NCBI GenBank assembly: GCA_964658305.1
Contig: OZ210885.1
Location: forward strand, 21,576,001 to 21,640,000
Source of the DNA: Leptogorgia sarmentosa
Taxonomy: Eukaryota
DNA: 64,000 nt
Direction: 5' to 3'
Positions 1 through 64,000 of this stretch are shown here, one piece after another. Both the position numbers and the translations under genes were made by a program. How positions within the stretch are numbered: position 1 is the first letter of the stretch; each line of letters begins with the position of its first letter. The notes beneath the pieces are model-generated. The model was not told the DNA's origin. It worked only from the letters and a program-made list of their open reading frames with translations, and made no database searches.

Positions 1-1330
1 GATTGGAAGTTTCGAAGCTGAAGAGGAAAGTATAAACACTGGTAGAATAACAACTGTATGTTTTCTGGTTGCCAAAGGAAGTACAAAATCAAGACCACTC
101 CTCAGTCTAGACACAAGTGTAAAGTTAGGGGTCCTGAAGATAACAAACGCAGTACAAGTTCGGAACACCGAAGATATCCCAACTTCTGCAAATGAAGTAC
201 CCAAAGACATCCCTACTTCACCAACCTCAAATGTTATCAATAATCAGAATTTAGTGTCTGATGTCGACGCGGTAAATTGCCCTAGTGCACGAGACTACGG
301 AGCTCTTACAAGGATGTTTTCACTGGTATTGGCAAACATAAGAATATAAAAGCCAAGTTAATCGTAGATGAATCAGTTATCCCAGTTGCCCATAAGCAGC
401 GAAAAATCCTGCACAACTTGCGATTGAAAGCCAAATCAGAAGAGAAATGGTTGAAAGAGCTGGGTATTATCGAGAATGTTCCAGATGGCCAACCAACTAT
501 GTGGTGTACTAATCCAGTGATAGCACCCAAACCACATAACCCTGACGCAATTCGATACTGCTCAGATATGCATGTCCCTAACACTGCAATAAAAAGGCCT
601 GTTACAGAAGTCCCTACTGTAAGTGACATAAAGTTCAAGCTAGAAGGAGCCAAAATATTTAGCGTATTGGATACGAATGAGGGCTATCATCAAATCGAGT
701 TGGATGAAGAAAGTCGATATCTCACTACCTTCCATGGAACCCGGCAAAAGTTAAGGTATACTAGATTAAATTATCGTACTATATCAGCGCAAGACATATT
801 TGATAGATCTATGGATGATACAATTGACGGACTGAACGGGGGGGTTGCACATTAGAGATGATTTCATCGTATATGGTCGTAATGAGGAAGAACATGATGA
901 AGCTTTAGGGTCCCTTCTTCAGCAGTTTAGGGAGTGTGGACTAACATTCAATCCAAAGAAATGCAAGTTTAGAATACCGGAGATCGAATTCTTTAGTTTT
1001 ATATTTTCGAATGAGGGAGTCAAGCCATCGCCCACCAAAGTTCAGGCTTTAAAAGAAATGAATCCACCTAAAAATGTAGCTGAAGTTCGGTCATTACTTG
1101 GGATGGCTCAATATTCAGCTCAGTTCATACCCGGTTTTCTGAAATCACTACACCTCTCCGTTGCTTGACTTGTAAAAATGCGAATTGGAAATGGAGTAGT
1201 CTAGAGCAGAAGCCCTGAAAAATGCATTATCATGTGATTCAGTTATCGGGTCTATGAAATTGGACAAGAGACGAGGCTTAAAGTCGATGCTGGACCAAAT
1301 GGCTTAGGCCAAATGGCCAACAGATCTTGG
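1..1330 (+). mobile_element. Ty3/Gypsy LTR retrotransposon pol fragment (RT and start of RNase H), frameshifted
   Basis: ORFs 418-855 and 845-1168 carry RT motifs FSVLDxxxGYHQIELD, IRDD, CKF and VRSLLG. VDAGPNGLG occurs near 1282-1310. No LTR seen. Confidence 0.9.
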
Positions 1331-4300
1331 TTCAACATCAACTGTTGACACTCCTAGCAGTGCTATTATATCCAGCCAGACATGCCAAAGTCAACGCTCA
1401 AGATGCCTCTCAAGATGTTGGTGACCAGGCTGTAGAAGCAGTGCAATCTCCTGAGGTTGACCTGAGTCAATCTCTTACACCTGAACTAACAGTGAGTAAA
1501 GTTTTAAAACCCCCCATTAATGTACTTTGTACCCTAATATAAGCTCAGAATTATGGGTTATGAGCTTAGTCTTTGTCATTTATATTTAGGGTGCCTGTAG
1601 TACTAGTACCAGTGATGCTTGGGTTCAAACAGTAGGAAATAAATGTCATAACTGTACAAAGCTCACTTCAATGTTGAGTCAAATGAAAAAGAGGATGTTA
1701 TTTTATAAGGCACAAGTAGAACATGGTAAGTTATCAGGCACTTATCTACTGTCAAAATTCCAAAATACAGGAATGTTAGTAATTTATATTTACAAATTTC
1801 ATTGTTTTATCCTGTTACTTTAGTTGAAAATGACAGTGATGAGTTAACTGAAGATGAAAGTGATTCATCAAGCACAGCACTTGATGAACCAGAGAGTGAT
1901 AGTGAAGGAGAAATTGCCTCTGAACATGCTGACTCAGAACCATCAGAGGTTGAACCACCTATGATCTCATCATCAGACATCAGTGATTCAGAAACAGAAG
2001 AAGGAGAGAATGTAAACAGGTGTGAATATTGAGTTATTTGTTAATTGTGGTACATCTGTATATGTTACATAATAGCATTACACATATTTTAATTCATTTT
2101 AGAGTGTATGTAAGATACCAGGTGCATTAGTTGAAATAATGAAATTTGGAACAATGGTACAAATACAAACAACTTGCAACAATGTAAAATGCATGCAGAA
2201 AAATAGAACATGGAACAGTCAACCAACCATGCCTGGCACGAATATTTCTGCTGGGAATCTACTGTTATCTTTTTCAATCTTATGTGGAGGTGAATCTGCC
2301 AGCAAAGTCATTCGGATATTCCAACACATGGGTTTGAGCTGTATTTCCCTCTCAACATTTTTCTGTCATCAACGTGTATGTATTGTACTTATAATGTGAA
2401 TAGTTTTGGTAACCAAATTTCTGCAAATTCTACAAATATCAAATAGGTATTTTGATGTTGATGCTCAATATTAAAATTGTTCTTTTTTATTAGACTAAAT
2501 TGTTACCAGCTATTCACTTGCATTGGAAAAGTTACCAAGAGGATATTAATGAAAAGTTGAAAGAAGAAAAAGACTTGGTAATGGCTGGAGATGGACGGCA
2601 CGACAGCATGGGCCACAGTGCCAAGTACTGTGCCTATAGTCTATACTGTTGTAATGTCCAATTCAATATGATTGTTGACTTCAGTTTGGTGCAGGTAGGT
2701 TTCTTAATTAAGGCTTGCGTTCAGCTGATTTGTATCAGTGGTAACATATAATGTATGTGGCTGTAATAAAGCACTATAGTAGTTTTATATAAATTACTTC
2801 AGAACTCCATAATTTTATAATTTATTTTATCATCAGAGAAATGTAGCAGGAAGCAGTCCTGCAATGGAGTATATGGGGTTTACTCAGTGTATGGACAAAA
2901 GCATGAAAAATGGTTTGGATGTGAAGACATTTGTGTCTGACCGACATGCCACTATTGCCAAACACATGCGAGAAAGGATGACAAGTACTAAACATTATTT
3001 TGACCTGTGGCACTTGGGAAAAAGTAATTCACACAATCATAGTAACACTAAAGTAACATTTAAAAACTGTAAAACAATTTATTGTCTTTTTTTGTTTTGT
3101 TTAGAAGTCACAAAAGTCTTGAGCAAGTTGGCAAAGGAGAAGGATTCAGAAGAGCTCATGAATTGGGTGAAGCCTTGTGTTAACCATTTGTATTGGAGTG
3201 CCACATCCACTACAGATGGTAATGGACAGGTTATCTGGGCAAAGTTTGAGTCGTTCTTACAGCACATCATAGGTGTGCATAAGAATTTACCCAATCCACT
3301 TTTCAACCAGTGTGCTCACAAGGAAAATTTAGAAGAAAGGACCTGGCTTGATAAAGGTAAATTACATTTGAATTAAATTACTCAGTACAATAATAAGTAT
3401 ATCAGGTTGTTTATTAAGTACCATAATCCGATTGAAATCTAGATTCTGGTGTCTATGAAAAGTTAAAAAATGCTCTTCTCAACAAGAAGTTAAAGAATGG
3501 CATATCCCAAGCATCCCCATTATCCCAGACAAGCTGTTTGGAAGGATTCCATTCAGTCTTAAATCATTTCTCGCCAAAGATGATTGCCTACTCTTTTCAG
3601 GGGATGTATTGCATGTAGGCAACAACAGACTATGTTTGACCTTGTGCCTGTGTTTGACTATATAATGTTAGATGCAGTAATTTGAGTAAATTGATATAAA
3701 TGACATTATGACAGTATTATATACAAGTTACATTACTGTTATAGGCACATTTTGGCTGTTTGTCATTTCAACCTCAATCTGAACAGAGAAGAAAAGACAA
3801 CTCCATCTAGCAAACCTCAAATTAAGGTGGTTTTTCCAAAATTCAAAAATGGAGAAGCCACAGTTCGAAGTATAAAAGTTGCTCCAAAATTTGGTATGGG
3901 TTTTAAAGCAAGGCTTATAATAATATAATATAATCATCTTATATAAAATTTTATTCTGGTAATAAATATAATGTTAATTATGTATATATACACCATTTTA
4001 GATTATGTTGAAGACATACATAAAAGAATGGTAAATGCCGGCAAAACATCATTGGCCTCTGCTTACAAGGAGTTGGTTGAAATGACCCCAAAAGCTATGA
4101 ATACAATGCTCCAAAAGCAGTCGAGAGAGGAGGCAGTTGCCAAAAAAATGGTTTATTACTGTTCCACCAACAGGTAGGATAAACATTGGACTGGTAAAAT
4201 CTAACTGAAATTAAGCTACATTTTATACTTATTCTTATTCTTGAATATATGATTTATGAAAATTTAATTTTTCAGCACCTATTGTTCAGGATACACCTCA

Positions 4301-4409
4301 AGTCAGTCAGGTGCACCAAAGACAAAGAACAAAACCTTGTTGTAAGGCCTGTGGCCAACCTATGAAAGGTCACAAGAATGTTCAAAATTGTCCAAAAAAC
4401 CAGAAATAA
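1330..4409 (+). pseudogene. Multi-exon Kolobok-type DDE transposase, 5'-truncated and degenerate
   Basis: About 11 GT-AG-bounded exons. Motifs: DGRHDSMGHSAKYCAYS (2590-2640), FVSDRH, HYFDLWH, NHLYW, TSCLEGFHSVLNHFSPK (about 3527-3580) and a C-terminal CKACGQPMKGH knuckle. Stop TAA at 4407-4409. Confidence 0.8.
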
Positions 4410-4454
4410 ATTATTTTTTCTTATTACAGCCTCTGACAAAAGTAATTGCGCCAT

Positions 4455-5458
4455 CTATGCCAATTCTTCCTCGTCCTTATATCCAGTAAATGCTTTTGTG
4501 ATAAACTTTGACCTTATTGAATGGTATGCACATGCTGGCAATGGTATTCTTCTTTTTCCTACGAGGCCATAGACAAGTTGAATGAACTCCCTGTATGCCA
4601 CACTTCGTAAATATCTACAAGAAAAAAGTGTCAGGACATATGGAATATTTTTAATTACAAATAATACACATAATTTTTTACATGTTTTGTTTAAAACTGT
4701 CTAATAAGTGATATTGTAATAGCACGAAATTGTCAAAAGACCAAGTTATAACTGCAAGCTTATGCTAAAAATTGCCGAATGCTCATAATTTTTAATTCAC
4801 CTGTTTTCATTATCACCAACTTCATATTTCTTTCTGTCTATTTTTCGGTATTTTGGTCCAGACATTCGTAATGACCACGTACTTAAACAGACAGAAGGGA
4901 AGCCAGGATGTATTGTTATGCATTTTGGTATTTCCGACACTTCTTGCTTGACCAGATCACTTTCCAATGCCGCAATACAGGCATCGAATTCCATGCAGCA
5001 TTGGCACTCCATTTCGTTTTGTAAAAGATTAACCTTGCAACAACCACACTTGCACCTATGTAAGTTTGTAAGAGTCCACTATGAAGTATGAATTATTTAT
5101 TATGGGATAAAGACATGAAAATATTTTCAAAAAGGATATATCAAAGACGAAGTATGAATATTAAGTAAATAGTAGAAATACCAATACGGGGCAATACCTA
5201 CCAACTTTCCAAAGTGACTTGACTGCTCAGAAGGGAGTGAAGTTCCTCTAATTTTTCTTCTTTCGCACATCTTTGTTGATAATAATTATCAATCCATTCC
5301 TGATCAGCTATAGGTTCATCGCTGTAGGGTTGAAATTCATACAAATCCTCATCACGAGATTCGACAGCGCCGTCCTCAACCTCCATGATATAACCGGGAA
5401 TAAAGTTTATTTCCGAGTCATCTTGGCTGCTTAATGCGTCCGAGAGGCTTGAAGACAT
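4455..5458 (-). CDS. KolX / P2X7 cytoplasmic-ballast-like Cys-rich protein, 3 exons (5458-5202, 5055-4801, 4614-4455)
   Basis: Splice phases join into one open frame: ...ESW-CKCGCC...ECQCC...CITIHPGFPSVCL...R-YLRSVAYREF...GKRRIPLPACAY, ending at TAG. Confidence 0.8.
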
Positions 5459-5939
5459 TGTCTTATTGCAATTTAAAAGCAAATCGTCAAAAAGCTATCG
5501 TATTTTAGTTCGTAGCGACGAAATATATGAAGAGAACCTTGCACTTTACTATATATTTTATACTTTGCAAATTTTGCGTGTTCTCAACGTGACGTCATAT
5601 CCGGCAAAGAAAGTTTCTTAGTCCCGAGTCTTTTTGTTCTCACGGTAGAACGTAAAAATCACATCTTTGGGTTCAAAAAAGTCGACGAAGATGAAATTTT
5701 CGTCTTATCAAATGTATTGCAAAGTTGCTTAAAATCGTCTAAACTATAGGAATACGTAAAATGCAAAAACATTACATAGGCACTTTAAGTAGGGGTAAAA
5801 TTCAACAATACTTGTTAGTTAGGTTTCGCCCAACAAACAATTTAGAAAATTGAGCATTTCTGCTGTACTCTTAATTTATTTCATAGCAAAGCTAATATGT
5901 TATAAGCTGAAAGTGAACTATGCACTAAATTGAACATAC

Positions 5940-6564
5940 CTTCAACATGGGAACATTTAGTATTTGTTTTTGCTTTTTCCCGAACAGACATAATTTTCAC
6001 CAAATTTATGATGAAAAATTTACTTGGTAGTTTGGTGACATCTTGGTTTCTTTTGAGGGTGAACTCTGAGTGACAGTCAGGACATGGAAATATCTTGATG
6101 TTTTTACCACCACGCAGACCTTCAACACACTTTCCTAAACATATAGACATGTAAAGTATTCAAGATTGATTTAGCCAAAGGTTTGATCTCAGTTATGATA
6201 CTGATATGAATTACATGACGAAGTTTTGACTTACGACGTTTCGACTGACAAGTGATCTTGTTTTAATACTGCGCTTGTGAAAATACGCAGAATTAACATC
6301 AACACTACGCCACCAGCCGATCAGCATACCTTTGTACCATCACTGTTTGTATTACTTGGCAAAATACATATTTGGTGATTTCTAAACTGTTAAATATCAA
6401 TGAAAACCTGTGCCAAGCAGACGAATTTAAACAAACAAAGCGTATTACTCACCTATACATACTTTACAGAAAATATGAAAGCAAGGCAAGCTTCTTGGAT
6501 CATTCAAAGTCTCTAAACACATCGAACATGTGAGTTGATCTTCAATTTCATCAGCACATGCCAT
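5940..6564 (-). CDS. First two coding exons (6564-6453, 6134-5940) of a C3HC4 RING-finger (TRIM-like) protein; remainder not found
   Basis: MACADEIEDQLTCSMCLETLNDPRSLPCFHIFCKVCIG splices in phase to KCVEG...FPCPDC, completing the RING. Donors GTGAGT and GTATGT are canonical. Confidence 0.75.
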
Positions 6565-6662
6565 TTCAGTTGAAATTTCGCGTTTTCGTTTCGAGGCCTG
6601 GGTTCGTTCTTCCTTGAAAATTGCGACATTCCGGAAATGCATTGGAATTACGTACAGCTTAA

Positions 6663-7320
6663 GGGGGTCCAATACTCAAAAAAAATTTTCTTGTGTTTTA
6701 ATGCTATGATGTTCATTTATGGTAAATTTTTAGGGCATGGTGCCACTAACATAAAAAACTTTTTGTCAAAGTTACTGTTGCCATGGTTACCATGTTCATT
6801 ACCCCCTGGTGGTGAAAAAATAAACATATTTGTAAACATGATATTTCAAGAAGTATCACTATGAATGATAGAAACCTGAAATAACTTTTGTTTAATAGTA
6901 TAGCTGATACTCTTGGAAATGAACCAAAACTATGGTGATTGAGGCAAAAATAAATTTTTTGTGGACAAAATATTGAAAATACATATTATCGGTATGGTAC
7001 TGACTATCACAACTTTAATGTTATACCAAATATTTTGATGATTCTGGTTCACCTCCTAGAACATAGTCTACAGAGTTTACCATGTGAATTACGAGTAATT
7101 TGGTCGACTATTTTTGGTGCTATCATGTTTGAAGCTTAAGAAATGCATAAGCGAGAAAAACGCATTTGAAATTTTGACAAAGTTAAACGTTTAATAAATG
7201 CCTCATGATAACATGTTTGCATACAAAAATCATCCTTACACAAATGGTAATGATTTGGTATGACAAATGAAATCATTTAGTACAAGTAGTATTCACCAGA
7301 CAGTACATTCATGTATATTT
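6663..7320. mobile_element. Possible end fragment of a non-autonomous TTAA-targeting (Kolobok-like) element
   Basis: TTAA (6659-6662) followed by GGGGGTCCAATACTC and non-coding AT-rich DNA. Partner TIR not found. Confidence 0.3.
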
Positions 7321-7326
7321 CGTTTA

Positions 7327-7995
7327 GGGGCTGATTACATGAGGCGAGTTGGCTCGGTCAGCCGGGACAAGATGAAGCATGCGATTACATGCGAATTACT
7401 GGCCGGTCGGACAGGCGCAAAGGAAACTATTGGTTGAAGAAAAGCTCGACATATCAAAATGAGAAGACTGCTGAGAAAGAAGCGAGCTATTTGGGTAAAG
7501 AATGGAAGAACTGACGTCTGGTGGAGAAATATGATTAACGGAATATCACCAGCAGATGACTGGAAAAGGAATTTCCGCATGTCCAGAGAACGGTTTACTG
7601 AACTGTGCGAAGAACTTCGACCCTATATATTTCCAGGTGTATCTCCAAACTATCTTGCATTGTCCGTTGAAAAAAAAGTTGGTGTCACACTATATTACTT
7701 GAAAGATACTGGAAGTATCTGGATGACAGCAAACACCTTTGGCATACACCAGTGCACCGTATCGAAAATTGTCCTAGAAGTTTGTACTGCTATATCTACC
7801 CATCTGTCTCCTAAATATATTCATTTGCCCAAAACAGAAGATGAAATGAGAGTCAAGGTTGCAGAGTGTGAAGCAAAATTTGGCATGGTACAAGCATTTG
7901 GGAGCATTGATGGAACCCATATTCCTATTCGAAGACCACTTGTTGACTCCCAGGACTGCTTTAATTATAAACAATTTTTCTCCATTAGTGTTCTC
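7327..7995 (+). mobile_element. PIF/Harbinger fragment: left TIR and N-terminal half of a HARBI1-like transposase
   Basis: TTA followed by GGGGCTGATTACATG. ORF 7459-8019 contains FRMSRERF, IDGTHIPI and FNYKQFFSI, then breaks off. Confidence 0.85.
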
Positions 7996-8437
7996 ATAAA
8001 GTTTTCGCTAAGGATATAATAATGCAGAATATAACTTTGAAGGGCCAAATATTAAACAAGCAAACCCTTGGACAAAGCCACTGTTGCAAGGAAACCCTGA
8101 AAACTCTGAAAACCACTTAATAGGTATGTACAGCACTTTTACCGCTGATTTGTTAAAGCCGCTGTCAAATTCACGTTAATAGAATTGTCATGTTTGCAAA
8201 AATTAAAAGGTTTTTTTTCGACTCATTCGTAACCGTTTCCCTTCTGGAAAAACCCTAGCACCAGCTCAAGGGTTCAACATCCTATGAAGGTGTTTATACA
8301 TTTTTGTATCTGCGAATTCGCAGATACTATGCTATGACCCTGTTAGCTTCTAGCCAATCAGCGACAAACTTTTGCTTACAATGACGTAATGCAAGATGGC
8401 GGCATTCGAGGAGTGAAGGGGATGTTTTTCAATGGGA

Positions 8438-10338
8438 TTTTATCAAGCATAATGGCATAGATAATCTGCATGAATGGGTAACAAAGCTATAAAAGGTGGA
8501 AAACGCCATGAACTCGGCTCTTGTTCAGTTACACGGTTGAGAAGCAAGTGGGATCTTTTGTTTGAAGGGAGCACGACTCACCCGAATTCTATCATGGCCG
8601 AAGAACATGTTCAGTTCCCCGAGGAACCTCGATAAGAACCGATGGACGCTCAAGTCGGACAAGCCGACCCCGCGCCGCCAGTGGCAAATCCAAACGCCCA
8701 GTGCCAAACGACAATGAGTTGGAGGTAATTACAATCCTTATTCACTCTTGTCATTTCAGACATTCGTGATTTTACTGCCTCACATCGGTTCCCAGCTGTG
8801 CCGTCGTTACGCTCGTCAGTTTTCTCGTTCGCTGGATTGTCGATCTGCTGATCACGGTTCTACCGGCGGGTTTTTCATGCTGTTCATTGTATTTGTCTTG
8901 GATAATTTCGTTGTTTCAGCATGGCCTGTCCTGTTGATTCGGGTGAGAGAACATGATGTCTATGCATAATTATTTGTGCGATTTCGCCAGTGGTGAGGTC
9001 ACGGTGGTTAATATCACGGTGGCCACACAGCAATTACAGTGGTTGATGTGGGCAAGGTTTCACCAGGCACAAGTTTACAGTCGTTAATAGGCGCGAGATT
9101 TCCCGAGCGACTAGCTTATACACGCTGTGGGGGCGAGATTTCGCCACACAGCAATTACAGTGGTTGATGTGGGCGAGGTTTCGCCAGGCACGAGTTTACA
9201 GTCGTCAATAGGGTCTAGATTTCGTGAGCGACGAGTTTATAGATGCCATAGGGGCGAGATTTCACCAGCGAACCATTGCAGTGGTTGATGTGGGTGAGGT
9301 TTTGTCAGGGACGAGTTTATAGAGGTTATATGGGCGAGCGTTCGCCAGCCCTCCCTGCGTTCGCGGGGTCTTGGCGATCATGTCCTTGGCGACCTTTTCG
9401 GGGTCAGATCTAGGGACTTCGTTTGTTTGTTGTAGAGACGGGTACCTACCACTACCGTAAGTGACCGATTTGAGGAACAACTCGAGGAATCGGTGGCGCA
9501 GATGCCTGTCATGCAATGGGTTAATTCTTCTGGCAACCCCGTGTTGGTCGGTAAGGATATGACGCCCAATCAGGATCTTGTTGCACACGTTTCCCAGGTA
9601 GAAAAGGCCTGGCGTTGGGAGATGTCAATACTCTGACCTTACGGGATCCCCGGACGTTCCATGTGGGAGAACTTCATAATCATGTCCAATCGTGGACAGC
9701 GATGGCCTCGCGCAATCCTTTTCCCAATCATGTGGAAGTTTTAACTGGGAATGAACATAGGGTCTCGGTTTTCCCCTATTTTCAGCATTTTAAAGGAACC
9801 TACCAACAAACGTCGTACGACTCTGACCGCCCACCATTCAGGAGGAAATTTAGTTTGGGGGGTTAAGGAATGAGTATTGGGTGAATGAGAGTGTATGTTG
9901 GAGTTGGTTCGATAGGTAGTTTGGATGAGGATGGGCCTATAGACAAAAAAGGATCAGGTTGGATGCTGGCGCTGATCAATATTGCCATACCTTAAATAAA
10001 CTGAGCATGAAGTCGAGCAATGAGAAATAGTATACTAATAGTAATGATATGCAAACAACAAATTAAGGACAAACAAAGGTTTTATCAAGCATAATGGCAT
10101 AGATAATCTGCATGAATGGGTAATAAAGCTATAAAAGGTGGAAAACACCATGAACTCGGCTCTTGTTCAGTTACACAGCTGAGAAGCAAGTGGCGAGCCA
10201 CCCACCCACCCCAGAATTCGGGTGAGTCGTGTGCCGCAACTCCACGCCAAGCTTTCAGCTTGGTGTGGGGCACTGATCAACATTGCCATACCTTAAATAA
10301 ACTGAGCATGAAGTCGAGCAATGAGAAATAGTATACTA
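8438..10338 (+). mobile_element. Internally deleted YR retrotransposon (Ngaro/PAT-type split direct repeats)
   Basis: A1 8438-8551 matches A2 10080-10193, and B1 9968-10037 matches B2 10269-10338. The remnant ORF 9615-9840 (LRDPxxFHVGELH...FKGTY...SDRPP) resembles the N-terminus of DIRS-group RT ORFs. Confidence 0.75.
9022..9347. repeat. Diverged 40/41-bp tandem array with a 121-bp trimer
   Basis: GGGCGAG(A/G)TTTCGCC-like cores start at about 9050, 9091, 9131, 9171, 9212, 9252, 9292 and 9332. Confidence 0.85.
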
Positions 10339-11889
10339 TATAAAAACTGGATCTCTAATCATATTCAAGATGGCGGTTCAAAATTGAAATAAGGCCAAAA
10401 CGATATAAATATAATTAAATAATTTAATGACATTTACTTGTAATATTAGGTAATCTCATGATATTCATTATAAAGCCATAGTTTTATGCATATTGGAGGC
10501 ACCAAGAAAGTTTTTTTTGCAAGGAATTTCCTCATATTTTTCACGAAAGAGTCGAAGGAGGAAAGTGAGATATGCTGTATATGAGAACAGTCAACACTAA
10601 CTAAACAATTGCCTATTTGATAAGACAGCATGCTGATTTAGGAAATCTGTTTGAATATAGTTCTAGGTTTTAATGTTTTGTGCATTAGCTTTGGGGTTCG
10701 TTTAGTTTCATATTTAGGGTTAGCTTTAGTTTATGTTCATTTATTGCTTGCAAACCAATACTTTAGTGATAGATTTAGGGGCAACCTGGACTTTTTAGCA
10801 TGCCCGATTGCGCTTTCCGACGACTCATCCATCAGTTCTGCTTCAGTGTGCGCTTGCGAACGTATTTTTTACAAATTGGCATGCATGTGTTTTAATTTAA
10901 ACTAGCGGGGATTCAGTTCAGTAATACTTTTATACGAACTATGTTGTTTTCTCCTTCAACAAAATATCACTTATTATAACACGCTGCATGAAGGGCCAAT
11001 TGAACTAACCACCATGCAGAGTATCACAGCAGCAGTAGGTTTACGGCACAATTGTACTTGTCAGTCCAATCAGGAATCAGGGGGGGCCTTGTTCGGCATA
11101 CGTGGACTTTATGTGAGCTACTGTACATTACATTGTAATTTGGAGAGCATATACGTGTAGTCAGATAGATATGTTTGGGCGAGGCATATTTTCCAGATGT
11201 TGTCTTTTTCACAGACCTCAAAAAAACAGTCGGTTTGCGACATTCCGATGCGAAAGCCACTGTTGTAAGGAAACTCTGAACACTACTTAACAAGTGTGTG
11301 ACACTTTACCGCTAATTTGGCGAAGTTGCTGTGAAATTCATGCAGATATAATTTTCACTTTTGTAAAGTTAAAAGGTTTTTTTCAACTTTTATTCGTATC
11401 TGTTTCCCTTAAGAAATACCCCAGCACCAGATTAAGGGTTAAACTTTTGCCGCCAATCCTATCAAGACACATTTGTATGAGATGCATGGTGAATCCAGAA
11501 CTTTGATAATACTTTTATAACTTTTTCCCCCTTCACAAAATGTCATGCCACACCTTACTATAACACTTTTAAAACCTTAAATAGCTGCACTGCATGCACA
11601 TGTAAGTGCCATTATAGCTATACCTGTTAGTAAGTTCTGATTGTGTCGTGAACATTGCAAAGAATGTTACATAACCTTTTTTGTCAAAAGTGGTTGCAGT
11701 TTTTAGATATCTTTTTTAATACGACGTACCGTTGTTTCTACATAATACGTTTCGAAAAAAATACAAAATTTGAAACCTGTCGACCGAGAAATACGAAATT
11801 TAAAACCTGTCGACCGATTATTAAGTTGAACTGCATGTGGACCTCATGTTCTCATTTGACACCGATGACGTGGTTGGTGAGTTCTTACA

Positions 11890-12380
11890 CGGTGCATAAG
11901 CCAAAAATTCCATGACCCTCGTTCAAGCAACTGCATCCACTGCTCAAGCCATTTATGACAAGATGAATGTAGTTCTAAATAAACATGATATACCTTGGGA
12001 TTACTGTGTTGGAATGTCTGTAGACAATACATCTGTGAACGTTGGAAGGCACAACTCCATAAAAACACGGGTTGAGGATGCTAATGCATGGATACAGTGT
12101 ATTTCATTGGTTGCCCTTGTCATATTTTACACAACACAGCTTTTATGGAGGTAAGGCATTTGAAGAGATAGTGAACTTCTCTGCTGATGATTTGTGTGTT
12201 GACATTTTCTACTGGTTTGAACACTTTTCTGAGAGAAGGAACATTCTATCGAACTTCTGTGACTTTTGTGATGTTCAATACAGACAGGTCATTAAACATG
12301 TAAGCACAAGATGCCTTAGCTCGGAATCTGCAGTGGAGCATGTTTTGAAGCAGTTTAGCCATCTCAAATCTCAAAATTAT
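11890..12380 (+). pseudogene. hAT-like transposase fragment
   Basis: CVGMSVDNTSVNVGRHNS, frameshifted GCPCHILHNTA, DIFYWF and KHVSTR(W>C)LS. Confidence 0.75.
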
Positions 12381-12519
12381 ATATAACTGTTAACCTAATA
12401 CCTAATAACCCCTAATTATTAAAGTTTGATGATAAAGTTGTTTTTTTTCTAAATATAATGCTAATTCTAATTAATTGATAGTTGTCCTTAAGGTATTTTA
12501 TACTTCTCGTTTATCATGT

Positions 12520-15500
12520 TCATGTAACATAATCTGCTAAATATGCTGGCTTTCTCTTGATACTTTTCGGTGGTACAGGTGGTACCTGTACATACTTGAT
12601 GGTACAGGTGTTGGTTGTTCTTCATTGGTCTGTTCTGCAGGTTTTCTGTCCATCTGTCTGCTTTCCTGACTGCTCTGTTCGTTCTCAGGCGCTGATGCTG
12701 GTTCTGTATCAGCGTCGGCCACTGTGGTTTCCATCGAATTTAGTTGTTCCTCGGCTTTATCTGGAATATGTTCTTCTATATCTTGTGGAACAATCTCTTC
12801 CTCACTGAGCACTCGTGTCGGCTGCTGGTCCTTTATTAAGGAGTTTGCTAGTTTGTACTGACTTGCATCCCTGTAAACCTTTCGCCCATCCTGTATTCTT
12901 CTGGCTGCAATACTTGAACCATCCACTCTAGTTACGATGTAGAACCAAGGTTCATACGCTGTGGACCACTTATTTTTCTTGCTTTGTTTTAAAAGAACAT
13001 GGTCACCAATAGTAAGATTACGTTCTTTCGTGTTTCTATTCCGTGTGTTGTCTCTCATCTTTTCTTTGTACTCTTTATCCTTTCAGTTGACTGTCGCATT
13101 CCCTGGCTTCCTGAGTTGCTCATTTCTCTCCCGATGAGCTAACTTTGTTTGCACCGGTCTATTCATCATAGCTTCATATGGCATGACCCCAGTGGCTGGG
13201 TGTGGTGTGGATCGCAGTATCCCATGGCTTGCAAATATGGTCTTCAGCTTCTCCTTCGTTTGGTGAAAAGAGGTGGACGTTGTCCTCGCAACTTCCAGGT
13301 ATCTTGTTCTCTTATAAATCGCTACCAAATTATAATGACCGTCGGGGTATGGTCCACCGAAATCCACAGCGATTACATCCCATGGTTTGTCGGGTATGAC
13401 CGTTGGTTTCACTGGTTCCTGGTTGTGCTGCTTCGTCGTAACTTTACATTCGAAACAATCCCCAATTATCTGTTCCACCATTGTGTTCATGGTCGGGAAC
13501 CAGTATTTCTCCCGGAGCATCTGTTTAGTCTTTGTCATTCCCAAGTGTCCTAGATGGTGCGGTGCTTTAACTACTCTTCATTGAAGACATGCAGGAATGA
13601 CAATCTGATTCATCCTGAATATTAAATCATCAACACAGTACAATTCATGTCTTATGCCATAGAACGGAACAATATCAGGGTCTTTTCGATGTTTCTCCCA
13701 GTCTCCTTTGCGGATTCTTTCGGACACGTTTTGCATTTGGTTGTCTTGCCGCGTCTCATCTCGAATTTTGTCGATTACCACAGCATACTCTGCAGTAACA
13801 ACTTGCTTGATAACTTCTTCCACTTCACCACGTCCGGTTTCAGGTAGTGGATGTCTCGATAGGAAGTCGAGCGGATCAGCTTCATCTTTGCCCGGTTGAT
13901 AAACTAGTTCGAAGTCAACATCTTGCATACCCATCACCCATTTTTCGATTCTAGGTGGGAGCTTCGTGGTGGCTTTATTAAAAAGGGGTATCAAAGGCTT
14001 GTGGGCTGTTATGATCTTAAATCTTGGTGCTCCGAGAAGGTAAATGCTAAATTGGTTCTTGGCCCAGTGTATTGCCAATGCATCCTTTTCCGTCTGGCTA
14101 TACCGTTCTTCGGCTTCAGACATTGTACGGCTTCAGACATTGTACGGCTGATAAAATGGACTGGTTGTAACCCTTGACCGGTCTCTTGAAACAATCTCGC
14201 TGAGAGTCCTTACTAGCTTCAACTCTCACAACGATTGGTCTAGTTGGATTGAAATAGGCCATCGTCGTTCCATTTCGTGAATGCTTCCTCTTCTTTCGAG
14301 CCCCATCGAAACCTGACATCTTTATGGGTTAACTCTCTTAAGGGTGCAGTAAGGGAGGATTTAACTGCTCTGATTTTCTCAGGGCTTGGTTTCAATCCTT
14401 CGTGAGTGAATTTGTGACCATAAAATTCAAGTTCATTGACCCCAAACTGACACTTCTCCAGGTTGAAGTCAAAGAGGTCTTGAGAATGATTTCGCTCCAA
14501 AGATTAATCTCTTCGGTCTCATGTTGCCCCATGGCGTGCTGAAGGTTGCAATCATTTTGGATTCTGGGTCTAGCAAGAGCTGGTGGTAGCCTTGCCTCAT
14601 GTCTAGCTTGGAGAATATGGTACAATCATGGAACTTATATGTGAAATCCTCTATGGTGGTTCCCTGGGTCATCCTGTGTCTTTCCATGAACTGGTTAGGT
14701 ACTCTTAGGTCCACGCTGGCTCTTATCATATGCGGTTCTAACTGATCCTGGTTTATTTCCTTGAATCTCGGCTTTGGTTGGACAACCAACGGTGAGCACC
14801 ATGTTACGGGTTCCCCTTCTGGTACTTCTTCAAATATATCTTGTTCGATGCATTGCTCCAGCCATTTCTTCAGTGGTTTCTGTAGATAGTAGGCAACTGG
14901 TCTTGGTTTTTGAGCGACTGGAACTGCATCTGGCTTCATGGTGAACTTAGTATAGAAATCCTTGTCGTTCTTTGCATCTCTAATCTGACCAATGCCGGTG
15001 AATACTTGGTTGTATCGATCGGTGATATCGGGTTTCCGATTCCTTTTACTCTTTTGATTTCTGTTGTTTCTTCTCGGATTCTTAGATTTCTCAGCGAACG
15101 ATCCATCTTCCCGTATTCCCAGCATGCCCAATTTGATCAATGTATCCTTGCTGATAAGCGGTGGTGAATTAATTCTACCTTTGACTACGACAAATCTTGC
15201 CCTGGTTCCACAGGTCTTATTTCTAACCGTCGCTTGGAATTCACCCTTTACTGTCAATCTGCTTTGCAATGTGTTCAATTTTGTGTTACTGGGTTCTAAT
15301 GATGGTTTTATACGGCATCGATTTTCTAATGCTTTAAATTGGTGCTCGTCCATGACATTTACTTCCGCGCCACTGTCCGGTTCAACTCTCACTTCTACAT
15401 CGTCAATGTTCACTAAAACCGTCTTGGTATTGTTATCACTCTGAATCATCTTCACTTGTTTCAAATGTCGAACTGCCTGACAGAAAAATTCATCATCCGA

Positions 15501-16651
15501 ACTTGTTGATGTCTCTACTGCTGCTTCCGATGTCTTCTTTACTGCCCGTCTTTGTCCTGAAAACTTCCCTTTTTGTTTCTGCTGCCAGTGTTCGTATTGT
15601 TGTTCTTGTCTGTTCTCATCACTCTTTGACAAACCCGATTTAATTGATCTACAAACAGCCGCGAAATGATTATACTTTTGGCATTTGTTGCATTTCGTGC
15701 CGTAGGCTGGACAGTTTGTTCCCTCTTCGTGAGCTCCAGTACGACCACAATAATGACATGGTTGCTGTTGACGTCCTGACTTGGCTGAAAAGCCTGCTCG
15801 TTTCTTCTTGTAACGCTGATCTTTGCTTAAATATTTCACTTCTTCCGATCCAACTAGTTTCATATCTCGAATTTGGAGCGAAGTATCTTCCATTTGAACA
15901 GCTTCAGTTAAAAATTGTGATAAGTTCCATTTCTTGTTAATGGCTTTTTGGATTAACGCTCGATTTTGACAGGTTTGAATGAGATGTTCTAGGATCCGTT
16001 CGTCACTGTTGCCTTCAAATTCACAGTCATTTGCTTTCTCTCTCAGACGACTTGCATACGCCGCTATGGTTTCTCTGTGATTTGGTCGAAGTTTCAAAAA
16101 TAAATATCTTGCATGGTGTTTATTCCTTCTTGGGGTGAAGTAGTTGTTCAGTTTTGTCTTTAATTGGTTGTATTCGTCCAATTCATTCCCCGGGTTTGGT
16201 AAACTTTTCTCAAGTCTAGCTATTTCTCTGCCACCATATATAATTAGGGCGTCCTTCTTGTCCGTCGGATCGTTAATCTTGAAATACCGAAATTCTTGGT
16301 TAATTTCTTCAAGCCATTCTTCCCACGCTTTGCCCGTTGTAATCTTGTCGTCTTCTTGTACGAATGGTTTGATTCTCAAGTTTCTAGTCTCAGTTATGAC
16401 TCGTACAATTTCCTGGCCAGCTCTTGTGGCTTCTTGTTCGCCGTCGGACATAATTATTTATTTATTGAATTATATATCTCCGCTTACAAAATATTGCTGC
16501 TGATACGAGTCGATTTTCTCTCTTGCTGCTTTATTTTTTTTTTATCCTCGTCGCCAATGTTATGTCCCCATGTCACACACACACACTCTCGTAGATCAAA
16601 AGTATATTTTAATGTCCTAATAACTAAGCTAAGCTTTATATATATACAACA
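12520..16651 (-). mobile_element. Ty3/Gypsy LTR retrotransposon, degenerate (gag, protease, RT, RNase H, integrase); 3' LTR not found
   Basis: ORF 16451-14469 contains gag, two Cys/His knuckles, protease DSGA and RT FSKLDMRQGYHQL. RNase H YSQTEKDALAI lies in 14123-13578. Integrase YWFP..CFEC and AVDFGGP lie in 13544-13083. There are several deletions and a 17-bp tandem duplication near 14111-14148. A candidate short LTR TGT..ACA lies at 16558-16651. Confidence 0.92.
16544..16556 (-). promoter_or_regulatory. Primer-binding site TGGCGACGAGGAT, complementary to the tRNA-Ser(GCU) 3' end
   Basis: Plus strand ATCCTCGTCGCCA lies one base from the LTR-terminal ACA and about 90 nt upstream of the gag ATG. 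Confidence 0.8.
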
Positions 16652-16729
16652 TCGTTATTCATGCATATCGAAGGTCTTTAAAGTCCTATTACGCAAATGC
16701 GTATGTTAATTGGATTGGATAATACAATT

Positions 16730-17154
16730 ATGTCTGTGCAAGATTGTTGTATTCGATGTAAAGAACCTGTGAGAGCACGGCAGGAGGGGGTGCTGTGCGA
16801 TGGATGCGAGAGATGGCAGCACTGAATGTGTGATAGCGGGATTACCCGGGCTGAGTATCGCACATCAGTAAAATGTGGCCGAGATATAGACTGGCACTGC
16901 GTCGACTGCAAAAACATGAGTGCAGGATTTCTCCTACCTGTCGCTGAAAGTACGCGTCTGACCGAATTAGGTGACTATACGTCGTTCCGTTCCACAATAC
17001 TTTGTATAACACATACAGCTGAATAATCGTATTAAACTGTTAGGTAATTCAACTGTTAGGTATTAAACGTGCAGTTATAATAAATTTCAAAAAATTTATT
17101 TGTTTTCTAGTTCAAGACGGAGAGCAGAGCAGCGCTGATGTGGACGAAGAGCTG
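16730..17154 (+). pseudogene. PHD-finger exon with premature stop, probably the N-terminus of a MULE-associated gene
   Basis: MSVQDCCIRCKEPVRARQEGVLCDGCERWQH*MC...WHCVDC gives a C4HC3 pattern. Donor at 16971; small exon 17111-17154. Confidence 0.7.
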
Positions 17155-17170
17155 GTAGATATTTTGGTTG

Positions 17171-17224
17171 GCTTACCGGTCAAAACGGCCCCAAGTCAAA
17201 ACGGCCCCAAGTCAAAATGGACCA
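17171..17224. repeat. MULE-like TIR end with GTCAAAACGGCCCCAA subterminal repeats
   Basis: Three tandem copies follow GCTTACCG, and the structure resembles the one at 62641. Confidence 0.5.
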
Positions 17225-17961
17225 AATACTCTAAGCATTTATAAGACGTTCACAGTATTTGATCAGGATAACAGGATAATTTAAATCTATCTAAGGTTTT
17301 GCTGTATGTCCCGATTATTTTGTCTTCAAAATACTATCATATGTTATTGGGAGTAATTATACAGGGTGTATCAAAAAAAAGTTTACTGATGAAAAACATT
17401 CTCTAAACTAACGAGCGCTCAAAATTTCCAAAAACTTTCGGTTAGCATGGGTAGTTTAACACCCTCTGGTATATCTAGCACTAAGTTTATTTTAAAAACA
17501 AACTTTTTTAGAATGGGAAATGTGGTTACTGAAAGGGCCATTAAAAACGGCTTGCACAGAAAAAATAAGTTTTCTTCACACAATTTGATTTAATCGGATG
17601 AAAATATGGAGTATGATATACAAGCTATTCAAGTTTTGAGAAATTTGGTGCACGCCGAGACGAACGTGTGACGTCCGAAAACTGGATTTTGCGTTCTTTC
17701 CTGCGTGATTACCGATTAATTTATGCATAATTGGATATTTGCATTAATTACCAATGCAAATTGCAAGCTAATTCCCAAAGGGCCGTAATTACGCTAAGGA
17801 AATTGCGGAAAATCAAGTTTTCGGACATCGCACGTTCGTCTCAGCGTGCACCAAATTTCTCAAAACTTGAATAGCTTGTATATCATACTCCATATTTTCA
17901 TCCGATTAAATCAAATTGTGTGAAGAAAACTTATTTTTTCCGCGCAAGCCGTTTTCAATGG

Positions 17962-18640
17962 CATAGGCGTACGGGCACATTTTTTTGGGGGGGGCTGGGC
18001 TGAATTTGCCCGAATTACATGACGTCATAGATTTCGTGACGTCATCATAATATTATATAATCTGAGAATACTATAAATGAAAAGCTTTCCTTTGAAAATT
18101 GATATAAAAAGAAATATGTCGTCCCCAGTGGCGTAGCCAGACCTTCATTTTTGGGGGGGCGAAACAAACGTGGAAGGCGCGATGGCATCTAGGGGGGGGG
18201 GGTCCGGGGGGATTCTCCCCCGTGAAAATTTTGAAATCTGGAGTCCCCCAATGGCGATTTAGCGTGTTTCTGGGGTGAGATTTGTGAAAATGTTTGGATT
18301 GAGATTGGTAGTCACATGGGTAGTCATCGTCCCCCCCCTAATTTCTACCCGGATTTCATCTTTTTACGGCGCAGTCCTTCAGCCTTTTGGAGGGGCTGAG
18401 CCCCCCCGTGCCCCCCCCCTTGTCTACGCCACTGGTCATCCCTAGCCATTTCAATTATAAGCTAAATATATTCATTACGATTTACAGAGAAAGAGAAAGT
18501 TACTAGCGTAACAACATTTTTATCTAATCGCCAGACCGTCGCTGCCCGAATGACAAGACAATTTTTGCCCGAATAGATGAATTCTCAAAAAATTTGGGGG
18601 GGCTGCAGCCCCCCCAGCCCCACCCCCTTGTACGCCTATG
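17962..18640. mobile_element. hAT-type MITE with 8-bp TSD TTCAATGG
   Basis: TIR CATAGGCGTAC / GTACGCCTATG. TSD at 17954-17961 and 18641-18648. Confidence 0.92.
18126..18434. mobile_element. hAT-type MITE with 8-bp TSD GTC(G/A)TCCC
   Basis: TIR CAGTGGCGTAG / CTACGCCACTG. TSD at 18118-18125 and 18435-18442, 7/8 identical. Confidence 0.9.
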
Positions 18641-19884
18641 TTCAATGGGCCTTTCAGTAACCACATTTCCCATTCTAAAAAAGTCTGTTTTTAAAATAAA
18701 CTTAGTGCTGGATAGACCAGAGGGTGTTAAACTACCCAGGCTAACCGAAAGTTTTTGGAAATTTTGAGCGCTCGTTAGTTTAGAGAATGTTTTTCATCAG
18801 TAAACTTTTTTTTGATACACCCTGTAGAATACCTGGCCAAAGTCAACTTCGTATTTTTACATGAAAATAAAGTCACATTTGTTGAAACTAAAAGTGCAAT
18901 AAGGAAACCTTACCTAAACCCTTACTCTAACCCTAACATGACTGGGAATGAAGCAATCTTACTAGATGATTTTGAAGTTCATTTGACATATTTAGCCTAA
19001 TTAACATAAAGTGGCCAGGTATTCTATAATTGTACCTGTAATTGTTTTGATAGTTTTTATACCGAGTTTGTTCCCCGGTCCACTTTATGTTGTATTTTAA
19101 ATTCTCTTAAAGCTTTTAGAAGTCTTAAAGTAAGTGGTACATTATGTAGAAGGCTTTGGTAGCATTTTTCAACTAGTGATATACAATGTCATATTACATC
19201 AAGGCATTGGAACATGTTTTGCAGCATAAAATTCTAGGAATGGTATTGGATGGGTGTATTACATTAACTTGGTATAAGATGGTGACATTTATTGAAGAAA
19301 ATCTTCAGCTACATGTTGCGACACTTTGCAAAATCCTAGTGTGCCTTCTGATAGCCCAAATCATGATAAACAAAGGCATTGCTATCAGGACAGGGATTTT
19401 AGGAAATATTGAACCATAGACATGTTGCCAAACTTTACAAAATTCTAGTATGGCTTCAGATGGCAATATGGTTAAGTGTTAACTTATAAAAGCGGACACC
19501 TTCCGTAAGATCAGGTCCCGAAGGTGTCTGCTTACAAGAGGTTCGACTGTATTTATATATTAACACGGTCTATTACCACAAGAGTGATTTGATAACAACA
19601 AAGAAGCCAAATAAATAAGCAAAATGTTTTCGAAAGCATTGTTTATTTGGACATGCAAAAATATATATAATCTGTACAATAAAATTTAATGTTCAAGGCC
19701 GTATTTATTTACAACATTATACAACATAATTATATATCTGTACTCCGCTTTGCAGTTGAGCTTACAGACTGAAGTGGCAAGTTGTGTCACATAGTTTGAT
19801 GATTGATATTTAATGACTCATCTGTCAATTTCATTAAATTGCAACTGCAAAGCGCAGTACCAATTTCATTTGCATGCATCATCT

Positions 19885-20930
19885 CTACATTGGACATGTA
19901 AGGTAAGAGCACCCTGAAAGTAGCTTTTTAGCTGACAAATCTCCAGCAATGTACTTAGCCCAGTTGTGGAAAAGTTTACCTTCTACCTGCCGATATTTCT
20001 TTCTTTGCCTTCTCTTCAGTTTCTCTTCCGACACTAATCGAACTTGCATATCCACCAGTTCTGCTTGTTCATGGAGAAGTCGCACCATCAGATAAAAATT
20101 GAGGTTCCCACACTATGCATGTCTGTTCAACATACCGTGCCACCCTTCGACGTCATTGTTGGTTCTTACAGCTTGGCAAAAAACACTCCACCTAACAATA
20201 AATTGAATATATTATTATTTTGTGAGTATCACATACTTCGTCCTACAAGTGATGAAGAACTTGGGCAGAAGAGAGAGGGGGGCTGGTGATTTTTTTCCCA
20301 CCACAAACGGTGAAAATTTTCCCTTATCGTCTACCAATATACTGCACACAATCTCTTACCTTCTATCCAGTTAGCACGAATATACTCCACCAGTTCTGCC
20401 AGGATTGGTGTTGTAGCCTTTGCAGCAAGTTTCTCAAACACAGCTGGTATGTGTTCCTTCGGGAAAATATGGAAGTGCCAGGAACTTTCTGCAGTTTATG
20501 GGTTGCATCGTCGTCTTTATAGGCAGGGGCCAGACCTATGTGCTGGATCTTCCTCCAGATGCACTGTGCCCAGTGAAATGAGCAGCCACGAATTAACACA
20601 TCTGGGAAAACATGTGGGATTGCTTGCCATAACGCACACTCGAAATCCAAAACAATTTTTTCGAGTTTTCTTCCTCTCGTTAAGCCTTCAATGGCACGTA
20701 GAACTTTTCTGTAGTCTTGTTTTCGTTTCCCCGACATCAACACAAAGGCAAGTGGTACTTGTTTCACACATTCTCCGCTTCGCACAAATGAATGAATTGT
20801 GAACAACTGGGTGAAAGGCTCTTTGACTACTTTAAAAGTTCCATCAACATACCATGTCTTAGATTTTGACAGCAAATCACACATGTTTTGAGTTGCAAAC
20901 ACCCCGAACAACGGCCCGTACTCTGCACTC
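19885..20930 (-). pseudogene. MULE/Mutator transposase, C-terminal part
   Basis: WYVDGTFK, QLFTIH, VPLAFVLM, DFE and GCSFHWAQ; then RTNNDVEGWH near 20165-20135; stop at 19885. Confidence 0.9.
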
Positions 20931-20949
20931 TGATAAGAATACAAAAAAT

Positions 20950-23900
20950 TTTGGAAATATTATGGATAAAGTATCAAGATATAGCCAGTGTCCGGCATGT
21001 GGCAATGGCTGCAAGATGTCATCCGTGCCGACTCCTGCTCGCGATTGAATGACGATTGTGGAAACTTATGCGCAGTTGCTCGCCTAGAAATGCTGCCAGT
21101 GCACGCAAGTCTAACAGTTGGAGGGACAAGGTCGGACACTCCCCGCTAGTGCTCGGCCTTATGTCTATGAATAAGTAACCACTGTCGTAAAGGGCTATGT
21201 GGACATTGATGAAACACGAATATATTTGCGACAGCTGCCCCGTCTTGCATCACGAAAATTGCCCCTTCGCACTTGCCCCGCAGGGCAAGATAATCAGGAA
21301 GCAATTGGATAGGACAACACTCAGACTGGCGGTTAATCGATAACGTAAACGGACGTTGATTGTAATTGTGTTTAAAATCGTGAAAGGTTAATTTTATTCC
21401 CACCACTTGGTTACCCGAGTCACAAATGTAGGGGAGTTAGTGTAATTGCAAGGGCTGGCATCGGTTACCGTTTGTGGTAGTCATCTCCCCGATCCTCAAG
21501 AATGCAAAAAAGGCCAAAGAGCACATAGCTTTGAATTGGCAGATCTGATAATGTGATCCATTAATGTGAGGTGATACCTCTAGCAAACTTTTAAGGATGG
21601 GAAGTGTGATCGGCAAGCGGCTGTCTATGGCCCGTTTTGCCATAGCCCTTGAGCATTTGGATAATATAGAAAACTTGCGTTGGATCCATTACTCCTGATA
21701 GTTTGTGCGAGTAACCAATTGCTGAGATATATGTATTAACCGTAGACGATGCATAATTGCGTTCAAATAAATATGCTATAAAAAGCGCCAGAGTCGCAGG
21801 CATAATAGGGAAGCGGAAACAGGCTGTCCGAAACAACGTACTGTGAAATGCAGTGAAAAGGTTCCAAGCCCTCGTGTATATAGGAATAGATGCAGGTTAG
21901 ATGTTGTCAAATGAGTAATTATATTGACTAGCTTCGTGGCTGCAGGTGCTGGGGTACGTACGTGGGAAATGGATTCATATTCGCTGGAGCCAGATGCTTG
22001 AACGTTTGAATCTGAAAGCGGGAGAGGCAATCAGCCAACTTGTTTTTAACCCCCGGAATATGTTTCGCTTTAAAGAGATTATGTTCTAACAAACCAGCAC
22101 CAGTTTCCGAACGAAGACCATTAAAGTTTTATCACGGCAAGATTGCTTGTTAATAACATGGACCAACGCTTCGCTATCCGTAAAGAATAAGATAGAATTG
22201 TTCCGCATTTTATTGCCCCATAAACAAACTGAGCACAATAGGAAAAAATTCTAAAATAGCAATGTTACGGTGCAGCCAATTGGAAGGCCATCGCCCATAG
22301 CACCAAGAAGTACCAAATATGGCGCCAAAGCCAATAGAGCCAGCCGCGTCAGTAAATAAATTGAGCTTGGTCGAGTTGTGCCACTCTTCGTGGCGAAAAA
22401 AGTAAACGCCATTAAAGGAGGACAGAAATGTCAGCCAAACGCGCAAATCGTCTTTCACATCTGAGCGTAAACGCACGAAATGGTGCGGTTGGCTCACGCC
22501 CTGTGTTAGGTCATAAAGACGCCTCAAAAATGCTTTCCCGGGCGTCACGACTGAAGTGGCGAAATTTAAAAGGCCAGTTAAGGATTGAAGCTCCTTAAGT
22601 TGTACCTTTTTGCGTCTGAAAAAGGTAGAAATCAAATCTACACATTTTACAATGTTTTCACGTGGTAAACGCGCTTCAGCTCGAACTGAGTCGAGTTCGA
22701 CGCCGGCAAAAGTAAGAGTGGTAGATGGACCAAATGTTTTCTCAGGTGCTATGGGGACGCCAAGTTGGCTGCATTAATGAATAAAGCGGTCTAAATTGCC
22801 TTGACACTGGCTATATGTAGTGGACACAAAGAAAAAATCGTCTAATAAATGAAGGAGTTCATCGATTGTGAGCTTGTCGAGCAATCCACTCGATAGAGGT
22901 ACTAAAAATTTCGAAAGTTTTGCAGGAGCTAAAACATCCCATAGGCATACAGCGATCAAAGTAATATAATCCCCGCCAGTTCATACCCAAAAGAGGGTAG
23001 TCACTTGGCTGAATAGGAATGATTCTAAATGCACTTTTATGTCAGTTTTAGCCATAAAACAGCTCGGTGCTGCGCGTTTGATAAGTTCAATCGCATCGGC
23101 AACTGTGGCATACTGAACACAAGTGTATTCCGAGGCTATTCCATCATTTACCGACTGTCCTTTTGGAAAGGATAAGTGGTGGATCAGCCTGAAATCACCC
23201 GGTGTTTTTTTAGGAACAAGGCCGAGTGGAGAAACACAAAAAGTCTGAAATGGTGGGAATAAGAATGGGCCGGCCAAGCGGTTGGCGGCCAACTACTGTC
23301 CCAATTTCTTATCAACAGCTTGGGGATTTTGCAACGCAGAAGTTTTTTGATGCCAAGGAATGTCGTTCGCCTTCGAAATGTAAAGGAAATCCTTGAGAAA
23401 ATCTGGAAATTAAAAATTCGACAATGCCAGATTAATATCCCACCAGGAATTTAGCTATGGGATGAATTTTTATCGGCGTTGGGAGAGGACTTGGCTTGGC
23501 GGTCAGAATTTGCGGAGAATTTGCCCGGTGGGCCACGAAAATTACACTGAGTAGCATGATGTGTACCTTTGCATTTAAAACACGAGTGTTTAAAAGCACG
23601 ATTCCCCGAACAAAATTGACCGTGATGAAATTTAAAGCAGTATCCAGAAGGAACTGTTGTTCCTCCTGCTCTCGGAGCACTGCTATTTTGATTCACAGGC
23701 GGCACTTTGTTTGGGTATTGAGAACGGAGCCAAAGTTCACCGTGAATAGAGCCCCACGGTATTAGGCTCCTTCGAGTTTGCCGCAAGTAACGAAAATTTT
23801 CGTGCCCCATAAACATAAACTGAGCACAATAGGAAAAAATTCTAAAATAGCAATGTTACGGTGCAGCCAATTGGAAGGCCATCGCCCATAGCACCAAGAA

Positions 23901-25820
23901 GTACCAAATATGGCGCCAAAGCCAATAGAGCCAGCCGCGTCAGTAAATAAAGGAAATCCTTGAGAAAATCCGGAAATTAAAAATTCGACAACGCCAGATT
24001 AATATCCCACCAGGAATTTAGCTATGGGATGAATTTTTACCGGCGTTGGGAGAGGACTTGGCTTGGCGGTCAGAATTTGCGGAGAATTTGCCCGGTGGGC
24101 CACGAAAATTACACTGAGTAGCATGATGTGTACCTTTGCACTTAAAACACGAGTGTTTAAAAGCACAATTCCCCGAACAAAATTGACCGTGATGAAATTT
24201 AAAGCAGTATCCAGAAGGAACTGTTGTTCCTCCTGCTCTCGGAGCACTGCTATTTTGATTCACAGGTGGCACTTTGTTTGGGTATTGAGAACGGAGCCAA
24301 AGTTCACCGTGAATAGAGCCCCACGGTATTAGGCTCCTTCAAGTAACGAAAATTTTCGTTGTAAAAATGCCAATTCTGACCACGAGCAGCTAAGTCTTGG
24401 ATGGTTTGCCCGTACTTCATGAGGGCGGGGGCCTCATGCGGGTATTTTAGGGCATACACACCCACAAAAATATGGAAAGCCTGTTGCCAGGCATCAATAG
24501 TCATGACCTTTTTGGGCCGCAAAACAGGTTCGAGACAAATGGAGGTCAAATGACCGGCGTCCGAATTTAGGACCGAGAGTTGGTACTTGTTGTGCCCTGG
24601 ATTGCTCAACAAACTGCCGAAATCAACAAACTCCTCGTTCCAAATTTTTCCTTTGAGTTTCGCCGAAACCTGAGAGTCAATCGGCAAACTTGTGGAAAGA
24701 AAAATCTGACCTGGAGTATTAGAACTATCTCCAATATCAGAACTAACTACAGTAGTAGTACTAGGTAACAGTTGAGGCGCACCTGTGATTTGGGAGTGAG
24801 CGACGGCAAGTGCTTCGTTCACCAGGGTGGTTGCTGAGGCCATCGGCTCGTGTGAAGAGGACGGTTGATGTCCTTTGTGTGCTGCCGCAGCACCTGGCGC
24901 AGGTAGAGCCGCAGTGAGGCGTCTAGTCACTTCCTCGGTGACGGTCGAAACTATGGACTGGATCACGTCGGGTGGAATAATAGTGTGGACACTATCCTTG
25001 GACGAACTAGGAGGAATCTCGTTCGTAGTGGGTGTAATAGGGCTGGACGCCATGGAGTGCGATGCCTGAGTAGCTTGTCTGGTTGTGAGACAACGGCTAC
25101 GTTGTGCGGGTGGCCCCTCGACAGCAGTGTGTTGCGTGCGTTTTTGTGTGCGTGTCCTCTTAGGTGGCATACTAAAATGAGAAACCTCAGAAAGAGTAGC
25201 TTGCAAAGGGGAAACTAAGTAGACCCAATTTGTCTCAATGACTTAGGAAAATTGAAATTGAACAAAAATAGCATGAAATTGAATTTTTTAACAGGGACAA
25301 GGATGGCAGACAGGTATGTGTCGCCGCATCACCAGCCCTGAGTAGCCAAATTATCGTGTACACAAAACCCAACAACAGTTGGGACAAAACCTCGCAATGA
25401 GGACAGATAAAAACCCGAACAGTAATCGGGAGAAAACCTTGGCAATGAGGACAGCGAAAAACCCGAACAGTAACAAAACCTCAGTTGTGACAAAACCTCA
25501 CAATGAGCACAGTTAAAACCCGAACTCTAGTCGGGACAAAAAACCACATAAAGGGGACAAATCAGCCAGACAACCCAACAATATTGGGACACAACCTCAT
25601 AAAAACTGAGGACAAATAAAGGACAAGCAAGGTATTCATTATAAACTGTGACAGGTCGCTAGTGCGTGCAATATTGCCCCGCAATAACTTCGATATAACT
25701 GATATTGGCCAATGTGGTTGAAATGAACTCCGTCTGATAAAAAGGGGGACACGGATGGGTTAGCAAAACCCATGTGTGTCCAACATATCGCTCGACGGGC
25801 GTCCTCGAGCACAACGCGCC
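20950..25820 (-). mobile_element. Ngaro/DIRS-like YR retrotransposon, degenerate
   Basis: gag-like ORF 25170-24304 ends in CFKFH...HSCFKC..H. RT motifs: SPLGLVPKK, FRLIHHLS, KTDIK, LLDDF. RNase H: LFTDAAGSIGFG, NIAILE. Tyrosine recombinase: RLPIT, LAFFAFLRIGE, CPIQLL (21900-21110). Confidence 0.9.
25639..25820 (-). pseudogene. C-terminal end of an SGNH/GDSL hydrolase ORF (Ngaro-associated)
   Basis: WTHMGF...FLSDGVHFNHIGQYQLYRS contains the DGVH block-V motif. Confidence 0.7.
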
Positions 25821-28800
25821 TCTGGAGGCCAAGTATCACCCTGCGTGCCTTGCTCAGCTCTATAAGAAGGCAGACTCTCCAAATGAAACAGCCGATCAGA
25901 ATGAAAATGAAATTTCCCCTGAGAGTATCGCTTTGGCAGAGCTTGTTTCATACATTGAAGAATCAAGTGAATCCGTTTTTAAACTGGCTGATCTTGCAAA
26001 AGTATACCAATCCCGTCTTCAACAGCTTGGGCGTCCTTCTACAGCACGTATTAACAGCACTCGGCTAAAAGAGCGAATTCTTACCCATCTCCCAAGTCTG
26101 GAAGATTACAGCGAAGGTCGGGATGTATACCTGACATTCAGAGAGAAGCTTGGCAAAATTATTCGAGGGGCTCACATGGTTGATAGCGACGAAGAAGCTA
26201 TCCATCTGGTAAAAGCGGCTAACATTGTACGAAAGGACATGTTAACAACAACACTTTCAATGGTTCTTTTGATGCAAACTGCCAGGAAACCTCTGTACCA
26301 AAGTCTCTCCTGTCCTTGATAAACATGATTCTTTACGGACCGAATATTGAAACCCAGTCTTGTAACCTGACTGCTAACCAACCTGGTGTGACCATCGCTC
26401 AACTTCTGCAGTATAATTGTTATGCACGTCGTAGAGGTACCAAACAAGAGCGTAAGAATAAATCACGTGAAACGCCAGTCGCTATCTACACCGGTCTTGC
26501 CATCCATTCTAAGACTCGCAGCCGCGAAGTAGTTGAGACAATGTACAATCTTGGGCTAAGTGTTTCTTATGATAGGATCCTTTCCATATCAACTTCATTG
26601 GGGAATGCAGTCTGCCGCCGCTACCACCAACAGAATGTGGTATGTCCTTCCAACTTGCGCACTGGTTTGTTCACAACTGCTGCTGTGGATAATATCGACC
26701 ATAATCCAAGCTCCACCACAGCACAGGATTCTTTCCATGGCACAGGGATATCCATTTTTCAAAACATAGCAACTGAGAAGCGAGGTTCTGCTCAGCAAAC
26801 CATATCAATAGACAAAACCACAGCGCCATCTTCCAAAACTGTGGAAGAGCTCCCTCACTGGTATACGAACATAACCCCAGTATCCTTGCCTAACAAGTCT
26901 CCTCCAGTTCCTGATGGATGTGGCCCATGCAATGGATCTTTACTTGTTCATATTCCCGAAGAAGACGGATTGTGGTTAGAAACCGTCAAGAGTCATTTAG
27001 ATGATGAAAACTCAAATTCCAACACTGTCATCTCATGGGCAGCATATCACTCTGTTAATCAACAGTCTAGTTCTCATCTACCTGCTGTATCAGCGTTACT
27101 GCCCTTGTTTCCTGACAATGCAAAGTCCGTGGCCATCATCGCACACGCAATGGATGTGATTAAATCATGTGTACATCACCTCAATCCAAGACAGGTTCCA
27201 GTGATAGCGTTAGATCAGCCTCTGCATACTGTAGCCGAACAAATACAGTGGAACTTTAAGGAAAAATACGAAGAAGATAAGTCTGTGATAATGTTTGGAG
27301 GGCTACATATTGAAATGGGCTTCCTTAAGCTTATTGGTACCTGGCTAGATGGAAGTGGATGGACGACCGCCCTAGTAGATGCTAACATCGCATCATCGGG
27401 CACGGCAGAATTATTTATCAAAGCAACTAGTGTCACCCGATCCAGAAGGGCTCATCAGGTAACCGCGAGTAGTCTTTACATATTACTTAAGAAGGCGTAC
27501 GACAATTACACTGAAGAAGCGAATCCAGATGATGATGATGTCCATTCATTCCACGACTGGTGCACTAATCAAGCTACCAATTGTCCGCAGTTCTACTATT
27601 GGTACACCACATTTAAGTTGCAACTCATTCTCCTGATGTTTATTCGATCTATACGTTTAGGTGACTTTTCACTCTACCGGGACACACTTTCTTTGATGCT
27701 TCCCTGTCTGTTTGCTTTGAATCACAGAAATTACGCCCGTTGGATTCCAGTTCATCTTCGGGATATGTGTCTACTGCCGCAAATTTCCCCAGACGTTGCT
27801 ACTGAGTTTGAGCAAGGTTGGTTCACAGTGCGTAAGTGAACAAGACCCTTCTCAGCTATAGCAATTGACCATGCTCAGCTATAGCAATTGACCATGCTCA
27901 TGAGCAGAATAACGCAATTGTTAAAGGGGACGGAGGAGCAGTGGGTTTAACCGAGAATGCAGGTGCCTTAAGACGATGGATGACATCTGGTCCTGAGATA
28001 GCGCGGTTAGTGAATGAGTTCGAACTGATATGTCGACACACCACGAAGTTCAGAAAAGTTTTCAAACCTCGTTTGCTAATGATGTCAGGTCATTGGTGGC
28101 AACATTTGAAGAGCTTGGGAACCCTTTCCTGAACCAAGGTGATGATCTTGTTACACTGGACACCAAAGAAGTTGCTCTGCCAGATGCGCTAGAGAGACTC
28201 AAGAATATTGAAATCAAAGGTAAATCCCAGTGTGACAAGTTTGTGTTGGAGCGTTTGGAGGAACGTAAGAGTTCCATATTTGATCCAATCAAGCGGAACA
28301 AGCTAAGCTTTTTTACTTCTGCCCTCCCGAAGAAAACAGCAAAGTTCCAACAGCAGCTATTCTCTGTTAAGAGCGACTGCGCTCTTTTTTCCCGCCTCTA
28401 CGTCTCATGTCAGACCAGAGACGGTGACCTTGACGACTTCTTCATGCATGAGAATCAAGGATGTCCTCCTTCCCTATCCAACCAGGGAAAGCTCCGCCTA
28501 CCAAAAAAGAAATCGGAACTGGTAGACTGTCTACTAGGGGATGGCACAGCTGCACAATCTACTAGGGAAACTGTCAATGTTACCATAATTGATGGGGCAG
28601 TAGCTGTCAATATGATCAGACCAAGCAAAGAGACAACATTTGAAGATTACGCTTTGAAATCCTTCCTACCGTACATAGAAACACAATCCCGACTTGTTGA
28701 CCGAATAGATGTTGTATGGGACGTTTACGTTCAAAACAGCCTGAAACATACAACCAGGTGCAACCGAGGGGCTGGTGTTCGACGTCGTATCTCTGCAAGC

Positions 28801-29785
28801 AGTCCTATTCCTCGCAATTGGGGTGAATTTCTTCGTGTGGATGAGAACAAAACCCAACTTTTTGAGTTTCTGGCAGAGTATTTATCTAACCTCAACACGG
28901 AGAAGCAAGTCATTACGACAGTCGCAAACCAAGTGCTTTGCACAGTACAGCGTGACCTTACTTATCTTGCTCCTTGTTCCCACGAAGAAGCTGACACCAG
29001 AATTATACTTCACGTGCAAGACGCCATCAACCGTGGTTATACAAGGATCGCTATCCGCACTGTAGATACGGATGTTCTGATCCTTGCAGTTGCAGCACTA
29101 CCACTTCTTTCTGGCCCCACACAACCTGAAATATGGCTCGCATTTGGAACTGGAGCAAACCTTCAATATATTGCTGCTCATACAATTTGCGGCAACCTTG
29201 GTCCACGAATTTCAAAAGCACTCCCATTTTTCCACGCCTTGTGATACAGTATCCTGTTTTGCTGGAAAAGGAAAGAAAACTGCATTTGAGGTATGGAAGT
29301 TGTACCCTGAAGTCACAGATGCCTTTCTCCTCCTGGCCTCCGAACCACAGGAAGTGAGCAAGTCTTGTATGATCAGCATTGAGCGTTACACAGTACTACT
29401 CTATGACCGAACCAGCAACAAGTCGACTGTAAATGAAGCTAGAAAGCAGTTGTTCGCACAGAAAGGTCGATCCCTGGACGCCATACCTCCTTCTAGAGCG
29501 GCTCTAGTGGAACATACAAGACGTGCTGCATATCAGGCGGAACACTGCTGGGGACAAGCTCTTAAGCCACGCCCGGTGCTTCCTAGTCCTGAGAGTTGGG
29601 GATGGACTCTGTGCGAAGGAAAGTGGGAGCCATACTGGACGACACTCCCAGATGTCACACAAGTATGCCGTGAGCTAGTCCGATGTGGGTGTAAGAAGGG
29701 CTGCAGAGGAAGGTGCTCCTGTCTTAAAGTTAACCTCTGCTGCACAGCGCTTTGTTTTTGTGACGAGGAGTGTAATAATAGATAG
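25820..29785 (+). mobile_element. Academ(X)-like transposase with XPG-type nuclease and Cys8 finger, frameshifted
   Basis: EAKYH, AAVDNIDHN..SFHGT, LDQPL, GGLHIEM, HEQNN, HEEADTR, DTDV, CDTVS..GKGKK and a terminal CGCKKGC..C.C....CTALC.C...C. A 23-bp tandem duplication lies at about 27852-27900. Confidence 0.8.
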
Positions 29786-30071
29786 ACAATCTTTGCTACG
29801 GTTTAAATATCTGCTTCAAACGTTTGCTTGGACACGAATGTGTAAAACTGGGGGACTTAGCTGTAATTCAATAACAGTGTGTCTTTCAACAAATGCTCGT
29901 GGGTTATTGATTTCATGTTATTGTTATGCAGGTTTCCATGCACCGTAAAATTATGTTACATTACATATTATTGTGAAAAATACATTCTGTAATAAAATGA
30001 TAATTTCAAGCTAAGTTTGGCAGCCATGCTGGCCTTGCTGTTCTCACAAATAAATCAACAGAATAAATATT

Positions 30072-30266
30072 AGTCAGTCCCAGTCGTCCCTTCGTTGTGG
30101 TGTCAGTCAGTCTCAGTCATCCCCTCATTGTAGTATAAGTCAGTCTCAGTCGTCCCCTCATTGTAGTATCAGTCAGTCTCAGTCGTCCCCTCATTGTAGT
30201 ATCAGTCGGTCTCAGTCGTCCCCTCATTGTAGTATCAGTCGGTCTCAGTCGTCCCCTCATTGTAGT
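30072..30266. repeat. 33-bp minisatellite (AGTCAGTCTCAGTCGTCCCCTCATTGTAGTATC, about 6 copies)
   Basis: Read directly from the sequence. A further ~1.5 copies occur at 60088-60134. Confidence 0.9.
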
Positions 30267-30598
30267 TTTAATCTTTATTGCCTCTAATTTCTGAAGAGTA
30301 GGTATATTTACAAAGGAAATATTAATAATAAAATAAAGATAGTGAAAAAAAAAACTATGAATTGTTACTTAACTAGCTAACTAAATTGCTCCTATAACAA
30401 AAGGAAACATAGCTTGCAGATTTCAACAATAGCTCCGTCCATATGTCTGTGTTTCCACATAATACTTCTGACTTTTTACCTAATATAACCAAAAGAAATT
30501 CCATGTCTGTCAAACTTGCTAAATGTACTGCCATTTCGATTGGCATAGTATCGTTCATCCATTCCCATAGTTCTTCTCTTGATTGGCTTGTGCTATTA

Positions 30599-32662
30599 CA
30601 CCTTTTGTTACTCATAAAGAGAAAACGAGCTACCGTTTGTATGAACCAGCAACAAATAAAACGTAGGGATATGCATGTGCACGGATTGAACATCAAATTG
30701 CATGCAACGAGTATTCAATACAAAAATTTGAATATGATAATCATTCATTATCTTGCAAATATATTCAATATAAAAAAATAAGCTTACAATAGCATGCATA
30801 TGGAACTCATAGAAATCTAGAGAATAGACATCAGAGTCAAGAATGTAGTCATAATGAAAACGTTGTTTATTAACATTGTTAAACGCCAACAAGCGAGCAA
30901 TAAAAGGAATGTTTAATCATTACAATGGTCTTAATTGCCAACTGTGTGTTTGTGATAACAATAGAACACATATCAAGTTCATTTAACACAAATATCTTTT
31001 CAAGAAAACAATACATAATATGGCATAAATGTGGTGTAATATTCTTGACACACAGTGTAGAAACCTAAAGGGACTCTGTAAAGGGACTCCGCACTTTGAT
31101 TAAAAATTATTCAGTCCCAGACAAATATATAAATACAAGCGTGGTTTGTGTGTGGCTGTAGACTGCACAGTTGGTACAAGGTGTAGGTGCAACATGTTCA
31201 GGCGTAATAGAATCACACAGGAACACAGACAGCGAATTGTACAAGCCTTTGAGAACGAAGACGAAGACTATTTACTCGTTGCAGATACATTGGGAGTTAT
31301 ACATTGAGCCTCAGGGCGGCAGAAACAACATCCGTGTAGACGAAGAAATGCGAGACTGTCTTGAACAGATTATCAACGAAAACTATGTCCTAACGCTTGT
31401 ACAAATAAATAGAGAGTTACGAAGGCGTCTCCCACACAAACCAGAAATCCACGAAAGCACAGTTGCACGAACATTGAATGGGATGTTGTTCACAGTTAAA
31501 CTGGTGCGACCCGTTCCAAACGAAAGAAATAGACCCGATGTAATTGTAAAACATAGAGAATATGCAGACTGGTTCATGAACCATGCCATCCTGCGAAACT
31601 GTGTGTTTATCGATGAATGTGGATACAACGTCTGGACCGCCCGTAGTCATGGGAGAGCATGATTAGGTGAAAGAGCGTATCGGCAGGTTTGCGGACAGCG
31701 CGGACGAAACATGACCGTTTGCTTAGCAGTATCCGCTAATGCTGGCTTAGTGTTCCACACGGCCTTTCTAGGAGGAATGAATCGTGAACGCTTTGCTGAT
31801 TTTCTTGCACAGACACGCCTCAATCTGGATCCTGATGAAGAAGTCATCTTCATATATGACGGCGCACCAGCACATAACAATCCACCTGTCCCTGCTCCCA
31901 ATACCGAGTTGCGAAAACTCCCTCCATACAGCCCCTTCCTCAACATTGTAGAGCAAGCAATAAGCTCCCTTAAAGCAGCAATAAAAGCGGACATTTCCCG
32001 CCCCGAAATTCAACGATCGGTGGGTGGTGGAGACGCGGCAAGAAATCGACATCTACCTTTGGGAGAGTTTCGCACCCATCTTCTCTTGGATGCCCTACAG
32101 CGAAATATAGGTACAATAACTGCAGCGAAATGCGGGCAGTGGTACCGTTTCATGCAAACCTACATTCCACGCTGCTTAAACGTAGAGGCCATTCAGGGAT
32201 AACGGAAATATGACATTTCCTTCGTGATATCCCAAGTATTATTTAGTGTTTTCTTGAAAAATTATTTGTGTTAAATGAACTTGATATGTGTTCTATTGTT
32301 ATCACAAGCACACAGTTGGCAATTAAAACCATTGTAATGATTAAACATTCCTTTTATTGTTCGCTTGTTGGCGTTTAACAATGTTATTAAACAACGTTTT
32401 CATTATAATGACTACATTCTTGACTCTGATGTCTATTCTCTAGATTTCTATGGGTCCCATATGCATGCTATTGTAAGCTTATTTTTTGATATTGAATATA
32501 TTTGCAAGATAATGAATGATTATGCATATTCAAATTTTTGTATTGAATACTCGTTGCATGCAATTTGATGTTCAATCCGTGCACATGCATATCCCTACGT
32601 TTTATTCGTTGCTGGTTCATACAAACGGTAGCTCGTTTTCTCTTTATGAGTAACAAAAGGTG
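30599..32662 (+). mobile_element. Tc1/IS630-like transposon with ~420-bp TIRs and TA TSD
   Basis: TA-CACCTTTTGTTACTC ... GAGTAACAAAAGGTG-TA. Region 30599-31020 is the inverse of 32236-32662. Confidence 0.93.
31171..32202 (+). pseudogene. IS630/Tc1-like DDE transposase with an in-frame stop at 31660
   Basis: FIDECG, IYDGAPAH and LPPYSPFLNIVE. The two listed ORFs share one frame. The 5' end is degenerate. Confidence 0.9.
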
Positions 32663-34685
32663 TACAATAAAGTAATGCATGCTTTACAGGATTTAAGAAA
32701 TTACTATTACAATTGTAATACAATACAATATTACAAATTGATCAGATAAAATATACCCTGTTAAGAAGTCCATGAGATCATATTTCAAGAGAATTCGTAC
32801 AATATTTGGAATGAACCATTTTAAGGTGTTTGTATGGTTCCACTTCCAACGTATTAATCTCATGAGGAAGATCTTTCTGCACGGAACACCATGACTCATT
32901 AGTATAAGTCGTCCCAAAAGATACAATTTCCGTTTATCGACTTCAGCTTCGATTGGTGGTAAGCCCAGCAACCCTCGCGCAGCAGACCCTGATATTCCAG
33001 ATAATAACCCTTGCATAATGCGCACCGTAGTATTTTGCACTTTTTCCAGTTCAACAATGTCTTTACAATTCAATTGCCAAAGCTCGGAGCCATACAACAT
33101 CTTTGGGATACCAATCCGTTTCCATAACTGAACTGAAATTATAGGATTTAATCCTCCATATCAAGCTCCCATTTTCATTAAAACCATTCCGGATTCTCTT
33201 CCTCTGGTAACAGCTTTAGAAACGAATGCAGACGAATCCTTGTTGACATGCCATATTTTTCCAAGATTGAACCAAATTTCTTTTTCAAAATAACTCGTGA
33301 CCCAAGATGCCAATTTGTAATGCTGCGATTTACACTACGTTCCCGATGGCTTTCGCCAAACGTTAAAACTACCGTTTTCGTAGCATTAAATGTAAATCTC
33401 CATTTGTTGCTGTATTCCGAAGCACATCGTAACATTTTATCCAGTCCTGATTTCATACATGATAGCATAGTTAGATCATCCGCAAACATGGGTGATCCGA
33501 AATACACGGTGTTAATGCAAATTCCAGATTGAACGTTGCTCAATTCCTCGATAAGGTTGTCAATGAATACCAGGAAAAGCCAGGGTGATAAAACCCCACC
33601 TTGTCTTGTACCTTGCCCTAACTCGTATATACGAGATGGTTTTCCTTCAACAATAACAAATTCTTTCATGTTCAAGTAGCAATTTCGTATGAGCCGCCAA
33701 GTTTTGCCTGTTACCCCTTTGGTGTAGTATAGCTTGTAAAGCATTCCATTAATCCACATAGTGTCAAAGGCTTTTGAGATGTCCATATAGGCCGCATAAA
33801 CTTTATCATTATCCTCGGAACAGTGATTTATCACCTCTTCAATTGCAACATGTCGTAAGAGCATCCTGCTGTTTTTGATATCCACCCTGGAGAGGATGAT
33901 GGAGACAATTTTGTTGCTTTTGTAATTGTGATAATACTATACGTTCCAGGATTTTATTAACACAGGGCAATAAACTTATCCCTCGATGATCATCAAACAT
34001 GTGTGTTTTCTTATTGCCCTTAGGAATTGTTATTTTAATTGCCAATTTAAATGAACTTGGAATCTCTTCTCTATCGATAATACAAGTGTAAAGATTTAAT
34101 AATGCATGTATGACAGGGGCGGATCCAGACCGATGCAACCGGTGCACATGCATCGGTCAAATTTGTGAAACCATAAATAGCATGTCGATTATTATAATAC
34201 TCGCAATGGACGCAATGAGTCTGTGATTGTCTGGGATATATTCCTAATTCCTACATATTCCCTAAACGCAAATTGTTTACGCAAATGTAGCTTATAAATG
34301 CAGTATTTGCGCCAAATTCACGTATCTGTTTCCAGTATAAACAGACGAAATACAACGCACAAACGATAAATTTGTCAAACGGTATCTTTGTTGTCATGCG
34401 AGTGATGCAACAGTTTATCGTCAATAAGTTCTAGACAAATATTTAGACGGCGTTTTGGGGAAACATGAACTACGTCACTGTAGATGGAAATGCATCGGTA
34501 CGTCACAGTAGATTTGGAGTGCATCGGTATGTCACAGTAGATTTGCAGATGCATCGCTTGTGCGCCCGTCCCGAGTTCTTTTTCTGCGCGGAATCTACTG
34601 TGACATCATGAAAACCATTGTTTTGAGGTGACGTTGCAGTAGATTTGGTCCGCTGTCCGGTGCACTGTGTGCAGAATGCTGGCGC

Positions 34686-37600
34686 TTGACAAACTATGCA
34701 TGGTTGGCACCGCTAATTCTGGCGAATTCCGCCGTCATGTTACGAAGGCACGACGTACGTATCCTTCTTATCGTATATCACCCTTATGTTAAGGACAAGA
34801 CTCGTTTTTTCAAGTCCGAGAATACGACTTTCTCTGCATCTGCATCTGATGCTGCATTAGGTGATGGGTATGACCGCAAAAATCCCAACAGCAGGGTGGC
34901 AGTGGTAAGATGAGAGGCAGTGCGAAATGCTACAATTGGAACCTTTGCCTCACTTATGTGTGTATTTGCTTTGTCATCTGTCACTGGAATGAACATCATT
35001 TCAGTTTACCCAGAGGAGTTAGATCATGAGACCAAATACTCCCAATTTCAAAATGGAACTATATTTCCCAGAAGATGTCACAAAAATTTTTCAGGAAAAC
35101 TTGCTCAAAATGTAAAGCTCATCCTAATGTGGACAACTAATGGTATTGTTACTTTACCTGGATTGAGTGAAGACTTCCAACCCAACCATTTTGTACCGCT
35201 TTTAGAGTTTAACATAAATATAAATAAAAAGATAGGATCCTCCCAGCAGAAAAAAATTACTGACCATTTTCCATCTCATTGTGGAAAGAAAGAAGACAAT
35301 ATTGACTTAGAAGGTATGGTAATTAGAATTTATGTACATATAGTACTGGTATATATTCTTGTGGAATGTTATAACAGTAATAACACCCATTCAAAGACTT
35401 ATTTTTGCTCTTTTACTTATTCTTACAATTATATGTGTGATAATAGAGTGTGCTCTGCCTATGTCTGTAAATTTCTAGACCAAATAGAGCATAAAGGGGT
35501 TCAATATTCTTCAATCTGCAGGTTCTAACTATATTTCAACAAGATATTCTTTAAAATGTCACATTAAATTTAACATTTAGGGGTGTGTGAAGAATTGGCA
35601 GAAGATTTAGTGGAGAAAGTGAGCAGTGAAAGTCCTCCAGCAACAGCAGATTCAGAAAACGTCCCAAGCAGCAGCAGTGAAATTCATAAAACTCCCCCAG
35701 CAGCAGAGGATATTGCAAATCTTTCATGTGCCATTGATATTAATGAAGTGAACTGTGATCCTTTTAGGACCACAGCAAAACGTGAGTTAAATAATTTTGG
35801 TTGAAGGATTTTGTTTTATTTATGCAAAATCGATAGTCTACTGAACATATTATCCTTTGTTAAAAATCCTGAAACCTTGTTTAAGAGAAATGCTTAATAT
35901 TTTTTCGGTTAAAGATGGTGATTAAATATTGCATGTTTCAATGTTTTGATTAGGAACACATGCACCTAGTTTAATGGAAATGAAAAAACAAGATGAAGGG
36001 ACGTCTAAACGAATGAAAGTTGCCGATCTTCCCGATGTTGACCCTTTGGATATAGGGCGGTTTGTATCCATGGAGGCAATAGATGATGACACAAAGCTTA
36101 ACCTAATTAACAACCACTGGAAACCACCTCCAACCTTTAATTTTCCTTTGACTGAGTATGGTAAAACCCGTTCTGAACGTCGTAAATTTACTGCAAGTTG
36201 GCTTAATCGTTGGTCCTGGTTATGTTATTCCAAACTTCATGATGGAGCGTTTTGTCTTTCTTGTGTTCTGTTTGGTCAGGAGACTGGCCATAATTGCCAG
36301 AAACTCAACAAGCTATTCAAGGAGCCCTTGACGAATTGGAAAAGTGCTGCGACAAAACTCCAGGACCATCATCAACACTCCAAAATTCATCATGATTCTA
36401 TGATGAGAATGATAGATAGATAGATATTTTAATAAATTCTCCCTGAAAGGGTTTTTCAGAAATTATTTACATGTATGCAATAGCGGTTTTATATATAAGC
36501 TTAATAAATGGATCTTAAAATTATCTTAACTATGTACATGTTTTAGATTGTTGTGCTAAAAGTTTTTTCAAGCAAATCTTTCTTCAATGCTGCTTTAAAA
36601 GTCTTAAGAGAAGAGCTGTCTTTCAAGTTCTTTTCCAAATTGTTCCAGATGTGGAGGGCTCTAAATGCGAATGTTCGTTGACCAGCTGCAGTTTTAAATA
36701 GCGGTATTTGGAGAGAGTCGCATGTACGAGTGCTACGGTTGTGGATTGATGACCTTTTTATCAATTTGTTACAAAGGTAGTCGGGTGCAAGATTGTTTAC
36801 GCATTTGTACGTCAAAACAGCATCTCTAAAATATAGTAATTTGTCTACTGGAAGCCAATTTAGTTTACGTAGAAGTGGAGTTACGTGGTCATATTTCCTG
36901 GATTTCGTGATGATCTTACATGCAAAATTCTGGATCGACTGAACTTTCTTTACGTTGGTGGCAGATGTGTTCGACCAGACGGAGGAGCAATAAAGTATCT
37001 TGCTGATAACTAAGGACGAAATGATTTCCGATAGAGTTTTTGTGTCGAAACTATTTTTTGCACGATTTATCTGGTATAGTTTGTTCATGCACAACGAGAC
37101 AAGCAGCGATGTATGATTGTCATAATTTAAATGACTATCTAACGTAACACCTAAATCTTTAGCGAAGTCCGCTGGTCTGAGGGGTTTGCCCAAGAATGAT
37201 ACGGATATGTCTGTAGGTAGTCTGTTCATCAGCTGCTTTGTTCCAATTATCATGTACTTAGTTTTCCCAGGATTAATTAAAAGGTTGTTTTCACAGCACC
37301 AACTTGCGACTCTGTGTAGGTCTTGTTCGAGATTTGTGATTGCTGAGTCTATTTCGCGCAATGGAAAGGAGAGGAGAATTGAATGAATGATGCACTTCAG
37401 AACAGTAATGATGGGAGAAAGGAAAGGCATTCAAGAGCAAGTTGATAAGCTTAGAAGTGAGCGCATAGAGTACAACCGAAGTATTCTACAATCCATATCA
37501 AAAACGGTCATCTTGGCTGGGAGGCAGAATCTTCCGTTAAGAGGGCATCGTGATGACTCGCAGCATTATTCTTCTAAAAATCCTGGCAACTTCCAAGCTC

Positions 37601-39269
37601 TATTAAATTTCAGAGTTGACTCGGGTGACACGAAGCTTCAGCACCACTTTCAAAATGCAAAGAAGAATGCCACATATCGCTCGAAAACAGTCCAAAACAA
37701 GCTAGTGAAGATCTGCGGGGACCAAATACAGCAAAGCATCGTCAAGGACATCAAGAGCAGCGTTTGTCCAGTATATTCAGTTCTCGGAGATGAAGCAACG
37801 GACTGTAGCAATAGAGAGCAAATGCCCATTGTTTTGCGGTATGTCGATTCAAATAAAGAAATTAACGAAAGGTTTATCAAGTTCGTGGAATGCGATGATG
37901 GTGTTACTGGCGAGGCATTAGCAAAGAACGTAGAGGATACATTGGACGAAATTGGCTTACCACTCGGACAGTGTCGTGGCCAAGGGTATGATGGAGCCAG
38001 TGCAATGTCTAGCAAGTCAAAGGGTGTTTCTGGTCGCATTCTAAGCAAAAATTCTAAAGCAATCTATGTCCATTGTGCCAGCCATCGCTTAAATCTCGTG
38101 ATTGCCAAAACGTGCAAGCTTACGTCCGTAAGGAATATGTTGGGCCATGCACAGACGATTTCGACGTTTTACAGTCCTTCTCCCAAACGCACACAGGTTC
38201 TAAGGCAGAAAATTAAACAAATCGGTTTGAAGCGTCAAAAACTTGGAACTCCTTCAACGACTCGGTGGGTTGAACGGATAAATACCCTCGATGAATTTGT
38301 AAATGCATTTGAAGCTATTTTTCAAAGTTTGGAATACATGAAGACTAACGAGAATCATGATTTCGATAATTCAAGTAGTGATGCTGAACGGTTGTTTCTT
38401 TCAATCAAGAAATTCGAATTTATTGCTTGCCTTGTCATCACATCTAATCTTCTTCATCATACCTTGTCGTTGACTGTTCAGTTGCAGAAAAGGACTATCG
38501 ACATTGCTGAATCATTAAAACAGATTAATCTCTTGAAGGCGCAACTTCGAAACCTACGCAAATCAGTAGATGAGATACACAATCAATATTATGATCAAGC
38601 CCTGCAACTGGCATCGAATGTCGATGTTAAAGAAAAGTTCGTTCGCCTATGCACCACACAAACAAAACGAGAGAATTATCTTGTCGAAACAGCGCGCGAT
38701 TACTACCAAGTAAAACTAACAATTCCTATTCTTGACCACCTGATTGAGCAGGTTGAGTTCCGTTTTCCGTCAGAGACCTGCAACATCTACGACGGTTTCT
38801 ACATTATTCCTAAGAATTTCCTCAGATGTAAAGGGGTTGATTGGAAGGTCGAGTTCATGAAGTTTGTTTCTGCTTACCAAGACGATATGCCAAGTTATCA
38901 AACAATTCATGCCGAGTTAGGACTGTGGGAGACGAGTTGGAAAGAAGGTTTTGATCAAGTAGAATATGATTCCATCACTGATACTCTTCGGAACTGCAAC
39001 GAACTTGCATTTCCAAATATTTTTGCAGCACTTAAGATTCTTGCAGTACTTCCAGTAACTACTTGTGAATGCGAAAGATCTGTATCCGCTCTCCGCCGAA
39101 TGAAAACGTGGCTACGAAGCACCATGACTAATGAACGGTTGAATGGTCTTGCTCAGATGCATATCAATGACGACATAAACATTGATGTGGAAGAGGTCAT
39201 CAACACATTTCCCTGCAGAATCCAACCCGAATGCAATTTCTCGACGTCTTGGATGATGATGGTAAATGA
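34686..39269 (+). pseudogene. hAT transposase (ZMYM1/THAP12-P52rIPK-like) with upstream vertnin/OTU-like exon
   Basis: Exons ~34686-35313, 35581-35781 and 35954-39269, the last interrupted at 36414-37384. TTF-type finger WLCYS..GAFCLSC, LRGHRD, DEATD, GQGYDGA, HCASHRLNL, TRW and CERSVSALRR. A frameshift near 39210 precedes the likely true stop at 39267-39269. Confidence 0.85.
36414..37384 (-). mobile_element. 5'-truncated L2/CR1-type LINE 3' end inserted in the hAT transposase, TSD GAATGAT
   Basis: WCCENNLLINPGKTK, KDLGV, HVTPLLRKLNWLPV and WNNL motifs; (TATC)n tail. TSD at 36407-36413 and 37385-37391. Removal restores ...DSMMRMMHFRT. Confidence 0.9.
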
Positions 39270-39304
39270 ACAACTTTTTAAAATATGTCATTGCTATGTT
39301 TACT

Positions 39305-42300
39305 CGTGTCATCTTGAACATTTTACTCATTATTAATCGTGTCACCTGCTTCTGTTGGAAGATATTTTACCTTGAACATTTCACTCATTATTAATCGTGT
39401 CATCTGCTGCTTTTGGAAGATCCTTTTCCTTGAACATTTTACTCATTATTAATCGTGATATCTGCTGCTGTTGGAAGATCCTTTTCTTTGAACATTTTAC
39501 TAAAGATTTACTGTGTCATCTGCCGCTGTTGGAAGATCCTTTTCCTTGAACATTTTACTCATTATTAATCGTGTCACCTGCCGCTGTTGGAAGATTCTTT
39601 ACCTTGAACATTTTACTAAAGATTTACTGTGTCATCTGCTGCTGTTGGAAAATCCTTTTCCTTGAACATTTTACTAAAGATTTACTGTGTCATCTGCTGC
39701 TGTTGGAAGATCCTTTACCTTGAACATTTTACTAAAGATTTACTGTGTCATCTGCTGCTGTTGGAAGATCCTTTTCCTTGAACATTTTACTAAAGATTTA
39801 CTGTGTCATCTGCTGCTGTTGGAAGATCCTTTACCTTGAACATTTTACTAAAGATTTACTGTGTCATCTGCTGCTGTTGGAAGATCCTTTACCTTGAACA
39901 TTTTACTCATTATTAATCGTGTCATCTGCTGCTGTTGGAGGATATTTTACCTTGAACATTTTTCTCATTATTAATCGTGTCATCTGCTGCTGTTGAAAGA
40001 TCCTTTTCTTTGAACATTTTACTCATTATTAATCGTGTCATCTGCTGCTGTTGGAAGATCCTTTTCCTTGAACATTTTACTCATTATTATAATCGTGTCA
40101 TCTGCTGCTGTTGGAAGATCCTTTTCCTTGAACATTTTACTCATTATTAATCGTGTCATCTGCTGCTGTTGGAAGATCCTTTTCCTTGAACATTTTACTA
40201 AAGATTTTCTGTGTCATCTATGCTGTTGTTGGAAGATATTTTTTGCCTACGGCCAGTCTCCTGACCGAATGCCATCCTGCTGCTGTTGGAGGAAATCTAC
40301 CTTTGAACATTGTACTTATTAAACTCATCATCCTGCTGCTGTTGGAAGATCCTTTACCTTGAACATTTTACTCATTATTAATCGTGTCATCTGCTGCTGT
40401 TGGAAGATCCTTTTCCTTGAACATTTTACTCATTATTAATCGTGTTATCTGCTGCTGTTGGAAGATCCTTTTCCTTGAACATTTTACACATTATTAATCG
40501 TGTCATCTGCTGCTGTTGGAGGATATTTTACCTTGAACATTTTTCTCATTATTAATCGTGTCATCTGCTGCTGTTGGAAGATCCTTTTCCTTGAACATTT
40601 TACTCATTATTAATCGTGTCATCTGCTGCTGTTGGAAGATCCTTTTCCTTGAACATTTTACTCATTATTAATCGTGTCATCTGCTGCTGTTGGAAGATCC
40701 TTTACCTTGAACATTTTACTAAAGATTTACTGTGTCATCTGCTGCTGTTGGAAGATCCTTTTCCTTGAACATTTTACTAAAGATTTACTGTGTCATCTGC
40801 TGCTGTTGGAAGATCCTTTTCCTTGAACATTTTACTCATTATTAATCGTGTCATCTGCTGCTGTTGGAAGATCCCCTTTACCTTGAACATTTTACTAAAG
40901 ATTTACTGTGTCATCTGCTGCTGTTGGAAGATCCTTTTCCTTGAACATTTTACTAAAGATTTACTGTGTCATCTGCTGCTGTTGGAAGATCCTTTACCTT
41001 GAACATTTTACTAAAGATTTACTGTGTCATCTGCTGCTGTTGGAAGATCCTTTACCTTGAACATTTTACTCATTATTAATCGTGTCATCTGCTGCTGTTG
41101 GAAGATCCTTTTCCTTGAACATTTTACTCATTATTAATCGTGTCATCTGCTGCTGTTGGAAGATCCTTTTCCTTGAACATTTTACTAAAGATTTACTGTG
41201 TCATCTGCTGCTGTTGGAAGATCCTTTACCTTGAACATTTTACTAAAGATTTACTGTGTCATCTGCTGCTGTTGGAAGATCCTTTACCTTGAACATTTTA
41301 CTCATTATTAATCGTGTCATCTGCTGCTGTTGGAAGATCCTTCTCCTTGAACATTTTACTCATTATTAATCGTGTCATCTGCTGCTGTTGGAAGATCCTT
41401 TACCTTGAACATTTTACTAAAGATTTACTGTGTCATCTGCTGCTGTTGGAAGATCCTTTTCCTTGAACATTTTACTAAAGATTTACTGTGTCATCTGCTG
41501 CTGTTGGAAGATCCTTTACCTTGAACATTTTACTCATTATTAATCGTGTCATCTGCTGCTGTTGGAAGATCCTTTTCCTTGAACATTTTACTCATTATTA
41601 ATCGTGTCATCTGCTGCTGTTGGAAGATCCTTTACCTTGAACATTTTACTAAAGATTTACTGTGTCATCTGCTGCTGTTGGAAGATCCTTTTCCTTGAAC
41701 ATTTTACTCATTATTAATCGTGTCACCTGCCGCTGTTGGAAGATTCTTTACCTTGAACATTTTACTAAAGATTTACTGTGTCATCTGCTGCTGTTGGAAA
41801 ATCCTTTTCCTTGAACATTTTACTAAAGATTTACTGTGTCATCTGCTGCTGTTGGAAGATCCTTTACCTTGAACATTTTACTAAAGATTTACTGTGTCAT
41901 CTGCTGCTGTTGGAAGATCCTTTTCCTTGAACATTTTACTAAAGATTTACTGTGTCATCTGCTGCTGTTGGAAGATCCTTTACCTTGAACATTTTACTAA
42001 AGATTTACTGTGTCATCTGCTGCTGTTGGAAGATCCTTTACCTTGAACATTTTACTCATTATTAATCGTGTCATCTGCTGCTGTTGGAGGATATTTTACC
42101 TTGAACATTTTTCTCATTATTAATCGTGTCATCTGCTGCTGTTGAAAGATCCTTTTCTTTGAACATTTTACTCATTATTAATCGTGTCATCTGCTGCTGT
42201 TGGAAGATCCTTTTCCTTGAACATTTTACTCATTATTATAATCGTGTCATCTGCTGCTGTTGGAAGATCCTTTTCCTTGAACATTTTACTCATTATTAAT

Positions 42301-45300
42301 CGTGTCATCTGCTGCTGTTGGAAGATCCTTTTCCTTGAACATTTTACTAAAGATTTTCTGTGTCATCTATGCTGTTGTTGGAAGATATTTTTTGCCTACG
42401 GCCAGTCTCCTGACCGAATGCCATCCTGCTGCTGTTGGAGGAAATCTACCTTTGAACATTGTACTTATTAAACTCATCATCCTGCTGCTGTTGGAAGATC
42501 CTTTACCTTGAACATTTTACTCATTATTAATCGTGTCATCTGCTGCTGTTGGAAGATCCTTTTCCTTGAACATTTTACTCATTATTAATCGTGTTATCTG
42601 CTGCTGTTGGAAGATCCTTTTCCTTGAACATTTTACACATTATTAATCGTGTCATCTGCTGCTGTTGGAGGATATTTTACCTTGAACATTTTTCTCATTA
42701 TTAATCGTGTCATCTGCTGCTGTTGGAAGATCCTTTTCCTTGAACATTTTACTCATTATTAATCGTGTCATCTGCTGCTGTTGGAAGATCCTTTTCCTTG
42801 AACATTTTACTCATTATTAATCGTGTCATCTGCTGCTGTTGGAAGATCCTTTACCTTGAACATTTTACTAAAGATTTACTGTGTCATCTGCTGCTGTTGG
42901 AAGATCCTTTTCCTTGAACATTTTACTAAAGATTTACTGTGTCATCTGCTGCTGTTGGAAGATCCTTTTCCTTGAACATTTTACTCATTATTAATCGTGT
43001 CATCTGCTGCTGTTGGAAGATCCCCTTTACCTTGAACATTTTACTAAAGATTTACTGTGTCATCTGCTGCTGTTGGAAGATCCTTTTCCTTGAACATTTT
43101 ACTAAAGATTTACTGTGTCATCTGCTGCTGTTGGAAGATCCTTTACCTTGAACATTTTACTAAAGATTTACTGTGTCATCTGCTGCTGTTGGAAGATCCT
43201 TTACCTTGAACATTTTACTCATTATTAATCGTGTCATCTGCTGCTGTTGGAAGATCCTTTTCCTTGAACATTTTACTCATTATTAATCGTGTCATCTGCT
43301 GCTGTTGGAAGATCCTTTTCCTTGAACATTTTACTAAAGATTTACTGTGTCATCTGCTGCTGTTGGAAGATCCTTTACCTTGAACATTTTACTAAAGATT
43401 TACTGTGTCATCTGCTGCTGTTGGAAGATCCTTTACCTTGAACATTTTACTCATTATTAATCGTGTCATCTGCTGCTGTTGGAAGATCCTTCTCCTTGAA
43501 CATTTTACTCATTATTAATCGTGTCATCTGCTGCTGTTGGAAGATCCTTTACCTTGAACATTTTACTAAAGATTTACTGTGTCATCTGCTGCTGTTGGAA
43601 GATCCTTTTCCTTGAACATTTTACTAAAGATTTACTGTGTCATCTGCTGCTGTTGGAAGATCCTTTACCTTGAACATTTTACTCATTATTAATCGTGTCA
43701 TCTGCTGCTGTTGGAAGATCCTTTTCCTTGAACATTTTACTCATTATTAATCGTGTCATCTGCTGCTGTTGGAAGATCCTTTACCTTGAACATTTTACTA
43801 AAGATTTACTGTGTCATCTGCTGCTGTTGGAAGATCCTTTTCCTTGAACATTTTACTAAAGATTTACTGTGTCATCTGCTGCTGTTGGAAGATCCTTTTC
43901 CTTGAACATTTTACTCATTATTAATCGTGTCATCTGCTGCTGTTGGAAGATCCCCTTTACCTTGAACATTTTACTAAAGATTTACTGTGTCATCTGCTGC
44001 TGTTGGAAGATCCTTTTCCTTGAACATTTTACCAAAGATTTACTGTGTCATCTGCTGCTGTTGGAAGATCCTTTACCTTGAACATTTTACTAAAGATTTA
44101 CTGTGTCATCTGCTGCTGTTGGAAGATCCTTTACCTTGAACATTTTACTCATTATTAATCGTGTCATCTGCTGCTGTTGGAAGATCCTTTTCCTTGAACA
44201 TTTTACTCATTATTAATCGTGTCATCTGCTGCTGTTGGAAGATCCTTTTCCTTGAACATTTTACTAAAGATTTACTGTGTCATCTGCTGCTGTTGGAAGA
44301 TCCTTTACCTTGAACATTTTACTAAAGATTTACTGTGTCATCTGCTGCTGTTGGAAGATCCTTTACCTTGAACATTTTACTCATTATTAATCGTGTCATC
44401 TGCTGCTGTTGGAAGATCCTTCTCCTTGAACATTTTACTCATTATTAATCGTGTCATCTGCTGCTGTTGGAAGATCCTTTACCTTGAACATTTTACTAAA
44501 GATTTACTGTGTCATCTGCTGCTGTTGGAAGATCCTTTTCCTTGAACATTTTACTAAAGATTTACTGTGTCATCTGCTGCTGTTGGAAGATCCTTTACCT
44601 TGAACATTTTACTCATTATTAATCGTGTCATCTGCTGCTGTTGGAAGATCCTTTTCCTTGAACATTTTACTCATTATTAATCGTGTCATCTGCTGCTGTT
44701 GGAAGATCCTTTACCTTGAACATTTTACTAAAGATTTACTGTGTCATCTGCTGCTGTTGGAAGATCCTTTTCCTTGAACATTTTACTAAAGATTTACTGT
44801 GTCATCTGCTGCTGTTGGAGGATATTTTACCTTGAACATTTTACTCATTATTAATCGTGTCATCTGCTGCTGTTGGAAGATCCTTTTCCTTGAACATTTT
44901 ACTCATTATTAATCGTGTCATCTGCTGCTGTTGGAAGATCCTTTACCTTGAACATTTTACTAAAGATTTACTGTGTCATCTGCTGCTGTTGGAAGATCCT
45001 TTTCCTTGAACATTTTACTAAAGATTTACTGTGTCATCTGCTGCTGTTGGAAGATCCTTTACCTTGAACATTTTACTCATTATTAATCGTGTCATCTGCT
45101 GCTGTTGGAAGATCCTTTTCCTTGAACATTTTACTCATTATTAATCGTGTCATCTGCTGCTGTTGGAAGATCCTTTACCTTGAACATTTTACTCATTATT
45201 AATCGTGTCATCTGCTGCTGTTGGAAGATCCTTTTCCTTGAACATTTTACTAAAGATTTACTGTGTCATCTGCTGCTGTTGGAAGATCCTTTTCCTTGAA

Positions 45301-48300
45301 CATTTTACTAAAGATTTACTGTGTCATCTGCTGCTGTTGGAGGATATTTTACCTTGAACATTTTTCTCATTCTTAATCGTGTCATCTGCTGCTGTTGAAA
45401 GATCCTTTTCTTTGAACATCTTACTCATTATTAATCGTGTCATCTGCTGCTGTTGGAAGATCCTTTTCCTTGAACATTTTACTCATTATTATAATCGTGT
45501 CATCTGCTGCTGTTGGAAGATCCTTTTCCTTGAACATTTTACTCATTATTAATCGTGTCATCTGCTGCTGTTGGAAGATCCTTTTCCTTGAACATTTTAC
45601 TAAAGATTTTCTGTGTCATCTATGCTGTTGTTGGAAGATATTTTTTGCCTACGGCCAGTCTCCTGACCGAATGCCATCCTGCTGCTGTTGGAGGAAATCT
45701 ACCTTTGAACGTTGTACTTATTAAACTCATCATCCTGCTGCTGTTGGAAGATCCTTTACCTTGAACATTTTACTCATTATTAATCGTGTCATCTGCTGCT
45801 GTTGGAAGATCCTTTTCCTTGAACATTTTACTAAAGATTTACTGTGTCATCTGCTGCTGTTGGAAGATCCTTTACCTTGAACATTTTACTCATTATTAAT
45901 CGTGTCATCTGCTGCTGTTGGAAGATCCTTTTCCTTGAACATTTTACTCATTATTAATCGTGTCATCTTCTGCTGTTGGAAGATCCTTTACCTTGAACAT
46001 TTTACTAAAGATTTACTGTGTCATCTGCTGCTGTTGGAAGATCCTTTTCCTTGAACATTTTACTAAAGATTTACTGTGTCATCTGCTGCTGTTGGAGGAT
46101 ATTTTACCTTGAACATTTTTCTCATTCTTAATCGTGTCATCTGCTGCTGTTGAAAGATCCTTTTCTTTGAACATTTTACTCATTATTAATCGTGTCATCT
46201 GCTGCTGTTGGAAGATCCTTTTCCTTGAACATTTTACTCATTATTATAATCGTGTCATCTGCTGCTGTTGGAAGATCCTTTTCCTTGAACATTTTACTCA
46301 TTATTAATCGTGTCATCTGCTGCTGTTGGAAGATCCTTTTCCTTGAACATTTTACTAAAGATTTTCTGTGTCATCTATGCTGTTGTTGGAAGATATTTTT
46401 TGCCTACGGCCAGTCTCCTGACCGAATGCCATCCTGCTGCTGTTGGAGGAAATCTACCTTTGAACATTGTACTTATTAAACTCATCATCCTGCTGCTGTT
46501 GGAAGATCCTTTACCTTGAACATTTCACTCATTATTAATCGTGTCATCTGCTGCTGTTGGAAGATCCTTTTCCTTGAACATTTTACACATTATTAATCGC
46601 GTCATCTGCTGCTGTTGGAGGATGTTTTACCTTGAACATTTTTCTCATTATTAATCGTGTCATCTGCTGCTGTTGGAAGATCCTTTTCCTTGAACATTTT
46701 ACTCATTATTAATCGTGTCATCTGCTGCTGTTGGAAGATCCTTTTCCTTGAACATTTTACTCATTATTATAATCGTGTCATCTGCTGCTGTTGGAAGATC
46801 CTTTTCCTTGAACATTTTACTCATTATTAATCGTGTCATCTGCTGCTGTTGGAAGATCCTTTTCCTTGAACATTTTACTAAAGATTTTCTGTGTCATCTA
46901 TGCTGTTGTTGGAAGATATTTTTTGCCTACGGCCAGTCTCCTGACCGAATGCCATCCTGCTGCTGTTGGAGGAAATCTACCTTTGAACGTTGTACTTATT
47001 AAACTCATCATCCTGCTGCTGTTGGAAGATCCTTTACCTTGAACATTTTACTCATTATTAATCGTGTCATCTGCTGCTGTTGGAAGATCCTTTTCCTTGA
47101 ACATTTTACTAAAGATTTACTGTGTCATCTGCTGCTGTTGGAAGATCCTTTACCTTGAACAGTTTACTCATTATTAATCGTGTCATCTGCTGCTGTTGGA
47201 AGATCCTTTACCTTGAACATTTTACTAAAGATTTACTGTGTCATCTGCTGCTGTTGGAAGATCCTTTTCCTTGAACATTTTACTAAAGATTTACTGTGTC
47301 ATCTGCTGCTGTTGGAAGATCCTTTACCTTGAACAGTTTACTCATTATTAATCGTGTCATCTGCTGCTGTTGGAAGATCCTTTTCCTTGAACATTTTACT
47401 CATTATTAATCGTGTCATCTGCTGCTGTTGGAAGATCCTTTACCTTGAACATTTTACTAAAGATTTACTGTGTCATCTGCTGCTGTTGGAAGATCCTTTT
47501 CCTTGAACATTTTACTAAAGATTTACTGTGTCATCTGCTGCTGTTGGAGGATATTTTACCTTGAACATTTTTCTCATTCTTAATCGTGTCATCTGCTGCT
47601 GTTGAAAGATCCTTTTCTTTGAACATTTTACTCATTATTAATCGTGTCATCTGCTGCTGTTGGAAGATCCTTTTCCTTGAACATTTTACTCATTATTATA
47701 ATCGTGTCATCTGCTGCTGTTGGAAGATCCTTTTCTTTGAACATTTTACTAAAGATTTACTGTGTCATCTGCCGCTGTTGGAAGATCCTTTTCCTTGAAC
47801 ATTTTACTCATTATTAATCGTGTCACCTGCCGCTGTTGGAAGATTCTTTACCTTGAACATTTTACTAAAGATTTACTGTGTCATCTGCTGCTGTTGGAAA
47901 ATCCTTTTCCTTGAACATTTTACTAAAGATTTACTGTGTCATCTGCTGCTGTTGGAAGATCCTTTACCTTGAACATTTTACTAAAGATTTACTGTGTCAT
48001 CTGCTGCTGTTGGAAGATCCTTTTCCTTGAACATTTTACTAAAGATTTACTGTGTCATCTGCTGCTGTTGGAAGATCCTTTACCTTGAACATTTTACTAA
48101 AGATTTACTGTGTCATCTGCTGCTGTTGGAAGATCCTTTACCTTGAACATTTTACTCATTATTAATCGTGTCATCTGCTGCTGTTGGAGGATATTTTACC
48201 TTGAACATTTTTCTCATTATTAATCGTGTCATCTGCTGCTGTTGAAAGATCCTTTTCTTTGAACATTTTACTCATTATTAATCGTGTCATCTGCTGCTGT

Positions 48301-51300
48301 TGGAAGATCCTTTTCCTTGAACATTTTACTCATTATTATAATCGTGTCATCTGCTGCTGTTGGAAGATCCTTTTCCTTGAACATTTTACTCATTATTAAT
48401 CGTGTCATCTGCTGCTGTTGGAAGATCCTTTTCCTTGAACATTTTACTAAAGATTTTCTGTGTCATCTATGCTGTTGTTGGAAGATATTTTTTGCCTACG
48501 GCCAGTCTCCTGACCGAATGCCATCCTGCTGCTGTTGGAGGAAATCTACCTTTGAACATTGTACTTATTAAACTCATCATCCTGCTGCTGTTGGAAGATC
48601 CTTTACCTTGAACATTTTACTCATTATTAATCGTGTCATCTGCTGCTGTTGGAAGATCCTTTTCCTTGAACATTTTACTCATTATTAATCGTGTTATCTG
48701 CTGCTGTTGGAAGATCCTTTTCCTTGAACATTTTACACATTATTAATCGTGTCATCTGCTGCTGTTGGAGGATATTTTACCTTGAACATTTTTCTCATTA
48801 TTAATCGTGTCATCTGCTGCTGTTGGAAGATCCTTTTCCTTGAACATTTTACTCATTATTAATCGTGTCATCTGCTGCTGTTGGAAGATCCTTTTCCTTG
48901 AACATTTTACTCATTATTAATCGTGTCATCTGCTGCTGTTGGAAGATCCTTTACCTTGAACATTTTACTAAAGATTTACTGTGTCATCTGCTGCTGTTGG
49001 AAGATCCTTTTCCTTGAACATTTTACTAAAGATTTACTGTGTCATCTGCTGCTGTTGGAAGATCCTTTTCCTTGAACATTTTACTCATTATTAATCGTGT
49101 CATCTGCTGCTGTTGGAAGATCCCCTTTACCTTGAACATTTTACTAAAGATTTACTGTGTCATCTGCTGCTGTTGGAAGATCCTTTTCCTTGAACATTTT
49201 ACTAAAGATTTACTGTGTCATCTGCTGCTGTTGGAAGATCCTTTACCTTGAACATTTTACTAAAGATTTACTGTGTCATCTGCTGCTGTTGGAAGATCCT
49301 TTACCTTGAACATTTTACTCATTATTAATCGTGTCATCTGCTGCTGTTGGAAGATCCTTTTCCTTGAACATTTTACTCATTATTAATCGTGTCATCTGCT
49401 GCTGTTGGAAGATCCTTTTCCTTGAACATTTTACTAAAGATTTACTGTGTCATCTGCTGCTGTTGGAAGATCCTTTACCTTGAACATTTTACTAAAGATT
49501 TACTGTGTCATCTGCTGCTGTTGGAAGATCCTTTACCTTGAACATTTTACTCATTATTAATCGTGTCATCTGCTGCTGTTGGAAGATCCTTTTCCTTGAA
49601 CATTTTACTCATTATTAATCGTGTCATCTGCTGCTGTTGGAAGATCCTTTACCTTGAACATTTTACTAAAGATTTACTGTGTCATCTGCTGCTGTTGGAA
49701 GATCCTTTTCCTTGAACATTTTACTAAAGATTTACTGTGTCATCTGCTGCTGTTGGAAGATCCTTTACCTTGAACATTTTACTCATTATTAATCGTGTCA
49801 TCTGCTGCTGTTGGAAGATCCTTTTCCTTGAACATTTTACTCATTATTAATCGTGTCATCTGCTGCTGTTGGAAGATCCTTTACCTTGAACATTTTACTA
49901 AAGATTTACTGTGTCATCTGCTGCTGTTGGAAGATCCTTTTCCTTGAACATTTTACTAAAGATTTACTGTGTCATCTGCTGCTGTTGGAGGATATTTTAC
50001 CTTGAACATTTTACTCATTATTAATCGTGTCATCTGCTGCTGTTGGAAGATCCTTTTCCTTGAACATTTTACTCATTATTAATCGTGTCATCTGCTGCTG
50101 TTGGAAGATCCTTTACCTTGAACATTTTACTAAAGATTTACTGTGTCATCTGCTGCTGTTGGAAGATCCTTTTCCTTGAACATTTTACTAAAGATTTACT
50201 GTGTCATCTGCTGCTGTTGGAAGATCCTTTACCTTGAACAGTTTACTCATTATTAATCGTGTCATCTGCTGCTGTTGGAAGATCCTTTTCCTTGAACATT
50301 TTACTAAAGATTTACTGTGTCATCTGCTGCTGTTGGAAGATCCTTTACCTTGAACATTTTACTCATTATTAATCGTGTCATCTGCTGCTGTTGGAAGATC
50401 CTTTTCCTTGAACATTTTACTCATTATTAATCGTGTCATCTGCTGCTGTTGGAAGATCCTTTACCTTGAACATTTTACTCATTATTAATCGTGTCATCTG
50501 CTGCTGTTGGAAGATCCTTTTCCTTGAACATTTTACTAAAGATTTACTGTGTCATCTGCTGCTGTTGGAAGATCCTTTTCCTTGAACATTTTACTAAAGA
50601 TTTACTGTGTCATCTGCTGCTGTTGGAGGATATTTTACCTTGAACATTTTTCTCATTCTTAATCGTGTCATCTGCTGCTGTTGAAAGATCCTTTTCTTTG
50701 AACATTTTACTCATTATTAATCGTGTCATCTGCTGCTGTTGGAAGATCCTTTTCCTTGAACATTTTACTCATTATTATAATCGTGTCATCTGCTGCTGTT
50801 GGAAGATCCTTTTCCTTGAACATTTTACTCATTATTAATCGTGTCATCTGCTGCTGTTGGAAGATCCTTTTCCTTGAACATTTTACTAAAGATTTTCTGT
50901 GTCATCTATGCTGTTGTTGGAAGATATTTTTTGCCTACGGCCAGTCTCCTGACCGAATGCCATCCTGCTGCTGTTGGAGGAAATCTACCTTTGAACGTTG
51001 TACTTATTAAACTCATCATCCTGCTGCTGTTGGAAGATCCTTTACCTTGAACATTTTACTCATTATTAATCGTGTCATCTGCTGCTGTTGGAAGATCCTT
51101 TTCCTTGAACATTTTACTAAAGATTTACTGTGTCATCTGCTGCTGTTGGAAGATCCTTTACCTTGAACATTTTACTCATTATTAATCGTGTCATCTGCTG
51201 CTGTTGGAAGATCCTTTTCCTTGAACATTTTACTCATTATTAATCGTGTCATCTGCTGCTGTTGGAAGATCCTTTACCTTGAACATTTTACTAAAGATTT

Positions 51301-54300
51301 ACTGTGTCATCTGCTGCTGTTGGAAGATCCTTTTCCTTGAACATTTTACTAAAGATTTACTGTGTCATCTGCTGCTGTTGGAGGATATTTTACCTTGAAC
51401 ATTTTTCTCATTCTTAATCGTGTCATCTGCTGCTGTTGAAAGATCCTTTTCTTTGAACATTTTACTCATTATTAATCGTGTCATCTGCTGCTGTTGGAAG
51501 ATCCTTTTCCTTGAACATTTTACTCATTATTATAATCGTGTCATCTGCTGCTGTTGGAAGATCCTTTTCCTTGAACATTTTACTCATTATTAATCGTGTC
51601 ATCTGCTGCTGTTGGAAGATCCTTTTCCTTGAACATTTTACTAAAGATTTTCTGTGTCATCTATGCTGTTGTTGGAAGATATTTTTTGCCTACGGCCAGT
51701 CTCCTGACCGAATGCCATCCTGCTGCTGTTGGAGGAAATCTACCTTTGAACATTGTACTTATTAAACTCATCATCCTGCTGCTGTTGGAAGATCCTTTAC
51801 CTTGAACATTTCACTCATTATTAATCGTGTCATCTGCTGCTGTTGGAAGATCCTTTTCCTTGAACATTTTACACATTATTAATCGCGTCATCTGCTGCTG
51901 TTGGAGGATGTTTTACCTTGAACATTTTTCTCATTATTAATCGTGTCATCTGCTGCTGTTGGAAGATCCTTTTCCTTGAACATTTTACTCATTATTAATC
52001 GTGTCATCTGCTGCTGTTGGAAGATCCTTTTCCTTGAACATTTTACTCATTATTATAATCGTGTCATCTGCTGCTGTTGGAAGATCCTTTTCCTTGAACA
52101 TTTTACTCATTATTAATCGTGTCATCTGCTGCTGTTGGAAGATCCTTTTCCTTGAACATTTTACTAAAGATTTTCTGTGTCATCTATGCTGTTGTTGGAA
52201 GATATTTTTTGCCTACGGCCAGTCTCCTGACCGAATGCCATCCTGCTGCTGTTGGAGGAAATCTACCTTTGAACGTTGTACTTATTAAACTCATCATCCT
52301 GCTGCTGTTGGAAGATCCTTTACCTTGAACATTTTACTCATTATTAATCGTGTCATCTGCTGCTGTTGGAAGATCCTTTTCCTTGAACATTTTACTAAAG
52401 ATTTACTGTGTCATCTGCTGCTGTTGGAAGATCCTTTACCTTGAACAGTTTACTCATTATTAATCGTGTCATCTGCTGCTGTTGGAAGATCCTTTTCCTT
52501 GAACATTTTACTCATTATTAATCGTGTCATCTGCTGCTGTTGGAAGATCCTTTACCTTGAACATTTTACTAAAGATTTACTGTGTCATCTGCTGCTGTTG
52601 GAAGATCCTTTTCCTTGAACATTTTACTAAAGATTTACTGTGTCATCTGCTGCTGTTGGAAGATCCTTTACCTTGAACATTTTACTCATTATTAATCGTG
52701 TCATCTGCTGCTGTTGGAGGATATTTTACCTTGAACATTTTACTCATTATTAATCGTGTCATCTGCTGCTGTTGGAAGATCCTTTTCCTTGAACATTTTA
52801 CTCATTATTATAATCGTGTCATCTGCTGCTGTTGGAAGATCCTTTTCCTTGAACATTTTACTCATTATTAATCGTGTCATCTGCTGCTGTTGGAAGATCC
52901 TTTTCCTTGAACATTTTACTAAAGATTTACTGTGTCATCTGCTGCTGTTGGAGGATATTTTACCTTGAACATTTTTCTCATTCTTAATCGTGTCATCTGC
53001 TGCTGTTGAAAGATCCTTTTCTTTGAACATTTTACTCATTATTAATCGTGTCATCTGCTGCTGTTGGAAGATCCTTTTCCTTGAACATTTTACTCATTAT
53101 TATAATCGTGTCATCTGCTGCTGTTGGAAGATCCTTTTCCTTGAACATTTTACTCATTATTAATCGTGTCATCTGCTGCTGTTGGAAGATCCTTTTCCTT
53201 GAACATTTTACTCATTATTAATCGTGTCATCTGCTGCTGTTGGAAGATCCTTTACCTTGAACATTTTAATCATTATTAATCGTGTTATCTGCTGCTGTTG
53301 GAGGAAATCTACATTTGAACGTTGTACTTATTAAACTCATTATCCTGCTGCTGTTGGAAGATCCTTTACCTTGAACATTTTACTCATTATTAATCGTGTC
53401 ATCTGCTGCTGTTGGAAGATCCTTTTCTTTGAACATTTTACTCATTATTAATCGTGTCATCTGCTGCTGTTGGAAGATCCTTTTCCTTGAACATTTCACT
53501 CATTATTAATCGTGTCATCTGCTGCTGTTGGAAGATCCTTTTCCTTGAACATTTTACTCATTATTAATCGTGTCATCTGCTGCTGTTGGAAGATCCTTTT
53601 CCTTGAACATTTTACTCATTATTAATCGTGTCATCTGCTGCTGGTGGAAGATCCTTTTCCTTGAACATTTTACTCATTATTAATTGTGTCATCTGCTGCT
53701 GTTGGAAGATCCTTTTCCTTGAACATTTTACTCATTATTAATCGTGTCATCTGCTGCTGTTGGAAGATCCTTTACCTTGAACATTTTACTAAAGATTTAC
53801 TGTGTCATCTGCTGCTGTTGGAAGATCCTTTACCTTGAACATTTTACTCATTATTAATCGTGTCATCTGCTGCTGTTGGAGGATATTTTACCTTGAACAT
53901 TTTTCTCATTATTAATCGTGTCATCTGCTGCTGTTGAAAGATCCTTTTCCTTGAACATTTTACTAAAGATTTACTGTGTCATCCATGCTGCTGTTGGAAG
54001 ATCATTTTTGCCTATGGCCAGTCTCCTGACCAAATGCCATCCTGCTGCTGTTGGAGGAAATCTACCTTTGAACATTGTACTTATTAAACTCATTATCCTG
54101 CTGCTGTTGGAAGATCCTTTACCTTGAATATTTTAATCATTATTAATCGTGTCATCTGCTGCTGTTGGAAGATCCTTTACCTTGAACATTTTAATCATTA
54201 TTAATCGTGTTATCTGCTGCTGTTGGAGGAAATCTACATTTGAACGTTGTACTTATTAAACTCATTATCCTGCTGCTGTTGGAAGATCCTTTACCTTGAA

Positions 54301-55489
54301 CATTTTACTCATTATTAATCGTGTCATCTGCTGCTGTTGGAAGATCCTTTTCTTTGAACATTTTACTCATTATTAATCGTGTCATCTGCTGCTGTTGGAA
54401 GATCCTTTTCCTTGAACATTTCACTCATTATTAATCGTGTCATCTGCTGCTGTTGGAAGATCCTTTTCCTTGAACATTTTACTCATTATTAATCGTGTCA
54501 TCTGCTGCTGTTGGAAGATCCTTTTCCTTGAACATTTTACTCATTATTAATCGTGTTATCTGCTGCTGTTGGAAGATCCTTTTCCTTGAACATTTTACTC
54601 ATTATTAATCGTGTCACCTGCTGCTGTTGGAAGATTCTTTTCCTTGAACATTTTACTCATTATTAATCGTGTCACCTGCTGCTGTTGGAAGATCCTTTTC
54701 CTTGAACATTTTACTCATTATTAATCGTGTTATCTGCTGCTGTTGGAAGATCCTTTACCTTGAACATTTTACTCATTATTAATCGTGTCATCTGCTGCTG
54801 TTGGAAGATCCTTTACCTTGAACATTTTACTCATTATTAATCGTGTCATCTGCTGCTGTTGGAAGATCCTTTACCTTGAACATTTTACTCATTATTAATC
54901 GTGTCATCTGCTGCTGTTGGAAGATCCTTTACCTTGAACATTTTACTCATTATTAATCGTGTCATCTGCTGCTGTTGGAAGATCCTTTTCCTTGAACATT
55001 TTACTCATTATTAATCGTGTTATCTGCTGCTGTTGGAAGATCCTTTTCCTTGAACATTTTACTCATTATTAATCGTGTCACCTGCTGCTGTTGGAAGATC
55101 CTTTTCCTTGAACATTTTACTCATTATTAATCGTGTCACCTGCTGCTGTTGGAGGAAATCTACATTTGAACATTGTACTTATTAAACTCATTTTCCTGCT
55201 GCTGTTGGAAGATCCTTTACCTTGAACATTTTACTCATTATTAATCGTGTCATCTGCTGCTGTTGGAAGATCCTTTTCCTTGAACATTTTACTCATTATT
55301 AATCGTGTTATCTGCTGCTGTTGGAAGATCCTTTTCCTTGAACATTTTACTCATTATTAATCGTGTCATCTGCTGCTGTTGGAAGATCCTTTTCCTTGAA
55401 CATTTTACTCATTATTAATCGTGTTATCTGCTGCTGTTGGAGGATATTTTACCTTGAACATTTTTCTCATTATTAATCGTGTCATCTGC
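39305..55489. repeat. 58-bp satellite array, about 280 monomers, with higher-order duplications
   Basis: Monomer GTGTCATCTGCTGCTGTTGGAAGATCCTTT(T/A)CCTTGAACATTTTACT followed by either CATTATTAATC or AAAGATTTACT. Confidence 0.99.
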
Positions 55490-57399
55490 CACTTACGGTA
55501 TTGGCGAAGCAACAATTTCTGATAAACTGTGAAACCATGCTCCTGTTGACTGCAGTACGTTACACATATCTAGGCAGGGAGGCGGTGCCTGAGCAATTTC
55601 TTCACTGTGTTTTCACAGAAAGAAAATGGTTATGCGTCTACTCTCTTGCCGTTGTTCCTCGCTCTCTTGAATGTAAAGGTGAGTAGAAATAGGAAGAGAC
55701 GAAAGGTGGGTGGAAACCGGGTGCGCATGGTAAGCATTTTTGTTTTGCATAGGTCTAGTTTATTTTCAATCTAATTCATAATAGCGTCATCGTCTTGTGT
55801 ATTGGTGATGTTTTATCCACATTTTTTCTGCAATTGCGCCTCTATTTTGCTCAGTTTGAAAGGTGTATTTGTTCTTGAAATGTTCGCTCAGAATGCTGGA
55901 AATGGCATTTGCGAGGTCCGAATTTCAAAAATTTTCGGGGGGGAAATGCCCCCGGACCCCCCTAATTTGGTGTAGGTCTTCTAATGTGCACCGGTCAAAC
56001 CAAATGCTGGATCCGCCCGTGATGTATGATCATTTCTCCACCAAATTTTAGGTTCTAATAACCTCTGAAATTTCCTGAGTTGTTAACGGTACAGTAAATA
56101 TACAGCCTAGAGCATTCTCTGAGTTTTCTACGATATCATTTACTCCATTTTCAATTTCAATTCGGAGAATTCAATCAAAATTCTCATTATCTTCTGAAGG
56201 TGTTGCTAACTGTTCAAAATAATTTGCCCAGAGATCTGCCATTTGCTGTGAATCCGTGATAATTTTACCATTTACCTCTAGTAACATTTTTCCAAGTAAC
56301 ATTCCTGCATGCCTTATTATTTAACAGTCTCCAAAATTTTTCATTATCTAGGTCTTGCAAATTACCGATGTCATTGAGTTCTTTCCTCTCATACTCCCAC
56401 ACGGCTCTCCTCTGTTCACGTCTGTATTCGCATTTTAGTTTTTTATACTTTATATAGAAAATATTACTACTTTGTCTTAGAGATCCTGCTCTTATCCAAT
56501 CTGCTCTTGCAGCCATGACGGATTTTCTTAAATCTTTAAGTTTTTTATTCCAGAACGGTTTTATATGCTTTTTAAAATTCACTCTCGGTAACATTTGATC
56601 TGCATTTCTAATAATTTCAATCAGTTTCTCATAAATAGCGTTTGCATCACATAAATTAATATTCTCCCAAACATTACTTAATAATAAGTTATGATTTTCC
56701 TGATAACTACTCAGTTGTTCCGCAGTACAACGTCTCCATGGTATTTTGTCATAGGTATTTATGCTGTAATTTGCAATATCTTTTGAAATTCGGTCTGACA
56801 CTTGGACAGACAAACATAGTTTCAGTGGTAAATGAAATGCTGTATTGTCAGGATGCTCACTACATCTCTCTACTGAATCGAAAAACTCCATTAATGCATT
56901 ATCAATAATCACATAGTCAACAATAGAGTTTCCAGTTCTAGAGATGTATGTAAATTGGGGTTTTTCACAAACAGGTGATACATTCACAGGAATTAGATTT
57001 AACACATTAAAAAATTCCTGTAGTTTAAGTCCCCTTTTGTTTAACATCTGATGCAGACTTGTTTCTTGCAAATGTGCATTGAAGTCCCCAAGTAGGACCA
57101 AGTTTAAGCCATAACTCTTTTGCTGGATACAAAACTGCTCTAACTCGTAAAGTATGTTTAGATAATCGGTAAAACTGTAGTTCGTGGATGGAAAATAGAC
57201 TGATACCACAGCAATTTTCATGTTTTCTATTATTATTGATGCCGATACTATACGATCACAGGAAGTTTGTATTTCTCTCGCTTTTAAACATTTTTTGAAA
57301 AGCAGTGCGACACCGCCTTGGCCCCTTCTCCACCGCTTGTTAATATTATTATTCGAGCTGCTACACGAAATAACATCGAAGTTATTATCTAAACTGTCC

Positions 57400-58555
57400 A
57401 ACAGGTGGGAAATTTGTCTGAGCATGCGCGGGAAATCCCCACGAGACGTGCGTGTATTTTGCGGGAAGAAGAAATGTACATTTCACGAACAATCAAAACA
57501 AATCTTGTGTCGATTCTGAATGGCATACTTCTACCTACTGTTTACAGTCACAAGTTAATCTGCAATAATTAGAATTTTCTGTGAAATGTTCCTATTGTAA
57601 CTAGGATGACAATATTTATGTCGTAAAGGTTTAAATATCAGCGACAGAGCTCAAATCACGGCGGGGCAAAATAACTTGTGATGGGGCGTGAGATTTCACT
57701 TCTACCGAAGGCTAAAATACAAACCCCGGGCCTATTCAAGGCCCTATTTTGACGCTTACAAGTAAAGTATCACAAGAAAATACATGAAGTGGAGAATACT
57801 TTTGGAATGTTTCATCGTGAGGCCACCGCCAGTTTTTGAAATATCTTCATTTCATTGCCGGTTATCATTATAATTACACTGAAGCCTGACTTGAATAAAC
57901 ACAAAATTTTGAATCTCATCAAATACAAAAATATTTCATTTCTAACCAAATTATGCTCACGAAATCTAAATTAAAAGCTTTATTTTTAAACTAGACCTTT
58001 CTTGAAGCAGATTTGATGATGTAAATTCACTTTTGGGCCTTTGATTCTTGGCCAGAATTTGACCACAACACGTGTGAAGCAAGTGGGTCTCAAACACTTA
58101 ACTAAAGCATCATGAGGCCCTATTTTCCTGTTGATAGGTTTGGTACCACTAAACGCCAAAGAAGTGTTTCTTTCCATTTAGCTATATTTGAAATTGAGGC
58201 CACCGGCGATTTTTACAAAAATACAGTTCAAAGTCAAGCTTTTTTCACAAATTTTCAAAATTCGCACAAGTTACACTAACAAACAAATTATGGGAAATTT
58301 GAGAAATAAAAAGAATAATTTCAACTTACATTTCATTCTCATACCACGTTTTCCTCGTTGATTACGGTTTCAAACAAGCCAAATCTCGACATTTATGGTG
58401 TTTGCCACTCATTTGCTCCTATGTTAACGTCGCCATATTCACTTCTTCCACACACTCGATTGCAAAAAAAATCATCGCAAAACAAGGAATTCATGATCGA
58501 TCTTAAAAGATTAAGCACTAAAGTTAGAGATCATTTGACAAATTTCCCACCTGTT
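57400..58555. mobile_element. Non-autonomous TIR element with 9-bp (or 11-bp) TSD, MULE-like
   Basis: TIR AACAGGTGGGAAATTTGTC / GACAAATTTCCCACCTGTT. TSD AAACTGTCC at 57391-57399 and 58556-58564 duplicates the LINE codons LDSL. Confidence 0.9.
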
Positions 58556-60134
58556 AAACTGTCCAGAAATGTCAGCTCATCTTCATACAACCAATGCTCG
58601 CTTAATGCTAAAATATCCAATGAACGCAACAACGTTTTTACATAGATAAAGTTGCCATAAACGCCGCCACAATTCCAGCAACCAAGTTTAATTTTCGTCA
58701 ATTTTCGTAGGTCCGACATTCGAGCTATTTTTGTTTATCCACTTTTGTTTAGAGAGCCATTCTCTAACGTATACATGCTTAGGCCAAAAGTCTTTCTCCA
58801 AGGCGCGATCAAAATCTTCACTTAGAACGTTTACTCGGACGGCTACGGTGCCCTTCCTCTTGCTTTTCATCAATCTTACGAACGTTTGGGTGATTCCCTT
58901 TTTATTGATATAGTTTGAAATTAACTTATCGGTTACCCCTTCACATACGCCCCTTAAATACAGTCGTTTTATTCTCCTCTTTTCAACTCCAACAAATAAA
59001 TCATGATTGTCGTTAACACTGCTTGTTGCTGAATGATCTCTATGAACTTCTTGGCTGTGTTGCTTGTTTGGGCTATTGTTTCCCTTTGCTAGTTTCAATA
59101 ATTGAGAACTGTCTTTGGAGCTATGTGTTGTTGGTTTAGTTTTTGGAACACTCAAGTGATTTTCTGGGCTCAGATTTGCATTTATGTTTGCAGCTTCTGC
59201 ATATGTATTTTTACTAGCCTCAGGAGATAGGATTTCAATTGTTGTCACTAATGGATTTTCCCTAATTGATTTTTCTTTGTCAGTTCTTTTTGTTTTAATT
59301 TCCTCTGAGCTCGGAATTATATTTGCAGCTTCTACGTGTATATTTTTGTTTGACTCAGAAGATTGGTTTTCAATTGTTATCGCTAATTGATTTTACTTTG
59401 CCAATTTCTTTTGTTTCCTTTCTAAGCTTCTCAAGGTCTTTAGATAGCTTTCGAAAATTTCTTTCATGTTTTTCCATGTTTTCACCATTTTTATTTAACT
59501 CAATCTCACATGATTCTAGTTTCGCCTTGGTATTTTCCAAAGAAGACTTGCAATTCCCCTTAAATGTGGCAAGTTCCGATTCAGGAGCTTGAATTTTTGC
59601 TTGCTTTACACATAAATCAGACTTTAACTCTGAGATTTCATCTTTAAGGCGTATCACAGTCTGATCAAAGTCTTCTCTCAATGTACACAATTTTATATCT
59701 AAATTTTCCGCTAAGCTCGTAAATTGGTTAATATCAGTACAGTTCGTTATTTTTTTACCTTGCGAGCTACTGAACGACATTTCAGGATGTACAGACGAAG
59801 ACTTTTTAAACAATTCATTGATCTCATCTGTTATTTCTTCTGAACAACAGTATTTCACTAAAACAATAATATCACTCGCCAGTTTCTCATTTGCAGATTT
59901 CCCCCCAGAACGGGTAATTCTCCGTAAGGGTTTCTCTTTTGGAAAGTTAGGAAATTTGTACCTGCAATATTCTATGATCTTGTCTCTTTCGCCGTGTAAC
60001 TTTGCCGAAGAATCCTTCGATAATTTTGCTTCAACCGCTTCGGTCGATGTCGTTAAAATTTCAGTATTTAATTCTTCATCAAATAACCCTCAGTCATCCC
60101 TTCATTGTAGTATCAGTCAGTCTCAGTCATCCCC

Positions 60135-62640
60135 AACCTCGCAAGCCAGGGTAATTTCGCTGAGTCAGTGTAGGCTAGTCCGCCCGGGCTGGATGATGAC
60201 ATTCCAGAAGAATACCGTCTACGTTGGGAACAATGGAAAGGAAGTCTACCATTATTGGAGAAGTTCAACATGAATCGTTGTTTCAAGCCTACGAATTTTG
60301 GTCAAACCGTCTCGTGGCAAATCCACAGCTTTTCCGATGCCAGCTCTAATGGATACGGCCAAGTATCTTACCTGCGACAAGAGAATGACCAAGGTGATAT
60401 TCATTGTACCTTTATGATTGGGAAAGCTCGCTTGGCTCCAATCAAATCCATCACAATCCCACGTCTCGAGCTTACAGCCACTGTCGTATCTGTTCACATA
60501 ACAGAAATGTTTATCAGAGAGCTAGAAATGCCTACAGATGCACGCTTTTACTGGACAGACAGTACCACGGTCCTGAAATACATCGGAAATGACAAAGCAC
60601 GTTACAAGATCTTCATAGCGAATCGGGTCCAGACGATAAGGGACAGCACTGAGCCTGATGAATGGCATTATGTCCATTCAGGATGGAACCCTGCTGATGC
60701 TGCTTCACGAGGTGTAAAGATGTCATCGTTTGTAGAAGGAACAACATGGATGAACGCCCCAACCTTCTTTTGGAGACCGAAAGAAGAGTGGCCACAAATT
60801 CCTATCGATGTGTCAACCAAAGTTACGGATGTCCCTGAAATCGTTCCTTCAAACGCCATCGTTACCGCTGAATGTAATGATATGATTCAACGATTTACAA
60901 GATTCTCAAGTTGGAAAATGCTGAAAAAGATCATAGCTTGGTTGCTACGGTTGAAAGTTAAACATGGACTTATCCAGTCGAATTCGTCTCCATGTCTAAT
61001 CAGATCCAAATTTAGAATAACCGAGCCTTATCCAATCACAGTAGAAGAGATGGAGACCGCTGAGATAACCATATTGAAAATTGTACAAATGGATTCCTTC
61101 TCCGCTGAGATAATTGTGTTAATATGACAAATGAAAGAAATTTTGCTAGAAAGAAAAAGAAGGAGATCAAGAAAGCGAGTTCGTTATATCGACTTGATCC
61201 ATTCATTGACTCCCTCAGCGTTTTACGTGTTGGAGGAAGATTACGTAGATGTGATGAAGTTACGATTCAAAATAAACATCCGATTATCTTACCAAAAAAG
61301 GGACACATGACCGAATTGATTATGCGACATGCTCATGAGAAAGTTATAACCCCCAACAAGATTAGAAGTCAATATTGGATCATCAACGCAAACTCTGCTG
61401 TCAGAAGGTATATAGCGGGATGTGTCACTTGTCGGAAATTACGAGCAAGCAGGGGACAACAAAAAATGGCTGACCTCCCTAAAGAAAGACTCGTGTCAGC
61501 ACCACCCTTCACCTATTGTGGAGTCGATCTTTTTGGCCCCTGTTTTATCAAAGACGGTCGTAAAGAGCTCAAGCGCTATGGCGTTCTATTCACTTGCTTA
61601 GCCAGCAGAGCCGTCCACCTCGAATCTGCGAAACGTTAGAGACAGATTCCTTCATTAACGCTCTAAGGCGCTTTATCGCACGAAGAGAACCAGTCCGACA
61701 AATCCGATCTGACCAAGGTACCAATATAATGAGAGCCAAGAGAGAGTTGAAAGAAGGCTTGAAAAGTATGGATCATAAGCGAATCAAAGAATACCTTTGT
61801 TCCCATTACCATGCAGATTGGCTCGTTGAGTGGAGACCAAACCCTCCTGCAGCATCACACATGGGCGGCATTTGGGAACGCCAGATTCGAACCATATGTA
61901 CAATACTCACAACACTGACAAAAGAGTTTGGCCACGCGATTAATAACGAGTGTTTTAGAACCCTGTTAGTCGAAGCCGAAAACATTGTTAATTCAAGACC
62001 GTTAACATTACCATCTTCCGACGCAGACGACTTCAAAACACCACTCACCCCAAATTGTGTCTTAACGATGAAACCGAAGATAGTGATGCCACCGCCAGGT
62101 GAATTTCAACGCGCAGATCTTTATCTCCGCAAGCATTGGATACAGGTACAAGTGGAATCGTCCACAGCGAAATTTTAAAGTTGGAGACGTTGTTCTCGTC
62201 GTGGATGAAAGAACTCCAAGAAATGTTTGGCCTTTAACACAAATCACTGAAGTGACGTCGGACTCGGTAGGTTTTATTCGCTCGGTAAAGGTTAAAACGA
62301 TGTCATCCATTCTGGAACGTCCAATCTCGAAGTTAAGAAGGACCAGGAGAAATCCCCGTCGAAGAGCCTGAACTGAGTGTTGTCTTAAAAGAGTATGATC
62401 CTCCAACTCTTTGAGGAGCCAGATGTTATTGCAATAATTACAATTGTGATGTAACTACATTAATTAGCATGTGCATATGCAATTAGCATATAATTAGGAA
62501 TAGTATAAAAGAATTGTTGAAGGTTGTTTTTTTTAGAACGACAAACGAGAACGGTTTACCGGTATAACGGAGTGTATAGTTGCATACGTTTTTCTACTGT
62601 CGAATGTAAGACGAGTAGGAATTTAAACTATAGAAAACCG
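60135..62640 (+). mobile_element. BEL/Pao LTR retrotransposon 3' half (RNase H, integrase, C-terminal domain, start of 3' LTR)
   Basis: HSFSDASSNGYG, KARLAP, TIPRLEL, WTDS, NPADAASRG, GVDLFGP, RAVHLE, SDQGTN, GGIWERQI, NSRPL and RPISKL. Purine tract GAGGAGCCAGA precedes TGT at 62424. Confidence 0.92.
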
Positions 62641-62800
62641 GGTATCCGGTCAATTCGCCCCATTACGAATTCGCCCCCTACGAGTTCGCCCCATTCTTGC
62701 ACAAGTTCGCCCCATTCTTGTACAAGTTCGCCCCATTCTTGCACAAGTTCGCCCCAAACAGCAAAACATCGTTTCGCCCCAATACAAAGTCGGTTCGCCC
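62641..62800. repeat. MULE-like TIR end with 21-bp subterminal repeats (ACAAGTTCGCCCCATTCTTG-like)
   Basis: GGTATCCGGTCAATTCGCCCC followed by repeated TTCGCCCC cores. Confidence 0.6.
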
Positions 62801-63952
62801 CGTCAGTATTTTAGTGGGTGACCAGTCAAAACGGGCCTGCATCCAATAGTCAAAACGCATCCAATAGTCATACCTTTTTTTTGAGACACCCTGTATATTT
62901 TGAAGCAGATGTCTTGAATATCATACATTATAGTTACTTAGCCATATTTCCGAGTCTAGCAATGAGTCATCGTAATATTATATACCATTATATAAAGTTT
63001 CAAAAACATAAATAGATCTATTGTCCAAGCGCATCTTTTGTCAGTTAATCCTGTTGTGACTGTTGTTTGCATTAATTGCCTTGAAACAAACAACATAAAC
63101 AGCTTGAAAAATTAACAGAAGAATAAAATCCAAATTGAATGGGCTATTTTAAGTAAGCGTGTCATCATTCCTCACATGATTGTCCATCACGCAGGAAATG
63201 CGAAACATCCTATAACTTGCATGTAGCAGCGTCATCATGTCGTCATGCAAGGCCGGTTGTTCGAAAGTCGGATAACTTTATCCGCTCAAAGTGATTTTAC
63301 TGTTGTAAAAATGTTCAAAAAGCCATAAGATAGATAGATTTTGAGAAAACACATTGCAGCTAAATACAGCTGGAATGTGTGTTACTTTACAACAATGAAA
63401 GTTATGAAAATAAGGTTCATCTAAAAGAGCATATAAAAAGGAATTACAAATATTTTAAAGTATATAAGTCATATAAAATATATTTACAAAGCTAAAACTT
63501 AATGAAGATTACGCACAAGAGAATTGTTTAATACAGGAAGCAATAAATGTTTTTAAAAATAAAAAAATTAAAAATCAAAATATGAAGACTACAGCGGTTA
63601 CACATAATTTCCAGATATAAACTTGCGATTGATAGGCAACTTCCATTCATCACCCAATCAAATACGCGTGTATGAGATATATTGCTAACCTACTATATTT
63701 TCGGGACAAAACATTTAAAAATATCAAAAACAAAACTTGAACAGAAGCATGTATGAGTCATCCGGATGTTATTGACTGTATCACAAGTTATTGTGATACA
63801 ATGATGATACCATGCCATTGTTCTTGCGCAGTCATTGTCATCAATGGCCAAACACAATCGTATAAAATGTGTTACAAGTATACAGTATCTTCACTCGAAC
63901 ATTCACCACCGCTGCGCTACAGTCAGAAGTTCTATTTGCCGTTTTACTGAAG

Positions 63953-64000
63953 ATGTCTGCCGAAGATAACTGCATTCGCTGCAAGGAGCCTGTAAGAGCT
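63953..64000 (+). CDS. Start of a PHD-finger ORF homologous to 16730, running off the window
   Basis: MSAEDNCIRCKEPVRA versus MSVQDCCIRCKEPVRA. Confidence 0.6.
   Translation, partial: MSAEDNCIRCKEPVRA

Follow-up and report, generated by a model that had tools for sequence, protein, structure and literature searches.

A satellite-sized tandem array between the transposase gene and the right end of a hAT transposon in Leptogorgia sarmentosa

How does a tandem array of some 16 kb come to lie inside a DNA transposon with both ends intact? The question is raised by a stretch of 64,000 nucleotides from Leptogorgia sarmentosa (assembly GCA_964658305.1, contig OZ210885.1, positions 21,576,001 to 21,640,000; hereafter the window). 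A preliminary description of the window had reported terminal inverted repeats (TIRs) and a perfect 8-bp target-site duplication (TSD) enclosing 21.9 kb, a 58-bp array between stop codon and right TIR, and a host LINE frame (GGEMII-HALLNL) that rejoins across the TSD. Our analysis bears out all three observations. The element (34114-56021, 21.9 kb) has 15-bp TIRs identical at 14/15 positions, carries ATGTATGA at both ends as its 8-bp TSD, and lies inside a LINE. In-silico removal of the element and one TSD restores the LINE frame, which reads through as ...KFGGEMII/HALLNLYTC... (slash at the junction) with Pfam LINE matches on either side. The array, in turn, begins 44 bp past the family stop at 39269, preceded by a partial unit that starts near 39300, and 532 bp separate its last base from the end of the element. 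The 8-bp TSD, the short TIRs and a DDE transposase with CxxH motif and C-terminal dimerisation domain are all features of the hAT superfamily. The components of the locus are collected in Table 1.

Table 1. Components of the hAT element and its host LINE (window coordinates)
Feature	Position	Strand	Remarks
Host LINE, RT-coding 3' part	32693..34113	-	Pfam RVT_1 E 1e-18; RT match 33178-33936
Left target-site duplication	34106..34113	.	ATGTATGA
Left 15-bp TIR	34114..34128	+	14/15 identical to right TIR
Left subterminal arm, multi-copy	34129..34764	+	3 x 29-bp mini-repeat at 34471-34556
First transposase exon remnant, second half of OTU-like domain	34765..35330 (end approximate)	+	67-75% DNA identity to L003/L004/L006
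Linker exon (splice sites inferred)	35581..35781	+	CAGCAGCAG / PPAA-type coding repeats
Transposase exon before nested LINE	35954..36406	+	contains 36271-36292, source of the antisense patch in variant D
Nested 5'-truncated LINE fragment, 978 bp	36407..37384	-	7-bp TSD GAATGAT; splits transposase exon
hAT transposase core (DUF4371, DDE triad, CxxH, dimerisation domain)	37385..39269	+	frameshift near 39210; family stop ends at 39269
Tandem array	39313..55489	+	TRF: 278.6 copies of 58-bp unit; 278 units by core anchor
D-type unit with antisense patch	54010..54066	-	54013-54034 = 22/22 reverse complement of exon 36271-36292
Right arm	55490..56006	+	last ~130 bp 77% identical to right end of L001
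Right 15-bp TIR	56007..56021	-	14/15 identical to left TIR
Right target-site duplication	56022..56029	.	ATGTATGA; bridged by one X3 contig
Host LINE, endonuclease part and probable ORF1 pieces	56030..60089	-	Pfam endonuclease 56265-57482

The probable ORF1 pieces of the host LINE (58688-60089) gave no Pfam match. The right arm aligns with the right end of a related element (L001, see below), which led us to reject a second element, present as its inverted left end, as the source of the arm. Near the right end, a G/C-rich motif (55913-55986) is found in many other sequences, with peak contig depth and many loose contig ends, and probably represents a terminal motif that several transposon families have in common. 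The surroundings hold decayed retrotransposon pieces (Gypsy-like, Pao/BEL and probable DIRS-like) and a MULE fragment (12537-16457, minus strand; 1-1168, plus; 60174-62178, plus; 22210-25242, minus; 20363-20959, minus), so that the window as a whole is transposon-dense. A DDE_3 (Tc1/mariner-like) transposase split by a stop lies at 31162-32202. Large fragmented ORFs of 538 and 408 aa at 25727-29785 (plus strand), with a Cys-rich C-terminus and no Pfam match, are likely to represent another decayed DNA transposon, and a diverged 40/41-bp repeat with a 121-bp higher period (9022-9319) is possibly the end of yet another.

The units of the array fall into four types (162 A, 93 B, 13 C and 10 D) and are arranged in a homogenised centre with diverged edges, interspersed with exact block duplications of 0.6-2.2 kb, the longest exact repeats measuring 2184, 1883, 1818 and 1240 bp. 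Unique units gather at the margins, with 14 of 18 lying among the 10 units at the start or the 35 at the end of the array, against 2.9 expected, although these edge widths were chosen after viewing the list and the associated p-value is not a fair test. Edge-clustered unique units together with block duplications are the usual signature of unequal exchange. The array is long, homogenised and head-to-tail like satellite DNA, but it is bounded by a transposon, and we do not use the term satellite in its stand-alone heterochromatic sense.

The 16-kb figure itself rests on the assembly. Second copies of exact repeats of at least 600 bp account for 6,741 of the 16,177 array bases, and masking them leaves 9,436 bp, a floor if those copies were assembly errors; the true length could lie between 9.4 and 16.2 kb. 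Independent support comes from the contigs of four public runs (X1, X3, X4 and X6) belonging to two studies; among the 16 public runs listed, all of them contigs, nine contain the stretch or part of it. That the array is real but its length inflated by assembly error is, in our estimation, very unlikely: exact duplicated blocks of up to 2184 bp do cover 6.7 kb and the length is known from the assembly alone, but 9.4 kb survive their masking, the blocks are nested and carry private variants, and the depth of contigs on the unit is tens to hundreds of times that of the flanks in all four runs.

A main result of the comparative analysis is that the repeat is shared with other hAT families. A scan of metagenome contigs with the transposase yielded six related loci (L001-L006) from 148 candidates, of which L001, L003, L004 and L005 are informative, L002 ending before the stop and L006 mid-gene. 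The preliminary description had named sister hATs devoid of the 58-mer as grounds for refuting it; what we find is that related hATs carry the unit, a homologous repeat of 50-60 bp directly following the transposase stop in 4/4 informative loci. The window unit aligns with those of the four relatives with scores of 37, 34 and 40 (0/500 shuffles as high) and 24 (1/500), and a CTGCTGC core is present in all five. In L001, with 80% protein identity, the array comprises 7.4 units of 60 bp and ends 529 bp from the element end, as against 532 bp here, and the right ends of both elements align. L004 (62% protein identity) holds 3.6 units of 50 bp before running off the contig end, and one unit each is visible in L003 and L005, whose contigs end within the first units. 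These loci amount to about three independent families, given the 92% identity of L003 and L004 and an assembly prefix common to three of the loci; the complete short array is seen in one relative only (L001), which represents another family rather than a sister copy. In a quick tree of 60 rows (the window, five loci and 54 of the first 61 matches, of at least 480 aa), a clade of 25 rows (SH-aLRT 100) has array-bearing members on each of its two main branches, rows without DNA counting as unknown for the array, not as negative. The transposase alignment found no relatives in genome contigs (161 candidates) or viral contigs (65 candidates), the right-end pattern had no matches in either collection, and a 30-base unit core had none in metagenome contigs.

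Judging from these sequence comparisons, the repeat is an old part of this hAT clade, neither born in the window copy nor captured from outside. Its clade-wide presence at the same position points to the amplification of an ancestral internal repeat, and not to the birth of a new monomer. Hence, of the two origins put forward in the preliminary description, the first (a satellite born in the 3' region of the element and expanded in place) stands insofar as the array is the element's own 3' repeat, expanded, and falls insofar as that repeat is not newly born and, being shared by related hATs, is far older than the copy. The second, in which the element moves satellite blocks, is not supported as capture, the unit being homologous to the clade's own 3' repeat. 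Capture of a pre-existing host satellite, whether by Pack-TIR-like gap filling or by insertion into the element, is largely refuted and retains a very slight probability: gap filling into TIR elements is described as common in animals in the accessible part of PMC8277862, and three X6 contigs continue past the unit with sequence that the window lacks, but three other families have homologous units at the corresponding place, and the array edges show neither a second TSD nor a foreign flank. The three X6 contigs do mean that not every array end is flanked by the arms of the hAT element; they could reflect nested insertions or fragments.

The transposase gene of this copy, on whose state the preliminary description is silent, is broken in four ways (a 5' deletion, an in-frame TGA, a nested LINE and a 1-bp frameshift), which renders the copy non-autonomous and dependent on transposase supplied in trans. 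The first exon has lost its start and the segment with the catalytic Cys and holds the TGA at 34911-34913, and the contigs of 4/4 runs diverge after 34764, continuing into other sequence. The nested LINE is likewise absent from contigs of 4/4 runs, which join 36406 to 37385 and omit its 978 bp. The core retains Pfam matches to DUF4371 and Dimer_Tnp_hAT (33.8 bits, cut-off 21.4) and the motifs GDEAT, GYDGA, CASHR and CECERS, which are conserved across homologues and to which we assign the DDE and CxxH residues. Upstream of it, the region 35950-36420, examined for the N-terminal BED zinc finger of hATs, gave no Pfam match and has a CxxC...H...H pattern conserved in homologues, and the donor site of the linker exon resembles that of L006. 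A PTAA-type motif occurs in the linkers of L002, L003, L004 and L006. In L006 (1593-1643), within the linker exon of the L001/L006 family, a (CAG)17 run codes for poly-Ala at this motif, which is to say that what appears to be the core of the repeat unit has there been expanded within a coding region.

The nearest named homologues of the transposase are octocoral '52 kDa repressor ...-like' proteins (Xenia, 71%; Dendronephthya, 61-65%), the same that mark THAP12/P52rIPK-like (DUF4371) cnidarian hATs, and the clade presumably belongs to the Tip100 group. It differs from those THAP12/P52rIPK-like elements in having an N-terminal OTU-like domain. In the intact related transposases L003 (65-1555) and P0097, this N-terminal OTU-like protease domain scores 23.7-24.6 bits in Pfam (cut-off 23.3); a PDB search with the region gave weak matches alone (best E 0.035). 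OTU domains occur on Ginger and Helitron proteins (PMC2836005), and we found no mention of them on hATs in the accessible part of that article and nothing on hATs in that of PMC6431247.

The contigs of the public runs also bear on where the array lengthened. Its junction with the stop is crossed by an X1 contig (38834-39381), which represents a different allele or a sister copy, and by an X4 contig (39031-39425). An X3 contig (55989-56320, one difference) spans right TIR, TSD and LINE, so that the X3 individual, which comes from another study, carries the same insertion. Among the contigs listed, none bridges the array to the right arm or crosses the left TSD, and none represents an empty site; coverage is missing immediately right of the TSD in X1, X4 and X6, and over parts of the right arm in X4 and X6, gaps that prove nothing in either case. 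Loose contig ends start exactly at 34114 in 4/4 runs and thus indicate sister copies at other sites. In each of the four runs, contig depth on the left arm (34114-34764) exceeds that on the transposase body roughly tenfold, an excess that suggests many short non-autonomous derivatives; in X1 the summed depth of the arm is about 1100-2500, against 85-91 in the flank, which is not a copy number. X1 contigs also contain internal deletion joints (37568-38904 and 38933-39220). Summed X1 depth is about 410-560 beside the array, 39,000-76,000 on the unit and 43-105 in the flanks, figures that again are not copy numbers and at most hint that several copies bear arrays and that the genome-wide total is modest. 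At face value, they would correspond to several sister copies with arrays averaging about 100 units, in which case a long array could have moved.

Related elements do carry short arrays along when they move, as L001 illustrates. That the array had already grown long in an earlier copy of the family, and that a swollen element of 10-22 kb was then moved here in trans, with the family dispersing long blocks, nonetheless seems unlikely. The perfect TSD, the near-perfect TIRs, the light decay of the host LINE, the occurrence of this insertion in an individual from a different study and, more weakly, the several arm variants beside the array and the high unit depth in X1 would all agree with such a history; they have to be set against kb-scale duplications so exact that growth must be recent enough for no mutations to have arisen, against the short array of the one complete relative (L001), and against the fact that no second long copy was seen.

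Variant D of the unit holds sequence that matches the gene preceding the array. Besides the D unit that matches the transposase exon in full (Table 1), nine further D units, the first at 40245, match it at 20/22 positions; a 22-mer match by chance has an expectation of 6e-6. The codons concerned (FGQETGH) are conserved in transposase homologues, and for this reason copying is likely to have run from the exon to the array. A template switch during repair, a process described for TIR elements in the accessible part of PMC8277862, is the likely source of the patch. The part specific to variant D is not equalled by any of 48 background segments in its score against the 5' half of the element. Extending this origin to all unit types, as mosaics of antisense exon pieces, was rejected for A, B and C, for which 38, 10 and 16 of 48 background segments, respectively, scored as high.

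Read antisense, the unit core resembles the PTAA-coding linker motif of the transposases. Antisense matches with p of at most 0.02 were obtained in 18/48 comparisons with 5' regions and in 0/16 with control regions (sense, 2/64), but these comparisons share one core, and the dinucleotide shuffles behind them lose the CAG runs that are common in Ala/Gln linkers. One sense-strand match is as strong as some of the antisense ones, a 13-base core match occurs also in an unrelated element at 28345, and row wA of the comparison combines an A unit with a B-like unit. A link between the shared core and the linker coding motif may be proposed as suggestive only. A census of PTAA motifs in distant homologues, in which 3/120 proteins passed the filter, was uninformative.

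Taken together, we think it probable that a short post-stop repeat of this hAT family was amplified about 40-fold, likely by unequal exchange and probably for the most part after insertion at this site. The unit would predate the split between the two main branches of the clade. By analogy with the subterminal motifs of hATs or the repeats of VANDAL elements, it is likely to have been kept since because its CTGCTGCTG core would serve in cis, most probably as a motif on which a protein encoded by the element docks. The array would then have lengthened by unequal crossing-over or gene conversion, and the D patch would have arisen when the template was switched during repair to the 5' half of the same element, to be multiplied afterwards with the block containing it. 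Most of the growth would have taken place in situ, since long cargo reduces cut-and-paste efficiency and this copy needs its transposase in trans.

The second of these steps admits a different version, in which the repeat is neutral baggage devoid of cis function and owes its persistence to descent and concerted evolution; we grant it the smaller, though still appreciable, share of the explanation just given. Unit length (50, 58 and 60 bp) and most of the unit sequence vary between families, and the array lies 530 bp inside the element, deeper than the end regions mapped for Herves in the accessible part of PMC3143072, whereas the CTGCTGC core has been kept across 62-80% protein identity, as have the position of the repeat and its distance from the end. 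A bolder conjecture, drawn from sequence features and in our opinion quite improbable, is that, in this OTU-bearing cnidarian hAT clade, the 3' array is functional, runs antisense to the clade's own transposase gene and is refreshed by inverted exon copying. Such an array would be self-regulating, through silencing by fold-back mRNA or through protein docking mirrored in the coding linker, and could run away to satellite size with the element still bounded and movable.

More generally, the locus documents a bounded transposon-to-satellite series in hATs, from about 7 units in one relative to 278 here, at the same position and the same distance from the end, with the TSD and the host LINE frame marking the insertion. 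As another individual carries the same insertion, the rate of array growth is measurable across alleles. The antisense exon patch, together with a 3' repeat conserved between families at 62-80% protein identity, further suggests a possible cis role. Within the mostly open-access literature searched, we found no hAT whose 3' array is conserved across a clade and no satellite derived from a hAT, which is weak evidence of absence; in the accessible part of PMC9659126, 'hAT' appears twice, both times in the references.

Among hATs, a parallel is provided by the Arabidopsis element Tag1, which has a different motif and belongs to a different hAT lineage. Its right-end motifs reportedly lie in a few minisatellite units of 55-74 bp, and we know of no expansion of these repeats to satellite size. 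As far as the accessible part of PMC3143072 goes, hATs carry subterminal binding motifs, and the Tag1 transposase binds short repeated right-end motifs (R-TGACCC). A second parallel comes from the VANDAL elements of Arabidopsis, whose non-coding tandem repeats are bound by VANC, vary between related families and multiply a short motif (PMC5735166, in part). The hAT described here, whose array may work in a similar way if it has a function, likewise holds family-variable, non-coding tandem repeats in which a short motif (the CTGCTGC core) is kept and multiplied, as in the docking arrays of VANDAL/VANC; unlike VANDAL, it shows no separate VANC-like gene and belongs to another superfamily and kingdom.

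Two further systems concern the growth of such arrays. miDNA4, a Tc1/mariner MITE of Xenopus tropicalis, contains an internal satellite as a monomer or in arrays of variable length and has been proposed as a satellite seed (accessible parts of PMC12628747 and PMC9659126). In Drosophila virilis, the tandem repeats inside the TIR element Tetris / TIR-220 have been amplified to satellite-like arrays of kb size (PMC4079207, in part). The element in the window shares with transposons of this kind the occurrence of the same unit at the same place and in lower copy number in relatives (7.4 in L001). As far as those sources go, it resembles miDNA4 in being a DNA transposon with an internal unit in variable arrays, and differs from it in its broken full transposase gene, in a post-stop array that extends to 16 kb while the TIRs and TSD around it are intact, and in a repeat common to divergent families. 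The repeats of Tetris, for their part, lie in the foldback TIRs of a non-coding element, whereas the array here is one-sided, confined to the 3' region and accompanied by short TIRs. Transposon-internal arrays that grow into satellites are thus already known for other types of transposon, and what this locus adds, as far as the literature searched goes, is the case of a hAT with both ends intact.
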